Shown piece by piece: positions 1 through 64,000 of a stretch of DNA of 64,000 nucleotides. Made by a program: the position numbers and the translations under genes. Under the pieces are notes generated by a model. The model was not told the origin of the DNA. It did no database searches and saw nothing but the letters and a program-made list of their open reading frames with translations. Within the stretch, counting starts at the first letter, position 1. Every line of letters begins with the position of its first letter. The stretch lies in the NCBI GenBank assembly GCA_964545575.1, contig CAZJFL010000002.1, forward strand, positions 59,564 through 123,563, given 5' to 3'. The DNA comes from an uncultured Planctomycetales bacterium (lineage in GTDB: Bacteria; Omnitrophota; Gorgyraeia; Gygaellales; Profunditerraquicolaceae).

Positions 1-1084
1 GCTCTTTAGCTGCTTCTGCCATCTCTGGAATGCTATTGCCGCCGTCAGACCAGCGAGAATGCGCATGCAAGTCCCCTCTTATGTCCCTTAACTCTATTAA
101 ATCAGGGAGCTTATTTATTTGCGCCAGCTCTATTTCTCCGGTATCTTCCCTTAATTCCGGCGGCACATAGGACATGCCTAGCGCCTTAAAAACTTCTTCC
201 TCGCTGCGCCCGGCGATAGATTTTGTTCCTTTAAATATTCCGTATTCGTTTAATTTTAAGCCCCTTCTGATCCCGAGCTGTCTTAATTTTATATTGAAAT
301 TTTTTGAGCCGGTAAAGTATATCAAGGCCGCACCGAAAGATTTGGCTTCTACTACCCGGCAGTCTACCTGCACGTTATCCTTGGTGCGCAGGGAAGATTT
401 GGTTTCTCCGTGAGCAAGGACTTCTTTTACCGGAGGAAGCCTGAGGAAGGTATCCATTATTTTTTTGGGTTTATCCGAAATCGCCAAAATATCTATATCT
501 CTGACGGTTTCTTTTTTCCGGCGCAGGCTCCCGGCAACGGAGATCTTTTTGACCTCGGGTATTTTTTCTAAAGGCTTCAAGAATTCATCCGCCGCCAACA
601 TCGCTTCTTCCAGGGTCATCCTTTCCTTGCCCTTTTTAACTATCGCGATGCCCTTGGCGATATTTTCTATGGTTTTTTCTTTGATGCCAAAGATACCTTT
701 TAGCTTACTTTTGGCAATAGCTTTTTCTAAATCAGAGATGCTCTTTATTTTTAATTTTTCGTAAAGGAGTTTGGCGGTTTTGGGGCCGACAGAAGGGATA
801 TTCAGCAGGTCCAGCAGCCCGGCAGGGATGCTTTTCTTTAAGTCTTGAAAAAGTTTGATTTTTCCGTTTTTAGCGAACTCTTTTATTCTTTCGGAGAGGT
901 CCTTGCCGATGCCGGAGATTTCTTCGAGGCGGTCCTCTTTGATAAAATCTTCGATATCCTGCGAAAGGCTTTCGATATTCTGCGCTGCCCGCTGATAGGC
1001 GCGCACGCGAAACACATTCTCACCTTTTATCTCTAAAATATTGGCAATATCGCGGAATATATTGGCTATTTCCAGATTCTTCAT
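1..1084 (-). CDS. polX: DNA polymerase/3'-5' exonuclease PolX family, N-terminal part; the gene continues past the window start and is not reported in the ORF track
   Basis: Reverse-strand translation from the ATG at 1082-1084 gives MKNLEIANIFRDIANILEIKGENVFRVRAYQRAAQNIESL...GSLRRKKETVRDIDIL...HAHSRWSDG. This is the Pol-beta-like N-terminus with helix-hairpin-helix motifs plus the start of a PHP domain. The reading frame stays open to position 1. Confidence 0.8.
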   Translation of the reverse strand, partial: MKNLEIANIFRDIANILEIKGENVFRVRAYQRAAQNIESLSQDIEDFIKEDRLEEISGIGKDLSERIKEFAKNGKIKLFQDLKKSIPAGLLDLLNIPSVGPKTAKLLYEKLKIKSISDLEKAIAKSKLKGIFGIKEKTIENIAKGIAIVKKGKERMTLEEAMLAADEFLKPLEKIPEVKKISVAGSLRRKKETVRDIDILAISDKPKKIMDTFLRLPPVKEVLAHGETKSSLRTKDNVQVDCRVVEAKSFGAALIYFTGSKNFNIKLRQLGIRRGLKLNEYGIFKGTKSIAGRSEEEVFKALGMSYVPPELREDTGEIELAQINKLPDLIELRDIRGDLHAHSRWSDGGNSIPEMAEAAKE

Positions 1085-1094
1085 ATTAATAGTT

Positions 1095-1166
1095 GTGTCA
1101 AGGTATCAGGTGTCAAGGTATCAGACGTTACTTACTTTGACACTTTGATACTTGACACTTTGATAC
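1095..1166. repeat. Family A palindromic element built from GTGTCAAGGTATCA / TGATACnnTGACAC units
   Basis: GTGTCAAGGTATCAGGTGTCAAGGTATCAG-loop-TTTGACACTTTGATACTTGACACTTTGATAC, upstream of polX. Confidence 0.8.
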
Positions 1167-1173
1167 CCTTCAA

Positions 1174-2100
1174 TTATACAGCCAAATTATAACTTGCTTC
1201 GATGGTCTTAATTAAATTAGTCAGCAGCGAGTTGACGGGTGTGGCGATGCCGAGTTCCTGCCCCTGCCGCACGATCACCCCGTTAATAAAATCTATTTCC
1301 GTGCGCTTCTTTCTCAACACATCCTGCAGCATTGAGGATATGTTTGTTGCCGTGGCTTCACAGACCGCTTCTACTTTTGCCAACGGGTCATCGTAGATTA
1401 ATTTGATGCGTTTGCGCTTGGCAATTTTGGTTGCTTCGCTGACCGCTTCCCTTAAAATCTTACCTGTTCCCTCGTATTCAATAATTTTTCCGTTAGGCAG
1501 GCGCGTTATCGCAGTAAGCGCGTTTATCCCGGCATTAATAATCAGTTTTGACCAGAGTAAGCCTTTGATATCGCGCGAGATCTTGGTTTCCATGTCGGAT
1601 TGGTTAAAGATTTCGCGGATAGAGCGTAGCTTGGGCGTGATTTTACCGTCCAGCCTTCCGATAATGGTTTCGCCGCGCCCTGCATGCCGCACGCTTCCCA
1701 CATCCGCCAGCGTCGCCCCCTGGTTAGTTACGCCTGCGATAACTTTTTCCGGGCCTACCATTTCGCTGATAATTTCTAAATTACCGATACCGTTTTGCAG
1801 TGTAAGCACGGTCGTGGCTTCGCCGATTAAGGGCTTGGCATGTTTTATCGCCTCTTTTGTATCGTAAGACTTAACGCTGATGATGACTAAGTCCGCTATG
1901 CCTATATTCCCGGGGTCAACGGTTATTTTAACATCGGCCTGCCAGCTGCCGGATAGGCCTTCGGCAATTATACCCTGTTTGCTGATTCTCTCGGCTCTTT
2001 CCCGGCGTTTATCTAAAAGCCATAATTCCTGTTTTGACCGGTGTAAAAGGGCGGCGGATAAACAACCCATTGCCCCGGGGCCCACGATAACTATTTTCAT
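1174..2100 (-). CDS. panE: 2-dehydropantoate 2-reductase (ketopantoate reductase)
   Basis: 308 aa with N-terminal MKIVIVGPGAMG Rossmann motif and the overall KPR/ApbA family pattern. Confidence 0.72.
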   Translation of the reverse strand: MKIVIVGPGAMGCLSAALLHRSKQELWLLDKRRERAERISKQGIIAEGLSGSWQADVKITVDPGNIGIADLVIISVKSYDTKEAIKHAKPLIGEATTVLTLQNGIGNLEIISEMVGPEKVIAGVTNQGATLADVGSVRHAGRGETIIGRLDGKITPKLRSIREIFNQSDMETKISRDIKGLLWSKLIINAGINALTAITRLPNGKIIEYEGTGKILREAVSEATKIAKRKRIKLIYDDPLAKVEAVCEATATNISSMLQDVLRKKRTEIDFINGVIVRQGQELGIATPVNSLLTNLIKTIEASYNLAV

Positions 2101-2114
2101 AAGTTTCCTGCCTC

Positions 2115-2882
2115 CTATTTCGCCAGAGCCAGAGCGCCATCCATCTTACTGAGCACCTTCTCGGATTTAAGGTCTTTTTCCAGATGGAACTTAAGGAACG
2201 AGTTTAAGACCAGCTCCAGCTCTTTTTTAATCTGGGGGTTCATCCCCAGCGTCAGCGCATCCTTAAAATTATTTTTTTCGATATGCAGTATCGACGCTAC
2301 CGTTCCCCTAAAAATTGAGCGGGCGGCAGCGTCTTTAGCGTAGCACTTGGCGCAAAGTAACCCTCCCTGCTTTAGGCTAAACTTAGATTCACCCAGTATT
2401 TTTCCGGCGCAGGAAACACAGGAATCAAGATGCGGCTTAAATCCCGAAAGTGCCAAGGCCTTGATTTTAAAAATGCTGATGACTTTATCGGGAGAGTAAC
2501 TTCTCTCTAGCTCATTAAGGCTATCGAGGGCAAGATTAAAAATTTCTTCATTCTTATCTTCCAGGGGCATGAGAATGTCTAGCATTTCGGCAATCACCAT
2601 CGCTGCCCCTATCTTGGGGATAGTCTGCCTGATGGCGCCGAAGTTATTGATGCTGTCGCATTGGCTGACCAGGTGCAGGGAAGAATTCCTTTTTTTATAA
2701 AAGATGATTTCGTTATGCGAAAAATGCTCTAATGTGCTGGCGAATTTAGCGGGATCCTCTTTTATCCCTTTGAGCAGGCCGCTTATCCTGCCGAAATCGC
2801 GGGTGTAGAAATTGGCGATTACCGAGGTCTCGCGAAAGTCGTATTTATTCAGGACTATGGCTTCGGTTTTATGGATAGGCAT
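2115..2882 (-). CDS. recO: DNA repair protein RecO
   Basis: 255 aa with RecO N-terminal OB-fold pattern (EAIVLNKYDFRETSVIANFYTRDFGRISGLLKG) and a C-terminal CxxC...CxxC zinc motif. Sits next to ybeY. Confidence 0.8.
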   Translation of the reverse strand: MPIHKTEAIVLNKYDFRETSVIANFYTRDFGRISGLLKGIKEDPAKFASTLEHFSHNEIIFYKKRNSSLHLVSQCDSINNFGAIRQTIPKIGAAMVIAEMLDILMPLEDKNEEIFNLALDSLNELERSYSPDKVISIFKIKALALSGFKPHLDSCVSCAGKILGESKFSLKQGGLLCAKCYAKDAAARSIFRGTVASILHIEKNNFKDALTLGMNPQIKKELELVLNSFLKFHLEKDLKSEKVLSKMDGALALAK

Positions 2883-3283
2883 ATATTTTGCGCCCTTTTC
2901 TGCATCAAATCTCTTTTTTTTTGGGTATTGTCATCGTATCCTAACAAATGCAGGGCGCCGTGGACTACATATAGATAAAGTTCGCCTGCCGGGGTAGTTT
3001 TAAAAATCCTGGCATTGCGCAGGGCGGCGTCAACAGATACGACTATGTCGCCCACTAATTCTTTCTTGGTATCGACAATATGAAAAGAGATTACGTCTGT
3101 AGCAGAGTATTCCCCGAGGTACAAAAGGTTTAGCTTTCGTATCTCTTCGTCGCTGGTAAAGCAGACAGTTATTTCACCCAGTTTTTTTATTCCTTCGGAC
3201 GAGAAGGCCTTAAGAACTGCTTTCTTTATCCTTTTCGGATAGATGGGGATTTTCTTTTGGAGATTTATTATGATTACTTTCAC
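2855..3283 (-). CDS. ybeY: rRNA maturation endoribonuclease YbeY
   Basis: 142 aa carrying the HGALHLLGYDD metal-binding motif. Part of the conserved phoH-7TM_HD-ybeY operon context. Confidence 0.85.
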   Translation of the reverse strand: MKVIIINLQKKIPIYPKRIKKAVLKAFSSEGIKKLGEITVCFTSDEEIRKLNLLYLGEYSATDVISFHIVDTKKELVGDIVVSVDAALRNARIFKTTPAGELYLYVVHGALHLLGYDDNTQKKRDLMQKRAQNICLSIKPKP

Positions 3284-4595
3284 TTTTTATATCTTTTTCA
3301 GGATAGGCGATCCGGCTGTGGTAGATGCCGTTTAAGATACGGATAAATACCGCCGCTATAGTCTCAAGGTTCTTCAAGGTTAAATCGCATTCGTCAAGCT
3401 GGCCGTCGATAAACTTGTTATTGATTATTTTATGCACCAGCTCTTCTATTTTTACCGGCGCAGGTTCTCTAAGCGTGCGGCATGCCGCCTCCACCGAATC
3501 CGCCAGTAATACGACTGCGCTTTCTTTGCTGTCCGGTTTAGGCCCCGGGTATCTAAACCCCTCTTCTTTTATCTCCTGATCGTCCTCTAAGCTTTCCAGG
3601 GCCCGGCGGTAAAAATAATAAACCAGGCTCTTACCGTGATGCTGGGCGATAAAATCTATAATGCGCTGGTTAAGTTTATATTTGCGCGCTAATTCCATTC
3701 CATCTTTTACGTGGTTCATGATCACCATCTTGCTCATCGTCGGGACGAGCCTTTCGTGTTTGCTTTGTTCTTCGTTCTGGTTTTCGCTGAAATACTCTGC
3801 CTTTTCGACTTTTCCTATATCGTGGTAATATGCCCCGATCCGGGCCAGCAGCGCATTAGCGCCTACCGCCCTGCAGGCAGCCTCCGATAAATTACCCACT
3901 ACCAGGCTATGGTAATAGGTCCCCGGCGCCTCCAGGATCATGCGTTGCAGCAGCGGATGGTTAAAATCTGCCAGCTCCAGGAGGCTGATGTTGGTGGTGG
4001 TTTTAAAGAGCATTTCAAATATCGGCAATGTCCCCAGCACAATAAAGCTTGAGACAACACCGTTTAACGTAAGCATGAGATATCGCAAAGGGTAATAAAC
4101 TTTAAGTCTATCCATCAGGAATAAAGTTATTGCCTCCAGGATCCCGACAATCAGCCCCGCCCTTATGATATCCAGGCGCCTGCGCGCGTTCAGCACGAGC
4201 AGGCTTGCGGCAATCCCGCCTACCAGGAAGGAAACTAGCAGATAAAAATTACCGCCTCTGATCATCGCCACAGAAACGGCAGCGGCCAGAGAAAGCGCAA
4301 GCGATATTTCTAGCTCTCCGAAAAGTATAGTCGCCAGCATCGGTATCAGGGAAAAAAGCAGGTAGACGGTAGACATTCCCTGCCCGATAATAAAATAGCT
4401 GCTGACAAAAACAATCACAAAAAGAAAAATGAGGTTTAAGAGGCTGTAATTTAACTTACTTAATTTAAGGTATATAAATAGGCAGAGCAATACCAGCGGG
4501 ATAATTAAACTGACCCCCAGAGCCCCGGCGGTTAAAAAAACCGATGCCGCCCCGATTATAAGTTTAATCTTATTTATCATGCGTAACCTTCTCAT
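3210..4595 (-). CDS. 7TM receptor with intracellular HD hydrolase domain (7TM-HD, YqfF-like)
   Basis: 461 aa with multiple N-terminal transmembrane helices and a C-terminal HD domain (YYHDIGK motif). Located between phoH and ybeY as in many bacteria. Confidence 0.75.
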   Translation of the reverse strand: MRRLRMINKIKLIIGAASVFLTAGALGVSLIIPLVLLCLFIYLKLSKLNYSLLNLIFLFVIVFVSSYFIIGQGMSTVYLLFSLIPMLATILFGELEISLALSLAAAVSVAMIRGGNFYLLVSFLVGGIAASLLVLNARRRLDIIRAGLIVGILEAITLFLMDRLKVYYPLRYLMLTLNGVVSSFIVLGTLPIFEMLFKTTTNISLLELADFNHPLLQRMILEAPGTYYHSLVVGNLSEAACRAVGANALLARIGAYYHDIGKVEKAEYFSENQNEEQSKHERLVPTMSKMVIMNHVKDGMELARKYKLNQRIIDFIAQHHGKSLVYYFYRRALESLEDDQEIKEEGFRYPGPKPDSKESAVVLLADSVEAACRTLREPAPVKIEELVHKIINNKFIDGQLDECDLTLKNLETIAAVFIRILNGIYHSRIAYPEKDIKSESNHNKSPKENPHLSEKDKESSS

Positions 4596-5532
4596 AGGCC
4601 TCGATTATCCTCTGCACTAAGGCATGCCTCACTACGTCAAAGCCGGTAAAATAGACGAACTTTATTCCCTCGATGTTTTTTAGGATATCCTGAGCCTGAA
4701 GCAGGCCGATAGGTTTTCCGTCCGGCAAATCGCTCTGGGTAATATCTCCGGTGATCACGGCTTTGGAATCAAACCCCAGGCGCGTGAGGAACATCTTCAT
4801 CTGCTCTGCCGTGCAGTTCTGGGCCTCATCGAGCACGATAAAAGCATCGTTTAAGGTCCTTCCGCGCATATAGGCCAGCGGCGCCACTTCAATAATCCCG
4901 GTTTCCAGGTATTTTTCTATGCGTTCGGCATCCACCATATCGTAAAGAGCGTCGTATAGCGGCCGCAAATAAGGGGATATTTTCTCCTGCATATCCCCGG
5001 GCAGGAATCCCAAAGATTCGCCGGCTTCTACTGCCGGGCGGGTAAGGATAATCCTGCGGACTTCCTGCTTTTTTAAAGCTTCTACTGCGGAGGCCATGGC
5101 CAGATACGTCTTGCCGGTGCCCGCAGGCCCGATACCAAACACAATATCGTGTTTTTTGATCGCCTCTACGTACTCAGACTGGCCTTTAGTTTTCGGGCCG
5201 ATGCCTTTGCCCCGGGAAGCCTGCTGCGCTACAATCATTTCTGGTAATCTATCCGGCGCTTCCAGAGCCTTCTTCTGTTTGAAACTCTTTACCAGGTAAT
5301 GCAGGTCTTCTTTACCTATTGCGGTCCGGTTTGTGCGGACGGCATTTAAGAGGTATTCCAGTAAACTAGAGCACTTACGGACATTGCTGCTTAAGCCGTT
5401 GATTTTAAGGAGTTCTCCGCGCAAGTTTATTTTGACCCGGAACTCCTTTTCTATCAGTTTGAGGTTATGGTCGTGGGAGCCGAAAAGCGCTTGCGCTTCT
5501 TCTTTGGTCTCTACCCTGATCACTTCTTCCAT
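4570..5532 (-). CDS. phoH: PhoH-like ATPase (YbeZ)
   Basis: 320 aa with Walker A motif GPAGTGKTYLA and PhoH family conservation. Followed by the 7TM-HD and ybeY genes. Confidence 0.9.
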   Translation of the reverse strand: MEEVIRVETKEEAQALFGSHDHNLKLIEKEFRVKINLRGELLKINGLSSNVRKCSSLLEYLLNAVRTNRTAIGKEDLHYLVKSFKQKKALEAPDRLPEMIVAQQASRGKGIGPKTKGQSEYVEAIKKHDIVFGIGPAGTGKTYLAMASAVEALKKQEVRRIILTRPAVEAGESLGFLPGDMQEKISPYLRPLYDALYDMVDAERIEKYLETGIIEVAPLAYMRGRTLNDAFIVLDEAQNCTAEQMKMFLTRLGFDSKAVITGDITQSDLPDGKPIGLLQAQDILKNIEGIKFVYFTGFDVVRHALVQRIIEAYEKVTHDK

Positions 5533-5537
5533 GCAGT

Positions 5538-6083
5538 TTATTTTAAGTTTTGCGCGGGTTCGCTAATCTTGGTTAAAGGCTCGACGGGGATGTTGATTAT
5601 CTGGCCTGGACGAAGCTGATCCGGCCCCTTTAAGCTGTCTTTATTAGCCCGGTAGATCTTATTCCATTTCTTGGTGGTCCCGTAGAACTTTTTGGAGATC
5701 TTCTGGAGGGTATCGCCTTTGGCGACCTTATATTTCTCCACATTTACTACGGCTTTGGTAGCGACAGTAGTTATATGCTCTGTAGCATAGCTTTCCTCGA
5801 ATACAGGTTCTTCTCTTTTAAGGAGCGGTTCGGCAGCGGTAGTTTTTTTAACTTTTGCGGCAGAACCCATCTCTATTTCCAGCACATGGACTGTACGCGT
5901 TGATTTCCTTTGCGGCTCTTCGTACTGCGCCGGCTGGCCCATCAGATATCCCCGGTTGCCGCCGCTGATTAGGTCTTGGTCGACTCTGTCTTTAGTAAGA
6001 GAATAGTTCCTGACAGCGCAACCGGCCATGGCCAAAGATAAAATTGCAATCCCTATTAACAAAATGCCGTTTAATTTTTTCAT
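5538..6083 (-). CDS. LysM domain lipoprotein
   Basis: Signal peptide with lipobox ([10 protein letters not shown]). C-terminal LysM motif ([18 protein letters not shown]...[10 protein letters not shown]). Confidence 0.6.
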
Positions 6084-7477
6084 TCCTTTCTCCTTTCTTT
6101 TTTGACCGCTATGTTTAATTCTTTTAGCTGTTTTTCGTCCACATCCGCAGGCGCATCGGTTAAGGGACAGTATGCCTTCTGGGTCTTAGGAAAAGTAATT
6201 ACTTCCCGGATACTATCAACCCCCGCTAGTATTGCCAGCAGCCTATCCAGCCCGAAAGCAATGCCGCCGTGAGGGGGTGCGCCGAACTTAAAAGCCTCCA
6301 GGAGAAACCCGAATCTTTTATAGGCCTCATCCTTATTGATGCCGATAATTCTGAATACCTTCTCTTGCAACTGCTGGTTATGTATTCTAATCGATCCGGA
6401 GCCGATCTCATTGCCGTTTAAGACCAAATCATAAGAGCGCGATTTTACCTTATCCGGGCTTTTTTCTAATATATCCAGGTCCTCTTTGCGCGGCGAGGTA
6501 AAGGGATGGTGTTCGCTTTCCCAGCGTTTTTCTTCCGCGTTGTATTTAAAGAGCGGAAAATCCGTGACCCAGGCAAAAGCAAACTCGCTGTTTAATTCTT
6601 TTCTTAGGTCCGGCTTATCGCTGTTATATTTGCTTTGGGCTGCAGTGTAACTCAGGCGCGGGAAAGGAATTTTTAAATCGGCGCCTTTTAATTCTTTCAA
6701 GACCAGCTGCATCAACTTTTCTGATAAGGCAAAGATGTCTTCTTCGTCGATAAAAGACATCTCTAAATCAAGCTGGGTGAATTCCGGCTGGCGGTCGGCA
6801 CGCAGGTCTTCATCACGGAAGCACTTGGCGATCTGGTAATACCTTTCTATGCCTGAGACCATCAGGATCTGTTTAAATAGCTGCGGCGACTGCGGCAGGG
6901 CATAAAACTGCCCCGGATTAAGCCGCGAAGGAACCAGATAGTCGCGGGCGCCTTCCGGCGTAGATTTAGTCAGGATCGGGGTTTCGGATTCAATAAAGCC
7001 CTGCCGGCTGAGGTAATTGCGGATTATTTTATAAAGGTTGTCTCTCAGGATAAAGTTATTAAAGACTTTTTTTCTTCTTAAATCAAGATAGCGGTATTTA
7101 AGGCGCATCTCTTCGGTGACGTCCAGATTATCTTCGATTTCAAAAGGCGGGGTAATGCTCGGGTTTAAGATTTCCATGTCGAAGGCCTTTACCTCCACTT
7201 CCCCGGTGGGCAATTTGGGGTTTAGCGTGCCGGCCGGGCGGCTCTCTACTTTCCCGGAAACTTTGATCACAAATTCATTTCTTAGCTCCTGGGCTAATTT
7301 ATAAGCCTCTCCCGATTCTTTGGGAATAAAAACCACCTGCGTCAGGCCGTCGCGGTCGCGGATGTCAATAAAAACGAGTTTTCCGTGGTCGCGGCGGCTG
7401 GCTACCCATCCGCAGAGAGTCACTTCTTTACCGATATCGCCTGCCTTAAGTTCACCGCAGGTGTGGGTTCTTAGCAT
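6080..7477 (-). CDS. aspS: Aspartate--tRNA ligase, bacterial-type but lacking the GAD insertion domain
   Basis: N-terminal OB anticodon-binding domain, class II motif 2 [23 protein letters not shown] and motif 3 [10 protein letters not shown]. Only about 20 residues separate SDKPDLR from WVTDFPLF, where bacterial AspRS normally carries a ~130 aa GAD domain. Confidence 0.85.
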
Positions 7478-8712
7478 TTTAGTTCTTTAATTAAGTCTTC
7501 GGCTTTTAGCTCTCTTTGTGCCCCCGATTCCATATCCTTTAAGGTTACTACGCCTTTCTTAAGTTCATCCTCTCCTATAATCAGAACGTATCTGGCGCCT
7601 AAATCATTGGCCTGGCGCAGCGCACCTTTGAGGGATTTACCGGTATAATCGGTATCCGCAGGGATTCCAGCCTTACGCAGCAGATTTAATAATTTTAGGC
7701 CCTCTGCCTTGGCTTCTTCCCCCAAAGATATCAGGTAAACTAACTTGGGGCTTGGAGCTTGGAGCTTGGAGTCAGAAACCAAGAACAGCCTTTCTATGCC
7801 AAAGGCAAAACCCATGGCGCCGGTATCCGGGCCGCCTAATTCCTTAACCAGATTATCATATCTGCCGCCTGCGCCCAGGGCATCCTGAGCGCCTAATCTA
7901 TCGTGTATAATTTCAAAGACGGTGCTGGTATAATAATCCAGGCCGCGCACCAGGCGGGGATTTACGGCATACTTAATTCCTAAAGCATCCAGGCCTTTTT
8001 TCACCCCTTTGAAATGCCCGGCGCAGTCGGCGCAGAGATGTGCGTCGCCAAGCTTCAATGTTTTAATCACCTCAATACAGGCTTCATTTTTACAGTCCAG
8101 GACCCTTAAGATATTGGTTTCAAGCCTCCTGCGACAATCAGCGCAGAGCTTTGCGGTTTTATCTTTCAGGGATTTACCTAACACAGCTACTAACTTTGCT
8201 TTATCTTTGGTGCAGCCCAAGCTGTTAATTTCTATTTTATAATCGGTTATGGAAAAAGCTGCCAGCAGAGCGTCGGCCAGCGCAATCACCTCTGTATCCA
8301 CAGCGGCATCGTGGCCGCCAATGACTTCTACGCCTAAATGATGGAACTGGCGTAATCTTCCTTTTTGCGGCCGCTCCATGCGGAACATCGGCCCCAGGTA
8401 ATAGAGTTTTAAGAAGCCTTTAGTTTTATCCAGGCTATTTTCAAGATAGGCGCGTACCACCGAAGCCGTGCCTTCGGGCCGCAGGGCATATGTGTCGCGC
8501 TCCTTTTTAATCAGAAACATTTGTTTGCGCACGATTTCGGTGGATTCGCCGAGGGAACGGTTGAATAATGCCGCCTCCTCGATTAAAGGCGGGCGGATCT
8601 CCAGGTAATTATAAACAGAGAGTATGCTGCGGGCCGTATTCTCTATGGCCTGCCACCAGGATACTTCTTCGGGCAGTATATCTTTTGTTCCGGTTATTCT
8701 TTTAATCATCAA
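7471..8712 (-). CDS. hisS: Histidine--tRNA ligase
   Basis: 413 aa with N-terminal GTKDILPEE motif, class II core and C-terminal anticodon-binding domain. Contains an in-frame heptamer x3 repeat. Confidence 0.9.
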
Positions 8713-8758
8713 TATTTAGGCAGCGTCGATAAGATTAGCAGATAAGACGGGGTAAGAT

Positions 8759-9031
8759 TTATTTAACCTTTTTCTTCATATCCAGGCCTGGCTTAAAGAC
8801 CACTACTTTTCGAGGCGGGACAGGGACTACTTCGCCGGTACGAGGGTTTCTGCCGGTGCGGCTCTTCCTCTGTTTGATCTTAAAAACACCGAAGTTGCGC
8901 AGCTCTATTTTTTCCCCTCTTATCAGCGCCTCAACAATGCAATCAAAGGTTTTCTGCACGACGCGCTTTACGTCGGTCTGTTTTAAGTTCGTAGCATCGG
9001 AAACCTTCAGGATAATATCTTTCTTGGTCAT
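8759..9031 (-). CDS. hup: HU/IHF family DNA-binding protein
   Basis: The track ORF was trimmed to the internal Met (MTKKDIILKVSD...), which has an AAGGAGGG Shine-Dalgarno 5 nt upstream. Contains the HU signature GFGxFxxxxRxxRxGRNPxTGE. The longer track ORF start lies inside a repeat element. Confidence 0.85.
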   Translation of the reverse strand: MTKKDIILKVSDATNLKQTDVKRVVQKTFDCIVEALIRGEKIELRNFGVFKIKQRKSRTGRNPRTGEVVPVPPRKVVVFKPGLDMKKKVK

Positions 9032-9085
9032 CTTGACCCTCCTTAAGCGAGCAGGGGTTAACCCCGCCTTTGGCAGGGTAAGTTC

Positions 9086-9141
9086 GCGCATATAAGTTAT
9101 GTCGATTAACTAAGTAATAGCTATCTCCATAACTTATGCGC
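9086..9141. repeat. Family C hairpin element (GCGC/GGCC-ATATAAGTTATG ... CATAACTTAT-GCGC/GGCC)
   Basis: GCGCATATAAGTTATG-26 nt loop-CATAACTTATGCGC, between hup and dnaE. Confidence 0.8.
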
Positions 9142-9189
9142 TTACTTAACTATAATAACAGCAAAAACTTACGATGTCAAGAGGAAACT

Positions 9190-12100
9190 CTATATCACTA
9201 AAGATAATTTATCTTCGCCGAGAAGGTTTTCGATATCTTCGATTAATTTCTCCGAAGGAGCAACGTAAAACCCTTCCCCTACCACCAACTGGACGCGGGA
9301 TTTAGCCGGAGTATCCAGGTGCAAATAGATGGGCACGTTCCCGCGCGAAGTAGCTAGTAATCCTTTTAGGCTCTCAAAAAGGTTTTCTCTGGCGCCGGAT
9401 AGATTAATATTCAGGGCAGTGATTAATTTATAGACGTCCTCGACAGGGATTAAGTCATTGACGATGATTTTAGGGGTGTCTTCGCGTAAGGAAAGCCTGC
9501 CCCTGACCAGGACTACGGTATTAGGCTGGATATAGTGGGAGACTTTTTGAAACGCCGCTGGAAAGACGAGAAGTTCTACTATCCCCTCCAGGTCCTCTAA
9601 TTTTAAAATCGCCATTTTTTCCTGTTTTACGCGGGTCAGGGTCTGTTTGATTTTTGAGATCATCCCCACTATTTTTATTTCTTCTGCGTCGGTATGCTGG
9701 CTGAGTTTTGCGATTGAGGTAGAGGCAAAGCGTTTTAAGTGTTGGGCGTAGCGCGCCAAAGGGTGGCCGCTGACGTAAAAGCCGAGCATTTCTTTTTCAA
9801 AAGCGAGCAACTGCGGTTCAGGCCACTCTTTTATTTTGGTAAAACTTTCTTTTAAGCTTTGCTGGAATCCGTTCTGCTTTAATGCCTGATCAAAGAAAGA
9901 TAACTGCCCTTTAGACTGCTCTTTCTGCCTTTTGGAGGAAAGTTCTAATAACCTATCCAGGTTAACCGCCATCTGAGCCCGGGGCATAGTAAAGAAATCC
10001 AGGGCCCCGCATTTAATCAGGCTTTCCAGCACTTTCTTGTTCACTAATCTTAAGTCAATGCGCTGGCAGAGGTCTTCTAATGAGGCAAAGTGCCCCTTTG
10101 TTCTAGCCTGAATTATAGACTCCGCAGCTCCTCTGCCGACATTTTTTATTGCCAGGAGCCCGAAACGGATCTGTTTTTCATCCGCCGCCTTAAACAAGGC
10201 ATCGCTTTCGTTGATATCCGGAGGCAGCACCTGTATGCCCATGTGCGCGGCTTCATTTACGTATTCTACGATTTTGTCGGTATCGTTGCGTTCCGAGGTT
10301 AAGAGCGCGGTCATAAACTCTACAGGGAAATTAGCCTTTAGATATGCAGTGCGGTAAGAAATCAGGGCGTAGGCGGCGCTGTGTGATTTATTGAAGCCGT
10401 ACCCGCAGAAGTGTTCTATGAAATCGAAGGTTTTATTGGCGACGGATTCGCTGATGGCGCCTTTTACGCAGCCTAAGACAAAGTTTTTTCTTTGCTGCTC
10501 CATAACTTCCGGGATTTTCTTGCTCATTGCCCGGCGCAACAAATCTGCCTGGGTGAGGCTAAAACCGGCTAAGGAAGACGCAATCTGCATGACCTGTTCC
10601 TGATAGACCATGATGCCGTAAGTCTCCTTTAAAATCCCCTCGAGTTTTTTGTGGTCGTATCTAATCGGGGTGCGGCCGTGTTTACGCTGGATAAAATCAT
10701 CAAGCATGCCTGAGCCGATGGGCCCGGGGCGGTATAAAGCCAAAAGCGCGATCAGGTCTTCAAACCTCTCCGGCTCCAGTTTTTTCAGCAAATCGCGCAT
10801 CCCGGAACTCTCCACCTGAAATACTCCGCTGGTCTGGGCAGAGGCCAGGAGTTTATAGGTCTTGGGGTCATCCAGGGGAATGTCTTCAATATCAATGGTT
10901 TTGCCCCGCCTCTGCTTTACTATCTTTAAAGTCTGGTCTATCACGGTCAGGGTTCTTAAGCCCAGGAAATCAACTTTCAGCAGCCCGGTTTTTTCCAGCA
11001 TCGTCATGCTGTAACCGGTGGTGATCTGGTCGTCCTGAGTCTTAAATAAAGGCATATAATTATCCAGCGGCTTGTCCGCGATGACCACCCCTGCCGCATG
11101 CACCGAGGCGTGGCGGTTTAAGCCCTCCAGGGATAAAGCCGTATCAATCAGTTGTTTTATCTGCGGGTCGTTTTTATAGAGGCTCTTTAATTCCGCCTCG
11201 CTCTCTAAAGCATCTCTTAAGGTTATGCCCGGGTCAGGGGGGATCATTTTGGCAATCCGGTCCACATCGGCATAGCTTATCCCCATCACTCTTCCGACGT
11301 CCCTGACTACCGCGCGCGCCTGCATCGTCCCGAAAGTGATAATTTGCGCGACATTTTCCTGCCCGTATTTCTTAGTTACGTAATCGATGACCTCCTGCCT
11401 TCTTTCGTAACAGAAATCAATATCTATATCCGGCAGCCCCTGCCTCTGTGGATTCAGGAAGCGCTCGAATAATAAACCATAATTCAAAGGGTTGATATCG
11501 GTAATTCCTAAGAGGTAACTGACCAGGCTTCCCGCAGCCGAGCCCCGGCCGGGCCCCACCGGTATATTCTGGCTCTTAGCGTAATGGATAAAATCCCAGA
11601 CAATTAAAAAATAACTGGTAAAACCCATCTTCTGGATAGTTTCTAATTCGTGTTCCAGGCGCTGGGTGATCTCCGTGCTTAGTGTTTTGAAGCGTTCCTT
11701 TAATCCTTTTTCGCAAAGTTCCCGCAGGAACTCGTCTTTAGTTTTACCTACCGGGGCTTCGTATTTAGGCAGGTGCACTAAAGAGAAATCCAGCTCCAGG
11801 TTGCAGCGCTTAGCTACCTCTTGGGTATTAGCGATGGCTTCGGGAATCTCCTTAAAAAGTTCTTTCATCTCCTGAGGCGACTTAAAATAAAACTCATCGG
11901 TCTGAAAACGCATGCGGTTGGGGTCATCAAGGGTGGTCTGGGTCTGAATGCAGAGCAATGCCTCGTGGCTCCTGGCGTGCTCTTTTAAAAGATAGTGCAC
12001 GTCATTGGTGGCGATCAGGGGAATATTTAATTCTTTGGAGATTTTGATTAACCCCGCATTTACGGCCTTCTGTTCGGGGATTAAATTCTCCTGTACTTCT

Positions 12101-12627
12101 AAATAGAAATTATCTTTACCGAGAATATTCAGGAATTCGTCGGCTGCCTTAAGGGCGTCGTTAAAACGCCTCTCCTTAAGCAGCACCGGGATTTCCCCTT
12201 TAAGGCAAGCGCTCAGGGCAATCAAGCCTTTGGCGTACCGGGAAAGGATCTCTTTATCAATGCGCGGCCGGTAATAAAAACCTTCCAGATACCCGGCTGA
12301 AACCAGCTTCATCAGGTTTTGATAGCCGGTTTCATCCTTGGCTAAAAGGATCAAATGGTAAGAGGCTTCGTCAATCCCGCCCAGTTTTTTTTCCAGGCGG
12401 CTTCCCGGCGCAATGTATACTTCAGAGCCGATAATCGGTTTTATCCCGGCCTTCTGCGCCTCCAGATAAAAATCCATCGCCCCGAACATATTGCCGTGGT
12501 CGGTAATCGCCAGGGAATCCATTTTATAAGCTTGAGCCAGCTTAAGCAGGTCAGGTATGCGGCAGGCGCCGTCTAATAGGCTATATTGGGTGTGCAGGTG
12601 AAGGTGGATAAAATCGGAATGCGGCAT
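9190..12627 (-). CDS. dnaE: DNA polymerase III subunit alpha
   Basis: 1145 aa with N-terminal PHP domain (HLHLHTQYSLLDGA) and the polymerase core; length typical for DnaE. Confidence 0.95.
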   Translation of the reverse strand: MPHSDFIHLHLHTQYSLLDGACRIPDLLKLAQAYKMDSLAITDHGNMFGAMDFYLEAQKAGIKPIIGSEVYIAPGSRLEKKLGGIDEASYHLILLAKDETGYQNLMKLVSAGYLEGFYYRPRIDKEILSRYAKGLIALSACLKGEIPVLLKERRFNDALKAADEFLNILGKDNFYLEVQENLIPEQKAVNAGLIKISKELNIPLIATNDVHYLLKEHARSHEALLCIQTQTTLDDPNRMRFQTDEFYFKSPQEMKELFKEIPEAIANTQEVAKRCNLELDFSLVHLPKYEAPVGKTKDEFLRELCEKGLKERFKTLSTEITQRLEHELETIQKMGFTSYFLIVWDFIHYAKSQNIPVGPGRGSAAGSLVSYLLGITDINPLNYGLLFERFLNPQRQGLPDIDIDFCYERRQEVIDYVTKKYGQENVAQIITFGTMQARAVVRDVGRVMGISYADVDRIAKMIPPDPGITLRDALESEAELKSLYKNDPQIKQLIDTALSLEGLNRHASVHAAGVVIADKPLDNYMPLFKTQDDQITTGYSMTMLEKTGLLKVDFLGLRTLTVIDQTLKIVKQRRGKTIDIEDIPLDDPKTYKLLASAQTSGVFQVESSGMRDLLKKLEPERFEDLIALLALYRPGPIGSGMLDDFIQRKHGRTPIRYDHKKLEGILKETYGIMVYQEQVMQIASSLAGFSLTQADLLRRAMSKKIPEVMEQQRKNFVLGCVKGAISESVANKTFDFIEHFCGYGFNKSHSAAYALISYRTAYLKANFPVEFMTALLTSERNDTDKIVEYVNEAAHMGIQVLPPDINESDALFKAADEKQIRFGLLAIKNVGRGAAESIIQARTKGHFASLEDLCQRIDLRLVNKKVLESLIKCGALDFFTMPRAQMAVNLDRLLELSSKRQKEQSKGQLSFFDQALKQNGFQQSLKESFTKIKEWPEPQLLAFEKEMLGFYVSGHPLARYAQHLKRFASTSIAKLSQHTDAEEIKIVGMISKIKQTLTRVKQEKMAILKLEDLEGIVELLVFPAAFQKVSHYIQPNTVVLVRGRLSLREDTPKIIVNDLIPVEDVYKLITALNINLSGARENLFESLKGLLATSRGNVPIYLHLDTPAKSRVQLVVGEGFYVAPSEKLIEDIENLLGEDKLSLVI

Positions 12628-12632
12628 TTTGG

Positions 12633-12696
12633 CTTATCGCTTATCGCTTATCGCTTATCGTAGAACGATGTGCGATTTGCGATATGCGCTATGCGA
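12633..12696. repeat. Family B palindromic element, intergenic copy between dnaE and guaA
   Basis: GGCTTATCGCTTATCGCTTATCGCTTATCG-TAGAA-CGATGTGCGATTTGCGATATGCGCTATGCG. Confidence 0.85.
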
Positions 12697-12698
12697 GT

Positions 12699-14240
12699 TT
12701 ACTCCCATTCAATCGTTGCGGGCGGTTTTGAGGAGATATCGTAGACTACGCGATTTACGCCTTTGACTTCGTTAATCACGCGGTTAGCAATCTTCTCGAG
12801 GACTTCATAGGGGAGTTTTACCCAGTCGGCAGTCATGCCGTCGAGGCTGGAAACGCAGCGCAAGGCCGCCACATTTTCATAAGTACGTTCATCCCCCATC
12901 ACCCCCACACTTTTTATGGGCAGGAGTATGGCAAAAGATTGCCAGACCTGTTCGTAGAGCCCGGCGCCCCTGATTTCTTCGATCACGCGCTGATCTACTT
13001 CGCGCAGGATATTCAGGTATGGTTGTGTTACCTCTCCGATAATCCTGATCGCTAATCCCGGACCGGGAAACGGCTGGCGGCTGATGATCTGGTCCGGTAG
13101 GCCGAGCTCTCTGCCGATCTGGCGCACTTCGTCTTTGAATAATTCCCGTAAAGGTTCGACGAGTTTTAATTTCATCTGCGCCGGTAGGCCGCCTACATTA
13201 TGGTGGCTTTTGATGCGGCTGGAGGGCGCGCCGCTGGGAGAAAAAGATTCGATGACATCCGGATAAAGAGTCCCCTGCCCGAGGTATTTTACGCCTTTTA
13301 CTTTCTTGGCCTCTTCTTCAAATACCTTGATAAACTCTTCCCCGATAATTTTTCTCTTGTCTTCGGGGTCAGTGATGCCTTCCAGCCGGGTGAGGAATCG
13401 CTTGCTCCTGTCTACGTAATCCAGGTTTAAATGGAAATTATTACGGAAGACATTTTTTACCTGCTGCGGTTCATCTTTACGCAGCAGCCCGTTATCCACA
13501 AAGATGCACCTTAAGTTCCTGCCGATCGCTTTATGGATTAAGATTGCCGCGACCGAAGAATCAACCCCGCCGCTTAAGCCTAAGACCACCTTGTCGCGGC
13601 CGATAGTTTTTTTTAATCCGGCAATGGTTTCTTTGACAAAAGATTCCATGGTCCAGCGGCTGGTGCAGCCGCAGATTTTAAATAAAAAATTAGTTAAGAT
13701 CTGATTGCCTTTTTCCGTATGCGTTACTTCCGGATGGAATTGAACCGCATAAATCTTGCGCTGGCGGTTGCTGATCGCCATAATCGGGGTATTCAGCGTA
13801 TGGGCGGTGGTGCGAAAGCCGGGCGGAAGTTTGTTCACCAGGTCACCGTGGCTGGCCCAACAGGTAAAGTTACCCGGGATGTGGCCGAATAAATCGCGGT
13901 TATCGTCTAAAAATAACTCTACTTTGCCGTACTCGCGCTCTTTGGTGTGCTTGACTTTGCCGCCGAGCATTTCGGTGATTACCTGCATACCGTAACAGAT
14001 ACCCAAGACCGGTACGCCTAATTTAAATATGCCTTTATCGGGATACGGGCTTTTCTTTTCAGTTACCGATGCCGGCCCGCCGGAGAGAATTAACCCTTTG
14101 GGTGACATCGCGGCGATCTCTTTTGCCGGCATATTATAAGGTATGATTCTGGAGAACACTTTACTTACCCTGACGCGCCGGGCAATAAGCTGCGTATACT
14201 GCGAGCCGAAATCTAAAATAAGTATGGTTTGTCTGGTCAT
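12699..14240 (-). CDS. guaA: GMP synthase (glutamine-hydrolysing)
   Basis: 513 aa with a GATase1 domain, the ATP-PPase SGGVDSS motif and a C-terminal dimerisation domain ending in IEWE. Confidence 0.95.
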
Positions 14241-15397
14241 GTCCCCATCCCTACCCTCTGGCTAACCTGAAAAATTTTGCCTTCTGTTTGGATGGAAGGC
14301 GCGATAATAATTTCTACGTCATGCATTTCTTTAAGGTTAGAGGCGCCCAGCGACCCCATGGATGTTTTAAGCGCTCCCATCAGATTCTGCGAACCGTCAT
14401 CGACTTTTGCCGGGCCAAAGAGTATTTCTTTTAAAGAGCCGGTAGTGCCGACATAAATGCGCGTCCCGCGCGGAAGGTTAACGTGTGAAGTCGCCATGCC
14501 CCAGTGATAACCGCGGCCGGGCGCTTCTTTTGCCCGGGCAAAGCTTGAGCCGATCATTACCGCGTCTGCTCCGCAGGCAAAGGCCCTGCAGATATCTCCG
14601 CCGCGGTTCATCCCGCCGTCAGTAATAACGGATACGTATTTACCCGTCCTCTTGTAATAAAAATCGCGCGCCGAGGCCGCATCAACGGTTGCGGTTACCT
14701 GCGGCACCCCGATGCCTAATACTCCGCGGGTGGTGCAGGCAGCTCCCGGGCCTACGCCGATCAATAATCCCGCTGCCCCGGTTTCCATAAGTTCCGCGGT
14801 GGTTTCATAGGTGACGCAGTTACCCAGGATTACCGGTATTTTTGTGCTCTTGCAGAACCTGAATAAATCCAGGCTTTTGTATTCTTTGGCCAGGTGTCTG
14901 GTGGTAGTGACCGTAGACTGCACTACGAATATATCGGCACCCGAAGAAATCGCAATTTTAGAAAACTTTTCCGCATGGGCCGGGATACAGCTGACTACGG
15001 CTATGGCTTTTTTCTTTTTTATCTCTGCTACTCTTTTGGCGATCAGTTTTTCCTTAATTGGTGTCTTATAAATGGACTGGATTAATTCCGTGGCTTTTTG
15101 CGGGCTGGCTTTAGCGATCTGCTCTAAGACCGTATCGGGATTTGCGTAGCGGGTCTGCACGCCGTCTAAGTTTAAAACCGCAATTCCGCCGAGGGCCGAC
15201 ATCTCGATAGCGAATTTTACATCCACTACCCCGTCCATAGCCGCGGCAAGTATAGGGATTTTGAATTTCTTCCCGGCGAAGCTAAAGGTGGTATCTGTTT
15301 CATTAGGGTTAACCGTCTGCGCTCCGGGAACCAGCGCAATCTCATCAAAACCATAACAGCGGCGTGCGCGCCTGCCTATGCCTATCCACTCTGCCAT
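14237..15397 (-). CDS. guaB: IMP dehydrogenase/GMP reductase family protein lacking a CBS subdomain
   Basis: 386 aa TIM-barrel IMPDH family with GIGPGSIC-like and catalytic loop regions. No CBS pair insert. Overlaps the guaA start, which suggests an operon. Confidence 0.65.
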
Positions 15398-15529
15398 CTG
15401 CGTTCTCCTCTTCTTAAGTTATTATTTTTCAATGAGTTAAGGATTTTTACTCCAATTTTCGAGTTTACTGATAAAAGGATAGGCAATTTTACAATAAGAT
15501 TAGCCCTTTGTCAATAGCTATTTTAATGA

Positions 15530-15670
15530 GCACATAACTTACGGAAGCACTGGAAGTGCGACGTAAGTTATAAGTGCGAACTTACCCCGCACCGTAAAGG
15601 TGCGGGGTAAGTTCGGCCAAATAAGTTATGTCGCTGATATATTTAATATACAGCTCCATAACTTATGGCC
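15530..15670. repeat. Composite of three consecutive hairpins that include a Family C element
   Basis: Hairpin 1: GCACATAACTTACG...CGTAAGTTATAAGTGC. Hairpin 2: a perfect 16 bp hairpin, GAACTTACCCCGCACC-GTAAA-GGTGCGGGGTAAGTTC. Hairpin 3: GGCCAAATAAGTTATG-loop-CATAACTTATGGCC. All in the 347 bp guaB-groEL spacer. Confidence 0.8.
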
Positions 15671-15683
15671 TCACTTAAACAAA

Positions 15684-15716
15684 GAGGGGCGGGATTTTTC
15701 TCCCGCCCCTTTTTTA
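15684..15716 (-). terminator. Rho-independent terminator downstream of groEL
   Basis: Perfect GC-rich hairpin AGGGGCGGGA-loop-TCCCGCCCCT with T/A runs on both sides. Located immediately 3' of the groEL stop. Confidence 0.7.
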
Positions 15717-15744
15717 CTATGAACCCTGAACTCTAAAACCCTGT

Positions 15745-17382
15745 TTAATACATTCCTCCCATGCCCCCCATCCCGCCTCCCGGAGGCATCGCCGGCATTC
15801 TGTCTTCCTTTTCCGGTTTATCCGCGATGACTGTTTCGGTGGTAAGCAGAAGCGCTGCGATACTGGCAGCGTTCTGTAGAGCAGAGCGGGTGACCTTAGT
15901 GGGGTCAATTACGCCCGCTTCGATCATGTCCACATAGGCATCCTGATTGACATCGTAACCTACGTTAGTTTTTTCCTGCTTGATACGCTGCGCAACTACC
16001 GAACCCTCTAAGCCGGCGTTTTCCACAATCTGCCTTAAGGGCTCTTCAATCGCCCTTTTAACGATAATCACGCCTATTTTTTCGTCGCCTTCGAGCTTAA
16101 GCTTATCCAGGGCAGCCAGGGTCCTTACCAGCGCTACTCCGCCGCCGGGAACAATGCCTTCCTGGGAAGCTGCGCGGGTAGCATGCAACGCATCTTCTAC
16201 TCTGGCTTTCTTTTCTTTCATTTCTGTTTCGGTAGCCGCCCCGACATTGATTACCGCTACTCCGCCGGCAAGCTTTGCCAGCCTTTCCTGCAGTTTTTCT
16301 TTGTCGTAATCGGAATCGGTATCGTCTATCTGCTTCTTGATCTGGGCGATCCGGGCATTAATCGCCTGGCTCTTGCCTGCGCCTTCCACGATGGTCGTAT
16401 TTTCCTTATCCACTTTGACCCTTTTTGCGCGGCCCAAATCTTCGATATCGATATTTTCTAACTTTAAGCCCAAATCTTCGGTGATCGCCTTGCCGCTGGT
16501 AAGAACAGCAATATCATCAAGCATGGCTTTGCGTCTATCGCCGTAACCGGGAGCTTTTACTGCGCAGGCAACAAAGGTGCCGCGGAGTTTATTTACTACT
16601 AACGTCGCTAACGCTTCTCCCTCGACCTCTTCGGCAACAATCAAAAGCGACTTTCCGGTGCGGGCGATCTTCTCTAGTAACGGCAGGATATCTTTAATCG
16701 AAGATATTTTTTTCTCGTAAATCAGAATATAGGGTTCCTCTAAAAGAACCTCCATCCTTTCGGCGTCGGTGACAAAATAAGGGGATAGATACCCCTGGTC
16801 AAATTGCATCCCCTCTACGACATCCAGGGTAGTAGCAGTTGATTTTGCTTCTTCTACGGTGATTACGCCGTCCTTGCCCACCTTATCCATCGCTTCGGCG
16901 ATTAACTCTCCGATAGCGGTATCGGAATTTGCCGCGATAGAGGCGACCTGGGCTATCTCTTTTTTGTCTTTGATCGGGGTGGAAAGCTTGCTTAACTCTT
17001 CAATGACCTTAGCTACTGCTTTTTCGATCCCGCGCTTTAAAGCCATGGGATTGGCTCCGGCAGTGACGTTTTTCAAGCCTTCGCGGTAAATCGCCTCAGC
17101 CAGAATCGTGGCGGTGGTTGTTCCGTCGCCGGCGATATCAGAGGTTTTTTCCGCTACTTCTTTGACCATCTGCGCCCCCATATTCTCAAAAGGGTCCTCC
17201 AGGTCGATTTCTTTGGCTACGGTCACTCCGTCTTTAGTAATGGTTGGCGAACCGAACTTCTTATCTATTACTACGTTACGCCCCTTGGGCCCGAGAGTCA
17301 CCTTTACTGCTGCGGCGAGCTGCTCTACTCCGCTTAAGATCTTGCGGCGCGCCTCATCACTGTATAATAGTTGCTTTGCCAT
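15745..17382 (-). CDS. groL: Chaperonin GroEL
   Basis: 545 aa, canonical GroEL sequence with the C-terminal GGM repeat tail. Confidence 0.97.
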
Positions 17383-17408
17383 TCTTTCGCCTCCTTATTA
17401 GCTATGTT

Positions 17409-17477
17409 TGTGTCAAAGTGTCAGAGTATCAGGTATCAAAGTGCCATGACACCTTGACACTTTGATACTTTGACACC
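17409..17477. repeat. Family A palindromic element between groES and groEL
   Basis: GTGTCAAAGTGTCAGAGTATCAGGTATCAAAGTG...CACCTTGACACTTTGATACTTTGACAC. Confidence 0.8.
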
Positions 17478-17481
17478 GTTG

Positions 17482-17772
17482 TCACTTAATTATCGCCAAG
17501 ATATCTTCTTCGCGCATAATCAGTAATTCTTCGCCATCTTTGGTAGTGATTTCGTTCCCGGAATATTTTCCGTATAATACCTTATCCCCGACTTTTACTT
17601 CCGGAGCCTGGGTTGTTCCGTTATCCAAAACTTTTCCTTTTCCTACTGCGACAACTTTGCCCTCCTGCGGTTTTTCCTTGGCTGTATCCGGCAGCACTAT
17701 CCCGCCCTTGGTTTTTGCTTCTGCTTCCAAAGGCTTGACGACTACGCGGTCTCCTAATGGTTTGATCTCCAT
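17482..17772 (-). CDS. groS: Co-chaperonin GroES
   Basis: 96 aa, canonical GroES ([11 protein letters not shown]...). Confidence 0.95.
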
Positions 17773-17800
17773 AACTCACCCCCTCTAATAAATAGATTAA

Positions 17801-17827
17801 TTAGCACTCTTGATTTCAGAGTGCCAA
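17801..17827 (-). promoter_or_regulatory. CIRCE inverted repeat (HrcA operator) in the groES leader
   Basis: TTAGCACTC-N9-GAGTGCCAA matches the CIRCE consensus TTAGCACTC-N9-GAGTGCTAA. Lies between the predicted -10 box and the groES start. Confidence 0.85.
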
Positions 17828-17854
17828 TTATAAAGCAAAAAAAAATCTTGTCAA
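17827..17854 (-). promoter_or_regulatory. Sigma70-like promoter upstream of groES
   Basis: On the minus strand: TTGACA, 16 nt spacer, TATAAT, directly upstream of CIRCE. Confidence 0.6.
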
Positions 17855-17892
17855 GAGTTTTTTATAAAAAATTAGAGGCGGGTGCTAAAACC

Positions 17893-18393
17893 TTACCAGC
17901 TTAAAAGACTGACTTTAAAGCCCTGATCAGGTTTCTTGACCTGATACGCCGGTTCTATTAATGGCTTATCATACGGAGGCAGAGTAAAGGTCGCCATATC
18001 CACCACTCCGGATGCACCGCGCACTAAGCCTGTCACTATCCCTTCCCCTAATCCTACGGTAGCCCCTACTAAAGGATTGTGCTTTTGCGATACCGCGTTG
18101 ATCTGCTTGGGTATCTCTGCCCAGGAGGTAGCAGCATTTAGCGCGCCCAGGCCTATTTTATTTGCCGGAGAATTAGACGCCATATCAGCAGTAGCTATGG
18201 TTTTTGTATTGACTGATGCTAAAAAGACGGTCGGGAGCATCTGTGTGTTTTTATCCGGCTGCAGGAGTCCTAGATGGTAACTACTTGGAGCAATTATGGT
18301 TGAGGGTGAGATTACCGGGTCTTGAGCCGGCTGGGAATAAAGATTTACTGCCAGGGATACTATGACGCAGGTAAAGAATAAAACCTTTTTCAT
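17893..18393 (-). CDS. Hypothetical secreted protein
   Basis: 166 aa with an N-terminal signal peptide and no recognisable domain. GGAGGT RBS and a stable 5' hairpin upstream. Confidence 0.4.
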   Translation of the reverse strand: MKKVLFFTCVIVSLAVNLYSQPAQDPVISPSTIIAPSSYHLGLLQPDKNTQMLPTVFLASVNTKTIATADMASNSPANKIGLGALNAATSWAEIPKQINAVSQKHNPLVGATVGLGEGIVTGLVRGASGVVDMATFTLPPYDKPLIEPAYQVKKPDQGFKVSLLSW

Positions 18394-18541
18394 CTGGCTA
18401 CCTCCGCTTTGCCTTTATCAGTTAGGTAAACCCAGCTCCTGCGTGCAGGGGCTGGGTAAATTGCTAAATTGTCAAAATATCACTTGCCATTAAAAATATA
18501 ACATATACCTATATTATTGTCAAAGCGGGAAGGCGTATTTT

Positions 18542-19291
18542 TTAGGCAGCAGTGTTCCTGTTGCAGATTAAAGCTAAACCCTTGAGGGTCAAATCCGGGT
18601 CTATTTTATCGATTTTACGGCAGTAATTAACCATTAAGCCGATATTTCCGCCGGTGCCGATAACCAAGGCCTTTTGTCCGATTTTCTTTTTTATCCGGAT
18701 GACTAAATCGTCGGTAAGGGCGGCAAACCCGTAGACTATGCCGCTAAGCATGCTGGCGCGGGTATCTCTTCCGATAAACTCTTTTGGCTGGGCTAATTTT
18801 ATTTTCGGCAAAAGCGCGGTCTTCTCACTCAACGCCTCCAAAGAAATACCCAAACCCGGTACAATCATGCCCCCGAGGTATTCTTTATGCCTGGAGATGA
18901 CATCAAAGGTAACGGCTGTTCCGAAATCCACCACGATTGCAGGAACCCCATAAAGTGTCGCGGCAACATAAGCATTAACCAGCCTGTCCTGCCCTACTTG
19001 TGCGGGCCTGCGGTAAAGATTCTTAATCGGAGGCAAGATGTGCTTACCTATGATTAGAGGATTTTTGCCGAGCAATTTCTTCAGGTCCCCTGTTAAAACG
19101 GCGGTGCTTTGGGGGACTACGCTGGAGATAACAATTTCTTGGATTGACTTCCTTCTGCCCCCCAAGAGCTTGTTCAGGCAGGGATAGTATTTTTTCTTTC
19201 TGGTGGGTATGGCATATTTTTTAAGCAGGCGCCTGCCGCTAAATAATCCGAGGTTAATATTAGTATTACCTATATCTATGGCTAGAAGCAT
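18542..19291 (-). CDS. coaX: Type III pantothenate kinase
   Basis: Start trimmed to the internal Met (MLLAIDIGNTNINLGLF, ASKHA fold). The longer ORF start overlaps a repeat element. Confidence 0.8.
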   Translation of the reverse strand: MLLAIDIGNTNINLGLFSGRRLLKKYAIPTRKKKYYPCLNKLLGGRRKSIQEIVISSVVPQSTAVLTGDLKKLLGKNPLIIGKHILPPIKNLYRRPAQVGQDRLVNAYVAATLYGVPAIVVDFGTAVTFDVISRHKEYLGGMIVPGLGISLEALSEKTALLPKIKLAQPKEFIGRDTRASMLSGIVYGFAALTDDLVIRIKKKIGQKALVIGTGGNIGLMVNYCRKIDKIDPDLTLKGLALICNRNTAA

Positions 19292-19304
19292 AAGATTAAG
19301 GAAT

Positions 19305-19340
19305 GATAGTATCAAGGTATCAGGTGTCAAAGTATCATAG
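19305..19340. repeat. Family A element, partial or single-arm copy upstream of coaX
   Basis: TGATAGTATCAAGGTATCAGGTGTCAAAGTATCATA. Confidence 0.6.
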
Positions 19341-19345
19341 CCACA

Positions 19346-20425
19346 TTACAATACTTTTTTTAATACCTTGACAAATCTTTCGTTCTCTTTTTTGGTTCCG
19401 ACAGTAACGCGGATGAAGTTTTTCAGGCCGTACTGCTGCATCTCCCGCACGATGACGCCGTACCTTAGCAGCGCATTAAATACCAATAAGCCGTCTTTTT
19501 CCACATCCAGCAGGATAAAATTAGCCACAGAGGGAACATAGGTTATACCCACTTTATTCAGCGCGTCATAAATATAATTTTTACCCTCCAAAACGGCAAC
19601 TTTCGTCTTACGCAAGAATACCCGATCATCTAAAGCTGCTAATGCCGCTATTTGGGCTAAGGAATTAACGTTAAAGGGCTGTCTGGAACTTTCCATATAG
19701 GAAGTCAGCTCCGCATTACCCAGGGCATAACCTATCCTTAAGCCCGCCAGGCCATAGGCCTTAGAAAATGTTTTTAGCACCAGGATATTTATTTTCTTAA
19801 GATAATTCAGGGTACTGGGGTAGTCATCCACGTCAATAAAGGTATCATAAGCCTCGTCCATCACCAGGATCAGGTTTTCCGGTAGCCCAGAAATAAAATC
19901 TTCCAGCTCGTATTTAGTCACATAGGTGCCGGTGGGGTTATTGGGATTGGCGATAAAGATAACTTTGGTCTTTTTATCTATCCTCTTTTTAATCGCCTCT
20001 AAATCGTATTTAAAATATTTTAAAGGCACGCTGATCAGGGCGCGGTTGTTGACCTTAGAGATTATCTGGTATTCGAGGAACGTCGTCTCGGCAGTGATAA
20101 TGTTCTCATCCTCCGCCACAAAGGTCTTGATAATTATATCGATCAGCTCATCCGAACCGTTGCCTAAAACGACATTTGCCGCCCCGAGATTATGATATCT
20201 GGCAAGTTTTTTGCGTAAATAGAAACCGCTGCTGTCGGGATAGCGGTTGATTTGCCCAAGGTTCTTTTTTATCGCCTCCACGGCTTTCGGGGACGGCCCC
20301 AGAGGGTTCTCGTTAGAGGCCAGCTTGATCACATCCTTTAAGCCGAGCTCTCTTTTGGTCTCCTCTATAGGTTTACCCGCTATATAGGGGGTAAGGTTCA
20401 GTATATTTTTTCTTACCAAACTCAT
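19346..20425 (-). CDS. hisC: Histidinol-phosphate aminotransferase
   Basis: 359 aa class II aminotransferase with LASNENPLGPSP motif and a PLP lysine region. Confidence 0.88.
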   Translation of the reverse strand: MSLVRKNILNLTPYIAGKPIEETKRELGLKDVIKLASNENPLGPSPKAVEAIKKNLGQINRYPDSSGFYLRKKLARYHNLGAANVVLGNGSDELIDIIIKTFVAEDENIITAETTFLEYQIISKVNNRALISVPLKYFKYDLEAIKKRIDKKTKVIFIANPNNPTGTYVTKYELEDFISGLPENLILVMDEAYDTFIDVDDYPSTLNYLKKINILVLKTFSKAYGLAGLRIGYALGNAELTSYMESSRQPFNVNSLAQIAALAALDDRVFLRKTKVAVLEGKNYIYDALNKVGITYVPSVANFILLDVEKDGLLVFNALLRYGVIVREMQQYGLKNFIRVTVGTKKENERFVKVLKKVL

Positions 20426-20443
20426 CTTCTCTCCTTAAAGTAA

Positions 20444-21505
20444 TTATTCTCCTACCGGATAGGAACCCAGTATTTTAATAAACTTGCAGTGATTCTCCAA
20501 TTCCAGAAGCGCTCTTTTAACCCGCGGCTCATCGCGGTGCCCGGCTAAATCCAGGAAAAAGTAATAATCCCAGGCTTTTTTCTTGGAAGGCCGCGATTCT
20601 ATCTTGGTCAGGTTTATTTTATGCCTTTTAAAAGGCATAAGCATCTCATGCAAAGCCCCGACCTTATCTTTAATCGAGAACACGAGCGAAGTTTTATCCT
20701 GGCCGGTGGCCGGCACGTCTGTTTTGCCGATGACTAAAAAACGGGTGACGTTATGCGGGGAATCTTCTATATCCCGGGCAATAACCTTCAATTTATAAAC
20801 TTTAGCTGCCAGCAAAGAGGCGATACAGGCACTGTTTTTTTCTCTGGCGGCAATCTGGGCTGCGCGCGTAGTGCTGGATACTTCGCTCTGCTCTGCGGCG
20901 GGAAGGTTTTCCTGCAACCAGATGCGGCATTGCCCGAATACGTTGGGGTTAGAGTAAATGCGCCTGATTCTATCTTTGGCGCATTTTCCCAGAAGGTTAT
21001 GCGACACCTCCAGAATAACCTGGGCGCAGATTTTTAAGTCGGAATCTACCAGCATATCCAGAGTATGGCTTACCGCACCTTCAATGCTGTTTTCAATAGG
21101 CACGACGCCGTAATCGGCAGTACCTCTTTCTACCTCTAGAAATACATCGGCTATGCTGTCACAGGCAAAATAATCCACCTGAGAGCCGAATCTTTTTAAA
21201 GCCGCTAGATTTGAGAAGCTCGCCGGCGGGCCCATATAAGCTATTCTTAGCGGCCCTCCCGCAGATAGTCCGCAGGACATAATCTCGCGGTAGACTGCCT
21301 CAAGGGCAGAGCCGCTAAGGGGGCCTTTATTAGCCAGTTTTATTTTTGTCAAAATTTCCCTTTCGCGTTCGGGAGAATATGCTGTTTTTCCCGTCCGGCG
21401 CTTTAGGCGAGAAATATCCGTAGCAAGTTTTGCGCGCAGGTTTAAAAAACGCACTATCTCATAATCGATTGCGTCGATTTTTTTACGCAGGTTTTGTAGC
21501 TGCAT
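20444..21505 (-). CDS. pheA: Bifunctional chorismate mutase / prephenate dehydratase
   Basis: N-terminal CM_2 domain, central PDT domain, C-terminal ACT domain. Confidence 0.88.
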   Translation of the reverse strand: MQLQNLRKKIDAIDYEIVRFLNLRAKLATDISRLKRRTGKTAYSPEREREILTKIKLANKGPLSGSALEAVYREIMSCGLSAGGPLRIAYMGPPASFSNLAALKRFGSQVDYFACDSIADVFLEVERGTADYGVVPIENSIEGAVSHTLDMLVDSDLKICAQVILEVSHNLLGKCAKDRIRRIYSNPNVFGQCRIWLQENLPAAEQSEVSSTTRAAQIAAREKNSACIASLLAAKVYKLKVIARDIEDSPHNVTRFLVIGKTDVPATGQDKTSLVFSIKDKVGALHEMLMPFKRHKINLTKIESRPSKKKAWDYYFFLDLAGHRDEPRVKRALLELENHCKFIKILGSYPVGE

Positions 21506-22070
21506 TTTGCATCTCCTCTTTTGGGGGCGTCTCTTCTTTTTTTTCTTTCGGCATGGTTAAGCCGCCGATTTTAGGCAGGTCCTCCAGGGACTTTAATCCG
21601 AAATATTCCAGGAATTGCCGGGTTGTCCCGTATACCTTAGGTCTACCCGGAGCTTTTTTTCTCCCGGCGACGCGGATAATATCTTTCTCCAAAAGGTTCT
21701 GCATTAAACCGTCCACATTTACGTTCCTGATAGATTCGATTTCCAGTTTAGTCACCGGTTGCTTATAGGCGATGATGGCCAGGGTCTCTAAGGCCGGCCG
21801 GGATAATCTTTCTACGCGGCGCTGTTTGTATAATTTTTTTAAGAAAGGTGCCAGGGCTGCCGCGGTGCTCATCCGGAAGCCCTCCGCTACCTCCGTAATC
21901 CTGATCCCGCGGTTTGTAGTTTCGCATTCTGACTGCATTTCCGACAGCACGCGGCGCACCTCGCCCGTATCGAGGCTCTCTAAGACATTCTTTATCTGTT
22001 CCAGGGTCAGCGGTTTTTCGCTGGCAAATAAAAGCGCTTCGATTACCGCCTTAATATTATCGTAGCTCAT
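21483..22070 (-). CDS. scpB: Segregation and condensation protein B
   Basis: 195 aa with ScpB winged-helix repeats (EALLFASEKPLTLEQI). Confidence 0.85.
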   Translation of the reverse strand: MSYDNIKAVIEALLFASEKPLTLEQIKNVLESLDTGEVRRVLSEMQSECETTNRGIRITEVAEGFRMSTAAALAPFLKKLYKQRRVERLSRPALETLAIIAYKQPVTKLEIESIRNVNVDGLMQNLLEKDIIRVAGRKKAPGRPKVYGTTRQFLEYFGLKSLEDLPKIGGLTMPKEKKEETPPKEEMQNAATKPA

Positions 22071-22697
22071 CTACTTTTGCTTCCTCTGTTTATACACTTC
22101 GTTTAATAGCTCTTCGGTAGTTTTTATATCGCCGGCTCTCTGGAGCGCTTTTTCGATCATCTGCAGGGCTTCCGATTTTTTATACTCTAGCTGCATCAAG
22201 ACTGCCATCGCCTCATCTTTGATACTCTTTGATTTTAATTCATGCTCTCCTGCCCGGCCATCTTTTATCAGGCCGAATTTTCCCACTTTATTCTGTAACT
22301 TAGCAATGATTTCCCTGGCCCGCTGCGGCCCGATGCCCGGAAGAGACCTTAAGAACTCTACATCCGCTGCGTCTATCGCCCGCACGATTAAAGAGATGGG
22401 TTTATTCAGGGCTTTTAAAGCCGCGCGCGGCCCGATTCCGGAGACGGTAATAAAGACCTCAAAGAACTCTTTTTCTATTTCGTTTAAAAACCCCACTAAT
22501 ACCGGCGTGCTCTTGGAGGGCTCGACCTGTAAATAATGGTAAGTGATCAGGCTGATTTTACCTTCGCTGTTTATATTCTCATCGATGCGCGGCAGGAGCG
22601 TTGCCGGAAGAAAGACCTGATAAGATATCCCGCCTAGATCAAGAATGAGGTAATTTGCGCTCTTTTGAGTTACTTTGCCCAAGATGCGTGCGATCAT
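22071..22697 (-). CDS. ruvA: Holliday junction branch migration protein RuvA
   Basis: 208 aa with RuvA domains I-III. Sits upstream of ruvC and yebC. Confidence 0.9.
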   Translation of the reverse strand: MIARILGKVTQKSANYLILDLGGISYQVFLPATLLPRIDENINSEGKISLITYHYLQVEPSKSTPVLVGFLNEIEKEFFEVFITVSGIGPRAALKALNKPISLIVRAIDAADVEFLRSLPGIGPQRAREIIAKLQNKVGKFGLIKDGRAGEHELKSKSIKDEAMAVLMQLEYKKSEALQMIEKALQRAGDIKTTEELLNEVYKQRKQK

Positions 22698-23176
22698 GAT
22701 TTATATTTGACTGTGTGGCTGTGGGCGATGGCTAATGCCAGCGCATCAGTCACGTCGGTATATTTGGGCAGCTGCTCTAGGCGGAGCATACTTACCACTA
22801 CCCTTTGTACTTGATATTTAGAAGCCAGGCCCTTTCCTACCACCGCTTTTTTTACTCTTGTCGCCGCATATTCTACCAGCGGTAATTTTTCCAAGGCACA
22901 GGCGAGGCAAATGACTCCGCGGGCCTGGCCTAAAACATACGCCGTGGTCGGATGACGGTAGTGCGCGTATAATTTCTCTAAAACCAATACGTCGGGCTTG
23001 GTGTCTCTGATTAATTGCCTGACCAAGCGGTGTATCTTGCCGAGACGCGCGGAAACTTCTTGCTTGGGGGAAGTGGCAATGATACCCGCTTCTATCAAAG
23101 AGAGCTTATTTCTGGTAAAATCAATTACGCCGTAGCCGGTAACAGAAAGCGCCGGATCTATCCCTAAAATAATCAT
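22694..23176 (-). CDS. ruvC: Crossover junction endodeoxyribonuclease RuvC
   Basis: 160 aa, MIILGIDPALSVTGYGV RNase H-like fold. Confidence 0.92.
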   Translation of the reverse strand: MIILGIDPALSVTGYGVIDFTRNKLSLIEAGIIATSPKQEVSARLGKIHRLVRQLIRDTKPDVLVLEKLYAHYRHPTTAYVLGQARGVICLACALEKLPLVEYAATRVKKAVVGKGLASKYQVQRVVVSMLRLEQLPKYTDVTDALALAIAHSHTVKYKS

Positions 23177-23931
23177 TATTCTCCGGAAGCCGCCTGCTCT
23201 AAGATTTCGTCGGGTATATCGAAGTTAGCGTAGACGCTCTGGACATCATCATGCTCTTCCAGGGCTTCCACTAAAGCTAATACCTGTTTTGCGTCTCCCC
23301 CGGCGACCTTAATCGTAGAGGAGGGAATCATGGTGACTTCCGCAATCTGAAATTTTATTCCTTTTTGTTCCAATACCTGCTTTACTTTTTCTAAGTCCGC
23401 AGGGGCAGTGGTAATCTCATAATTTTTATCATCGTATTTCATATCCTCAGCCCCCGCCTCCAGTACGATATCCATCAATTCTTCTTCTTTAGCTTGGGTC
23501 CTATCGATCAGGATGTAACCTTTTTTGGTAAACATCCAGCTTACTGAGCCGGCGCCGGCCATATTTCCGTTCTTTTTAGACAGGATATTACGTAACTCCG
23601 CGGTGGTGCGGTTCTTATTATCCGTAAGGGCTTCGACCATAATCGCCACCCCTCCCGGTGCGTAGGCTTCATAGGTGACGGTCTCATAAATTACGCCCGG
23701 AAGCTCTCCTGTGCCGCGCTTAATTGCCATCTTAACGTTATCCGAAGGCATGTTTGCTTCTTTGGCCTTGGCCATAATCGCGCGAAGCTTGGAATTATTA
23801 TCGGGATTACCGCCGCCTTCGCGGGCGATAACGGTGATTTCCTTGATCAGCTTGGTATAAGTAGCTCCTTTTTTGGCATCCGCCAAATTTTTCTTGCCTT
23901 TATTCGTTTTCCATTTTGAATGACCAGACAT
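23176..23931 (-). CDS. yebC: YebC/PmpR family transcriptional regulator
   Basis: 251 aa, MSGHSKWKTNKGKKNLADAKKG signature. Confidence 0.92.
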   Translation of the reverse strand: MSGHSKWKTNKGKKNLADAKKGATYTKLIKEITVIAREGGGNPDNNSKLRAIMAKAKEANMPSDNVKMAIKRGTGELPGVIYETVTYEAYAPGGVAIMVEALTDNKNRTTAELRNILSKKNGNMAGAGSVSWMFTKKGYILIDRTQAKEEELMDIVLEAGAEDMKYDDKNYEITTAPADLEKVKQVLEQKGIKFQIAEVTMIPSSTIKVAGGDAKQVLALVEALEEHDDVQSVYANFDIPDEILEQAASGE

Positions 23932-23959
23932 TTTCTCCCTCCTTAAAAATTATTACTTA

Positions 23960-24026
23960 ATATCAAGGTATCAATGTGTCAATGTATCAAAAAACTTTGA
24001 TACTTTGATACATGACACTCTGATAC
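23960..24026. repeat. Family A palindromic element between yebC and rnpB
   Basis: ATATCAAGGTATCAATGTGTCAATGTATCAAAAAACTTTGATACTTTGATACATGACACTCTGATAC. Confidence 0.8.
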
Positions 24027-24036
24027 TTTTTTAAAA

Positions 24037-24433
24037 GGGGCAGGTAGAATAAGCCGAGTCTTGTCCGGAAACGATTATCCGTTGCCTGGTGATCATTCCT
24101 CTAAGTCCCCGATATTACCATCAGGGCTCAAGCAGCCTACCCGAGATTAGTGACGGGGCGGACAAGCCCCTCATCTCCTATTTGGCCTTGCTCGGCGTAG
24201 AGATTACCTCGTTTCACGTTGCCGCAAAAACGCAAAACGTCGGTAAAACGCAAAAATATTTTGCGCTTTTGCGTAAAAATTTTGCGTTTTTGCGGTTGCT
24301 CGTCTCTGTGGCTCTAAATCCTCTCCGGTTATGCGCCGGAGGGCGGGTATTACCCGCTACGCCTGTCCTCCTGAGCTCGGACTTTCCTCCCGCCATTGAT
24401 TCAGTGGCGGGCGACCACCTTCTACCTGCCCAG
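24037..24433 (-). ncRNA. rnpB: RNase P RNA (bacterial type A-like) with an expanded AT-rich P12-like helix
   Basis: The reverse strand contains GGAGGAAAGTCCGAGCTC and GGCCAAATAGG...GGGTAGGCTGCTTGAGCC...ACAAGACTCGGCTTAT. A P1 pairing of GGGCAGGTAGAA at the 5' end with TTCTACCTGCCC at the 3' end closes the molecule. Confidence 0.85.
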
Positions 24434-24445
24434 ATTATCAAAAAA

Positions 24446-24856
24446 CTATTTTCTTCTCTGCGCTTCTTTTATTGCCTTATTTGCTAATTTATCCGCGCCG
24501 CGGTTATTTTCGCGGGGGATATGCTTCAAAGATACGCTCTTAAAAGCAGACATCAGATGCGTCGCCTGATTGTATAAGCCGACAATATTCGGGCTTTTTA
24601 TTTTATAATCTTTGTTTAATTGCCGGTAAAGTAGCTGGCTATCGGTATTAATTTTAATGCTTTCTGCCCCTAGGATCAGGCCTTCCTGCAGGCCGTAAAT
24701 TAAAGCCGTATATTCGGCTACATTATTTGTAGCCCTGCCGATGAAACTCGCTATATTCTTAATCGTTTCGCCTTTAGCGCAGACTACCACCCCGATGCTG
24801 GAGGGGCCGGGGTTGCCTTTAGAGGCACCGTCGATATAAATCTCAATTTCTTTCAT
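24446..24856 (-). CDS. rnhA: Ribonuclease HI
   Basis: 136 aa, DGASKGNPGPSSIG...TNNVAEYTALIYGLQ...ADKLA catalytic pattern of the RNase H type 1 family. Confidence 0.85.
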   Translation of the reverse strand: MKEIEIYIDGASKGNPGPSSIGVVVCAKGETIKNIASFIGRATNNVAEYTALIYGLQEGLILGAESIKINTDSQLLYRQLNKDYKIKSPNIVGLYNQATHLMSAFKSVSLKHIPRENNRGADKLANKAIKEAQRRK

Positions 24857-25571
24857 CCTTAATATATAACATCCGGTTACAAACTTCGCAGGTAATTATT
24901 CTTTCGTACATCTTGATCAGGTTGATCACCTGCGCAGGCACAAACATATTACAGCCCTGACAGGAATTACCTTTTACGCTCACAATAGCTAATCCGTCGC
25001 GGTTATTGAGTATCCTCTCGTATTGCGTCAGGATTTTTCTGTCTATGCCCGGCATGACCTGATTTCTCTGCCCTTGCAATTGAGCTAAGCGGTCATCTAT
25101 TTCTTTGATCCTCTCCTGGATTTTCTTTTTCTCTTGGTTAAATTTCTTTTCCTCCTCTTGCAGGGCCTGTTTTTCCTTATCAGTATCAGCCTTTACCCGG
25201 TCTAGCTGATCCATTAAAGCTAAAATCTCGTCTTCGATGACCGAACTGTCTGCTTTAGCGTCATTGATCTGCTGCAGCATGGTCTGGTATTCTTTATTGG
25301 TTTTTAAGGAATAAAGCTGAGCCTGGAGTTTCTTGGCCCCTTCTTCTTTACTGGCCAGCTCCAATTCCCGGTCTTTCTTCTGTTTCTGGGTATCCAGCGA
25401 TTTTTTCTCTAAGTCTGCCAGCCCCTGTTTTTTTGCCTGGAAGGCATCATCTAAGGCTTTGGTTTCCTGCGGCTTGGCTTGTTTTTCTGCCTCCAGATTA
25501 TAAATTTCGGTATCAATCGTCTGCAACTCCAGGAGGTTACGCAGTTGTTCTTTTAAATCAAGCCCCGACAT
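24843..25571 (-). CDS. Coiled-coil protein with C-terminal C4 zinc ribbon (COG1579-like)
   Basis: 242 aa, long coiled-coil region, C-terminal CQGCNMF...CEVCNRMLY zinc ribbon. AAGGAG RBS upstream. Confidence 0.65.
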   Translation of the reverse strand: MSGLDLKEQLRNLLELQTIDTEIYNLEAEKQAKPQETKALDDAFQAKKQGLADLEKKSLDTQKQKKDRELELASKEEGAKKLQAQLYSLKTNKEYQTMLQQINDAKADSSVIEDEILALMDQLDRVKADTDKEKQALQEEEKKFNQEKKKIQERIKEIDDRLAQLQGQRNQVMPGIDRKILTQYERILNNRDGLAIVSVKGNSCQGCNMFVPAQVINLIKMYERIITCEVCNRMLYIKDERN

Positions 25572-25662
25572 CCTTCTCCTTTTCCCGCTAGATTAGTGTA
25601 AGTATCGCCTGCGGGATCCCGCCCGCTAAGGCATAGCTTAGCGGGAATTTTCTGACATAAAA

Positions 25663-25736
25663 TGGGCGTAATAGGACTTGAACCTATGACCTCTACAATG
25701 TGAGTGTAGCGCTCTAACCAGCTGAGCTATACGCCC
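25663..25736 (-). tRNA. tRNA-Val (anticodon CAC)
   Basis: Manual cloverleaf fold: GGGCGTA acceptor, GCTC/GAGC D-stem, anticodon loop CTCACAT, T-loop TTCAAGT. CCA is not encoded. Confidence 0.85.
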
Positions 25737-25742
25737 TGTATT

Positions 25743-25807
25743 CGCTTATCGCTTAGCGCATATTGCTTATCGTCCAAACGATATGCGATTAGCCATATGC
25801 GATATGC
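25743..25807. repeat. Family B palindromic element, intergenic copy between two tRNA genes
   Basis: CGCTTATCGCTTAGCGCATATTGCTTATCG-TCCAAA-CGATATGCGATTAGCCATATGCGATATGC. Confidence 0.8.
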
Positions 25808-25814
25808 TAAACTC

Positions 25815-25887
25815 TGGGCCCGCAGGGATTTGAACCCCGGACCAAGTGATTATGAGTCACCTGCTCTGACCACTGAGCTACGGGCCC
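25815..25887 (-). tRNA. tRNA with CAT anticodon (elongator Met or Ile2/lysidine)
   Basis: Manual fold: GGGCCCG acceptor, anticodon loop CTCATAA, T-loop TTCAAAT. No initiator signatures. Confidence 0.8.
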
Positions 25888-25958
25888 CGAACAGCTTACA
25901 ATTATAGAACTATATGATACTATTCTAAAGAGTTTTTGGCAAGATAAAAATTGGGGAA

Positions 25959-26291
25959 TTAATTTATAGCCGGGTGCCGGGCAGAGGTAAGAGTGATATT
26001 CAGGGAATGCAGGTAAGCAATAAGGTACAGCTTCTTTTCGCAGATCACATACACGCTTCCTTTAAGTTTACAGAAGAATCTTTCCGCCTGCTTGAAACTG
26101 TTATGCTCCCTGGCCACATACAGCTGCGGCAGGGGCTTGGCGGCTTTTGTATCCGGGACTTCCTTAACCAGGCAGATAAAATGGCGCTGGATTACGCTCT
26201 GCACTCCTTTCTTGTTCATGATTTCAGAGCTCGCCAAAACCCTTCTCTTTTTATCCTGGGAAGTTAAGTTTTTAAAGACTAGGTCGCGCAT
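25959..26291 (-). CDS. Hypothetical protein (orphan ORF)
   Basis: 110 aa ORF on the dominant coding strand with no recognisable domain. Preceded by three direct CACAGATT repeats. Confidence 0.3.
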   Translation of the reverse strand: MRDLVFKNLTSQDKKRRVLASSEIMNKKGVQSVIQRHFICLVKEVPDTKAAKPLPQLYVAREHNSFKQAERFFCKLKGSVYVICEKKLYLIAYLHSLNITLTSARHPAIN

Positions 26292-26306
26292 AATTGAGAA
26301 CCCTTT

Positions 26307-26346
26307 AATCTGTGAAATCCGCTTTTTAAAATCTGTGTAATCTGTG
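26307..26346 (-). promoter_or_regulatory. Three direct repeats of CACAGATT upstream of the orphan ORF (candidate operator)
   Basis: AATCTGTG occurs on the plus strand at 26307, 26330 and 26339, immediately upstream of the ORF start. Confidence 0.35.
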
Positions 26347-26553
26347 TTAATGAAAGAGCCGGGTTACTGTAATGTAAGATTCCTCCTCCTTTTTGTCGGT
26401 AACCCGGCTATCCCCTAACCTTCCTCTTGTGCCTGCCTGCCGGCAGGCAGGGCTGGTGGGGATTAATGCAGAAAAAGTATAACATCATAAGATAAGTGTT
26501 TTCAAGGGAATATGGGGGTTTTAAGAAAGCGGTTTCTTTCGGGTTTCCAGAGG

Positions 26554-27189
26554 CTAGGCGGGTTTCTTGAAACTGATGCGGGGTTCCTTGCCCTGAAAGA
26601 CCCTACGGAGGTTTCCGCGGTGGCGCAGGATGATGAAAATAGCCAGCAATACGCCTGCCAGAATCAAGGTCAGGGGTTCTTTAAAGATGAACATATAGAC
26701 CGGTATGGCTACGGCGCTCAATATCGAAGCCAGAGAGACCATGCGCGTAATCGTAAAAACAAAAGCCCAGGTTAAAATTACCAGGGCAAAGATTAATCTT
26801 AAGCCCTCTATTTTAAAAGCTAAACCCAGCAATACGCCAAAGGTAGTGGCTACTCCTTTGCCCCCCCTAAACTTAAGAAATACCGTCCAATTATGGCCCA
26901 AGATACAAGCCAGGCCCAGAATAACGCTGATGGCAGTATCGGTCATGCCTGTTCTCGGGGCGAATATATCCGGCAAAAATAATACCGCTATAGCCCCTTT
27001 AGCCATATCTAAAAGCAACACCGTTATTCCGGGGCCTTTACCTAACACGCGCAAGGCATTAGTTGCTCCGACATTGCCGGAACCGAACTTTCGGATGTCT
27101 ATACCTTTGAGGAACCGCCCAAAGAGGTAAGCGGTAGGGATAGAGCCGACGAGATAACTAATGATGATTGCGGGAATTATCCAGAGCAT
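26554..27189 (-). CDS. plsY: Glycerol-3-phosphate acyltransferase PlsY
   Basis: 211 aa membrane protein, GSGNVGATNALRVLG motif. Confidence 0.9.
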   Translation of the reverse strand: MLWIIPAIIISYLVGSIPTAYLFGRFLKGIDIRKFGSGNVGATNALRVLGKGPGITVLLLDMAKGAIAVLFLPDIFAPRTGMTDTAISVILGLACILGHNWTVFLKFRGGKGVATTFGVLLGLAFKIEGLRLIFALVILTWAFVFTITRMVSLASILSAVAIPVYMFIFKEPLTLILAGVLLAIFIILRHRGNLRRVFQGKEPRISFKKPA

Positions 27190-27724
27190 AGAGTATTTTA
27201 AACCCTCTCTTTACATAATCGATCCCTGAGACGACGGTAAAAAACACCGCTATCCACCAGAAAATAAAGGAAAACCCGACTTGCATCAGTATGGCGATCA
27301 CCGAAAGCATCTGAAAAATAGTGCTTAATTTTCCCCATTTGGTAGGGAAGATTTCAATATTTTGCCTGACCATGAAAATAACTACTGTCCCTAAAATAAT
27401 GATGGTGTCCCGGCTGATGACGATAAAAGTAACCCAGAGCGGAAACCTTAAAGTAAACTCTTTTAAGAAGGACAGGCAGATGAATGCGCTCATCAGCAGC
27501 AGTTTATCTCCCAGGGGGTCTAAAATCAGGCCGGCCTTAGACTGCTGTTTTGTTTTACGGGCAATATAGCCGTCAGCGGCATCAGAGACGACACCCAGGA
27601 TAAAAATAATCAGCGCTATATAGCGCAGGTATTCTCTTTCCGGAAGACGGTAATAGATCAGGCTAGCCACAAAAAAAGGCACGGTTAAGATCCTGAAAGT
27701 AGAGATTTTATTGGCAAAGTTCAT
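27158..27724 (-). CDS. pgsA: CDP-alcohol phosphatidyltransferase (probable phosphatidylglycerophosphate synthase)
   Basis: 188 aa membrane protein with the DAADGYIAR...GLILDPLGDK CDP-OH transferase motif. Confidence 0.8.
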   Translation of the reverse strand: MNFANKISTFRILTVPFFVASLIYYRLPEREYLRYIALIIFILGVVSDAADGYIARKTKQQSKAGLILDPLGDKLLLMSAFICLSFLKEFTLRFPLWVTFIVISRDTIIILGTVVIFMVRQNIEIFPTKWGKLSTIFQMLSVIAILMQVGFSFIFWWIAVFFTVVSGIDYVKRGFKILYALDNSRNHH

Positions 27725-28296
27725 TTTATCATCCTAATGCGCTGGGGCGGCCAGTAAATCAATATTGCATTGCCGAGAATATTTTTATGCGGGACAAAAC
27801 CCCAGTAACGGCTATCCTGGGAAGAAGCGGAATTATCTCCCATCATAAAAAAACTATCCTGCGGTACGATTATTTTTTCCCCTTCTGCTGCGAATTCTCC
27901 GCGGTTGTAGTAATAGATACTGCTAAACATCGGGTCTAAAAGCGCTTTATCATTGATGTAGACCGTGCCGTTTTTAATCTCTACTCTTTCACCCGGCAGG
28001 CCGATCAGGCGCTTAATAAAATCCTTTTTGGGGTTTTCCGGATATATAAAAACTACGACGTCCCCTCTACGGGGCTGCCTGACTGCCGGCAATCTAGAAT
28101 CGGTAAAAGGGATTTTTGGCCCGTAAATAAACTTATTGACCAAAAGTATATCGCCTTCTAAGAGGGTAGGCCGCATAGAGCCGGTAGGGATTTTAAACGC
28201 CTGCACTACAAAAGCACGGATTACCATCGCCAGAATAAAGGCAATGATGATGGATTCGGCCCAGTCGCGCACTACGGATTTTTTCTTAGGGTTCAT
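27721..28296 (-). CDS. lepB: Signal peptidase I
   Basis: 191 aa, GSMRPTL box B and GDNSASSQDSRYWGFVP box E. Confidence 0.9.
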   Translation of the reverse strand: MNPKKKSVVRDWAESIIIAFILAMVIRAFVVQAFKIPTGSMRPTLLEGDILLVNKFIYGPKIPFTDSRLPAVRQPRRGDVVVFIYPENPKKDFIKRLIGLPGERVEIKNGTVYINDKALLDPMFSSIYYYNRGEFAAEGEKIIVPQDSFFMMGDNSASSQDSRYWGFVPHKNILGNAILIYWPPQRIRMIK

Positions 28297-30089
28297 ATTT
28301 TTAATACCTCCAGAAATGCCTCCTGTGGGATCTCTACCCTGCCGAATTGCTTCAGGCGTTTTTTCCCTTCGCTCTGCTTTTCCCAGAGTTTTCGTTTACG
28401 GGTGATATCTCCGCCATAACACTTAGCGGTGACGTGTTTTGCCAGCGCCCGGATTTTTTCGGAAGCGATTATTTGCGAACCTATTTTGGCCTGTATGGCT
28501 ATTTCAAATACCTGTCGCGGTATCAATTCTTTTAATTTGCCGACTAAGGCATGCGCTTTGTGTGCCGCCTTGTCTTTAAAGATCAGCGAAGAAAAAGCGT
28601 CACAGACGACGCCGTTAAGCATGATCTCTAATTTTACTATATCTGTGGAGGAATAACCTTGGAATTCGTAATCTATTGAACCGTAACCGCGGGTCAGAGA
28701 TTTCACCAGGTCATAAAAGTCTACGATGATCTCTGAGAGCGGCAGATCAAAGATTAATTTTATCCGGTCTTCGCCGAGATGCTCTTTGGAGGAGAATGTG
28801 CCGCGGCGGGATTTGGCCAGTTCGCAAACCGGCTCGATAGTATCCACGGGCACGATCATCAGCAGCTTAACATAGGGCTCTTCTGTTTCGGCAATATCGG
28901 ACGCAGGCGGAAGTTTCGCCGGAATATCCACATCTAGTATGCTGCCGTCCTTTTTTTTGATTCTGTAGACTACGTTAGGGACGGTCAGGATAAGGTTTAA
29001 ATTATATTCTCTCTCCAGGCGCTCCTGGACTATCTCCATATGTAAAAGGCCGAGAAACCCACAGCGGAAACCCGCTCCGAAAGACTGCGAGTTTTCCGGG
29101 CCAAAAACAAAAGAGGCGTCGGATAATTTTAGCTTATCAATGGCGTCGCGCAATTTAGTAAAATCTCCCGGATTCACCGGGTATACGCCGCAGAAAACCA
29201 GAGGTTGAATCGTGCGGTAACCGGGCAACGGATCGCGGCAGGGATCTTTATTATCGGTAAGCGTATCGCCGATAATGATCTCCCGGGGGTCGCGCATATT
29301 TGCGGTAAAATAACCTACCTCTCCGCAGGTCAGGGTATTGACCCGGGAATATTTCAGGTCTTCAAATACTCCCAGCTCTTCTATTTTATAATTTTTCCCG
29401 GAGTGCATCATTTTCAGTTGCGTTAGAGGATCGATTTTTCCCTCCACTACCTTAATAAAGACTACTACGCCCTTAAAAACATCAAAGCGGCAGTCAAAGA
29501 CCAGGGCCTTTAACTGGTGGTTGATCTCACCTTTTGGATAAGGTATCACTTCTACCACTCTCTCTAATATTTCTTCTATGCCTAATCCTTCTTTAGCGGA
29601 GGCGTACAATATTTCTTCTTTTTTGAAACCTAGAACACTGGTGATTTGCCTCTCGGTACGTTCTATATCTGCAGAGTTTAAATCAATTTTATTGATTACC
29701 GGGATGATTTTAAGTTTATTATCTTGGGCTAAATAATAATTGGCTACGGTCTGGGCTTCAATGCCCTGCCCGGCATCTACTAACAGGATCGCTCCTTCGC
29801 AGGCAGCCAGGGATTTAGAGACTTCGTAGGTAAAATCCACGTGGCCGGGGGTATCTATTAAATTTAAAACATAATCTTTGCCGTCATGCGCATGGTAAGA
29901 TAACCTGACCATAGAAGCCTTAATGGTTATGCCGCGCTCCCGCTCTAAATCCATATCGTCGAGCAGCTGGTCTTTAGAGTGCCTTTTATCTACCGCGCCG
30001 GTTAATTCCAGTATTCTGTCCGCAAGGGTGGATTTACCGTGGTCGATATGGGCAATAATAGAAAAGTTGCGGATTAAAGTTTTATCCAT
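28293..30089 (-). CDS. lepA: Elongation factor 4 (LepA)
   Basis: 598 aa translational GTPase (AHIDHGKSTLADR) with the LepA-specific C-terminal domain. Confidence 0.95.
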   Translation of the reverse strand: MDKTLIRNFSIIAHIDHGKSTLADRILELTGAVDKRHSKDQLLDDMDLERERGITIKASMVRLSYHAHDGKDYVLNLIDTPGHVDFTYEVSKSLAACEGAILLVDAGQGIEAQTVANYYLAQDNKLKIIPVINKIDLNSADIERTERQITSVLGFKKEEILYASAKEGLGIEEILERVVEVIPYPKGEINHQLKALVFDCRFDVFKGVVVFIKVVEGKIDPLTQLKMMHSGKNYKIEELGVFEDLKYSRVNTLTCGEVGYFTANMRDPREIIIGDTLTDNKDPCRDPLPGYRTIQPLVFCGVYPVNPGDFTKLRDAIDKLKLSDASFVFGPENSQSFGAGFRCGFLGLLHMEIVQERLEREYNLNLILTVPNVVYRIKKKDGSILDVDIPAKLPPASDIAETEEPYVKLLMIVPVDTIEPVCELAKSRRGTFSSKEHLGEDRIKLIFDLPLSEIIVDFYDLVKSLTRGYGSIDYEFQGYSSTDIVKLEIMLNGVVCDAFSSLIFKDKAAHKAHALVGKLKELIPRQVFEIAIQAKIGSQIIASEKIRALAKHVTAKCYGGDITRKRKLWEKQSEGKKRLKQFGRVEIPQEAFLEVLKI

Positions 30090-30744
30090 TTTGACGAATA
30101 CGGCTAAGTACCTCTTTTACCACTTCTTCTATAGTCATGTTAGTAGTATCTATATAAATAGCGTCGTCGGCTTTCTTTAAAGGCGCGAATTCCCGGGTGG
30201 AATCGATAGTGTCACGGTTTTTTATGTCTTTGGCCACTTCTTCCGGGTTTATTTCCTGCCCCAGCTCTTTTAATTCTTTATGGCGGCGGCGGGTGCGCTC
30301 TTCGGGGTGGGCATCGATGTAAAACTTCCGATCCGCATCGGGAAAAACCACCGTCCCGATATCCCTGCCGTCTAAAACGCTGTCTCTGAGTTTACCGAGC
30401 TTACGTTGTAAACCCAGCATCACCTCGCGCACGCCTTTTATTTTGGCGATATCCGAGACCAGTTTAGTGATGCGCGGCTGACGGATAAGCGCTGAGACGT
30501 CCCTGCCATCAAGAAAGATTTCTAAAGACCCGCCGGCGTCATTTTTTAAATCAATGGCCGAATGGCGCGCCAACTCAATCAGCCCGGCAGCATCTTGGGC
30601 GTCTACTTTCTCTTCAATCGCTTTTAAAGTGAGGGCGCGATACATCGCTCCGGTATCAATATAAAGAAAACCGAGCTCGCCCGCCACGATTTTGGCAATC
30701 GTGCTTTTACCGGCTCCGGCAGGACCGTCGATGGCAATAATCAT
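30082..30744 (-). CDS. cmk: Cytidylate kinase
   Basis: 220 aa, IAIDGPAGAGKSTIAK P-loop and the CMP kinase family pattern. Confidence 0.92.
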   Translation of the reverse strand: MIIAIDGPAGAGKSTIAKIVAGELGFLYIDTGAMYRALTLKAIEEKVDAQDAAGLIELARHSAIDLKNDAGGSLEIFLDGRDVSALIRQPRITKLVSDIAKIKGVREVMLGLQRKLGKLRDSVLDGRDIGTVVFPDADRKFYIDAHPEERTRRRHKELKELGQEINPEEVAKDIKNRDTIDSTREFAPLKKADDAIYIDTTNMTIEEVVKEVLSRIRQNG

Positions 30745-31571
30745 CCTAAGAGTTCTCTTTTAGTTTTTGCTTTTTTTAGGATTCCCAGTAACGACTTTTT
30801 GTCTTTCCTGGCTACTGCGGATTTTATTCCGGCGAGCTCCTGCTGGAAGGCAGCTATTGCTTTTAGTATATTCCTGCGATTGCTTAAGAATATATCCGCC
30901 CAGAGCCCGGCATCGGAATAGGCGATGCGGGTAGTATCCTTCAAGCCGCCAGAGGCCAACTTTAAATGCTGCCGGGGTACTGCGCCGATTAAAGAAAAAG
31001 CAGCTATATGCGGCAGGTGGCTGATAAAGGATAATATTCTGTCGTGCTTATCCGGGGCTAAGTTTACCGTCCTGGCGCCTACCGCCTGCCAGAATCTTTT
31101 TATTTTATTTAAAACTGCCGACCGGGTAGCGCGCGTAGGAGTGAGAATACATAAAGAATTATTAAACATCTTGGCGCAGGCGTTGACCACGCCTTTCTTC
31201 TCTGAACCGGCTAAGGGGTGACTCCCCAGATAATGCGGAAAAACCTTTTCTAATTTAGAGACGATTTCGCCCTTGGTGCTGCCGACATCGGTGACCAGAC
31301 AATCTTCTCTGGCGATTTTAGCAATCTTGAGCGCCAGGGCAATGATGGTATCTACGGGGGCAGCCAGGATAATCAGGTCTGCGTCTTTGACTATTCCGAT
31401 ATCCTGCGAAGCGATATCTATCGCCCTGTTCCTTAATGCCGCGCGCAAAGTTTTTCTCTGCCTGCTCACTCCGATTACCTGATGCGCCAGGCCTTTCTTC
31501 TTGATCGCCAGGCCTAAAGACCCTCCGATCAAACCTACCCCGACAATCGCTATTTTATTGAATAGTTTCAT
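30741..31571 (-). CDS. tyrA: Prephenate/arogenate dehydrogenase
   Basis: 276 aa, N-terminal Rossmann IAIVGVGLIGGSLG and the PDH family core. Confidence 0.85.
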   Translation of the reverse strand: MKLFNKIAIVGVGLIGGSLGLAIKKKGLAHQVIGVSRQRKTLRAALRNRAIDIASQDIGIVKDADLIILAAPVDTIIALALKIAKIAREDCLVTDVGSTKGEIVSKLEKVFPHYLGSHPLAGSEKKGVVNACAKMFNNSLCILTPTRATRSAVLNKIKRFWQAVGARTVNLAPDKHDRILSFISHLPHIAAFSLIGAVPRQHLKLASGGLKDTTRIAYSDAGLWADIFLSNRRNILKAIAAFQQELAGIKSAVARKDKKSLLGILKKAKTKRELLG

Positions 31572-31583
31572 CTTTTGCCTTTC

Positions 31584-32600
31584 TTAGATTTCTCTTCCTT
31601 CAATTTTAGCCAGTCCTTTCAATTCGCTCATCAGCTGGGCGAAATTATCCGGCAGTAACGACTGTGAGCCGTCAGAGAGAGCTTCTTCCGGGTGAGTATG
31701 CACTTCGATAATCAAACCGTCGGCACCGCAGGCAATAGCGGCTTTGGATAACGGCGCAACTAAACCCCACTTACCCGCGGCGTGACTAGGGTCAACTATT
31801 ATCGGCAGGTGGGAAAGTTGTTTCACTACCGGTACGGCGCTGATATCCAGGGTGTTGCGGGTGGAGTCTTCATAAGTCCTGATGCCCCGCTCGCAGAGGA
31901 TCACGCTAAAATTACCCCCTGCCAGTATATACTCCGCAGACATCAGCAGCTCTTTTACGGTCGAGGACATCCCGCGCTTTAACAGGACCGGCTTCTTGGT
32001 CAGGCCTACTTCTTTGAGCAGGTTAAAGTTCTGCATATTGCGCGCGCCGATCTGAAAGATATCCACATACTTATCTACCAGGCCTACGTCGCGCGGATCC
32101 ATTACTTCTGTTACGGTAACCAGGCCTAAATCACGGCCTACTTCATTTAAATACTTCAATCCCTCTTCACCTAACCCTTGAAAGCTGTAGGGTGAGGTGC
32201 GCGGTTTAAAGGCACCGCCCCTTAAAACGCAAGCCCCGGCCTTTTTTACTTCTTTGGCGATTTCACGCAGGGTATCTATATTTTCTACGGCGCAAGGCCC
32301 GGCCATAACTATTATTCTCTTGCCGCCGATTTTTACCCCCTTGCCCAAATCAATTACCGAAGCCTCTGGTTTAAACTCTCGGGAGACCAGCTTATAGGGG
32401 GCTAAGACCGGCATTACTTTTTCTACGCCGGGAAAAACCTCCAGGGGCGTCACCTGCAATATGTCTTCCGGCCCGATCACCCCGATAATGGTGCGCTCCG
32501 TGCCTTTGGAGATATGCGGGGTAAGGCCGAGTTTTTTTACTTTTTCGATGATATGGTTTACTTGTTCTTCCGTGGCATCGCGTTTTAAAACAATAATCAT
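31584..32600 (-). CDS. aroF: 3-deoxy-7-phosphoheptulonate (DAHP) synthase, type I-beta, with an N-terminal ferredoxin-like regulatory domain
   Basis: 338 aa, KDO8PS/DAHPS-I-beta core (GPCAVEN...[11 protein letters not shown]). An N-terminal ~70 aa regulatory domain resembles the Thermotoga-type enzyme. Confidence 0.85.
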
Positions 32601-32609
32601 AAAATCCTC

Positions 32610-34580
32610 CTACTTAAAATTAGGGCTTAACTCTTTTATCTTGTCTCTTAACGCCGCGGCTTTTTCAAACTGGAGGTTCCTGGCCGCTAGCTCCATCTCG
32701 TATTCTAATTCTGCGATATATTTGTTTAATTCGTATTCTTCTTTATTTTGTCCGGTTAAACCGATAATAAACTCATCAACTTCCTGCAAGTCTTCAATCC
32801 CCTGCCGGATCGCTTTTTGAATTGAACGGGGAGTGATCGAGTTTTTACGGTTAAACTCTAATTGTATTGACCTGCGCCGGTTGCTTTCGGCAATGGCTTT
32901 TTTCATTGAGCCGGTTACGGTATCGGCGTACATGATTACCGTGCCGTTCTGGTTACGCGCGGCGCGGCCGGATACCTGAATCAAAGAAGTCGCGGAGCGC
33001 AAAAACCCCTCTTTATCCGCGTCTAAAATCGCCACTAACGATACTTCCGGTAGGTCCAAACCCTCCCTTAAGAGGTTTATACCCACCAGGCAATCAAAAT
33101 CTTTTTTTCTTAAGCTCCGGAGTATCTGGGAGCGTTCTATGGTCTGGATTTCAGAATGGAGATATTTTACCCTTAATCCTTTCTCTTGTAAATAGTTAGT
33201 TAGGTCCTCGGCCATCCTTTTGGTTAAGGTGGTCACTAAGACCCTTTCGTTATTTTTACTGCGCATTTTTATTTGTTCTATTAAATCTTCGATTTGGCCT
33301 GCGCTAGGCTTTAAAATTATCTCATGGTCCAGGAGTCCCGTCGGCCGGATAATCTGCTCAATCGCTACACCCTTACTTTGCTTGATTTCGTATTCATTGG
33401 GGGTAGCCGAGACAAAAACCACCTGTTTCACCAGCTGATCGAATTCCTCGAACTTCAAAGGCCGGTTATCCAGGCAGGAAGGGAGCCGGAAGCCGTAATC
33501 TACCAGAATTTCTTTTCTGGCGCGGTCGCCTTCGTACATCCCTCTTATCTGGGGGGTGGTTACGTGGGATTCGTCAATAATAGTGAGGAAGTCGCCGGAA
33601 AAATAATCAATCAAACAATAAGGCCTTGACCCCGCGGGCCTGCCGGAGATATGGCGCGCATAGTTTTCAATGCCGTGGCAATATCCGATCTCTTTGAGCA
33701 TCTCCATGTCGTATTTGGTGCGGGATTCCAGGCGCTGCGCTTCCAGCAGTTTATTTTTACTCCTTAAGAGGCTAAGCTGCTCTTTTAATTCGCGCTCAAT
33801 GGAACTGATCGCATTGGCAGTCTTGTCTCCGGAGACGATAAAATGCTTTGCCGGGTAGATGGCTATTTTTTCCAGGTTGTTTAAAGTTTCTCCGGAGACG
33901 GGATTTATTTCGGAGATCTTGGCTATTTTATCCCCGCATAATTCAATACGTACTGCCTTCTCTTCATAGGAGGGGAAAACTTCTATGCAGTCTCCCCTGA
34001 CGCGTAGCCGGCCCCGGGTAAACTCGTAATCATTTCTTTCGTATTGGATATCGATAAACTCTGAAATTATCTTGTCGCGGCTCCTCTCTTTATCCTTTTC
34101 TATAAAAACGAGCATCTCCTGATAATCTTGCGGGCTTCCCAGATTATAAATGCATGATACGGAAGCTACGATCAACACGTCGCGGCGGCTCATCAATGAC
34201 GTGGTTGCCGAAAGCCGCAGGCGGTCTAAGCGGTCATTGATCGAAGCATCTTTTTCTATATAGGTATCTGTGGAGGGGATGTAGGCTTCCGGCTGATAAT
34301 AATCGTAGTAGCTAACAAAATATTCTACGGCATTGTGCGGAAAAAACTCTTTGAATTCGGAATATAACTGCGCGGCTAAGGTCTTATTATGCGAAATTAC
34401 CAGGGTCGGCAGGTTAATCTTAGCGACAACATTGGCTAAGGTAAAAGTTTTTCCTGAGCCGGTCACTCCCAGGAGCGTCTGGTAGCGTTTTTTTGCTTCC
34501 AGAGAACCAACCAGTTCTTTGATCGCCCTGGGCTGGTCGCCGCAGGGCTTGTATTTTGAGACAAGCTTAAACCCGGACAA
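32610..34580 (-). CDS. uvrB: Excinuclease ABC subunit B
   Basis: 656 aa, helicase motifs, beta-hairpin region, C-terminal UVR domain. Confidence 0.95.
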   Translation of the reverse strand: MSGFKLVSKYKPCGDQPRAIKELVGSLEAKKRYQTLLGVTGSGKTFTLANVVAKINLPTLVISHNKTLAAQLYSEFKEFFPHNAVEYFVSYYDYYQPEAYIPSTDTYIEKDASINDRLDRLRLSATTSLMSRRDVLIVASVSCIYNLGSPQDYQEMLVFIEKDKERSRDKIISEFIDIQYERNDYEFTRGRLRVRGDCIEVFPSYEEKAVRIELCGDKIAKISEINPVSGETLNNLEKIAIYPAKHFIVSGDKTANAISSIERELKEQLSLLRSKNKLLEAQRLESRTKYDMEMLKEIGYCHGIENYARHISGRPAGSRPYCLIDYFSGDFLTIIDESHVTTPQIRGMYEGDRARKEILVDYGFRLPSCLDNRPLKFEEFDQLVKQVVFVSATPNEYEIKQSKGVAIEQIIRPTGLLDHEIILKPSAGQIEDLIEQIKMRSKNNERVLVTTLTKRMAEDLTNYLQEKGLRVKYLHSEIQTIERSQILRSLRKKDFDCLVGINLLREGLDLPEVSLVAILDADKEGFLRSATSLIQVSGRAARNQNGTVIMYADTVTGSMKKAIAESNRRRSIQLEFNRKNSITPRSIQKAIRQGIEDLQEVDEFIIGLTGQNKEEYELNKYIAELEYEMELAARNLQFEKAAALRDKIKELSPNFK

Positions 34581-34581
34581 T

Positions 34582-35463
34582 TTAGATGACCTCTAAGCTT
34601 AAATCTACCGACTCCAGGGAATGGGTTAATTCGCCGATAGAAATAATATCTACCCCGCAGGAGGCGATTTTACGCACACTCTTTAAATCTACGCCGCCGG
34701 AGGTTTCTAGTTTAGTCCGAGGGTGGTGGCTGTTAAAGACAGTGTTATTTCTGATTTTTACCGCTTTTTTAATCTCGGCTAGGTCCATATTATCCAGCAT
34801 AATCACATCGGGTTTAAACCTGAGGGCATGCCTGAACTCATCGAGATTCTGTACTTCTATCTCTATTTTAAACCCTTTGGGCACGCTGGGCAGCCGGTCA
34901 TAACCTGCGGTGACTTTAATATGATTGTCCTTAATCAGAATCATCTCGTCTAAACCCATACGGTGATTGTATCCCCCGCCGATTCTTACGGCGTATTTCT
35001 GCAGTTCGCGCAGGCCAGGCATAGTTTTTCTGGTGTCGGTGATTTTTGTCTTATAGGGCTCTATCTTTCTGACGTATTCGCGGGTCTTAGTAGCCACTCC
35101 CGACATCATCGATATAAGATTAAGCGCTACTCTTTCTGCGGTTAAGATACTCCTGGCTTTTCCGGAAAGTTCGGTGATGATCTTGCCTTTTTGGGCAGGC
35201 TTGCCGTCTTTACTTAAGGGTTTAAAAGAAATGTCCTTATCTACCGCCTTAAACACGGCTTCGGCAACCTCCAGGCCGCAAATTATACAGTCTTCTCTGA
35301 CTAAAATTACGGCCTTAATCTCTTTATCTTCGGGAATAGTGAGCCGGGTAGTGATATCTCCTTTGCCGATATCCTCGATCAGCGCCTTGCGCACGATTAC
35401 TTCCAGCCTTGATTTTTCTATATGGGGAGCCGCATCCGAGAGAAAATATTTATCTAAAGCCAT
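34582..35463 (-). CDS. nadC: Nicotinate-nucleotide pyrophosphorylase (carboxylating)
   Basis: 293 aa, type II PRTase family pattern. Confidence 0.9.
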   Translation of the reverse strand: MALDKYFLSDAAPHIEKSRLEVIVRKALIEDIGKGDITTRLTIPEDKEIKAVILVREDCIICGLEVAEAVFKAVDKDISFKPLSKDGKPAQKGKIITELSGKARSILTAERVALNLISMMSGVATKTREYVRKIEPYKTKITDTRKTMPGLRELQKYAVRIGGGYNHRMGLDEMILIKDNHIKVTAGYDRLPSVPKGFKIEIEVQNLDEFRHALRFKPDVIMLDNMDLAEIKKAVKIRNNTVFNSHHPRTKLETSGGVDLKSVRKIASCGVDIISIGELTHSLESVDLSLEVI

Positions 35464-38299
35464 CTCTTGCCGCCTTTACTTTTTTTAAAGCTTCTTTTAG
35501 CTCCTCTAGTTTAGAGCTTTCTTTTGCTACGATCTCTTCCGGCGCCTTCTTTACAAACTCCTTATTCGCCAAAGTTTTTTCTTTGGCTTTTATTTCTGCT
35601 TCTACTTTAGCGATCCTGTCTTCTAGCTTAGCCTTTTCTTTTTCTATATCGATAACACCTTCTAGGGGAAGAGTGATATGCATGTCTTTGACAATAGCGC
35701 TGATACTGGATTTTATATGGGTATATTTTTGTTCTATATCGAGGCGGCTTAACTTAGCCAGTTTTTTGATCTGGGCAGACAGCCCGGAAACCAGTTCTCT
35801 TGTTTCCTTTGCTGCGCTTGAAATGATGGCGTTTATTTCCTCGTCCTGCGGGATATCCAGCTCCTGGCGCATATTTCTTATAGTGGTGATTGTCTCTAAA
35901 ATCAAGCTCATCCTCTCTTCTAATTTCTTATCGATTATTTGCTCCTGGATGTGCGGCGAGGGCTGAATGCTGATGGATTTCCCTTGATGAGGAAGCGCCT
36001 GCCAGACCTCTTCGCTAATAAAGGGCATAAAAGGATGGATTGCGCGCAGGAACTTTTCCAGCACCTTGTACATGACTACTTGGATTTGCGGATTTTTAAT
36101 ATCTGATTTAATCATCTCCAGGTACCAGTCGCAGAACTCATGCCAGAAGAAGCCGTATAAAAGGTTTGCCGCTTCGTTAAAACGGTAAGCCGCCAAATTA
36201 TTATTTACTTGCTTAAGCGTAGAATAAAATCTGCTTAAAATCCAGCGGTTAACTAAGCCAAATCCTTTATAAGGGGCTGTCCCCGCAGAAGGCGGGGCAC
36301 CAAACCATTCCCGCAAAGGCGGGACACCGACGCATCCTTTAGCGTCGGGTGCAGGTTTGGGTGCCTCCGTAATACCAAGATTCATCAGGATAAACCGGGA
36401 GGCGTTCCAGATTTTGTTGGCAAAGTTCCTTCCCTGTTCAAATCTTTCTTTGGAAAGATGCACATCCTGGCCCTGGGCCGTGATTGCAATCAGGCTGAAA
36501 CGCAGAGCATCGGCGCCGTATTCATTAATAATGTCCAGCGGGTCAATGATATTGCCCAGCGACTTGGACATCTTTTTGCCTTCGATATCGCGCACTGTGC
36601 CGTGGATATAGACATCCTTAAAGGGTATCTCTTTCATGAATTCCAGGCCCGCCATGATCATGCGCGCCACCCAGAAGAAAATGATTTCCGGAGCAGTAAC
36701 CAGAACCGAGGTAGGGTAAAAATAAGCTAAATCTTTTTGCTTATCGCTTATCGCTAATCGCTTATCGTCTTGCACGATATGCGATATGCGATATGCGCTA
36801 TGCTCGAATGGCCAGTAAAAGACCGCAAACGGCCACAGCCAGGAAGAAAACCAGGTATCCAGCACGTCTTCGTCCTGATAGATATCAGTCGAGCCGCAAT
36901 GTGGACACTTGTCGGGTTTAATTCTGGAAACTATAACTCCCTCCTGCTTATCGCTTATCGCTAATCGCTTATTGGCCTTTTGCGATATGCGATATGCGAT
37001 ATGCGATATGCAGTTCTTACAATAATAAACCGGCAACCTGTGCCCCCACCAGATCTGGCGCGAGATGCACCATTCTTGAATATTCTCCATCCAGTCCAAA
37101 TATACCTTAGTCCAGCGCTGCGGATAGAATTTAATTTTACCCTTTTTAACTGCCTCTATCGCCGGTTTTGCCAGCGACTGCATCTTCACAAACCATTGTT
37201 TGGATAAATACGGCTCAATAATGGTGTGGCAACGGTAACAATGGCCTGCGGATAACGGATGAGGTTCGACTTTTTCTAGCAATCCTTTTTCCTTTAAATC
37301 CTCCAGAATTACTTCCCGCGCCTGGAATCTATCCATATCTTTATAATCACCGGCAAACTCATTCATGCGTCCGTCAGGATGCATCACGTTGATAAACTCC
37401 AGCTTATGTTTCTTTCCTAAAAGATAGTCATTAGGATCGTGCGCCGGAGTTACCTTAACCGCACCTGTGCCAAATTTCATATCCACCAGGCTATCGGCAA
37501 TGATTTTTATCTGCCGGTTGATCAATGGTAAAATCAGGATTTTACCGACGAGTTTTTTATAGCGTTTATCTTTGGGGTTGACCGCAACGGCTGTATCTCC
37601 GAGCATGGTTTCCGGACGTGTAGTCGCTACTACGACATGATCAGGGACAGTCCCCTTCAGGGACAGTCCCTGTGCTTCCTTTAGCGGATACCTCAAGTAA
37701 TATAAATTTCCCTGCAATTCGTGGTGTGGCGCCTCTTCGTCAGAAAGGGCAGTCTGGCAGCGCGGGCACCAGTTGATGATGTAGCTGCCTCTATAAATCA
37801 GGCCCTTCTCGTATAATCTGACAAAAACTTCAATCACAGCTTGAGAGTATTCTTCATCCATGGTAAAGCGCGTACGCGACCAGTCGCAGGAAACACCTAG
37901 CTTCTTTAACTGATGAATTATAGTTACACCGTATTGCTCCTTCCATTGCCAGACCCGCGCAATGAATTTTTCCCGGCCTAAGTCCTGACGCTTCAGTCCT
38001 TCTTTGGCGATCGCCTTTTCTACCACATTTTGCGTAGCGATTCCGGCGTGGTCAGTTCCCGGCATCCAGAGGGATTCTTCGCCTTGCATGCGGTGATAAC
38101 GGATAAGGATATCCTGAATAGTGTTATTCAGGGCGTGTCCCATATGCAGAATCCCGGTAACATTTGGCGGCGGGATGACTATAGAGAAAGGCTTTTTTGC
38201 AGGGTCTGCTTTTGCGGCAAAAAGATTATTCTCTTCCCAGAATTTGTACCACTTCTCTTCGGTTTCCTTAGGGCTATATCGAGTAGGTATTTCATTCAT
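35450..38299 (-). CDS. valS: Valine--tRNA ligase carrying two in-frame palindromic-repeat insertions
   Basis: 949 aa class I aaRS with HIGH (ILHMGHALN), WCISRQ, the zinc knuckle CKNC...CPHCGS and KMSKS. Two ~66 bp repeat copies encode the extra peptides ...SHIAYRISQKANKRLAISDKQEG... and ...HSAYRISHIVQDDKRLAISDKQKD... Confidence 0.95.
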   Translation of the reverse strand: MNEIPTRYSPKETEEKWYKFWEENNLFAAKADPAKKPFSIVIPPPNVTGILHMGHALNNTIQDILIRYHRMQGEESLWMPGTDHAGIATQNVVEKAIAKEGLKRQDLGREKFIARVWQWKEQYGVTIIHQLKKLGVSCDWSRTRFTMDEEYSQAVIEVFVRLYEKGLIYRGSYIINWCPRCQTALSDEEAPHHELQGNLYYLRYPLKEAQGLSLKGTVPDHVVVATTRPETMLGDTAVAVNPKDKRYKKLVGKILILPLINRQIKIIADSLVDMKFGTGAVKVTPAHDPNDYLLGKKHKLEFINVMHPDGRMNEFAGDYKDMDRFQAREVILEDLKEKGLLEKVEPHPLSAGHCYRCHTIIEPYLSKQWFVKMQSLAKPAIEAVKKGKIKFYPQRWTKVYLDWMENIQEWCISRQIWWGHRLPVYYCKNCISHIAYRISQKANKRLAISDKQEGVIVSRIKPDKCPHCGSTDIYQDEDVLDTWFSSWLWPFAVFYWPFEHSAYRISHIVQDDKRLAISDKQKDLAYFYPTSVLVTAPEIIFFWVARMIMAGLEFMKEIPFKDVYIHGTVRDIEGKKMSKSLGNIIDPLDIINEYGADALRFSLIAITAQGQDVHLSKERFEQGRNFANKIWNASRFILMNLGITEAPKPAPDAKGCVGVPPLREWFGAPPSAGTAPYKGFGLVNRWILSRFYSTLKQVNNNLAAYRFNEAANLLYGFFWHEFCDWYLEMIKSDIKNPQIQVVMYKVLEKFLRAIHPFMPFISEEVWQALPHQGKSISIQPSPHIQEQIIDKKLEERMSLILETITTIRNMRQELDIPQDEEINAIISSAAKETRELVSGLSAQIKKLAKLSRLDIEQKYTHIKSSISAIVKDMHITLPLEGVIDIEKEKAKLEDRIAKVEAEIKAKEKTLANKEFVKKAPEEIVAKESSKLEELKEALKKVKAARDGFR
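36740..36804. repeat. Family B palindromic element (CTTATCG)n-loop-(CGATATG)n, copy inside valS
   Basis: GCTTATCGCTTATCGCTAATCGCTTATCG-TCTTGCA-CGATATGCGATATGCGATATGCGCTATGC. In frame in valS. Confidence 0.9.
36948..37012. repeat. Family B palindromic element, second copy inside valS
   Basis: GCTTATCGCTTATCGCTAATCGCTTATTGGCCTTTTGCGATATGCGATATGCGATATGCGATATGC. In frame in valS. Confidence 0.9.
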
Positions 38300-38304
38300 A
38301 AAAG

Positions 38305-38445
38305 TTAATGGGTATTAAGTATTTTTGTATCGATTTTTTCAAGATCCTTTTTATAACCTAATTTATATCCAGCGACAAGCAAAAATATCATTAAAAGAAC
38401 AGCTATAAGCATGGTAATTTTAAGTAAGTATCGTTTTTTAATCAT
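38305..38445 (-). CDS. Small hypothetical membrane protein (47 aa) in an AT-rich insertion; not in the ORF track
   Basis: Manual translation gives MIKKRYLLKITMLIAVLLMIFLLVAGYKLGYKKDLEKIDTKILNTH. Contains a degenerate copy of the cimA 3'-terminal sequence. Confidence 0.3.
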   Translation of the reverse strand: MIKKRYLLKITMLIAVLLMIFLLVAGYKLGYKKDLEKIDTKILNTH

Positions 38446-38451
38446 TTTGGT

Positions 38452-38652
38452 TTAAATCTTTCCTGCGCGGAATTTATCCTGAAGTTCAACAATTCTTTTT
38501 GGAAGCCTCTTCCTTACTATATACCAAAAATCCCACATTTGCTCTAAGCATTTAAGTCGTTGATACGGTGTTGTATTTTTTACCGCATCCTCAAGATGCT
38601 CAAAAGGCTCTATATCATGAATTTTTAAATTATTTTCTTTTATTTTGTTCAC
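38452..38652 (-). CDS. Hypothetical protein (66 aa) in an AT-rich insertion
   Basis: ORF overlapping the end of the upstream nucleotidyltransferase-fold gene by 23 bp. No recognisable domain. Confidence 0.35.
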   Translation of the reverse strand: MNKIKENNLKIHDIEPFEHLEDAVKNTTPYQRLKCLEQMWDFWYIVRKRLPKRIVELQDKFRAGKI

Positions 38653-39139
38653 TTCTTAACCTCTCGATTTCTTCCAAGTTTCTGACGTCTATGAAATCTT
38701 TCGCTCTTTTAGCCAGTAATTTCAATTTTTTAAGGTGGGCTATGCAAACTACGGGAAAAACCAGGCCTTTTATACTTATTTTCTCTATTCTTTTTTCTAT
38801 ATCGTTAAACTTTATCGGTTCAGTTATAAATGCGTCTACTAATTTTAAATGGTCTTTAAGATGGAAAAATGAAAATACTACCATACCTTTTTTCTGTATC
38901 CACTCTTGGCGCTTTTGTTTATTTTTAAAATCTTCTTTTGTAACCGGAATTTTTGGCCTGTATCCTAAATTATAGAGCGCATCAAAAAACTTATCTAGGT
39001 TCCTTTCGCTTAATTCAACAATTAAATCTAAATCCACGGTTAATCTTGTATAACCATATAAAACAACTGCTACCCCCCCAGCAATTGCATATTTAACTTT
39101 ATTTTTATTTAAAGCTCTAATTACTTCGTTATAATACAT
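38630..39139 (-). CDS. Pol-beta-superfamily nucleotidyltransferase-fold protein (possible toxin-antitoxin or defence component)
   Basis: 169 aa. AIAGGVAVVLYGYTRLTVDLDLIV fits the hG[GS]-x9-13-Dh[DE]h minimal nucleotidyltransferase signature. Embedded in a ~27% GC region. Confidence 0.5.
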   Translation of the reverse strand: MYYNEVIRALNKNKVKYAIAGGVAVVLYGYTRLTVDLDLIVELSERNLDKFFDALYNLGYRPKIPVTKEDFKNKQKRQEWIQKKGMVVFSFFHLKDHLKLVDAFITEPIKFNDIEKRIEKISIKGLVFPVVCIAHLKKLKLLAKRAKDFIDVRNLEEIERLRSEQNKRK

Positions 39140-39208
39140 CTATTGCACCCTATCCTTTAATAATTTATACTCTACGCTATCCACTAAGGCCTGTCCTTCG
39201 ACTTTGCT

Positions 39209-40783
39209 TTAGGACTGCGCTTTTTGATCCTTCAATAATTTATATTCTACACTATCGACCAAAGCTTGCCAGCTGGCTTCGATGATGTTTTCCGAAACAC
39301 CGATGGTGCTCCAGGTATCTTTTTCATCCTGCGATTGGATCAAAACGCGCACCTTAGCGGCAGTGCCTGCTTTTTCATCCAATACGCGCACCTTAAAATC
39401 CGAAAGGTGCATTTTAGAGAGCGCAGGATAAAATTCTTTTAAGGCTTTGCGCAGGGCATTATCCAACGCATTTACCGGGCCGTCTCCATCAGCGGCAGTA
39501 TGCTCCTTGGTACCCCTGACTTTTAGCTTCATGATTGCTTCGGAAGTAATTTTTTTATTTGCTTGTTTTTCCACCACTACGCGGAACCCTTCCAATTCAA
39601 AGAATTTTTTATAAATTTTGAACGCCTTCTTCATCAACAGCTCAAAAGAAGCCTCTGCTGCTTCAAAGTGATAACCCTGGTGTTCGAGTTTCTGAATCAG
39701 CTTAAGGATCCTTTTGGTCTTAGGATCATCTTTGCTGAGATCTAATTTGATATCTTTGGCGCGTAGCAAGATTCCGGTTTTACCCGCCAGTTCCGACATC
39801 AGGACCCGGCGCCTATTTCCTACGAGATCCGGCTCGATATGCTCATAAGTCTTAGGGTTTTTCATCACCGCGTTAATATGCACCCCGCCTTTATGCGCAA
39901 AAGCCGAAGCTCCGGTATAGGGCTGGTCGCTCCTCTGTTTCATATTACTGATTTCGCTGACAAAATGTGATACCTTAGTCAATTCCCTCAATTTATCGTC
40001 TGAAATACAATGCATGCCCAACTTTAATTTAAGGTTGGCGATGATCGGGATTAAATCCGCATTACCGCAGCGCTCTCCATATCCGTTAATCGTCCCCTGC
40101 ACCATATCTGCTCCTGCCTCTACCGCGGCAATAGAATTTGCTACGGCTAAATCCGCATCATTGTGGCAATGAATCCCTAACCAAACCTTAATTTTTGGCC
40201 GGGCCTCCCGGACTACCTTTGAAATTTCAGAAGTCAGGGTTCCGCCGTTAGTATCGCATAAAACTACCGCTCTTGCGCCCGCTTCCTGCGCCGTCATTAG
40301 GCATCTTAAAGAATATCCTGGATTTGCCGCGTAAGCATCAAAAAAATGTTCGGCATCATAAAATACCGTCAGGCCCTTGGAAACTAAAAAGGCAACCGTA
40401 TCTTTAATCATGCTTAAATTTTCTTCCAGGGTCGTCTTTAAAACATCGGTAATATGTAAATCCCAGGTTTTGCCGAAAATTGTAATTACCTGAGCCTGCG
40501 ATTTTACCAACGCCTTAAGGTTAGCGTCATCTAAAGGCTTGGTATGCGGCCTTCTGGTTGAGCCAAAAGCCACGAGCTCCGCATTTTTCAGCCGGGATTT
40601 ACCCATCTTCAGAAAAAACTCCATATCTTTAGGATTTGACCCCGGCCAGCCGCCTTCAATATAATGGACGCCCAGCCTATCCAGTTCGCGGGCAATGGCG
40701 ATCTTATCCATGACCGAATAAGAGATGCCTTCCCCTTGCGCGCCGTCGCGTAAAGTCGTATCGTATAATTTTACCTTGGACAT
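39209..40783 (-). CDS. cimA: (R)-citramalate synthase / 2-isopropylmalate synthase family
   Basis: 524 aa. N-terminus LYDTTLRDGAQGEGISYSVMDKIAIARELDRLGVHYIEGGWPGSNPKDMEFF matches the CimA-type DRE-TIM enzymes. C-terminal LeuA-dimer-like regulatory domain. Confidence 0.8.
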   Translation of the reverse strand: MSKVKLYDTTLRDGAQGEGISYSVMDKIAIARELDRLGVHYIEGGWPGSNPKDMEFFLKMGKSRLKNAELVAFGSTRRPHTKPLDDANLKALVKSQAQVITIFGKTWDLHITDVLKTTLEENLSMIKDTVAFLVSKGLTVFYDAEHFFDAYAANPGYSLRCLMTAQEAGARAVVLCDTNGGTLTSEISKVVREARPKIKVWLGIHCHNDADLAVANSIAAVEAGADMVQGTINGYGERCGNADLIPIIANLKLKLGMHCISDDKLRELTKVSHFVSEISNMKQRSDQPYTGASAFAHKGGVHINAVMKNPKTYEHIEPDLVGNRRRVLMSELAGKTGILLRAKDIKLDLSKDDPKTKRILKLIQKLEHQGYHFEAAEASFELLMKKAFKIYKKFFELEGFRVVVEKQANKKITSEAIMKLKVRGTKEHTAADGDGPVNALDNALRKALKEFYPALSKMHLSDFKVRVLDEKAGTAAKVRVLIQSQDEKDTWSTIGVSENIIEASWQALVDSVEYKLLKDQKAQS

Positions 40784-40791
40784 TTTTTACC

Positions 40792-42015
40792 TCAACTTTT
40801 TTTCAGACCAAACTTTTCATGCAGCGCCCTGACTGCGATTTCCCCGAATTTCTTCTGTATAATACAAGATATACTGATATCGGAAGTAGAGATCATTTCT
40901 ATATTGATTTTATTCCTGGCTAAAGCGTCAAACATAGTAGCCGCTACTCCGGAATGCGATTTCATGCCTACGCCGACTATAGAAACTCTGGAGATAGCCT
41001 GATCTTCTAAGACGTCGCCCGCGCCGATATTTTTGGCGATTCTTTTGGCGACCTTTAATGTTTTTAAGGCATTGGCTTTATTGACGGTAAAAGATATGTC
41101 GGTCTTACGCGTATGACTGACGTTTTGCACGATCATATCCACGCTGATACCGCCTTCGGAGAGTTTCTTAAAAATCTTGGCCGCAATTCCCGGACGGTCA
41201 GGTACATCGCAAACAGTCACCTTAACTTCGTTTTTATTCAGCGTTACGCCTGTTACGACTACGTCTTCCATGCGTTTAGCCTCCTTAATAATCCTAGTTC
41301 CGGTACTTTTAGAAAATGACGAACGCACGTGTATCGGCACGTCAAACTTTTTTGCCACTTCAATGGAGCGCGCCTGCATTACCTGAGCGCCGAGGGATGC
41401 CATTTCCAGCATTTCGTCATAAGTAATCTGGTTTATTTTTCTGGCTCTTTGCTCTATGCGCGGATCGGTAGTATACACCCCTTCTACGTCGGTATAGATT
41501 TCGCATTCCTCTGCGGCTAGTTCTTTTGCCAGGGCTACGGCAGTTAAATCCGAACCGCCTCTGCCTAAGGTAGTGATATCCTGATTCAAGGTAACCCCCT
41601 GAAATCCGGCGACAATCACAATTTTACCTTTTCCAAGCTCCTCTTTTATCTTATCGGCGTTTATTTTGATGATCCGCGCGCGGGTGTGGCTGGCGTCAGT
41701 AATGATACCTACCTGCGCCCCGGTAAAGGAGATTGCCTGATACCCTAATTTATCTATGGCCATGGCCAGAAGCGCTACCGATATCTGTTCTCCCGTAGAC
41801 AAAAGCATGTCCATTTCGCGCTCAGGCGGTTCCAACGTAATTTTACTAGCCAACTCAATCAGCTCGTCGGTAGTGTCGCCGAGGGCTGAAACCACCACTA
41901 CCAGATCATAACCTCTCTTGCGATAGTTCACTACTCTTTTGGCTACATTCTGTATACACTGCGCATTAGCCACAGATGAGCCGCCGAATTTTTGCACAAT
42001 TAACCTCTTAGGCAT
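40792..42015 (-). CDS. lysC: Aspartate kinase
   Basis: 407 aa, amino-acid kinase fold (KFGGSSV) plus two C-terminal ACT domains. Confidence 0.92.
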   Translation of the reverse strand: MPKRLIVQKFGGSSVANAQCIQNVAKRVVNYRKRGYDLVVVVSALGDTTDELIELASKITLEPPEREMDMLLSTGEQISVALLAMAIDKLGYQAISFTGAQVGIITDASHTRARIIKINADKIKEELGKGKIVIVAGFQGVTLNQDITTLGRGGSDLTAVALAKELAAEECEIYTDVEGVYTTDPRIEQRARKINQITYDEMLEMASLGAQVMQARSIEVAKKFDVPIHVRSSFSKSTGTRIIKEAKRMEDVVVTGVTLNKNEVKVTVCDVPDRPGIAAKIFKKLSEGGISVDMIVQNVSHTRKTDISFTVNKANALKTLKVAKRIAKNIGAGDVLEDQAISRVSIVGVGMKSHSGVAATMFDALARNKINIEMISTSDISISCIIQKKFGEIAVRALHEKFGLKKS

Positions 42016-43588
42016 ATTTTCTCCTTAATGCAATTATTACTTCGTAGACCATAAATCCGGCCAAGACGATTAAAATTCCGCATACAACCAGAAGCACTAT
42101 GTCTTTCTGGCCGAAATATCTGATTGTCTGTAACACTAATGACGCCAGCGTCGTAATCAGCATAAAAAAAGCCGGGATAAGCACCATCTTCGCCGGTTTC
42201 TTCTTCGCTAATAACCAACAGCTGAGTACAAATAAAGCTAAGGCCGCAACCAGCTGATTGGAGGCCCCGAATGCCGGCCAGATCTTCTGCCACCGGCCGC
42301 TAAAAGCAAGGCCGGCGCTTAAAATCAAAATAAATAAAGTAGATAGATAGCGGTTTTTTATTCCGAATAATTCCTCGGTCAAATAACGCGATATTCTCGT
42401 CGCCGTATCCAACGTAGTCAAGATAAAAGCATTAAGTATGGTAATGGCGATAAAGGGCCCGTAATTCGCCAAGATTCCGCTGGTAATCCGGCCGTAGCCT
42501 TTGGCAAAGATGCCTATAGGCCCGCTTGTTTTTAAGGCCGCTGCAAGCCCTTCCTTATCGCTAAAGAGAATGGCTGCCGCAATTATCGCCAGCACTGCCA
42601 CCAGGCCTTCTGTAATCATTGCGCCGTAGCCGATTCTTTTAGCATAGCGTTCGTTGGCAATCTGTTTTGAAGAGGTGCCGCTGGAAATCAAAGCGTGGAA
42701 TCCCGAAACCGCACCGCAGGCAACGGTGACAAATAATGCCGGCCAGAGGTACCCTTCGCTTGTCCCCCATTTATGATAAGCAGGCATCTGTATTTGCGGA
42801 CGCGATAATATTATCCCTAAGTAACCGACGCCTGCGCCAAAAAATAATAAAAAACTGCAAAGGTAATCCCGCGGCTGTAAAAGCAAGTTAACCGGTAAAA
42901 CCGAGGCAAAATAACAATAGGTCAATAAAATTGCCAGCCATACAATCAATCCGCCTTTAATAGGTAAAGCATTGCCTAAAAATATTAAAGCTACTAAGCT
43001 GGTTAATCCGAAAACCGTAGCTAACACCATATTTATTCTTATATTATATAAAAAATATCCCACCAGCATTGCCAAGGGAATAAGGCCTAGGGACGGCAGC
43101 ACTATTTTAGGTTCCTTAACAAAGGTATCTGCGCACAGGTAGGCAAAGACAGCAATAACTAAGATCAAAGCCAGCCAGACGAATAAACAAAAAATCAGCT
43201 TTGCCCGGCGGGAGATTACGTGTTCTGCGATATCGGCAACCGAAGAGCCGCCTTCCCTTACCGAAGTAATCAAGGCGCCGAAATCATGTACTCCGCCGAT
43301 AAAAATCGAACCTAAGATGACCCAGACTAAAGCCGGCAGCCAACCCCAAAGCATTACCGCAATTACCGGCCCGATGATCGGCCCGGCCCCGGCAATCGAA
43401 GAAAAATGATGCCCGAATAAAACCAGCCAGTTTTTCGCCGGGATATAGTCTACGCTGTCATATTTAGAATAGGCCGGCGTTGACCTTTTAGGGTCGATCG
43501 CCCAAAGCGCTACCACTTTTGCGGCATAAAATTTATATGCCCAAAAAAATAAAATTCCAGAAATAGCTACAATGATTAAAGAGTTCAT
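42008..43588 (-). CDS. cstA: Carbon starvation protein A family transporter
   Basis: 526 aa polytopic membrane protein with CstA N-terminal conservation (LFGHHFSSIAGAGPIIGPV). Confidence 0.88.
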   Translation of the reverse strand: MNSLIIVAISGILFFWAYKFYAAKVVALWAIDPKRSTPAYSKYDSVDYIPAKNWLVLFGHHFSSIAGAGPIIGPVIAVMLWGWLPALVWVILGSIFIGGVHDFGALITSVREGGSSVADIAEHVISRRAKLIFCLFVWLALILVIAVFAYLCADTFVKEPKIVLPSLGLIPLAMLVGYFLYNIRINMVLATVFGLTSLVALIFLGNALPIKGGLIVWLAILLTYCYFASVLPVNLLLQPRDYLCSFLLFFGAGVGYLGIILSRPQIQMPAYHKWGTSEGYLWPALFVTVACGAVSGFHALISSGTSSKQIANERYAKRIGYGAMITEGLVAVLAIIAAAILFSDKEGLAAALKTSGPIGIFAKGYGRITSGILANYGPFIAITILNAFILTTLDTATRISRYLTEELFGIKNRYLSTLFILILSAGLAFSGRWQKIWPAFGASNQLVAALALFVLSCWLLAKKKPAKMVLIPAFFMLITTLASLVLQTIRYFGQKDIVLLVVCGILIVLAGFMVYEVIIALRRKYA

Positions 43589-44787
43589 GCCTCCCCTTTA
43601 ATAAAATAATCCATTAACTCATGGCCTTTATCAAAATAAAGGCTGGACTTTTCTGATTCTTTCTCGCAGTATTTAGCGAAATTACCCGCGGCTACCCCCT
43701 GCCCATAGATACCGAAAAGTACGGCGTCCGCAACATGGGTGCGCACGGAAACAGGCGTGGCATGGTCAGGCATGACTAAAATCCGGAAATTATGGTTGCG
43801 CTTGGAACCTTCTAATATCGTACCCACTACCAGCTGATCGAATCTTTCAATAGCGGTAATTTTTTCCCTCAGATCTCCGTTATGCCCGGCTTCATCCGGA
43901 GCTTCCACATGCACGAAAACAAAATCTTTGCTCTTCAGCGATTTTAAAGCGGCCTTGGCTTTGGCTTCGTAATCCGTATCATAATAACCGGTAGCCCCCG
44001 GGACATTGATTACCTCCAACCCCAATATCCTACCCAGCCCTTTAATTAAATCCACCGCTGAAATAACGCTACCGGTCAGGCCGTATTTATCGATGAACCT
44101 CTGCATCGCCGGCCTCTTGCCCTGTCCCCAGAGCCAGATCATATTCGCCGGATTCTCTTTTAAATCTATTCTGACTAGATTTATCTCGTGATTCTCCAGG
44201 ACCCCGCAGGACCGCTGCATTAAATCAATCAAAATATCCGCATTTTCTCCCCGGGGTAAGTTTTTATTGACTTCCTGACCGGAAATATCATGCGGCGCCT
44301 TGCACTGTACGCTTTCTAATCCCTGTCCGGCTCCCCCTTTGAATAAAGCTAGATGCCGGTAGCTGACGCCGGGATAAAACTTAATCCTCTCTGTACCTAA
44401 ACTTTTATCTATGGACTCAATCAGGATGCCGGCTTCCTCGGAGCTGATATGGCCAGAGCTATAATCTAACAGCTTACCTTGAGAAACTGTGACCAGGTTG
44501 CAGCGGAAGGCAACATCACCTTCTTTTAATTCTATTCCCAGATTCGCCGCCTCAAGCGGGCCTCTGCCGGTATAAACCTCTTTAGGGTTATAGCCGAAAA
44601 TAGAAACATTGGCAACGTCGGAACCGGGAGTCATTTTATCGGGAATTGTCTTTACGCGGCCGAGGGTACCGTGGCTGGCAATAAAATCCATATTGGGAGT
44701 GCGCGCTACCTCAAGAGGCGTTCTGCCATCCAGCTCTTTAATAGGGTAATCCGCCATGCCGTCACCGACTAAGACTATATATTTCAT
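43585..44787 (-). CDS. apgM: Cofactor-independent phosphoglycerate mutase, archaeal type (ApgM family); candidate homoserine kinase analogue
   Basis: 400 aa with metalloenzyme superfamily motifs (VLVGDGMADYP ... FRCNLVTV ... HVEAPDEAGHNGD). Lies in the hom-thrC cluster, which lacks a GHMP-type thrB. Confidence 0.8.
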   Translation of the reverse strand: MKYIVLVGDGMADYPIKELDGRTPLEVARTPNMDFIASHGTLGRVKTIPDKMTPGSDVANVSIFGYNPKEVYTGRGPLEAANLGIELKEGDVAFRCNLVTVSQGKLLDYSSGHISSEEAGILIESIDKSLGTERIKFYPGVSYRHLALFKGGAGQGLESVQCKAPHDISGQEVNKNLPRGENADILIDLMQRSCGVLENHEINLVRIDLKENPANMIWLWGQGKRPAMQRFIDKYGLTGSVISAVDLIKGLGRILGLEVINVPGATGYYDTDYEAKAKAALKSLKSKDFVFVHVEAPDEAGHNGDLREKITAIERFDQLVVGTILEGSKRNHNFRILVMPDHATPVSVRTHVADAVLFGIYGQGVAAGNFAKYCEKESEKSSLYFDKGHELMDYFIKGEA

Positions 44788-44804
44788 TTTAAGTAACTAG
44801 TAAA

Positions 44805-45434
44805 TTAGTAACTGGTAACTAGTAATTTTATTAAACGACCTGCTAATTCTTTTTTATTCTTTACCTTAATAATGCCGGATCCCCTGCCGATAATAAATGC
44901 CCGATAAGGATTAATCCTGTTTGCTACCACCACTTCGGCTTTTAGTTTCTGGCGCGCTAATTTTGCCCTTTGTATCAAAGCTTTATCGATGACCTGCGGC
45001 TCTAGCTTAAAGATGACTAATTTTGCCTTAGGGCTTGCTGCCCTGATTTCTCTGGCAATCTTAGGCAAAGGGGTTAACTTTAAAGTATGGCTTCTAAGGG
45101 AGGAAATCTTTCCCCCGGATCTCCTGACCGGTTTAAAATCAGAAACCGCGGCATTGTGCACGATAATATCGTATTTATTTATACGCAGCTCTTGTTTTAG
45201 CCGGTTTCTTAATTCATCAAAGAACTTAAAATTTACTAACCTGATGCGCTTATCTATAGAGCAAGAACTTACCGGGCCTAAGAATAAAGTTACGCGCGCG
45301 CCAAGTCTGGTTAATTTTTCCGCCAGTAAAATCCCGGTTTGGCCGCTTGCTATATTACTGATTACCCTGACGCTGTCTATCGGAACCCAAGTGGGGCCGG
45401 CGGTTATCAGAATCCTTTTATTTTTAAAACTCAT
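44805..45434 (-). CDS. coaB: Phosphopantothenate--cysteine ligase (stand-alone CoaB domain)
   Basis: 209 aa, ILITAGPTWVPIDSVRVISNIASGQTG matches the CoaB signature. No CoaC flavoprotein domain. Confidence 0.75.
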   Translation of the reverse strand: MSFKNKRILITAGPTWVPIDSVRVISNIASGQTGILLAEKLTRLGARVTLFLGPVSSCSIDKRIRLVNFKFFDELRNRLKQELRINKYDIIVHNAAVSDFKPVRRSGGKISSLRSHTLKLTPLPKIAREIRAASPKAKLVIFKLEPQVIDKALIQRAKLARQKLKAEVVVANRINPYRAFIIGRGSGIIKVKNKKELAGRLIKLLVTSY

Positions 45435-45437
45435 GTA

Positions 45438-46505
45438 CTAATAACCAATTTCTTTCAATACTGCTTTTAATTCTGGTTTCACAACTTTCGGCTCTTCGAT
45501 GCTCTTGATCGCCCTGTCCGGATCTTTCAGCCCGTGGCCGGTCAAGATGCAGACGACTTTTGCCGGCTGCTTAAAATACCCTTGTTTTACCAACTTCAAT
45601 AATCCCGCGACTGAAGCAGCCGAGGCCGGTTCTACAAAAATCCCTTCTTTTGCCGCTAACAGTTTATAGGCATCTAATATTTCCTCGTCGGAAACCATCT
45701 CAATTAACCCGCCGGATTCATCGCGCGCTGCTTCTGCCTGTTTCCAGCTGGCCGGATTTCCGATGCGTATAGCGCTAGCTATAGTCTTTGGTTCTTTAAC
45801 CGGGTGGCCGCGCACAATGGGTGCGGCTCCCTCTGCCTGGAATCCCAGCATTTTAGGCAGGCTTTTGATTTTACCTTCGGCCTGATATTCTTTATACCCC
45901 TTCCAGTAAGCGGTGATATTTCCGGCATTACCCACCGGCATTGCTTGAAAATCCGGCGGCTCGCCCAGAAAATCACAAATTTCAAAGCTGGCTGTTTTTT
46001 GCCCCTCAATACGGAAAGGATTCAGAGAGTTAACCAGGGTAATCGGATATTTTTTAGTAATCTCTCTGGCCAGTTCAAGCGCGTCGTCAAAATTACCTTC
46101 GACTGCCAAAACCTTAGCGCCATGGATAAGCGCCTGGCTTAATTTTCCTAAGGCAATGGCACCGCTGGGAATAAGCACGATGCACTTAATTCCGGCGGCT
46201 GCCGCATAGGCTGCGGCGGAAGCTGAAGTATTTCCGGTAGAGGCGCACATCACTGCCTTTGCCCCTTCTTCGCAGGCCTTTGAAATTGCCATGGTCATAC
46301 CCCTATCCTTAAAGGAACCGGTGGGGTTTAACCCTTCATACTTTAAATAAACCCTAAAGCCCTTCCCCATTAATCCGCTCAAATGCGCGGCCTCTAACAG
46401 CGGGGTATTCCCTTCCTGTAAACTGATCACCGGGGTTTTGTCTGTTACGGGCAGATATTTGCGGTATCTGGCAATTACTCCTAGGTATTTTTTGTTTTCT
46501 ATCAT
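45438..46505 (-). CDS. thrC: Threonine synthase
   Basis: 355 aa PLP fold-type II enzyme, GNTPLLEA...SFKDRGMT motif. Confidence 0.92.
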
Positions 46506-47797
46506 AGTTCTTCCATCCTTATCGCTACCGACTTCTGCTTAATCACTTCCAGACGGTTAATGATGGAGAGCGCATCGCGCAAATCCTTCTCCTTTGCCTG
46601 ATGGATGATCATCACTATCGGCACGATGTCGCCTTTATTCCTTTCCTTCTGGGTCACCGAAGCGATACTAATCCCGTATTTGGCCAGGACCCCGGATATT
46701 TTAGCTAATACGCCGGGCTTATCCTGAGCCATAAAACGGATATAATAACGGCTTTCGGATTCGTGGATACGCCGCAGTTTCTTGATAGATTTATCCACGG
46801 TGATGTTTAGCGTCGGCCTGAATAATCCCGCGGTGATCCCCTGAGCCAATCCCACTAAATCCGAGACTACGCCTGAGGCGGCCGAAAGCTGCCCTGCCCC
46901 GGGGCCGTAGAATAACAAATCTCCGGCCAGATCGCTTGATACATAGATAGCATTAAATACGCCGCCTACGGATGATAAAAGATGGCCTTTGGCTATCAGC
47001 GTGGGATGGACCCTGACCTCTAATTCACTGCCTTCTTTTTTGGCTATCGCTAGCAGTTTGATTTCAAAACCCAATTCTTTGGCGTAATTAACGTCTGCCA
47101 GAGAAATCTGCGCTATCCCCTCAATAAATATATCGTCCAGGGCCACTAACCTTCCGAAACACAAATAAGTAAGCAGGATCAATTTATGCGCCGAATCTAT
47201 ACCCTCGATGTCTAAAGTCGGATCTTTTTCCGCAAAGCCCTTCTTCTGCGCCTGACGCAGGGCATCGCCAAAGGTGTAATTCTTGGCGGACATCTCGGAT
47301 AAAACAAAATTAGAAGTGCCGTTTACTATGCCGAAGATACTATAAAAATTATTAGCGACCAAGCCTTCGCGCAAAGACTTGATAATCGGGATGCCTGCTG
47401 CGACGGAGGCTTCAAAATAAATACTCTTGCCCCGGTCCCGAGCAAGCGCAAACAGCTCGGCGCCCTTCTCTGCCAGGAGCGCTTTATTGGCGGTGACGAC
47501 GCTTTTACCCTTTTTTAATGCCTCGGCTATATATTCTCTGGCCGGATGTATCCCGCCGATCAACTCCACGATAATATCTATCTGCGGGTCGTTGATCACT
47601 ACCCCCGCATCCTTAGTCAGCAGGCTTTTATCAACGGCCACATTCCTCTTAGAACTTAAATCCTGGTCACAGATCTTCTTTACAACTATCTCTAAGCCCG
47701 TCTTTTCGCTTAAAACAGCTTTTTTCTCCCGCAATATCCTGACTACGCCGGAACCGACATTGCCGAACCCGATCAAGCCAATGTTGATCTTTCTCAT
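46502..47797 (-). CDS. hom: Homoserine dehydrogenase
   Basis: 431 aa, N-terminal NAD-binding [12 protein letters not shown], catalytic domain, C-terminal ACT domain. Confidence 0.92.
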
Positions 47798-47800
47798 AAA

Positions 47801-48154
47801 TTATCCTTTCTTCAGATAATACTCTATGGTATCGGTCATTACTTTTCTATGGTTTTCATCTACCGCTAAAAACTGCAGCCGGGTGTCATAAATCAGGGCT
47901 TTGGTGATTTCGCGCGAGTCGACGACCCTGCCGATGACCATAATCGGATGCGGGTCAAAGGGAAGCCGTATTTCTAAGGCCAGGTTCGTTCCCGGGCTAA
48001 ACTGCTTATTTGTGGTCAGGAGCATGCCGCCTAAACTTAAGTTTTTGGTCTGCGAGATGTCGATACTGTTATTTTCTTCCAGCATCCGGTAGGAAACGAT
48101 AAAACGGGCAGATATCCGCGGATGTTTTCTTCTTTCCAGCCCTGAGTAACCCAT
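47801..48154 (-). CDS. PilZ domain protein (c-di-GMP receptor family)
   Basis: 117 aa, RRKHPR and DISQTKNLSLGG motifs (RxxxR ... DxSxxG). Confidence 0.8.
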   Translation of the reverse strand: MGYSGLERRKHPRISARFIVSYRMLEENNSIDISQTKNLSLGGMLLTTNKQFSPGTNLALEIRLPFDPHPIMVIGRVVDSREITKALIYDTRLQFLAVDENHRKVMTDTIEYYLKKG

Positions 48155-48197
48155 CTCGACCTCCTTTTTATAGCCTCTTTAAATTCAATTTATCACA

Positions 48198-48268
48198 AGC
48201 GAGCGATCGGAATCGAACCGACATATATAGCTTGGAAGGCTATTGTTCTACCATTGAACTACGCTCGC
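48198..48268 (-). tRNA. tRNA-Gly (anticodon TCC)
   Basis: Manual fold: GCGAGCG acceptor, anticodon loop CTTCCAA, T-loop TTCGATT. Confidence 0.85.
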
Positions 48269-48287
48269 ATCGTTGCTTGAATCCCGT

Positions 48288-49277
48288 TTACTCCTCTTTC
48301 TTCCGGCGCGTCATTAAATCTTTCACTACTTTTTCCGGAGATTTATTTTTATAGAGAACGCCGTAGACTTCCCTGGTAATAGGCATTTCTACTTTATATT
48401 TTAAACTTAACCTATAGGCTGATTGCGTAGTAGGTACCCCCTCTGCTACCATCTGCATATTTCTTTTGACCCCGGCCAAAGATTTACCCTTGCCAATCTG
48501 TTCTCCTACAAACCTGTTTCTGCTATAAGGGCTGATGCAAGTAGTAACTAAATCTCCCAACCCGCTAATGCCGCTAAAGGTGCTGACTTTAGCCCCCATC
48601 GCCCTGCCGAGCCGGGAAATCTCCGCCAGGCCCCTGGATAAGAGAGCGGCTTTAGTGTTGGTGCCGAAACCAAAACCGTCGGATATCCCGCAGGCGATAG
48701 CAATAATATTTTTCAGGCTGCCGCCTAACTCTACCCCGATTACATCATCATTGGTATAAATCCTGAACCTTTCAGTCATAAAAATATCCTGCAGTATTTT
48801 TCTGGTTGCTTTATCATGAGCAGCAACCACGGCGGTAGTAGGTATGCCTTTGGCTACTTCATGGGCTATAGTGGGCCCGGAAAGCACGGCGAATCTTACC
48901 TGTCCTAACTCGCTGTGTATAACCTCGGACATCCTCTTTAAAGTTCCCATCTCGATGCCCTTAGTAACGCTTAAGTATATCGCTCCTTTGGGATACCCGA
49001 GTCTCTTTATCTTTCTTAAGACGCCGCGCATATGTTGCGAAGGCGCGGCAAGAATGACGAGGTCTCTTCCGTCTAATACTTCTTTTAACTTATGGGTAAT
49101 TTTTATCTCTTTGGGTATTTTAATCCCGGGTAAAAACCTGATGTTAATCCTTTTTTTATCGAGATACCCGGCGTAACCGCCGAAAGCCCCCCAGAGCGCG
49201 ACCGGAAAACCCTTATTACTTAAAAGTATTGCCAGGGCCGTGCCCCAACCCCCGTCGCCTAAAACAGCTATTTTCAT
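48288..49277 (-). CDS. gpsA: NAD(P)H-dependent glycerol-3-phosphate dehydrogenase
   Basis: Start trimmed to the internal Met (MKIAVLGDGGWGTALA). The longer track ORF adds a K/R-rich extension that overlaps the upstream gene in another frame. Confidence 0.9.
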   Translation of the reverse strand: MKIAVLGDGGWGTALAILLSNKGFPVALWGAFGGYAGYLDKKRINIRFLPGIKIPKEIKITHKLKEVLDGRDLVILAAPSQHMRGVLRKIKRLGYPKGAIYLSVTKGIEMGTLKRMSEVIHSELGQVRFAVLSGPTIAHEVAKGIPTTAVVAAHDKATRKILQDIFMTERFRIYTNDDVIGVELGGSLKNIIAIACGISDGFGFGTNTKAALLSRGLAEISRLGRAMGAKVSTFSGISGLGDLVTTCISPYSRNRFVGEQIGKGKSLAGVKRNMQMVAEGVPTTQSAYRLSLKYKVEMPITREVYGVLYKNKSPEKVVKDLMTRRKKEE

Positions 49278-49281
49278 CAGC

Positions 49282-49791
49282 TTAAGCCTCTTCCTCTTCT
49301 TCTTCTTTTTCTGCTGCGCTTTCTTCCGGAGCCTCACCCGCCTCCAATTCTCCCTGCGGCTCCTCCTCTTGTTCCTCTTCTGGCTCCAGGCTTTCATTTT
49401 CCATTTTAAGGAAATGTATTTTAGGGTAAATATGCGTCAGGTTCTTTTCTTCGCGGGTCAAAAACTGGATGCCGGCATCGTAACTACCGTCTGCCTTATG
49501 CTCGCTCCTGACCACTTTCCCGATGATTCCGCTTTGATAGATGAAACTTCTTTTTTCCAGGCCCTCGCAGATCAATAACGTTGCCCGGTCAAAGGAAAGC
49601 CAGACTATCTCGCCTTTCTTAGGCTTATATTTTATGTTGCAGAGCAATCCCGCTTCGCTGATGTCAGCGGTGTAGCCTTTCAGGAGTTTAGAAAGAGTTT
49701 TTTTCTTGCATACTTTATAAGCCAGGGGCGTCACATAATCTAACCTGACGAACTTGCGGCGCTCCGACCCTTTGTAAACGGTTTTTTTCAT
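49282..49791 (-). CDS. PilZ domain protein with acidic poly-Glu C-terminal tail
   Basis: 169 aa, SERRKFVR and DISEAGL PilZ motifs. The C-terminus is EEEQEEEPQGELEAGEAPEESAAEKEEEEEEA. Confidence 0.75.
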   Translation of the reverse strand: MKKTVYKGSERRKFVRLDYVTPLAYKVCKKKTLSKLLKGYTADISEAGLLCNIKYKPKKGEIVWLSFDRATLLICEGLEKRSFIYQSGIIGKVVRSEHKADGSYDAGIQFLTREEKNLTHIYPKIHFLKMENESLEPEEEQEEEPQGELEAGEAPEESAAEKEEEEEEA

Positions 49792-49795
49792 CTCT

Positions 49796-50545
49796 TCATC
49801 CTATTCTGATGTTGGGTTTATTAGTCCTAATTTTAGCCAGATCCCAGCTGTAATCATAAAGGTGTAAACCTTTGCTTACGGCGATAATTTCTCCGTCCCC
49901 GACCCCTATCTCATCTGCCATATATTGTTTGACTAATTGCAGCCCGCCCAAATTAGAAGGGAAACCGCCCCAGAGGTCCCAAGAACGAAAGTACAAAATA
50001 AAATGCAACTTACCATAACGCACTCTTGTATCTATGATTCTTAGGCACGGCGGATCGGCCAAAGTAATATCCGAAGGCATGCCGATCTCCATAATCGCTT
50101 GGTTTGTCCCGGACCCCTTCTCTTTGTAAATCTTGATTACTTCTTCTATCTGGTTTACCTCCAAAGGCATCTCCTTGACCATCTCTTTGCCTTGCGCCTT
50201 GTGTTTTATTCTTACTTTCGGGTCTACCAGCCTTTCTCCGTAAGTATAATCTTCGGTTTCCGTTTTTGCCCCGGTCAGGAGATAACTTAAATAACCCTGG
50301 ATATAATTCATATCCGTCGGCGCCGGGATACTCATTCCTTCCGGAATAATAGGAATAATCTGATGCGCGGGCTTTTTTACCCGCACCACGGCAAAATCGA
50401 ATTCCAGGCGCTTCTGCCCTTCGTAGCTGCCGCGGGTTATGGTATAGACGTAGCCTTTTTCCAGTATTCCACAGAGGCACTGAAACCAGGCATCGTCCAG
50501 ATCAAAGGCGTCAATAAAAACAGGTTCTAAAAATTCTCTTTCCAA
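49796..50545 (-). CDS. thyA: Thymidylate synthase family protein (short, divergent ThyA-like)
   Basis: 249 aa. Aligns to the ThyA core: PPCLRIIDTRV / LHFILYFRSWDLWGGFPSNLGGLQLVKQYMA matches PPCHxxFQFYV / LSCQLYQRSxDxFLGVPFNIASYALLxHMxA. Confidence 0.6.
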   Translation of the reverse strand: MEREFLEPVFIDAFDLDDAWFQCLCGILEKGYVYTITRGSYEGQKRLEFDFAVVRVKKPAHQIIPIIPEGMSIPAPTDMNYIQGYLSYLLTGAKTETEDYTYGERLVDPKVRIKHKAQGKEMVKEMPLEVNQIEEVIKIYKEKGSGTNQAIMEIGMPSDITLADPPCLRIIDTRVRYGKLHFILYFRSWDLWGGFPSNLGGLQLVKQYMADEIGVGDGEIIAVSKGLHLYDYSWDLAKIRTNKPNIRIG

Positions 50546-50565
50546 TAAAATCTCCTAAAATTAAG

Positions 50566-50643
50566 TGGTCGGGGAGGTGGGACTTGAACCCACGGCCTTT
50601 TGAACCCCATTCAAACGCGCTAGCCAAACTGCGCTACTCCCCG
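50566..50643 (-). tRNA. tRNA-Pro (anticodon GGG), CCA encoded
   Basis: Manual fold: CGGGGAG acceptor, anticodon loop ATGGGGT, T-loop TTCAAGT, 3' CCA. Confidence 0.78.
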
Positions 50644-50791
50644 GGAAACAATTTATCAAATGTGGTATGCACTCCGCTTAATTCTCCCGCTCTAACTTGT
50701 CGGAGAATTACACCGTGCGAAGCACGGTGCTGCGAAGATGCTTATTTATGTTGCCCCGAGCGAGAGATTAACCTAAAAACATATTCGCTCG

Positions 50792-50856
50792 GTGTAAATT
50801 CGGCCATATAACTTACGTCGCCGCGGCTTGCTACATCGGCTCCGTAAGTTATGGCC
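50792..50856. repeat. Family C hairpin element between tRNA-Pro and tRNA-Tyr
   Basis: GGCCATATAACTTACG-loop-CGTAAGTTATGGCC with the same flanks (TTCGGCC ... CTCAtTTA) as the other copies. Confidence 0.8.
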
Positions 50857-50863
50857 TCATTTA

Positions 50864-50946
50864 TGGGCAGGAGAGGATTCGAACCTCTGAAGCACAAGTG
50901 CAGCAGATTTACAGTCTGCCCCCTTTGGCCACTTGGGTACCTGCCC
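50864..50946 (-). tRNA. tRNA-Tyr (anticodon GTA)
   Basis: Manual fold: GGGCAGG acceptor, GCAGACTGTAAATCTGC anticodon arm, long variable arm, T-loop TTCGAAT. Closely parallels E. coli tRNA-Tyr. Confidence 0.85.
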
Positions 50947-51044
50947 GTTAAGATATCAAAAATCAAAATGCAAATATCAAAGATTATCCCGTGCACTGCA
51001 TGGGATGAATTTAAGCCCAAACGCCAGAGGCGGGCTTAAATTCA

Positions 51045-51117
51045 AGCCGGCGAGAGGAATCGAACCCCCGACCATCTGTTTACAAAACAGACGCTCTACC
51101 AACTGAGCTACGCCGGC
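51045..51117 (-). tRNA. tRNA-Thr (anticodon TGT)
   Basis: Manual fold: GCCGGCG acceptor, anticodon loop TTTGTAA, T-loop TTCGATT. The T-stem has two G-U pairs. Confidence 0.75.
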
Positions 51118-51118
51118 A

Positions 51119-51982
51119 CTAACTACATTTCTTTATCGCCTCTGGGATTTTAGCAATAATATCCGAGGCAATCAAGGAAATTTGCGTCTTCTCTTTAGCT
51201 GCTAAATCGCCGGCTAAACCGTGCAGATAAACCGCATATTTTGCCGCAGCAAACGCAGCCAAGCCCTGCCCTAAAAATGCGGCAATCATTCCGGTTAAAA
51301 CATCTCCGCTTCCTGCCGTGCTCATCCCGGGATTACCGGTCTTATTTATATATAATTTATTTTTATAATCGCTGACTACGGTATGATGCCCTTTCAGGAT
51401 AACGGTTAATTTATAATCCCGAGCAAATTTTTTGGTTATTTTATTTCTGGCGCCCTGAATCTTGGCTATGTTTGTCCCTAACAGCCTTGCCATCTCACCC
51501 GGGTGCGGGGTCAATACAGTTGACAGTTGACAATTGACAATTGACGCTAAGATATCCAAATGGCCGACTAAGGCATTCAATGCGTCAGCATCGATGACTA
51601 ACGGCTTGGCTATTTGCGATATAACCCTGCGTACTAACCCCTGCGTTTGCCGGTTCTGAGAAAGGCCGGGGCCGATTGCCAGAACATCAATATTTTTTGC
51701 AAAGTCTTTTATTCTTTGATAAGCGCCCGGCGCCAATGTCGCTTCTTTTGTCTCGGGAAGCGGCAACGTCATTACCTCCCGAGGCTTAATTCTCATTATC
51801 GCGGTATTCAAACTCTTAGGAATCCCCAACGTCACCAAACCTGCGCCCGTTCGCATAGCTGCCTCTGCGCATAAAACCGCGGCGCCCGAAAAGCGAGCGC
51901 AACCCGCTAAAATAAAAATGTGGCCGAAATCGCCTTTATGGGCGCCGGCTTTTCGGCGTAACAATCGCGAAGGCAGTCGCAT
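51119..51982 (-). CDS. nnrD: ADP-dependent NAD(P)H-hydrate dehydratase (YjeF C-terminal domain family)
   Basis: 287 aa, HKGDFGHIFILAGCARFSGAAVLCAEAAMRTGAGLVT carbohydrate-kinase-like pattern. Confidence 0.85.
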   Translation of the reverse strand: MRLPSRLLRRKAGAHKGDFGHIFILAGCARFSGAAVLCAEAAMRTGAGLVTLGIPKSLNTAIMRIKPREVMTLPLPETKEATLAPGAYQRIKDFAKNIDVLAIGPGLSQNRQTQGLVRRVISQIAKPLVIDADALNALVGHLDILASIVNCQLSTVLTPHPGEMARLLGTNIAKIQGARNKITKKFARDYKLTVILKGHHTVVSDYKNKLYINKTGNPGMSTAGSGDVLTGMIAAFLGQGLAAFAAAKYAVYLHGLAGDLAAKEKTQISLIASDIIAKIPEAIKKCS

Positions 51983-52301
51983 AATTTTTTACGTGAGAAA
52001 TAGAGATATGCACCTCTATTTTTTTACCCCTGCCGTTTAAAATACTGCACCAGGGCTTCCCCTCTTTATCGTTAAGGATCTCGACATCCCTCCAGGACAA
52101 ATCTTTATCTCCCATTGCCTTAAACACCGCCTCTTTTGCGGCAAACCTTCCGGCAAGGTGCTGGTAAAAACTACCGCGGGTTTTTGCGTTCTTAAGTTCT
52201 CCTTCGGTAAAGACGCGCTTGGTGAAACTCTCCCCCCATTTCTCTATTGCCTGCTTCAGGCGCCTGACTTCTGTGATGTCTACACCCGTTCCGATAATCA
52301 T
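51936..52301 (-). CDS. acpS: Holo-[acyl-carrier-protein] synthase
   Basis: 121 aa, IGTGVDITEV...FAAKEA pattern. Confidence 0.9.
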   Translation of the reverse strand: MIIGTGVDITEVRRLKQAIEKWGESFTKRVFTEGELKNAKTRGSFYQHLAGRFAAKEAVFKAMGDKDLSWRDVEILNDKEGKPWCSILNGRGKKIEVHISISHVKNYATAFAIVTPKSRRP

Positions 52302-52302
52302 T

Positions 52303-53016
52303 TTAGGCGATCAGCATTTTCATCTCGTTCACCGCGCGCGCCAACCCCACAAAAAGCGCACGGCAAACTATGGAATATCCGATGTTTAACTCTGTTATGT
52401 TTTTTATTTTGGCGATTCTGGATACGTTGTAATAATTTAAGCCATGCCCGGCGTTTACCGCCAACCCCGCTGCCTTGGCGTATCTGGCAGCGCTCTCTAT
52501 CTCTTTAAAATATTTATTCTCTTCCCCGGCGTTCTTAGCCTCGGCGTAACGCCCGGTATGCAGCTCTATGACCCTGGCGCCTGATTTCTTGGCGGCATCA
52601 ATTTGCTTTTTATCCGGGTCGATAAATAAACTCACCGCAATACCGGAAATTTCTAACTTTCCCACCGTTCTTTTTATTTTAGAGAGATGCCTTGCGACAT
52701 CTAATCCGCCTTCGGTAGTTAGCTCCCGCCTTTTTTCCGGCACTAAAGTTGCCTGGTCCGGCTTAACTTTGCAGGCAATCCCGACGATCTCAGGATGAAC
52801 AGACATCTCCAGGTTTAACCGGGTCCTTACTGCTTTCCTTAGGAGATAAAGGTCGCGCTCTTTAATATGGCGGCGGTCTTCTCTTAAATGGGCAACGATG
52901 CTGTCGGCGCCGCTTTTCTCACAGATCAAAGCGGCAAATACCGGCTGCGGTTCAATTCCCTTGCGCGCCTCTCTTAATGTAGCTACGTGGTCGATATTGA
53001 CGCCTAATTTAGGCAT
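52303..53016 (-). CDS. pdxJ: Pyridoxine 5'-phosphate synthase
   Basis: 237 aa, LGVNIDHVATLR...HLREDRRHI. Confidence 0.93.
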   Translation of the reverse strand: MPKLGVNIDHVATLREARKGIEPQPVFAALICEKSGADSIVAHLREDRRHIKERDLYLLRKAVRTRLNLEMSVHPEIVGIACKVKPDQATLVPEKRRELTTEGGLDVARHLSKIKRTVGKLEISGIAVSLFIDPDKKQIDAAKKSGARVIELHTGRYAEAKNAGEENKYFKEIESAARYAKAAGLAVNAGHGLNYYNVSRIAKIKNITELNIGYSIVCRALFVGLARAVNEMKMLIA

Positions 53017-53040
53017 ATTACAGGATTTCAGCGATTATGC

Positions 53041-54249
53041 TCATGATTTATTTATCTGCTCCGCTACTCTTAACGCCTGTCGTACCGCTTTGACGTCATG
53101 GACCCTGACGATATGCGCTCCGTTTTGCGCCGCTAATACGCAGGCAGAAACCGTGCCGAAAACCCGCTCCTTTGGCGGAGCATTTAAAATCTTGCCGATA
53201 AAGGATTTTCTCGACGGGCCGACCAGTATCGGCATGCCTAAGGCCTTAAAGGCTTTAAGCTTCTTTAATATTTCCAGGTTCTGTTCCGGTAATTTTCCGA
53301 AGCCTATGCCCGGGTCGAGAATGATTTTTGCCTTATCTATGCCGGCAGAAACCGCCTTGCTTATCGCCTGATGGAAATATTCTATAATTTCATCGATTAA
53401 AGATTTATAAACCGGGTTTCTCTGCATGGTGCGCGGATTGCCCTTCATATGCATGATCACTATACCTGCCCTATACTTGGCAACGAGCCTGGTCATGGCA
53501 TTATTTCTTAATCCGGAAATATCGTTCACCATCACTGCCCCGCTATCTAAAGCCTGTTTGGCAACTTCGGGTTTATAGGTGTCTACTGAGATAGGCGCTT
53601 TTATTCTTTTAGACAATAGCTTTATTACGGGCACCACCCTGCTTATCTCTTCTTTTACGCCCACTGCTTTTGCCTGCGGGCGGCTGGATTCGCCTCCTAC
53701 GTCGATAATATCGGCACCGTCTTTAATTAATTGCCCCGCATACTCCAGAATATTAGCCTGGAGCCCGAAGCCCGAAGCCCGAAGTAAACCGTCTCCGCTA
53801 AAAGAATCGGGAGTAATATTCATCACCCCCATAATAGCGGTGCGCTTTGGATTTAAGTTCAACTTGTATCTACCTAAATCAATTCTGAAATTAGCTTTCT
53901 CGTAATTCTCTATTGCGGCTCCCAGCTCTTGAGCCAAAAGGCTCAAACCAAACGGCTGACGGTATAATTTCTGATTCAGGCGGTTAAACTGGGAAAGATT
54001 CCCCATTAACAGGCAGTCTGTTTTTTTGGCCCTGCCGGTCAGGGTATCGCGCGAAACTGCCGCATCAGCCCCCAGAGAAAGCATCTCCTGCTTTAAGATA
54101 TTGGCGGCAATACAGGATAAAGAACCGACTCTTATCAAATGCGTAATCGCCTTAGGGGCCATGATCTTAATGCCGTAAGAGTCGACCCTGATCTGGCGCA
54201 TGATTTGTCTTATCTCTTTAGAATCCGATATGGGTAGGATAGAGAGCAT
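53041..54249 (-). CDS. folP: Dihydropteroate synthase with a ~130 aa N-terminal extension domain
   Basis: C-terminal 270 aa is a pterin-binding DHPS (GVMNITPDSFSGDG...DIIDVGGESSRP). The N-terminal 130 aa is of unassigned function. Confidence 0.85.
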   Translation of the reverse strand: MLSILPISDSKEIRQIMRQIRVDSYGIKIMAPKAITHLIRVGSLSCIAANILKQEMLSLGADAAVSRDTLTGRAKKTDCLLMGNLSQFNRLNQKLYRQPFGLSLLAQELGAAIENYEKANFRIDLGRYKLNLNPKRTAIMGVMNITPDSFSGDGLLRASGFGLQANILEYAGQLIKDGADIIDVGGESSRPQAKAVGVKEEISRVVPVIKLLSKRIKAPISVDTYKPEVAKQALDSGAVMVNDISGLRNNAMTRLVAKYRAGIVIMHMKGNPRTMQRNPVYKSLIDEIIEYFHQAISKAVSAGIDKAKIILDPGIGFGKLPEQNLEILKKLKAFKALGMPILVGPSRKSFIGKILNAPPKERVFGTVSACVLAAQNGAHIVRVHDVKAVRQALRVAEQINKS

Positions 54250-54258
54250 GCTTTATTT

Positions 54259-56130
54259 TTAAGCGGGGTTCCCTTTTTCCAAACCGAGCATCCTCTTTAC
54301 TTCTTCGCCGCTTAAAACTTCCTTCTCCAGCAGCGCATCCGCCAGAATTTTTAATTTTTCCAGGTTTTCCTGGACCAGTTTCCTTGCCCGCTGGTAGCAC
54401 TCGTCAACCATGCGTTTTATTTCTTCGTCGATAATCCTGGCTGTTTCATCGCTGTAATTTCTTTCCTCAATCAGGTCGCGACCTAAAAACACCGGGCCGT
54501 GGCTCCTGCCTAAGGTGATATTGCCTAAACGCTCGCTCATCCCGAAATCACAGACCATCTGCCTGGCCAATGATGTCGCGGTTTCTAAGTCATGCCCTGC
54601 GCCGGTAGTAATATCGCCGAAGTTTAATTCTTCCGACACCCTCCCTCCCAGCAAGACCGAGATATTACCCAAGAGTTCTCTCTTGGCATGGTATTTTTTA
54701 TCTTCCCGCGGAGGAGTAAGGGTATAACCACCTGCCATGCCGCGGGGAATAATGGAAACTTTCGTCACCGGGTCAACCTCCGGAATTAATAATGAGAGTA
54801 TGGCGTGGCCCGCTTCATGGAATGCGGTTAATTCCTTTTCGCGCTTGGTCATGACCTTGCTTTTCTTCTCGGGGCCCATGATGACCCGTTCAATAGCCGC
54901 CTCCAGATCCGATTGTTCAACCGACTCTTTATTGCGCCGGGCAGCCAGAAGCGCGGCTTCGTTGCAGAGGTTTGCTAAATCGGCTCCGGAGAACATCGAG
55001 GTATGCTGGGCAATGATTTTTAAGTTGACGTCAGGGGCTAACTTTATTTTCCGGGTGTGCACTTTCAGTATCGCCTCCCGTCCGGTAATATCGGGAAGAT
55101 TAACCACAATCACCCGGTCAAATCTTCCGGGACGCAAAAGCGCCGGATCCAGTGTATCCGGCCGGTTAGTCGCGGCAATCAGAATCAGGCCCTGCTCGGT
55201 GCCAAACCCGTCCATCTCCACCAGCAGCTGATTCAGTGTCTGTTCACGTTCATCGTGCCCTCCGCCGATACCTGAAAAACGCAGGCGGCCGACGGCGTCT
55301 ATTTCGTCTATAAATATTATCGCACCCTTACCAGAAACTCTGGCGGCCTTGCGGCCCTGCTCAAATAAATCCCGCACGCGCGAGGCGCCGACACCAACGA
55401 ACATTTCCACAAAGTCAGAACCGGAAATGCTGAAAAAAGGAACCCCTGCCTCTCCGGCTACGGCCTTGGCAACCAAGGTCTTACCGCAGCCCGGAGGCCC
55501 GACTAAAAGCACGCCTTTGGGGATCTTCCCCCCGAGCCTTTGAAACCGCTTGGGGTCCTTTAAAAACTCAATTACTTCCTGTAGCTCTTCCTGGGCTTCG
55601 TCTACGCCGGCCACGTCTTGGTGGAAAGTAACTTTTTCCGCTTGCTTATCGCTGTGTATTTTAGGCTGTATCTTGCCGAACCCCATCACCTTGTTTCCTA
55701 ATTGCTCTCCGCGCGCAGCCATCATCCACCAGAAGAAGATTAAAAGTATAACCGGCCCTAAGTTAAATAACAGGTTCGCCCAGAGGGTGCGCGGCGGTTT
55801 AACCTCAAAGCTTTTTAAATTTTTGCGCATCAGGTTAAGCAATTCCTGGTCATTATCCGGGATATTCAAAAAGAACTTGGAATGGTCGATATACTCTCCC
55901 TGCAGGACAGTCTCGATTTTAGTGACGGATTGTATCTTATCGGGGGCGTCCTTAAGTGTCGAGTAAAACTCGCTGTAAGATATTTCTTTAGGGACGCCGG
56001 TTACGGATAGATTAAGCATGCTGAACAAAAAGTAAAAAATAATAATTGCGAATATCCATCCGAAAGGAAACCGCTTAAATATATTGTTTTTTTTCAGGTT
56101 AGGGTTATTTTTGCCGGGCATTTTTACCAT
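54259..56130 (-). CDS. ftsH: ATP-dependent zinc metalloprotease FtsH
   Basis: 623 aa with TM anchor, AAA+ domain (GPPGCGKT) and HEAGHA zinc protease motif. Confidence 0.95.
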
Positions 56131-56193
56131 CCTTTATTAGCTATTTTTAGAAATTTTATTATAGCTTTAAATAGTTATAAAATCAAGTGTTTC

Positions 56194-57165
56194 TTAGGGT
56201 TTCCTGCGATAAAAAGAGAGGCTATTTTTACGCTTTACTACCGAGATGCCTTTAGGCAGGTCTACTACGGAGTTTACCGGCCGGCCGGAAACCAGATCTT
56301 CTATTTCCCTGATATGCTGCAGGTTTATGGCGCGGGTATCCCCTTTTAAGCGCCTGATCGCCAGGCGTAAAATCATCCTTTGTATGGCAGGGTGCAATGC
56401 GGAGAATCTCTTCAAATTGATCTTACCCCCTCTGCCTCTTATGTTTCTGGCAGCGAGCTGATTCAGACAGGCATAATCCTGCCCTGCTGTTTCGGCCATA
56501 TTGGCTAAGACTTCTTTCATCTTTTTATTATATCCCTTCTCCAGAAAGGGGATTAATCTATTCCTGATTTTATTTCTGAAATATAAATCTTCTTTGTTGG
56601 AAGCATCCCGGCGCGGCGAAATCCTCTTTTTCTTCAAAAAGGCCTCGATCTGGCGGCGCCTTACTGCCAGCAACGGCCGGATAATTTGATAGCCGTAGAT
56701 ATCCCGCTTAGGCAGCATACCGGACAGGCCGTATAAGCCGGTCCCCCGCAAAATCCGCATCAGCACAGTTTCTGCCTGATCGTCCAGATTATGCCCCAGG
56801 GCAATTTTATCGGCCTTGATTTCCCGGGCGACCCTGAATAAGAAACTCAAGCGCGCATTGCGGGCTATCTCTTCCAGAGACCCGTATTTTACCAACGCCT
56901 TCAGGTTAACCTGCGCAGTGCTGACCGGCAACTTCAATCTTGCGGCTAAACTCTCTACAAAGGCCATATCCCCGAAGGAATCTTTCCTTAACATATGGTC
57001 AAGATGGGCAATGTGCAGCTTAAGCTTCCATTCTTTTTTCAAGCTGTTTAACAAATAAAGCAGGGCTAGGGAATCCGGGCCGCCTGAGACGCCGACAACG
57101 ACGCTCTCGCCCTTCTTAAGAAGCCGGTGTTTCTTAATATACTGGCTTACCTGCTGGAGGATCAT
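56194..57165 (-). CDS. tilS: tRNA(Ile)-lysidine synthetase
   Basis: 323 aa, PP-loop SGGPDS motif. Conserved tilS-ftsH linkage. Confidence 0.9.
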   Translation of the reverse strand: MILQQVSQYIKKHRLLKKGESVVVGVSGGPDSLALLYLLNSLKKEWKLKLHIAHLDHMLRKDSFGDMAFVESLAARLKLPVSTAQVNLKALVKYGSLEEIARNARLSFLFRVAREIKADKIALGHNLDDQAETVLMRILRGTGLYGLSGMLPKRDIYGYQIIRPLLAVRRRQIEAFLKKKRISPRRDASNKEDLYFRNKIRNRLIPFLEKGYNKKMKEVLANMAETAGQDYACLNQLAARNIRGRGGKINLKRFSALHPAIQRMILRLAIRRLKGDTRAINLQHIREIEDLVSGRPVNSVVDLPKGISVVKRKNSLSFYRRKP

Positions 57166-57191
57166 TCTATTTTTTGGCTTAAGCTGTTTTT

Positions 57192-57542
57192 TTACGGGAG
57201 AGTATGCGTGGCCTTATATATATCAACTTGCCTGCTGGTAAAGTTTGCCATCTCATCCTGTTGCCTTTTCAGGTCTTGCTGTTGTCTTCTAAAATCATCA
57301 AAATCTCTTTTTAAGTCCTGCTGCTGCCGGCTGATATCTTCCTGCTTTATCCGGAGCTCTTCATTTTGCCGGTTAAAATCTTGCCGCGGTATTAGAGGCG
57401 CTTGCTGTTGCCTGCTTAGCTCTCCTGCCTGAGGCTGCCACAGGGAATAGCCTTTTGGTTTTACGGTCTTAAAATAAAAGAGCAAAACAAATACTGCGAT
57501 AATAATCAGGTAATAGGTAATTACATATTTTTTTGTATCCAT
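57192..57542 (-). CDS. Membrane-anchored coiled-coil protein (possibly FtsB/DivIC-like)
   Basis: 116 aa with one N-terminal TM helix followed by a Q/R-rich coiled-coil. Position upstream of tilS-ftsH resembles divIC context in Firmicutes. Confidence 0.4.
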   Translation of the reverse strand: MDTKKYVITYYLIIIAVFVLLFYFKTVKPKGYSLWQPQAGELSRQQQAPLIPRQDFNRQNEELRIKQEDISRQQQDLKRDFDDFRRQQQDLKRQQDEMANFTSRQVDIYKATHTLP

Positions 57543-57767
57543 CTTGCGAAAATTTGGTGGCGACGAGTATGCACTCCTGAACTAGAATCACAGAGTGCCA
57601 CTCGCATGGGCAATTTTGCCGATTACTTAAAATGCAAGCGAAATTGGTGGCGGCGGGTGGATCCCCGCTATATCATCTTAGTTCCGCTAGCGGGGTCCCG
57701 CTCTCATTTTAAATCGCTTAGCGGGAAAACCACCTCGGTGGACGCTCCCACCCGATGCTAATAAAAA

Positions 57768-57841
57768 TGGCGGCGGGTGGATTTAAACCACCGACTTATC
57801 GGGTATGAGCCGACTACTCTATCGGGCTGAGTTACGCCGCC
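57768..57841 (-). tRNA. tRNA with CAT anticodon (Met or Ile2)
   Basis: Manual fold: GGCGGCG acceptor, anticodon loop CTCATAC, T-loop TTTAAAT. Followed downstream by partial duplicates of its 3' end. Confidence 0.75.
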
Positions 57842-57860
57842 ATTTCAAAATATTATAATA

Positions 57861-58649
57861 CTATCTTTTACGGTAGGCGTCAAGATAGGAATCGCAATAT
57901 ATTTGCTTATTCAGGATCAATTCTGCGGTAATCGCGGCATCCATCAATTGCGCATCTTTAGGGTCCAGTATCGCCGCATCTAATCCAAAGGTGATGGCCA
58001 TGGTCAGGAATGTGCGGTTAATGAGATTACGCACGCAGGCGCCCTGCGAAACATTGCTTAATCCGACGATGGTTTTGGGGCTGGGGTCGGAAATAATCTT
58101 AAACTCATGAATCACCTCTAAAATATCGCGCATCTGGGCCTGCGCGACATTAACCGGCATCACTATCGGGTCAAGGTAAAGGTCATCTATCGGAAATCCC
58201 TGATCCGAGCAGCAAGCTACGATTGTGGCGGCCAACTCCAGCCTCTGGTCCTTATTCTGCGGTATGCCTTTGGTGCTGATAGTGAGCCCGATTAGTTTAG
58301 CATGATATTTTTTGGCTAAAGGCACCAGCACTTCCAGTTTTTCCGGGTCGGCGGTGGTAGAATTGATGATGGCTTTATTTTTTATAACCTTTAATCCGGA
58401 TTCGATGACCTCGGGCTTGCTGGAATCTATGGCTAAAGGGCTATCTGTGACTTCCTGTATGGTTTGCGCCAACCACTGAATATCCGAGATCGGCTCGCGC
58501 GAAGCCGGGCCGCAATTGATATCCAAGGCATCTGCCCCGCATTTAATCTGCTCCATAGCGCATTTCTGGATAGTCACCTTATCTTTCTCTTTTATCGCCC
58601 TGCCGATATCTTTATACATCCCGTTAATTAGTTCACCAATAATAAACAT
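57861..58649 (-). CDS. acsE: Methyltetrahydrofolate:corrinoid/iron-sulfur protein Co-methyltransferase
   Basis: 262 aa pterin-binding TIM barrel. Closely parallels Moorella AcsE along its whole length (IIGE.INGM...ALD.N.GP...INST...DP...GLSNVSQ...NRTFL). Confidence 0.93.
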   Translation of the reverse strand: MFIIGELINGMYKDIGRAIKEKDKVTIQKCAMEQIKCGADALDINCGPASREPISDIQWLAQTIQEVTDSPLAIDSSKPEVIESGLKVIKNKAIINSTTADPEKLEVLVPLAKKYHAKLIGLTISTKGIPQNKDQRLELAATIVACCSDQGFPIDDLYLDPIVMPVNVAQAQMRDILEVIHEFKIISDPSPKTIVGLSNVSQGACVRNLINRTFLTMAITFGLDAAILDPKDAQLMDAAITAELILNKQIYCDSYLDAYRKR

Positions 58650-58665
58650 AAGTACACTCCTAATT

Positions 58666-58788
58666 TTAAACTCTAAACCCTAAACACTAAATCCTAAACA
58701 AATCCAAAACCCAAAATACAAAACGTTTTGAGTTTTTTAGTTTTGAATTTTGAGTTTGTTTAGAGTTTAGGATTTCGGATTTAGGATT
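58666..58788. repeat. Long imperfect palindrome (~60 nt arms) made of AAACCCTAAA / TTTAGG(G/A)TTT-like units, centred on AAAACGTTTT
   Basis: Intergenic between acsE and acsD. The left arm is rich in CTAAA(C/T)CC units and the right arm carries the mirror TTTAGGATTT units. Confidence 0.8.
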
Positions 58789-59716
58789 TATATAAATCTC
58801 CTATGTATTTGTTTACTTTTTCTATAGCCAAGGGATGCCGCATTACTAAAATATCCGCGCCGGCCTGAATTAAAGCCGTGGCAGTAATCACTTCCCACAT
58901 TATCCCCTGCTCTGCTTCTGCCTTAGCTTCTTTTGCCCGCCAGGATTCCTGCCCCGCAAAACAAATAAAAGGACTGGCTACGGTTTTATCACCGGCTAAG
59001 GCAGCTAAACGCGCCCGCTCCATAATCGAATAGGCGTATTCCAAACCGTAACCTAAAGCGCCGATGGTAGGATTAATCACGATCCGTTCCAGCGGCAGGC
59101 TCATATCGGAAATCAGAATATTCAGTTGTTTGGCAATATTTATGTCTATGGGCGACTCCGCGATAAGATTATGCCCGTCGGCTAACACTGCCGCCGCCAG
59201 AGTCTTATAATTATCCTGCGCGGCGCAACCGACAAGGCAACGCTCTCCTTTTGCCGCTTCGCAGACCGCCGGTAATACCAGATTGTCTTTTTCGTCATCG
59301 CCGCATCCGACGATGATCAAAGGCACTCCTACCTTTTTTAATAATTGCCTGACGAGATCCGCTTCTGCCTCAGGGGTCTTATTGCCGAAATCCGGATGCG
59401 CGCCTTGAAGCCTCAAACATAGAAGCCCTGTCCTATGCTTTTCTACGCACATTTGCGCCCAGGTAAGCGGGTCTTTTAAACTATCGCCGTAAGCGCCTGC
59501 CAATTCCTGCGGCCAATCACCAGGGATAACATCCCAGATTTCGGAAGCGATTACCGGCGGGTAAGGCAAATTGCCTTCGGCGAATAAAAACGGCAGGGCT
59601 CTCTGTCCCCCGACCCCGATGGTTCCCTGGCGGCTGCCGCCTTCGGCTTTCTGGGAGCCGATAGTCACTACTGCCACTTCCCCGGACCACTTTTCCATAA
59701 TCGATTCTAATGCCAT
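58781..59716 (-). CDS. acsD: Corrinoid iron-sulfur protein small subunit (CODH/ACS delta subunit)
   Basis: 311 aa. Aligns along its length with Moorella AcsD (GG..ALPF...VVGCGD.EKD..VL..V...NIIA.SP.DIN..KQLNIL...LP...IV.DP..G.LGYG.EY..SIMER.RL.AL.GDK). Confidence 0.93.
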   Translation of the reverse strand: MALESIMEKWSGEVAVVTIGSQKAEGGSRQGTIGVGGQRALPFLFAEGNLPYPPVIASEIWDVIPGDWPQELAGAYGDSLKDPLTWAQMCVEKHRTGLLCLRLQGAHPDFGNKTPEAEADLVRQLLKKVGVPLIIVGCGDDEKDNLVLPAVCEAAKGERCLVGCAAQDNYKTLAAAVLADGHNLIAESPIDINIAKQLNILISDMSLPLERIVINPTIGALGYGLEYAYSIMERARLAALAGDKTVASPFICFAGQESWRAKEAKAEAEQGIMWEVITATALIQAGADILVMRHPLAIEKVNKYIGDLYKS

Positions 59717-60453
59717 ATCTTTTCTCCTAATTTACGCAAGAGCTCTAAGCTTGGCGCGTTACCTTTTAGCTTAAGCAAAGAATTGCCGTTTAGGCTGATT
59801 TTGCTGATTTGCTTATCTTCAGGAATATGCCCGATATACTCCAGGTCTATTCCTTTTAGTTTTTCCTTTTCGATATCACAGGCGTAGCGGTTAACCAACA
59901 AAAGATTTTTCTTTGTCTTGATATCCAGCTCTTTGACTAAATCCCTGATTCTTTTTACCGCCCTCAGGCCTACCGGTGTCGCGTCGGAAACCGCCAATAA
60001 TACGTCCGCAGCGCGCGTAGTCCGGCGGGAAAGGTGCTCTAAACCAGCCTCATTATCAATAACGATATAGTCATAGTCGGTAATCAGCCGAGACATGACA
60101 TTACGCAACACATTATTGACGTAACAATAACAACCCGGGCCTTCCGGCTTACCCATGGTTAATAAATCAAACCCCTCTGCTTCCTCTATCGCCATCTGCA
60201 CCTGGTAATCAATAAACCTCTCCTTTGACATGCCTTCGGGCACACTCTCGGGATTAGCGGCAATGGCGTCGAGAATTGAGCCGATACTCTTTTTTACCTC
60301 TAGGCCTAAGGCCTCACCGAGGTTACTGTTCGGGTCGGCATCTATGGCTAAAACAGAGCCCTTTTTGTGCATCTTTAAGGCTCTGACCAAAAGCGCAGCC
60401 ACGGTAGTTTTACCTGTGCCGCCCTTGCCTGCGATTGCGATCACGTAGCCCAT
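59707..60453 (-). CDS. cooC: CODH/ACS nickel-insertion accessory ATPase CooC/AcsF
   Basis: 248 aa MinD/ParA-type ATPase with deviant Walker A AGKGGTGKTT. Confidence 0.88.
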   Translation of the reverse strand: MGYVIAIAGKGGTGKTTVAALLVRALKMHKKGSVLAIDADPNSNLGEALGLEVKKSIGSILDAIAANPESVPEGMSKERFIDYQVQMAIEEAEGFDLLTMGKPEGPGCYCYVNNVLRNVMSRLITDYDYIVIDNEAGLEHLSRRTTRAADVLLAVSDATPVGLRAVKRIRDLVKELDIKTKKNLLLVNRYACDIEKEKLKGIDLEYIGHIPEDKQISKISLNGNSLLKLKGNAPSLELLRKLGEKIWH

Positions 60454-62379
60454 CTATATTTTTACGCTAGGGAATCTTCTTAAATCCGTATGCGGAAAGA
60501 AAAGCGCCGCCATATATTCATCCATATAATCCGGGTCCACCGATAATTCAAAATAAGTCACTTTTTTGGCGATGGCATCGGCTTTTCTTCTGGCCTCTTC
60601 CGACAAGAGCATCTGCCGGGCGCCGGCTAAAGAACTGTTACCCACAAAGATAAAACGGGATTTTTCCAAATCCGGAAGCAATCCTATGGCAATGGCATTA
60701 GGAACGTCTATCGATGTTCCGAATGCGCCGGCAATGAAAAACTTCTTTACCTGCGCGAAATCCAGACGCATATGCCTGATTAAACTGGCAGTGGCAGAAT
60801 AAATCGCAGCCTTGGCGCGTTTAAGATTATCGATATCGGCCTCGGTAATCACTATATCAACAGCGGTATCAGTTTCTTCTTTGAATGCGATTACAAATTC
60901 TCTGCCGGCTTCGCTATTTCTCACCCGTTTATTCTGGATGGGCTTAATCTTGCCGTCTTTATCTAAGATGCCTACACGCAGCATTTCTGCGATAATCTCA
61001 ATGTAGCCTGAGCCGCAGATGCCGCGCGGCTTAGCGCCTCCGATAGTGGTATAATTAACCTTAAAATCTTGGGGGTTTATTTTTGCCTTCTGTATAGCTG
61101 CCCGTCCGGCGCGCATGCCGCTTGATACTCCGCTCCCTTCAAAAGCCGGCCCCGCAGAGGCAGCGCAGGCAATAAAAAACTCTTTGTTGCCCAAGGCGAT
61201 TTCGCCGTTAGTGCCGATATCAATTAAAACGCACAAATCTTCTTCCCGCTCTAATCCGCAGGACAAAATCCCGGCGGTAATATCGCCGCCGACGTAACTG
61301 GCTACTCCCGGAACGCAAGTAAGCAGGCCTTTGGGATTAATCTTTATCCCTGCTTCAGAGGCCCGGATTGCGGGAATAAAGTTTGCCGTGGGCACATACG
61401 GCTCTTTGCGGATATAAGTAGGGTCAATACAGAGCAAAAGATGGATCATCGTGGTATTTCCGGCGCACAAGACGCAGGTTACATCATTTAAATCAATATG
61501 GTGTTCCTTAACCAGCTCATGAATTATCTGTTCTATACAGTCTGCTACCGCCAGATGCAGATCTTCCAGGCCCTCCTGCTCTTTGGCATAGATAATCCGC
61601 GTAATCACGTCGCTGCCAAAAGCAATCTGTTTGTTATAGGTGGCCTTGGTGCCTAAGGTTTCCCCGGAGTTTAAATCGACTAATTGGCCGGTGATGGTGG
61701 TGGTCCCGATATCAAAACAGAAACCGAAATTTTTTAGAGAGGTATTCCCCGGCTCGATAAGCAATATTTCTGACATCGCGTCCTTATCGCCTACGGTTAC
61801 AGTGACCTTCCATTCGCAGGAACGCAACAATTCGCTTAACTCCCGGACATTGGTTAATCCCGTATGTATCCGGGGCATCTCTTTAACCCGCTTTATCTGA
61901 CGGACCAGCCTCTCTAAATCGCTGATTTTATCGTCGAGGTTTGGCTGGGGTATCTCTAAATATAATTTTATGGTCAGCGGTGCCTGCTTAAAGATACCGG
62001 ATACGATAGCCTTCTCTGCCTCTACCTCCTCTGATTCGCCGTAAATCCCCTTTGCCTTCTGATGGATTTCTTCCGGAGTCAATCCCTCTAAGCTTAACCT
62101 AGATTCAGGCGGAATTTCTACTTCCAAGTCGCTGTGGACGGTGGTCAGGCAGGCAAGATATATTCCTTTCTTGCGTTCATCCAAACTGATGATTCCCGTA
62201 GGCTGGGTCAAAACCTTGCCTTTTTTAACAATTACTTTGCATCTGCCACAAACGCCGTCTCCGCCGCAGACAGAATTAATATAGGCCCCGGCCGTAATCG
62301 CCGCCGCTAAAATCGTCGTATCCTTGGCGACTTCTACAGACTTATTATCGGGCCAGAATGTAACGCGGAATTTTTCCAT
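60454..62379 (-). CDS. Reductive activator of corrinoid iron-sulfur protein (RACo): [2Fe-2S] ferredoxin domain plus ASKHA ATPase domain
   Basis: 641 aa. N-terminal plant-type 2Fe-2S Cys pattern (CGGDGVCGRCKV), C-terminal ASKHA domain. Same position as orf7/RACo in the Moorella acs operon. Confidence 0.8.
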   Translation of the reverse strand: MEKFRVTFWPDNKSVEVAKDTTILAAAITAGAYINSVCGGDGVCGRCKVIVKKGKVLTQPTGIISLDERKKGIYLACLTTVHSDLEVEIPPESRLSLEGLTPEEIHQKAKGIYGESEEVEAEKAIVSGIFKQAPLTIKLYLEIPQPNLDDKISDLERLVRQIKRVKEMPRIHTGLTNVRELSELLRSCEWKVTVTVGDKDAMSEILLIEPGNTSLKNFGFCFDIGTTTITGQLVDLNSGETLGTKATYNKQIAFGSDVITRIIYAKEQEGLEDLHLAVADCIEQIIHELVKEHHIDLNDVTCVLCAGNTTMIHLLLCIDPTYIRKEPYVPTANFIPAIRASEAGIKINPKGLLTCVPGVASYVGGDITAGILSCGLEREEDLCVLIDIGTNGEIALGNKEFFIACAASAGPAFEGSGVSSGMRAGRAAIQKAKINPQDFKVNYTTIGGAKPRGICGSGYIEIIAEMLRVGILDKDGKIKPIQNKRVRNSEAGREFVIAFKEETDTAVDIVITEADIDNLKRAKAAIYSATASLIRHMRLDFAQVKKFFIAGAFGTSIDVPNAIAIGLLPDLEKSRFIFVGNSSLAGARQMLLSEEARRKADAIAKKVTYFELSVDPDYMDEYMAALFFPHTDLRRFPSVKI

Positions 62380-62405
62380 TTCTAAGTAAATATATTATTT
62401 TTTTT

Positions 62406-62471
62406 TTGCGGGTGACGCGGGGATGCCTCGAGCCAAATTTGGCGAGAGGCGCCCCGCGGCAGGACCCGCAA
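62406..62471. other. GC-rich 66 nt imperfect hairpin preceded by a T11 run, between acsC and the RACo gene
   Basis: TTGCGGGTGACGCGGGGATGCCTCG...CGAGAGGCGCCCCGCGGCAGGACCCGCAA. The outer 8 bp and inner 6 bp arms are exactly complementary. Confidence 0.7.
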
Positions 62472-62473
62472 AA

Positions 62474-63802
62474 CTATAAGTTTTTCAAAAATGAGGGGAT
62501 TCCGGCGGCTTCTTTGGGGCCGACGACGATCTTCCAGCCGGCCTGCTCTTCCAGATCCCCGCTCATCACCGCCACATAGCCGGGTATGATCAGGCGATTA
62601 TGCTTAACTGCGTCTTGAACCGAAAACTTATTTAACGATTCCGAGATCTTCTCAGGCGTAAACTTCTCTGCTGCCCAGGCAGTCAGCACTGACATCCCTT
62701 CCGTATCCACGCTTAAAATATAGGATGGGATCTTGCTTGCCTCCACTTCTCCTAATACCGTGTAATAAGTAAGTGAGAAGTTGGTGGTGACCAGAACCGG
62801 CGATTTGTCATTCGCCTGGCCTACGGCATAAAGCTTAGGCTCAATCTGCAAAGGCTTTTGCGGGTCAGTGTAAATATTCTGCCGCAAGGTCAAAAGCGCT
62901 AATATTTCCCAGGCTTCGATGCCTCCAAGTAATACAATACCGGCATATTTGGCAATAAAAGTGGCTGCCTCCATTGCTTCCAGGTAAGGATCGGCTTTAT
63001 CGACGATGGCCAAAACCGGAAACCCAAGGCTACGGTTAGATTTTTTAAGCGCCTGGCGCCTGATTTGCGTTAAATCCCAGATTTTTTCTGAAATTGATTT
63101 TAGGCCGGTATCTAAAACTAAATCCGCTACTGCCTGTTTATTTAATTCCTGGGTTAAAGTAGTGAGTTCATCCAGGCTATTTGCCGAAACTACCAACGGC
63201 ACTTTAAACTCCTGCGCCAGCTTGGAAATTTCTGCCAGATTTTCTCCTGTAGCATGATAAACTAACGGCTTCTTATCTTTTGAAATCTCTAAAGCCTGCC
63301 TTAAGGCGGTTAAATCATCGCTCATTAAGACTAAACCAAGCTTGGTATTATTTAAGACGAGCTTGACTGCTTCGGTAAATCTTTCTTTATTTCTTATCTG
63401 TTTTATGGCGACTAAATTGACCTCTAACGCCTGGCCCACCCGCTCAAAGGACAGCTTGTTGATACGCTCTAATTTCTCTTTTATTTCGCTATCCGCCAAG
63501 CCGTCCTCGATGATAAACCCGATTCCCGCTGGATGGTGAAACTTTTCTTCGTGGCGGAATAAGACGGCCTCATTGCCAACCTCTAATTTATTATCACCGG
63601 CGCCGATAGTGATTAATTTTATTGGCGGCTGAGCAGAGGCCTCCAGGATCTTCTTTGACTCTACGGTTACATAAGGGCACTTTTCCAGGGCAATCGCTTT
63701 TTTAGCTAACTGCATGGCAAAGGCGAGACAAGTGGCAAACCCGCATTCGCGGCAATTGGTTTTGGGTAATAATTTGTAGATATCCAGTCCCGAGAGGGCC
63801 AT
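62474..63802 (-). CDS. acsC: Corrinoid iron-sulfur protein large subunit (CODH/ACS gamma subunit)
   Basis: 442 aa. N-terminal 4Fe-4S Cys motif CRECGFATCLAFAM. Closely parallels Moorella AcsC throughout (NFSLTYY.V.GE.E..KIPSY.LSVDT.G.SVLTA). AAGGAG RBS upstream. Confidence 0.93.
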   Translation of the reverse strand: MALSGLDIYKLLPKTNCRECGFATCLAFAMQLAKKAIALEKCPYVTVESKKILEASAQPPIKLITIGAGDNKLEVGNEAVLFRHEEKFHHPAGIGFIIEDGLADSEIKEKLERINKLSFERVGQALEVNLVAIKQIRNKERFTEAVKLVLNNTKLGLVLMSDDLTALRQALEISKDKKPLVYHATGENLAEISKLAQEFKVPLVVSANSLDELTTLTQELNKQAVADLVLDTGLKSISEKIWDLTQIRRQALKKSNRSLGFPVLAIVDKADPYLEAMEAATFIAKYAGIVLLGGIEAWEILALLTLRQNIYTDPQKPLQIEPKLYAVGQANDKSPVLVTTNFSLTYYTVLGEVEASKIPSYILSVDTEGMSVLTAWAAEKFTPEKISESLNKFSVQDAVKHNRLIIPGYVAVMSGDLEEQAGWKIVVGPKEAAGIPSFLKNL

Positions 63803-63816
63803 TACTTCGCGCTCCT

Positions 63817-64000
63817 TAAACCAAATTAAATAATTTTAGCGGGTTGGTTTTGTATAAAATTTTAGCGAATACCTCTGAATCATGATGCCCTTTTAGGCCG
63901 TCTAATTTTTGCATCAGGCTTTCTTTTAAGGAAATATTTAATTTTTTATTATTTTCTAAATTACAGAATAAAATCCTGACCTGCCCGGATTCTTTTTTCT
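63817..64000 (-). CDS. 3' end of an upstream gene running off the window; by operon synteny possibly acetyl-CoA synthase acsB
   Basis: The open frame to the window edge ends with ...GHHDSEVFAKILYKTNPLKLFNLV* 12 nt before the acsC RBS. The assignment rests only on the conserved acsA-acsB-acsC-orf7-acsF-acsD-acsE order. Confidence 0.35.

What the first reader, a model, noticed from the sequence alone, without database searches (positions are those of the whole stretch)
57545..57841. tRNA with CAT anticodon followed by two degenerate direct repeats of its own 3' end (one with an encoded CCA)
The tRNA at 57768-57841 ends in CCACCCGCCGCCA. The 15 nt ATCCACCCGCCGCCA recurs ~120 bp downstream (57645-57662), there followed by CCA. 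A further degenerate copy (CGTCGCCACCA plus a shared AATTTTCGC flank) lies at 57555-57570.

Direct repeats of a tRNA 3' end are the classic scars of integrase-mediated insertion and excision of genomic islands at tRNA genes. Here only ~100 bp segments remain between the repeats, and these contain conserved-looking CCCGCT...AGCGGG hairpins. A similar hairpin follows tRNA-Val at 25600-25650.

The region could instead encode a small structured RNA. I found no SRP, tmRNA or 6S motifs.
Basis: partly seen in the sequence, partly recalled or inferred. Interest (0 to 1): 0.5.

Follow-up and report, generated by a model that had tools for sequence, protein, structure and literature searches.

The report
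RtT-like pseudo-tRNA-end repeats after tRNA-Met
The stretch after a methionine tRNA gene in this Omnitrophota genome holds two conserved, folded RNA modules that each end in a copy of the tRNA's own tail, a design so far described only for the poorly understood RtT repeats behind the E. coli tyrosine tRNA genes.

Summary
tRNA-Met(CAU) occupies 57841..57768. Its last 15 nt recur exactly at 57662..57648, followed by CCA. A diverged third copy (CGUCGCCACCA) lies at 57565..57555.

The copies are not bare scars. Each is the 3' strand of the closing helix of a structured module:
- Type A, 57736..57645: a T-arm-like helix whose loop holds two hairpins.
- C+B, 57647..57550: two hairpins.
- Both leave a single-stranded ...CGCC-A-CCA tail.

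Covariance models of both modules hit only tRNA-Met trailers in 81 Omnitrophota loci. Both show strong compensatory covariation. Half of 62 orthologous loci carry at least one pseudo-end, often in tandem arrays.

I found no recombinase in the sampled cargo ORFs, and no polymorphism among five assemblies of this species. No Rfam family matches.

The architecture equals that of E. coli RtT RNA (RF00391, the tyrT 178-bp repeats), without sequence homology.

Best reading: RtT-like trailer modules generated by unequal recombination and probably processed at the pseudo-ends. Integrase scars are a weaker rival. Function is unknown.

The parts
57855..57883 (-). Sigma-70-like promoter TTGACG-17-TATTAT just upstream of the tRNA
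   Evidence: Consensus scan, 10 of 12 matches. A match to the consensus only; no expression data.
57768..57841 (-). tRNA(CAU), probably elongator tRNA-Met. It has a G1-C72 pair, an unusual T-loop UUUAAAU paired with D-loop ...CGAUA, and no encoded CCA.
   Evidence: ARAGORN; Rfam RF00005 61.8 bits. It is found in 62 of the 81 tilS loci (80 fetched loci plus the window), always upstream of tilS on the same strand. The other CAT tRNA, at 25815-25887, is the tRNA-Ile2 type.
57768..57782 (-). True 3' end of the tRNA (AUCCACCCGCCGCCA), reference copy of the repeat
   Evidence: family D4.
57737..57766 (-). U-rich spacer with a small hairpin GGGUGG..CCACC (57753..57737). Its 5' arm is complementary to the T-stem 3' strand.
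   Evidence: -7.1 kcal/mol, z = -1.35, not significant; coordinates.
57645..57736 (-). Type A module. T-stem 5' strand GGUGG (57734..57730), then UUUU, hairpin P1 (57725..57697), hairpin P2 (57695..57663), AU, T-stem 3' strand CCACC (57660..57656), CGCCGCC-A (57655..57648) and CCA (57647..57645).
   Evidence: Model R2 scores 45.9 bits, E 6.6e-8. 13 homologues, all in tRNA-Met trailers. Covariation: 89% of cells paired, 11 of 17 pairs changed on both sides, 0 of 500 shuffles reach this. Coordinates. The MFE fold keeps the closing helix.
57648..57662 (-). Second copy of the tRNA 3' end, 15 of 15 identical, followed by CCA at 57647..57645
57550..57647 (-). C+B module. Hairpin C (57646..57611) starts in the CA of the preceding CCA. 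Hairpin B (57605..57563) has outer helix GCGAGU:ACUCGU and inner helix GCACUC:GAGUGC. The single-stranded tail CGCCACCA lies at 57562..57555. The flank AAUUUUCGC lies at 57554..57546.
   Evidence: Model R1 scores 87.6 bits. Covariation: 97.5% of cells paired, 11 of 21 pairs changed on both sides, 0 of 500 shuffles; slid controls give about 40%. Fold z = -2.97. Coordinates.
57555..57565 (-). Third, diverged copy of the tRNA 3' end (CGUCGCCACCA). The diverged upstream part ACUCGU (57568..57563) pairs 6 of 6 with GCGAGU (57605..57600).
54259..57542 (-). Downstream co-directional genes: a 116-aa membrane/coiled-coil ORF (57542..57192), tilS (57165..56194) and ftsH (56130..54259)
   Evidence: Pfam families on record for identical genes: PF01171/PF09179 for tilS; PF00004/PF01434 for ftsH.
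25575..25650 (-). Paralogous two-hairpin module (CCCGCUAAG..CUUAGCGGG and UCCCGC..GCGGGA) in the trailer of tRNA-Val, with no pseudo-3' end

Best explanation
The 225 nt between tRNA-Met(CAU) and the next ORF form the structured 3' trailer of the tRNA transcription unit. The trailer is made of two modules built like E. coli RtT RNA.

Anatomy (shown). Each module is a cluster of G+C-rich hairpins. Each is closed by a helix whose 3' strand is the first part of a duplicated tRNA 3' end (T-stem 3' strand and start of the acceptor strand). The rest of the duplicate (...CGCC-A-CCA) stays single-stranded and is followed by the same AU-rich sequence that follows a real tRNA end.

Origin (inferred). The modules arise and change copy number by unequal recombination or slippage between the repeated 3' ends. 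The duplicated unit is 'tRNA tail + trailer hairpin'.

Function (inferred). Each pseudo-end shows the 3'-maturation machinery the same local context as the real tRNA end: a helix, then NCCA, then an AU-rich trailer. The primary transcript is therefore probably cut and trimmed at each pseudo-end. That would release stable trailer RNAs of about 90-120 nt with CCA ends, as happens for rtT RNA. It would also separate the strong tRNA promoter from the downstream ORF-tilS-ftsH genes. What the released RNAs do is unknown.
For: 1. The repeats are real and specific. There are two exact 15-mers in 64 kb. The strict tail pattern gives 97 hits in 81 loci; all but two chance-like hits (plus five at the starts of three contigs that begin inside the tRNA or its trailer) lie in the tRNA or within 400 nt downstream.
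2. They are recurrent. 44 pseudo-ends occur in 31 of 62 orthologous loci.
3. The modules are conserved families found only in this trailer. R1 and R2 hit only tRNA-Met trailers in 655 kb. R2 also hits the resident T-arms at about 22 bits, which fits 'a T-arm with an insertion'.
4. Structure is under constraint. Pairing is 97.5% and 89%; 11 of 21 and 11 of 17 pairs change on both sides; 0 of 500 shuffles reach this; slid controls give about 40%. G-U exceeds A-C by 22 to 7 on the tRNA strand (biased by model fitting).
5. The window's third copy has diverged from the tRNA in its paired part, yet it still pairs 6 of 6 with its partner and keeps CGCCACCA.
6. The arrays are dynamic. L064 has 48 nt x3, L036 81 nt x3, L079 93 nt x3. 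L065 has a duplicate including the whole tRNA. Contigs break here.
7. There is a direct precedent. In E. coli K-12 the 19-mer AATCCTTCCCCCACCACCA occurs six times at tyrT-tyrV. The annotated sRNA RttR ends exactly at a pseudo-CCA. The consensus of Rfam RF00391 has the closing helix GGGAAGGAU:AUCCUUCCC and an unpaired tail ccaCCACCA.
8. The tRNA has its own promoter-like site.
Against: - There are no expression or 3'-end data, so processing at the pseudo-ends is inferred only from the RtT analogy.
- Both covariation alignments were fitted to the models. Part of the T-helix covariation merely mirrors tRNA alleles.
- The last hairpin of several arrays lacks a pseudo-end (L014 second unit, L064 third, L065 fourth), and the sole B hairpin of L009 has a decayed tail, so the tail may be dispensable. 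It could simply be the start of the next duplicated unit.
- 26 of 44 copies differ from the resident tRNA allele. Plain local duplication does not predict this.
- In the window, hairpin C is weak (one mismatch; not in the MFE).
- There is no sequence homology to RF00391.
Confidence: 0.55

Rival explanations
1. Integration scars. Tyrosine-integrase elements repeatedly integrated into the 3' half of this tRNA. Each brought a replacement 3' end and pushed the old one downstream. Later deletions removed the elements and left about 100-nt remnants between attL- and attR-like repeats.
For: - tRNA 3'-end direct repeats are the known signature of such events (PMC9897764).
- Copies often carry a different allele from the resident tRNA (26 of 44).
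- L001 has a plain displaced 3' half that starts in the anticodon stem-loop and carries another allele.
- In the window the most distal copy is the most diverged.
- Gene content between tRNA and tilS varies (10 to 3,700 nt).
Against: - No recombinase appeared among the cargo ORFs examined (10 read by eye and 10 run through Pfam, one ORF in both sets, out of 41 clusters).
- No tail copy lies at the far end of any cargo.
- The species shows no polymorphism.
- The 5' limits of homology vary and coincide with hairpin feet.
- The segments between repeats are conserved with covariation across species whose TilS is only 51-67% identical.
- When alleles differ, the resident 5' acceptor strand and T-stem 5' strand match the new allele. 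That requires replacement of the whole gene, not of the 3' half.
- Two scans of viral contigs gave only a probable chance hit.
Confidence: 0.15
2. Neutral by-product. The hairpins are ordinary terminator or stability structures of the tRNA transcript. The pseudo-ends are only junctions of tandem duplications of 'tail + hairpin', produced by slippage or unequal crossing-over, and have no role of their own.
For: - Arrays are exact tandem repeats whose unit starts inside the tRNA tail and runs past the CCA (L064, L036, L079, L067).
- Terminal hairpins lack the tail.
- All loci have strong hairpins after the tRNA, including those without copies.
- The tail has decayed in L009 while the hairpins persist.
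Against: - The outer helix of B uses the tail and covaries with it: GAGAGU:ACUCUC, GCGACU:AGUCGC, GCGAGU:ACUCGU.
- In the window the paired part of copy 3 has co-evolved with its partner while CGCCACCA is intact.
- Pseudo-ends keep CCA where the resident gene has lost it (window, L012, L034, L051).
- No U-tract follows the hairpins, so they are not classical intrinsic terminators.
- The same design evolved independently at E. coli tyrT, where a discrete RNA is made.
Confidence: 0.25
3. Alternative pre-tRNA folding switch. The pseudo-ends compete with the true 3' strand for the tRNA's 5' acceptor strand (GGCGGCG). This would give a misfolded or regulated precursor.
For: The MFE of the whole 318-nt transcript pairs the tRNA 5' strand with the second copy (z = -4.9).
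Against: - In many loci the copy's allele would mismatch the resident 5' strand (L028, L066).
- Each module has its own internal pairing partner.
- Co-transcriptional folding favours the canonical cloverleaf.
Confidence: 0.05

Closest known systems
RtT RNA (Rfam RF00391; rttR, the 178-bp repeats of the E. coli tyrT-tyrV operon)
   Same: - It lies in the trailer and spacer of a tRNA operon, on the tRNA strand.
- Each unit ends in an exact copy of the tRNA's last 15-19 nt, starting in the 3' part of the T-loop and including CCA.
- An upstream strand pairs with the T-stem 3' strand and the start of the acceptor 3' strand of that copy. This helix encloses G+C-rich hairpins and leaves an 8-9-nt single-stranded tail ending in CCA.
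- Units are tandemly repeated and can be interleaved with whole tRNA copies.
   Different: - There is no sequence or covariance-model similarity (no RF00391 hit at E<=10).
- The tRNA differs (Met, not Tyr) and so does the phylum (Omnitrophota, not Enterobacteria).
- The units are shorter (about 50-125 nt, not 178) and belong to at least three structural types (A, B, C).
- No Tpr-like ORF was looked for or found.
- Release of a discrete RNA is documented for rtT (annotation; bioRxiv 10.1101/2024.07.17.603846) but is untested here.
tRNA gene fragments left by integrative elements (attL/attR repeats)
   Same: Direct repeats of the 3' part of a tRNA gene lie downstream of the intact gene, sometimes with a different allele.
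   Different: Known cases bracket kilobases of mobile DNA with an integrase (PMC9897764). Here the repeats bracket 24-200 nt of conserved structured RNA. I found no integrase, and the homology limits vary.
3'ETS-derived small RNAs of tRNA operons (such as 3'ETS-leuZ)
   Same: A functional RNA cut out of the trailer of a tRNA transcript. This comparison rests on my own knowledge; relevant papers were listed but not read.
   Different: Those RNAs carry no copy of the tRNA 3' end. They act by base-pairing as Hfq-bound sponges, and nothing here tests that.

Membership tests
RtT RNA (RF00391) | Match to the Rfam covariance model at or above gathering score | tested here: not met
   No RF00391 hit in window 57300-58000 at E<=10, nor at E<=1 in seven related loci. 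The same search finds four copies in E. coli at 133-137 bits.
RtT RNA (RF00391) | Lies in the trailer or spacer of a tRNA operon, on the same strand as the tRNA | tested here: met
RtT RNA (RF00391) | Unit ends with a copy of the tRNA 3' end from the T-loop 3' part through CCA | tested here: met
   57662..57645 (18 nt including CCA) and 57565..57555. E. coli reference.
RtT RNA (RF00391) | Closing helix between an upstream strand and the T-stem/acceptor part of the pseudo-end; 3' tail ending in CCA left unpaired | tested here: met
   Structures of R1 and R2 with covariation, compared with the RF00391 consensus line.
RtT RNA (RF00391) | Tandem repetition of the unit | tested here: met
   The window has two different modules in series. 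Homologous tandem arrays occur in L064, L036, L079, L051 and L065.
RtT RNA (RF00391) | Released as a discrete RNA from the tRNA primary transcript | not testable with these tools
   No transcript data available.
Integrase att scars at tRNA genes | Integrase or other mobile-element genes between or beside the repeats in at least some genomes | tested here: not met
   No recombinase domain among the cargo ORFs examined: ten read by eye and ten run through Pfam, one ORF in both sets, out of 41 clusters. Upstream regions of loci without a tRNA were listed but not Pfam-tested.
Integrase att scars at tRNA genes | Repeats bracket the inserted DNA, with one copy at its far end | tested here: not met
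   All copies lie within 400 nt of the tRNA; none lies next to tilS.
Integrase att scars at tRNA genes | Presence/absence polymorphism among close relatives | tested here: not met
   Five assemblies from different samples are identical over 358 nt; one covers only 142 nt.
Integrase att scars at tRNA genes | Homology to the tRNA starts at one fixed crossover position (anticodon loop or T-loop) | tested here: inconclusive
   Limits are near positions 33 (L001, L079), 57 (type A) and 61-63 (type B). Different integrase families could explain this.
Intrinsic (Rho-independent) terminator | G+C-rich hairpin immediately followed by a U-tract | tested here: not met
   The scan finds no such site on the minus strand in 57100-57950. 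The tails after the hairpins are C-rich.
Dispersed palindromic repeats (REP/MITE-like) | Many copies scattered through intergenic regions of the genome | tested here: not met
   R1 and R2 hit nothing outside tRNA-Met trailers in the 64-kb window or the 80 loci. CCCGC..GCGGG hairpins lie at only a few sites; one further pair follows tRNA-Val.
Decayed tandem copy of the tRNA gene | Residual similarity of the module body to the tRNA body | tested here: not met
   Semi-global alignment scores equal those of shuffles (z about 0) for L014, L027 and the window.

The most novel reading that the evidence does not exclude
The released modules could be true mimics of the tRNA-Met acceptor end. They would be stable hairpin RNAs that expose the same ...CGCC-A-CCA tail as uncharged tRNA-Met. 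They would act in trans on factors that read free CCA ends, for example as decoys in the sensing of uncharged tRNA. That would fit the old, unexplained link between E. coli rtT RNA and the stringent response. It would also define a general, convergently evolved class of tRNA-trailer 'acceptor-mimic' RNAs.
Probability: 0.1. Interest if true: 0.8.

Novelty: new variant of a known kind. Interest (0 to 1): 0.45.

Why it matters
RtT has stood as an isolated enterobacterial curiosity of unknown mechanism since 1978-1991.

The same design now appears behind a different tRNA in an uncultivated phylum. The design is a pseudo-tRNA 3' end that serves as the closing strand of a hairpin module, with a free CCA tail, repeated in tandem. 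It has no sequence homology to RtT, and it shows covariation across dozens of species. This suggests a general, convergent solution rather than an accident of one locus.

It supplies two new covariance-modelled RNA families on which the processing and function hypotheses can be tested.

It also warns annotators that short tRNA 3'-end repeats are not automatically integration scars. The repeats break MAG assemblies as well.

Tried and rejected
- Known RNA family. Rfam gave only the tRNA at gathering score and at E<=10 on the region. The trailers of seven related loci gave nothing either. ARAGORN found no tmRNA.
- tRNA-Ile2/tilS link. I suspected that the CAT tRNA upstream of tilS was the TilS substrate and that the copies were regulatory mimics. 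The other CAT tRNA (25815-25887) is the one that matches E. coli tRNA-Ile(CAT) at 84-87%. The tRNA-to-tilS distance ranges from 10 to 3,700 nt with unrelated cargo. I dropped the idea.
- Genomic island. Cargo ORFs were clustered, and ten were run through Pfam. They include a Wzx-like flippase, an SLT domain, a methyltransferase, a phosphatase and a hydrolase, but no recombinase.
- Phage attP. The first 20-mer scan of viral contigs gave 0 hits. The second gave five contigs of one large phage with an isolated 20-mer. The ORFs tested in the held stretch of that contig (about 13.6 kb; match at 12733..12752) include a reverse transcriptase 10-11 kb away, ThiF 9 kb away and SPFH 2-3 kb away, but no integrase. 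The hit is compatible with chance.
- Decayed second tRNA gene. There is no residual similarity.
- Metagenome scan with a B-hairpin pattern. 
- Phylogenetic mapping. On a quick TilS NJ tree the modules and the tRNA alleles are scattered, so I could not separate ancient origin with losses from mobility.
- Tail conservation. I cannot claim it, because the search pattern fixed positions 68-73.

Full report
OBSERVATION

Everything of interest is on the minus strand.
- ARAGORN and Rfam place a tRNA with anticodon CAT at 57841..57768 (61.8 bits).
- The tRNA ends ...AUCCACCCGCCGCCA and is followed directly by UUUUUAUU, so CCA is not encoded.
- The 15-mer ATCCACCCGCCGCCA occurs exactly twice in the 64-kb window, at 57782..57768 and at 57662..57648. 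The second copy is followed by CCA.
- A third, diverged copy (CGUCGCCACCA, 57565..57555) is followed by AAUUUUCGC. The second copy is followed by AUUUCGC.
- Of the seven tRNAs in the window, only this one has downstream copies of its tail. Only tRNA-Pro encodes CCA.
- A promoter-like TTGACG-17-TATTAT lies just upstream, at 57883..57855.
- Downstream on the same strand lie a 116-aa ORF, tilS and ftsH.

COMPARATIVE CONTEXT

A search with the TilS protein returned 80 loci, nearly all from Candidatus Omnitrophota MAGs.
- Counting the window as an 81st locus, 62 of the 81 have the same tRNA(CAU) upstream of tilS on the same strand.
- The tRNA-to-tilS distance ranges from 10 to 3,700 nt.
- The genes in between are ordinary and variable: a Wzx-like flippase on the opposite strand, GGDEF/HD-GYP, a PilT-like ATPase, small lipoproteins, a methyltransferase and a phosphatase. 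No recombinase appeared in what I sampled.
- A strict pattern for the tRNA tail gives 97 hits in the 81 loci. All lie in the tRNA or within 400 nt downstream, apart from two chance-like hits and five at the starts of three contigs (L018, L036, L069) that begin inside the tRNA or its trailer.
- 44 pseudo-ends occur in 31 of 62 loci.
- Several contigs start inside the repeats or carry 100-N gaps there.
- Five independent assemblies of the window's own species are identical over the whole region.

WHAT THE SEGMENTS BETWEEN THE REPEATS ARE

Reading all the units showed recurrent module types.

Type A (window 57736..57645) is a T-arm with an expanded loop. Its parts, in order, are:
- a T-stem 5' strand,
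- UUUU,
- hairpin P1 (CCCGC..GCGGG),
- AYU,
- hairpin P2,
- (U)GAAAU or AAAAU,
- the T-stem 3' strand,
- the acceptor 3' strand, A, and usually CCA.

Type C+B (window 57647..57550) has two hairpins.
- Hairpin C begins in the CA of the preceding CCA (CAAUUUUGC..GCAAAAUUG).
- Hairpin B has an outer helix that pairs an upstream strand with tRNA-like positions 63-68. Examples are GAGAGU:ACUCUC, GCGACU:AGUCGC and, in the window, GCGAGU:ACUCGU.
- The inner helix of B is G+C-rich, often with a GAA loop.
- CGCCACCA is left unpaired.

COVARIANCE MODELS

I built one model for each type. The seed of R1 (C+B, alignment A3) was the window's own copy plus L009, L014, L027 and L043, so the window's R1 score is partly by construction.
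- R1 (C+B) scores 87.6 bits on the window. In 655 kb it hits only tRNA-Met trailers.
- R2 (type A) scores 45.9 bits on the window (E 6.6e-8). It has 13 good hits, all in tRNA-Met trailers. It also hits every resident T-arm at about 22 bits, as expected for 'a T-arm with an insertion'.

Pair counts:

| Module | Cells paired | Pairs changed on both sides | Shuffles reaching this | Slid controls (cells paired) |
|---|---|---|---|---|
| C+B | 97.5% | 11 of 21 | 0 of 500 | 37-50% |
| Type A | 89% | 11 of 17 | 0 of 500 | 28-50% |

Both alignments were fitted to the models, which inflates these figures. The five C+B seeds and five type A seeds, however, were aligned by MAFFT alone.

G-U pairs outnumber A-C by 22 to 7 on the tRNA strand. 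This fits an RNA-level constraint, with the same caveat.

In the window, the third copy has diverged from the tRNA in its paired part (ACUCGU against ACCCGC). It still pairs 6 of 6 with its partner and keeps CGCCACCA intact.

No Rfam family matches the trailers here or in seven other loci. The body of C+B shows no residual similarity to the tRNA body.

DYNAMICS
- Exact tandem arrays occur in L064 (48 nt x3), L036 (81 nt x3), L079 (93 nt x3) and L051.
- L065 repeats the whole tRNA together with its module.
- The repeated unit usually runs a few to 17 nt past the CCA.
- The last hairpin of an array often lacks a tail.

These features point to unequal recombination or slippage between the repeated tails as the process that changes copy number.

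Against simple local duplication, 26 of 44 copies differ from the resident allele over positions 61-73. L001 carries a plain displaced 3' half of another allele. When alleles differ, the resident tRNA's own 5' strands match its own 3' strand. So the whole gene differs from the copies, not just its 3' half. On a quick TilS tree both the modules and the tRNA alleles are scattered.

THE CLOSEST KNOWN THING

I recalled the 178-bp repeats behind E. coli tyrT and checked them with the tools.
- In K-12 the 19-mer AATCCTTCCCCCACCACCA (T-loop 3' part through CCA) occurs six times. Two are the ends of tyrT and tyrV. One lies in the spacer. Three lie downstream at 178-nt spacing.
- The annotated small RNA RttR ends exactly at a pseudo-CCA.
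- Rfam RF00391 (RtT) hits four units at 133-137 bits.
- The RF00391 consensus has a closing helix GGGAAGGAU:AUCCUUCCC. It is formed by a T-stem-5'-like strand and the tRNA-derived copy. It encloses G+C-rich hairpins and leaves ccaCCACCA unpaired.

This is the architecture of type A and type B here. There is no sequence or model similarity, the tRNA is different and the phylum is very distant.

A recent preprint describes rtT RNA as involved in tyrT transcript processing and probably in modulating the stringent response, with its mode of action still unknown (bioRxiv 10.1101/2024.07.17.603846). The original descriptions (Egan and Landy 1978; Boesl and Kersten 1991) I cite from memory only.

INTERPRETATION

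Best supported (about 0.55). This is an RtT-like structured trailer of the tRNA-Met unit.
- Shown: the repeats, the module anatomy, their restriction to this trailer, their conservation with covariation, the copy-number dynamics, and the structural parallel with RtT.
- Inferred: the pseudo-ends are recognised by the tRNA 3'-maturation machinery, so that CCA-ended trailer RNAs are released and the downstream genes are insulated from the tRNA promoter. Unequal recombination is the inferred generator.

Rivals.
- Neutral duplication junctions around ordinary trailer hairpins (0.25). Tails missing at array ends and in L009 support this. Covariation of the tail-containing helix opposes it. So does the retention of CCA where the resident gene lacks it (window, L012, L034, L051).
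Allele differences and L001 support it. The absence of integrases, distal repeats, polymorphism and a fixed crossover point opposes it. So does the conservation of the segments between the repeats. Known scars bracket kilobases of mobile DNA (PMC9897764).
- A competing fold with the tRNA 5' strand (0.05).

IDENTITY OF THE tRNA

The CAT tRNA at 25815-25887 matches E. coli tRNA-Ile(CAT) at 84-87% in all 5,426 genomes. The one studied here has no good E. coli match. It has a G1-C72 pair and a Y11-R24 pair, so it is most likely the elongator tRNA-Met. My early idea of a tilS-related mimic was dropped.

VERDICT

The element is a new, non-homologous variant of a known but poorly understood kind, the RtT-type tRNA-trailer repeat. 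Interest is moderate.

Noticed in passing
window 57768-57841 and the orthologous tRNAs in L001-L080: The tRNA-Met shows a clean tertiary-pair covariation across species. Genes with T-loop UUUAAAU (U56) have D-loop ...YGAUA (A19). Genes with UUCAAAU or UUCGAAU (C56) have ...UGGYA (G19). In effect G19-C56 is replaced by A19-U56.
   Followed up: partly
window 54259-57842 (minus strand) and the 80 related loci: The order tRNA-Met(CAU) -> (variable cargo) -> tilS -> ftsH is conserved across Omnitrophota, although this tRNA is probably not the TilS substrate.
   Followed up: partly
window 25815-25887 and 25663-25736 (minus strand): A tRNA-Ile2-type CAT tRNA (84-87% identical to E. coli tRNA-Ile(CAT)) sits next to tRNA-Val. 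The tRNA-Val trailer carries a two-hairpin module like P1-P2 of type A but has no pseudo-3' end, and it runs straight into a Shine-Dalgarno sequence and start codon.
   Followed up: partly
window 24036-24429 (minus strand): Bacterial RNase P RNA, class A (167 bits).
   Followed up: no
window 57861-60453 (minus strand): Upstream of the tRNA lie apparent Wood-Ljungdahl genes. The 262-aa ORF has Pterin_bind/CdhD hits on record. A CFeSP-like ORF and a CooC-like P-loop ORF follow; I named those two by eye only.
   Followed up: no
L086-L090 (IMG/VR contigs of 77-150 kb): One large phage carries an isolated 20-mer identical to T-loop-through-discriminator of the Omnitrophota tRNA-Met. The 20-mer lies between the phage's own tRNA-Met and a tmRNA gene. 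A reverse transcriptase gene lies 10-11 kb away in the same held stretch. No integrase was seen, and a chance match is plausible.
   Followed up: partly
L065 about 2360-2460, L079 about 690-790, L036, L070: Runs of about 100 N sit exactly in the repeat arrays, and contigs L018, L036 and L069 start inside them. These repeats break or gap MAG assemblies.
   Followed up: no
window 36282-36323: Two adjacent CCCGC..GCGGG-type hairpins lie inside a 949-aa ORF (35450..38299, minus strand). They may be coincidental coding sequence.
   Followed up: no
L027 about 505-518 and L048: Some pseudo-ends are followed by a second or third CCA (CGCCACCACCACA). This recalls CCACCA tagging, but it may be chance.
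   Followed up: no
L002, L010, L019, L023 (tRNA to tilS 44-92 nt): Where tilS follows the tRNA closely, the short spacer is filled by one very stable perfect hairpin (down to -51 kcal/mol) without a U-tract. A strong hairpin after this tRNA appears in most of the loci folded.
   Followed up: no

What the first reader, a model, noticed from the sequence alone, without database searches (positions are those of the whole stretch)
58666..58788. Long imperfect palindrome of telomere-like TTTAGG(G/A)TTT units between acsE and acsD
The 131 bp acsE-acsD spacer is almost entirely a two-armed inverted repeat centred on AAAACGTTTT. The left arm is built from CTAAACCC / CTAAATCC / CAAAACCC units and the right arm from the mirror TTTAGGATTT / TTTGAGTTT units. 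This resembles degenerate (TTTAGGG)n.

As RNA it would form a ~55 bp hairpin with many G-U pairs and bulges, sitting inside the acs operon. It could serve as an RNase processing or stability determinant that sets the stoichiometry of AcsE against the upstream genes. It could also be a protein-binding array.

Nothing like it is found in the other acs-operon spacers in this window, which are 0-95 bp long.
Basis: seen in the sequence. Interest (0 to 1): 0.55.

Follow-up and report, generated by a model that had tools for sequence, protein, structure and literature searches.

The report
Heptamer-repeat hairpin between acsD and acsE
The gap between two genes of the carbon-fixing acs operon of an uncultured Omnitrophota bacterium is filled by a 124-base imperfect hairpin built from 7-base repeats; it is real, but it looks like a young, dispensable repeat expansion, one of many such hairpins in this genome, not a conserved regulator or anything telomere-like.

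Summary
The 131-nt acsD-acsE spacer (genes on the minus strand) is almost entirely a two-armed quasi-palindrome of 7-nt units. As mRNA it folds at -42.5 kcal/mol (z = -5.4).

It is not unique and not conserved. The 64-kb window holds at least eight other hairpins whose arms are tandem 7-8-nt units. They lie at groES|groEL, guaA|dnaE, panE|polX, rnpB|yebC and tRNA-Met|tRNA-Val, twice in frame inside valS, and probably in helix P12 of RNase P RNA. Period-7 tandem arrays number 17, against 1.25 expected.

Across about 60 Omnitrophota acs operons this junction is either tight (-10 to +25 nt) or filled with unrelated structured inserts. In the closest clade, one lineage has a 57-nt, two-unit version of the same element. 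Its sister lineage has a 1-nt spacer.

There is no significant sense-strand G-U excess, no promoter or terminator consensus, and no Rfam family. The acsE Shine-Dalgarno stays outside the stem.

Best reading: a lineage-specific heptanucleotide repeat that became an inverted duplicate and expanded by slippage at a permissive junction. At most it has a REP-like passive effect on mRNA decay or processing.

The telomere resemblance is superficial.

The parts
58781..59716 (-). acsD (small CdhD-family subunit of the corrinoid Fe-S protein), the upstream cistron. It ends ...DLYKS-TAA, and its last two codons plus the stop lie inside the first repeat unit.
   Evidence: ORF list. Pfam CdhD E = 7e-34. 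Codon reading.
58650..58780 (-). The 131-nt acsD-acsE intercistronic spacer.
   Evidence: Identical in six assemblies.
58725..58790 (-). 5' arm in mRNA sense, C/A-rich. Units: TCCTAAA, TCCGAAA, TCCTAAA, CTCTAAA, then an irregular CAAA, then CTCAAAA, TTCAAAA, CTAAAAAA, CTCAAAA.
   Evidence: TRF period 7. Unit parsing.
58720..58729 (.). Perfect 10-nt palindrome AAAACGTTTT at the geometric centre. The apical loop varies with pairing register.
58667..58724 (-). 3' arm in mRNA sense, G/U-rich. Units: TTTTGTA, TTTTGGG, TTTTGGA, then an irregular TTTG, then TTTAGGA, TTTAGTG, TTTAGGG, TTTAGAG, TTTAAAA. It mirrors the 5' arm, including the irregular partial unit, but is offset by one unit.
58657..58661 (-). 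acsE Shine-Dalgarno AGGAG, inside TTAGGAG, which resembles one more repeat unit. It lies just outside the stem, 7 nt before the ATG at 58647-58649.
   Evidence: Sequence. Mean unpaired probability 0.64. Conserved as ATAGGAG in L077.
57861..58649 (-). acsE (methyl-H4folate:corrinoid Fe-S protein methyltransferase), the downstream cistron.
   Evidence: Pfam Pterin_bind and CdhD. Sources name homologues as this methyltransferase.
57767..57842 (-). tRNA-Met gene 18 nt downstream of the acsE stop.
   Evidence: A tRNA-like sequence with a CAT anticodon sits at the same place in L077 (read by eye; no tRNA scan run on L077).
62380..62473 (-). acsC-RACo spacer: a GC-rich hairpin flanked by T4 and A10. 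It is the second structured junction of this operon and is a different type (no tandem units).
   Evidence: z = -7.0.
17410..17477 (-). Same class, family A (GTRTCAAR / YTTGAYAC units), in the groES-groEL spacer.
1095..1166 (-). Same class, family A, between panE and polX.
23961..24029 (-). Same class, family A, between the RNase P RNA gene and yebC.
12632..12696 (-). Same class, family B (GCATATC x4, loop, GATAAGC x4), between guaA and dnaE.
25742..25807 (-). Same class, family B, between tRNA-Met and tRNA-Val.
36739..36803 (-). Same class, family B, in frame inside valS (peptide ..SHIAYRISQKANKRLAISDKQ..).
36946..37011 (-). Same class, family B, second in-frame copy inside valS (..HSAYRISHIVQDDKRLAISDKQ..).

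Best explanation
The element is a lineage-specific compound heptanucleotide-repeat quasi-palindrome.

Proposed origin:
1. A short tandem array of 7-nt units arose next to the acsE ribosome-binding site. The unit TTTAGGA is close to TTAGGAG, which holds the Shine-Dalgarno.
2. The array became an inverted duplicate.
3. Both arms then grew and shrank independently by replication slippage and picked up point mutations. They are now 74% complementary.

Why here: acsD|acsE is one of two 'soft' junctions of the operon. The cistrons there are not translationally coupled, so extra sequence does no harm as long as the stop codon and the Shine-Dalgarno survive. Both do.

It is one member of a genome-wide population of hairpins with tandem 7-8-nt arms in a genome strongly enriched for period-7 repeats.

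Its inevitable consequence is a stem-loop of about 50 bp in the acs mRNA, running from the acsD stop codon to about 6 nt before the acsE Shine-Dalgarno. The most likely effect, if any, is passive and REP-like: a barrier to 3'-to-5' exonucleases, or a double-strand-specific cleavage site, that partly uncouples acsE mRNA from the upstream cistrons.

Shown: the structure, its periodicity, its class membership, and its gain, size change and loss among relatives. Inferred: the origin steps and any effect on RNA.
For: Real and non-random:
-.

A class, not a singleton:
- TRF plus folding finds eight tandem-unit hairpins in 64 kb, and one more in 9 kb of adjoining genome.
- Only 7 were found in 970 kb from about 65 other Omnitrophota species.
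- Period-7 arrays number 17, against 1.25 in dinucleotide shuffles (maximum 4). Other periods are at expectation.

Not conserved:
- Of 61 acsD|acsE junctions, 34 are 25 nt or shorter and 13 exceed 60 nt, with unrelated inserts.
- By acsE nucleotide identity the tree is (window,(L076,L077)) at 83% and 92%.
- L077-L080 carry a 57-nt spacer whose flanks match the outer units of both arms. For example GTTTAGAATTTAGAAATAGGAGT matches GTTTAGAGTTTAAAATTAGGAGT.
- L076 has 1 nt.
- L081, L082, L205 and L206 have 2-3 nt, and L207 has an unrelated 121-nt insert.

Arms share ancestry, then slipped:
- Both arms contain the same irregular CAAA/TTTG partial unit between two sub-arrays, but with 4+4 units against 5+3.

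Permissive junction:
- Spacers over 60 nt occur at acsC|RACo in 16 of 48 loci and at acsD|acsE in 13 of 61. At RACo|cooC it is 4 of 45, and at cooC|acsD 0 of 48.
- Most long spacers are strongly structured.
- In L007 and L014 the inserts are copies of a local GGGTGTCCC repeat that also sits at another junction of the same operon.

No sign of RNA-level selection:
- G-U-type mismatches number 7 in sense against 4 in antisense.
- Other class members fold equally well or better on the antisense strand.

Other points:
- The Shine-Dalgarno is left free.
- There is no promoter or terminator consensus and no Rfam family above threshold.
- Family B copies sit in frame in valS and tgt, and a similar hairpin appears to lie in rnpB. 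This shows such hairpins arise at DNA level wherever they are tolerated.
Against: - Two of the 7 tandem-unit hairpins found in other species also sit at this very junction (L009, L024). Many lineages have independently acquired structured inserts here. That could reflect convergent selection for a hairpin rather than mere tolerance.
- The sense strand of this particular hairpin is 8 kcal/mol more stable than the antisense strand.
- The element has persisted since before an 83%-identity split, so it is not just a strain-level accident.
- Only about 78 kb of this genome could be read, so other copies of the C-type unit elsewhere (a mobile family) are not excluded.
- No expression data were available.
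Confidence: 0.6

Rival explanations
1. A selected cis-acting RNA element. The stem-loop would be an RNase III-type processing site or a 3'-exonuclease barrier, maintained because it sets the ratio of AcsE to the upstream acs products.
For: - The fold is very stable, sits exactly between the stop codon and the Shine-Dalgarno, and leaves the Shine-Dalgarno open.
- The sense strand folds better than the antisense strand.
- Structured inserts recur at this junction and at acsC|RACo in many lineages.
- Two other tandem-unit hairpins sit at the same junction, in L009 and L024.
- REP hairpins are known to stabilise upstream mRNA in E. coli (established knowledge; REP roles in mRNA turnover are summarised in the abstract of PMC3479197).
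Against: - It is absent from the sister lineage L076 (1-nt spacer) and from over half of all Omnitrophota acs operons.
- The sequence is unrelated between lineages.
- There is no significant sense-strand G-U excess (7 against 4).
- The same architecture occurs in coding DNA and between tRNAs, where this function cannot apply.
Confidence: 0.2
2. A copy of a dispersed, mobile REP/MITE-like element. It would have been inserted ready-made and spread by a hairpin-recognising enzyme, and did not grow in place.
For: - Families A and B in the same window are clearly dispersed, with sharp ends and unrelated flanks.
- All family B copies have the same orientation relative to transcription, and no target duplication is visible. 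That pattern is typical of HUH/RAYT-type mobilisation (the link to HUH enzymes is inference).
- Relatives carry local REP-like repeats at this junction.
Against: - The C-type unit occurs nowhere else in the window, in 14 kb of adjoining genome, or in about 1 Mb of related loci.
- L077 has a shorter homologue with the same flanks. That fits size change in place.
- The arms differ in unit count.
- No transposase or RAYT domain was found among the roughly 60 genes of the window.
Confidence: 0.12
3. A DNA-level protein-binding array or a telomere-related sequence of TTTAGGG-like sites.
For: - It consists of repeated 7-nt units.
- One unit is exactly TTTAGGG.
Against: - It is internal to a bacterial operon.
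- Units are degenerate, and the inner half is TTTTGRR.
- The arms are mirror images, which suits a hairpin rather than phased binding.
- It is absent in relatives.
- There are only two GGG runs, so it cannot form a G-quadruplex.
- No candidate binding protein is encoded nearby.
Confidence: 0.03

Closest known systems
Repetitive extragenic palindromes (REP, BIME, REPIN) of Proteobacteria
   Same: - Imperfect palindromes that fill spaces between co-directional genes.
- They form stem-loops in the transcript and vary in presence between close relatives.
- They can act as passive barriers to mRNA decay.
- In L007 and L014 the same junction is occupied by a genuine dispersed palindromic repeat.
   Different: - REPs are 20-40 nt, occur in tens to hundreds of near-identical copies, and are linked to RAYT transposases (PMC2817692, PMC3116915).
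- This element is 124 nt and single-copy as far as could be seen.
- It has a 7-nt internal periodicity, and no RAYT is in view.
Long simple sequence repeats of heptanucleotides (Mrazek et al. 2007, as summarised in PMC4679880); cyanobacterial heptamer repeats; TAACTGA repeats of Beggiatoaceae
   Same: - Tandem 7-nt units, strongly over-represented in the genome.
- Mostly intergenic and placed immediately upstream of start codons.
- Function unknown; slippage is the presumed origin (PMC4679880; bioRxiv 10.1101/2022.06.06.494920).
   Different: - Those arrays are direct repeats. In the Beggiatoa genome 169 sets are direct and only one is inverted.
- Here the array is paired with its own inverted copy, so the product is a long hairpin.
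Rickettsia palindromic elements and other palindromic repeats that insert in frame into genes
   Same: Relevant to the class rather than to the acs copy. Family B hairpins sit in frame in valS (twice) and tgt and add about 21 residues to surface loops.
   Different: - No sequence relationship.
- Much shorter (about 65 nt).
- The arms are tandem heptamers.
Intercistronic stabilising stem-loops in polycistronic mRNAs (E. coli malE-malF REPs, Rhodobacter puf operon hairpins)
   Same: Position between cistrons, and the likely physical consequence for segmental mRNA stability. This rests on established knowledge and was not tested here.
   Different: Those were shown experimentally to set differential expression and are conserved in their lineages. 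This one is dispensable among close relatives.
Plant-type telomere repeat (TTTAGGG)n
   Same: One exact unit, and a T3-A-G-rich 7-nt period.
   Different: It is not terminal, not a perfect array and not single-orientation, and it is in a bacterium.

Membership tests
REP / BIME / REPIN | Short (about 20-40 nt) imperfect palindrome in extragenic DNA | tested here: not met
   It is extragenic and palindromic, but the arms are 57-65 nt each (124 nt in all) and are internally periodic.
REP / BIME / REPIN | Many near-identical copies dispersed in the genome | tested here: inconclusive
   No second C-type copy in the 64-kb window, in 14 kb of adjoining genome, or in related loci. The rest of the genome could not be read.
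REP / BIME / REPIN | Associated RAYT (Y1/HUH) transposase gene | tested here: inconclusive
   No transposase domain in any of the roughly 60 window genes. A whole genome is needed.
Heptanucleotide long simple sequence repeats | Tandem 5-11-nt units in runs longer or more frequent than chance allows in that genome | tested here: met
   Period-7 arrays in both arms. There are 17 period-7 arrays in the window against 1.25 in shuffles. Period 7 is also the modal period across 1 Mb of Omnitrophota loci.
Intrinsic (Rho-independent) terminator | GC-rich stem followed directly by a U-run | tested here: not met
   No terminator-like site in the spacer. The stem is AU-rich and is followed by UUUAAAAUUAGGAG.
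MITE | Terminal inverted repeats flanked by a target-site duplication; related to an IS element | tested here: not met
   No duplication is visible at the ends of the C element or of the six family B copies. No IS is in view.
Telomeric (TTTAGGG)n | Long, near-perfect, single-orientation array at a chromosome end | tested here: not met
   There is one exact unit. The arms are inverted, and it lies inside an operon.
Curated RNA families (Rfam 15) | Score at or above the family gathering threshold | tested here: not met
   Nothing at gathering thresholds. In E-value mode the only hits are generic plant miRNA-precursor hairpins, at 40.7 bits or less against thresholds of 83 or more.
Conserved cis-regulatory RNA of the acs operon | Presence at the orthologous site in relatives, with structure-preserving substitutions | tested here: not met
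   The spacer is 1-3 nt in L076, L081, L082, L205 and L206. Only L077-80 share a rudiment. Other lineages have unrelated inserts or none.

The most novel reading that the evidence does not exclude
The acs hairpin would be the visible tip of an undescribed class of Omnitrophota repeat elements: hairpins whose two arms are tandem 7-8-nt units.

These elements would arise or propagate at DNA level and settle in every tolerated niche:
- intercistronic spacers just upstream of ribosome-binding sites;
- tRNA spacers;
- helix P12 of RNase P RNA;
- in frame, surface loops of essential enzymes (ValRS, Tgt).

Family B shows a fixed orientation relative to transcription and a conserved one-mismatch-per-unit asymmetry. 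Both hint at a strand-specific propagation mechanism, either single-stranded-DNA/HUH-like or RNA-mediated, rather than simple slippage.
Probability: 0.3. Interest if true: 0.6.

Novelty: new variant of a known kind. Interest (0 to 1): 0.35.

Why it matters
For the acs operon itself it matters little. The hairpin is dispensable, so it should not be annotated as a conserved regulator of Wood-Ljungdahl gene expression.

The wider pattern is more interesting. This uncultured Omnitrophota genome is saturated with heptamer repeats that pair into hairpins. Such hairpins sit even inside valS, tgt and probably rnpB.

- It is a natural system for studying how simple-sequence slippage and palindrome formation create REP-like elements from scratch.
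- It shows how such elements are filtered by what each site tolerates: stop codons, Shine-Dalgarno sequences, reading frame.
- It is also a practical warning for annotating and assembling these genomes.

Tried and rejected
- **Self-BLAST survey for inverted repeats.** The first run lost self-overlapping hits. The repaired run still missed the mismatch-rich family B. I replaced it with TRF-array pairing plus folding.
- **Homology between the window element and the L009 hairpin at the same junction.** The local alignment score beat all but 13 of 1000 arm-wise shuffles. This is suggestive only, because both are A/T-rich repeats, so I did not use it.
- **Strand asymmetry as a test for RNA-level selection.** There is no consistent signal.
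- **Promoter and terminator consensus scan and Rfam in both modes.** Nothing relevant came up.
- **Search for C-type units in the window and in all loci.** They occur only in the element itself.
- **The one metagenome scan.** I spent it on the family B unit. It showed that (GCGATAA)n direct arrays are widespread in contigs of 31-67% GC, so the unit is not organism-specific. Only 2 of 83 hits were B-type hairpins. No control heptamer could be scanned, so the breadth cannot be interpreted.
- **Population variation in unit number.** All six assemblies are one clone at 99.99% identity or more, so this could not be assessed.
- **Literature searches.** No description of tandem-armed hairpins or of Omnitrophota repeats turned up in the held library.
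- **Other readings.** CRISPR, iterons, G-quadruplex and a small ORF were considered and dropped on sequence grounds.

Full report
**What is there**

All genes around the finding are on the minus strand. Pfam assigns, in transcription order:

| Feature | Coordinates |
|---|---|
| AcsC (CdhD + FeS) | 62474-63802 |
| RACo activase | 60454-62379 |
| CooC-like ATPase | 59707-60453 |
| AcsD (small CdhD) | 58781-59716 |
| AcsE (pterin-binding methyltransferase) | 57861-58649 |
| tRNA-Met | 57767-57842 |

After these come tilS, ftsH and folP.

- The repeat finder gives two 57-nt arms that are 74% complementary.
- TRF gives period-7 arrays in both arms.
- AAAACGTTTT sits at 58720-58729.
- As RNA in the sense of the mRNA, the region folds at -42.5 kcal/mol, z = -5.4. 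None of 200 dinucleotide shuffles folds as well. The opposite strand gives -34.5 kcal/mol, z = -4.7, and single-stranded DNA gives z = -3.5.
- The sequence is identical in six independent assemblies of the same clone, so it is not an assembly artefact.

**Anatomy**

Read in mRNA sense, the 5' arm is TCCTAAA, TCCGAAA, TCCTAAA, CTCTAAA, CAAA, CTCAAAA, TTCAAAA, CTAAAAAA, CTCAAAA. The reverse complement of the 3' arm is (CTCCTAA), TTTTAAA, CTCTAAA, CCCTAAA, CACTAAA, TCCTAAA, CAAA, TCCAAAA, CCCAAAA, TACAAAA.

- Each arm is a compound array: outer TTTAGGA-type units and inner TTTTGRA-type units, separated by the same irregular 4-nt partial unit.
- The unit counts differ between the arms: 4+4 against 5+3. 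The arms were therefore once mirror copies of an already compound array, and have since gained or lost units independently.
- The first unit overlaps the last two codons and the TAA stop of acsD.
- The last 'unit' of the 3' arm, TTAGGAG, holds the acsE Shine-Dalgarno. It lies outside the stem, with unpaired probability 0.64.
- Of the 15 mismatches in the ungapped arms, 7 would be G-U in the sense RNA, 4 would be G-U in the antisense RNA, and 4 are neither. That is not a significant strand preference.
- The spacer has no promoter-like or terminator-like site.
- There is no Rfam match at gathering thresholds. The only sub-threshold hits are to generic plant miRNA-precursor hairpins.

**It is one of many**

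TRF on the whole window shows a striking excess of period-7 arrays: 17 against 1.25 in dinucleotide shuffles (maximum 4). Other periods are at expectation. Many of these arrays come in adjacent, mutually complementary pairs that fold into hairpins.

- **Family A** (GTRTCAAR units): 1095-1166 between panE and polX, 17410-17477 between groES and groEL, and 23961-24029 between the RNase P RNA gene and yebC. There is also a half copy at 19309-19337.
- **Family B** (GCATATC x4, loop, GATAAGC x4): 12632-12696 between guaA and dnaE, 25742-25807 between tRNA-Met and tRNA-Val, and 36739-36803 and 36946-37011.

- A further type (GTTCAKA / CTGAAC) lies in the 9 kb left of the window, again just upstream of a Shine-Dalgarno.
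- The predicted P12 region of the RNase P RNA is itself a hairpin of CGCAAAA/TTTTGCG units, and aligns poorly to the Rfam model there.
- The same TRF-plus-folding pipeline found only 7 such hairpins in 970 kb from about 65 other Omnitrophota species. This genome is unusually rich in them.
- Two of those 7 (L009, L024) are also at the acsD|acsE junction.

**Family B shows these hairpins are DNA-level events**

- The four copies have sharp common ends, unrelated flanks, variable loops, and a conserved one-mismatch-per-unit asymmetry.
- The two copies at 36.7-37.0 kb lie inside the 949-residue valS ORF and are read in frame.
- Thermus ValRS lacks the second segment entirely and most of the first. 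The closest homologues (83-88% identity) lack both.
- A metagenome scan for the unit found two more B-type hairpins. Both are in frame at the same site of tgt, in two different organisms, and encode the same HIAY..SHIV..KRLAISDKQ peptide.
- Coding copies carry a GATTAGC variant that removes the in-frame TAA.

Hairpins of this kind therefore appear wherever the site tolerates them. That argues against reading any one of them as a purpose-built RNA signal.

**Relatives**

AcsE identifies the organism as Candidatus Omnitrophota. I looked at 61 acsD|acsE junctions.

- The spacer is 25 nt or shorter in 34 junctions, often with overlap or 1-3 nt, and longer than 60 nt in 13.
- The long spacers are unrelated in sequence and mostly strongly structured.
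- In L007 and L014 the inserts are copies of a GGGTGTCCC palindromic repeat that also occupies another junction of the same operon.
- The same holds for acsC|RACo, where 16 of 48 spacers exceed 60 nt. In contrast RACo|cooC (4 of 45) and cooC|acsD (0 of 48, median -10) stay tight.
- So the operon has two permissive junctions and two coupled ones. The finding sits at a permissive one.

In the closest clade:

- acsE nucleotide identities give (window,(L076,L077)) at 83% and 92%.
- L077-L080 have a 57-nt spacer, ATCATAAATTCTAATGCTCCAAAC-TAGTAA-GTTTAGAATTTAGAAATAGGAG. Its ends are homologous to the outer units of the window element, with two units per arm.
- L076 has a 1-nt spacer, but carries a different tandem-unit hairpin (CACGGATAA units) immediately upstream of acsD.
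- More distant relatives have 2-3 nt, or an unrelated 121-nt insert.

Most parsimoniously, a short heptamer inverted repeat existed in the ancestor of this clade. It expanded to about nine units per arm in the window lineage and was lost in L076.

**Interpretation**

The best-supported account is mutational, not regulatory. The genome is prone to heptanucleotide slippage, a known property of some bacterial genomes (Mrazek et al. 2007, as summarised in PMC4679880). An array was seeded beside, and perhaps from, the acsE ribosome-binding heptamer. It was then duplicated in inverted orientation, and the arms expanded where nothing constrains spacer length.

Template switching at quasi-palindromes is the established mechanism for the inverted duplication. 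I did not test it here.

The stem-loop will exist in the mRNA. By analogy with REP hairpins it may slow 3'-exonucleolytic decay of the acsC-acsD segment, or offer a double-strand cleavage site. Loss in a sister lineage and absence from most acs operons show the pathway does not depend on it.

I give this account 0.6. A selected processing or stability element gets 0.2. It is kept alive by the recurrence of structured inserts at this junction and by the 8 kcal/mol sense-strand advantage. A transposed copy of a dispersed family gets 0.12, because only about 78 kb of the genome was visible. Protein-binding or telomere-like readings are negligible.

**Comparison with known systems**

- It behaves like a REP element but fails REP membership on size, and shows no further copies or RAYT in the roughly 78 kb read.
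- It is a member of the broad category of heptanucleotide simple-sequence repeats. It differs from the described cases (cyanobacterial heptamers, Beggiatoaceae TAACTGA), which are direct arrays.
- Searches of the held literature found no description of hairpins with tandem-repeat arms, nor of repeats in Omnitrophota. That library is incomplete.

**Verdict**

I rate it a new variant of a known kind. Interest is modest for the acs locus itself and somewhat higher for the genome-wide class, especially the in-frame copies in valS and tgt.

Noticed in passing
window 36739-36803 and 36946-37011 (inside valS, 35450-38299, minus strand): Two family B heptamer hairpins are read in frame within valyl-tRNA synthetase and add about 21 residues each (..HIAYRIS..KRLAISDKQ..). 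Thermus ValRS and the closest homologues (83-88% identity) lack them. Other relatives have different insertions in the same two loops.
   Followed up: yes
L125 (minus strand, about 13791) and L141:3579: B-type hairpins with the same arm asymmetry are inserted in frame at the same site of tgt (queuine tRNA-ribosyltransferase) in two different metagenomic organisms (GC 0.53 and 0.44). They encode the same peptide motif as the valS inserts.
   Followed up: partly
window 25742-25807: A family B hairpin fills the spacer between the tRNA-Met (25815-25887) and tRNA-Val (25663-25736) genes.
   Followed up: partly
window 24222-24295 (inside the RNase P RNA gene, 24036-24429): The region aligned to helix P12 of bacterial RNase P RNA is a long hairpin of tandem CGCAAAA / TTTTGCG units. 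It aligns poorly to the Rfam model, as if a tandem-unit hairpin had replaced or extended this variable helix.
   Followed up: partly
window 17410-17477; 1095-1166; 23961-24029; 19309-19337: Family A hairpins (GTRTCAAR units) lie in the groES-groEL spacer, between panE and polX, and between rnpB and yebC. The groES-groEL and rnpB-yebC copies end 15-25 nt before a Shine-Dalgarno; no clear one follows the panE-polX copy. A half copy lies at the aminotransferase/coaX junction.
   Followed up: partly
window 62380-62473: The acsC-RACo spacer is a GC-rich 30-bp hairpin flanked by TTTT and A10. In the mRNA sense the A-run follows the stem, so it looks like a terminator for the opposite strand. In L077 this junction has grown to 512 nt of nested hairpins.
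   Followed up: partly
window 9100-9190, 15400-15740, 50795-50863: This is another dispersed palindromic family (..CATAAGTTATGGAG ... GACATAACTTATG..). It lies between hup and dnaE, downstream of groEL (with several further GC-rich hairpins, -136 kcal/mol over 360 nt), and near the tRNA-Tyr gene.
   Followed up: no
window 7744-7771, 51516-51545, 53762-53784, 44792-44825: Perfect or near-perfect heptamer tandem arrays of 3-4.7 units lie inside or at the edges of coding genes: hisS, the NAD(P)H-hydrate dehydratase gene, folP, and the coaBC/gpmI junction.
   Followed up: no
L083-L162 (metagenome scan): Exact (GCGATAA)n arrays occur in more than 119 metagenome contigs from soil, marine, freshwater and gut samples, with GC from 31 to 67%. 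Almost all are direct arrays, some mixing GCGATAA, GCGATAT and GCGATAC units. No control heptamer could be scanned.
   Followed up: partly
L076:365-475: The sister lineage that lacks the acsD-acsE hairpin has a tandem-unit hairpin (CACGGATAA / TTATCCGTG units, -42 kcal/mol) immediately upstream of acsD. In the window that junction (cooC-like|acsD) is a 10-nt overlap.
   Followed up: partly
window 57767-57842: A tRNA-Met gene lies 18 nt after the acsE stop on the same strand. A tRNA-like sequence with a CAT anticodon sits at the same place in L077 (read by eye), so the acs transcript may run into a tRNA that needs processing.
   Followed up: no
window 1-64000: Essentially every gene and RNA gene in the 64 kb is on the minus strand: about 60 ORFs, 7 tRNAs and rnpB. 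No mobile-element gene is among them.
   Followed up: no
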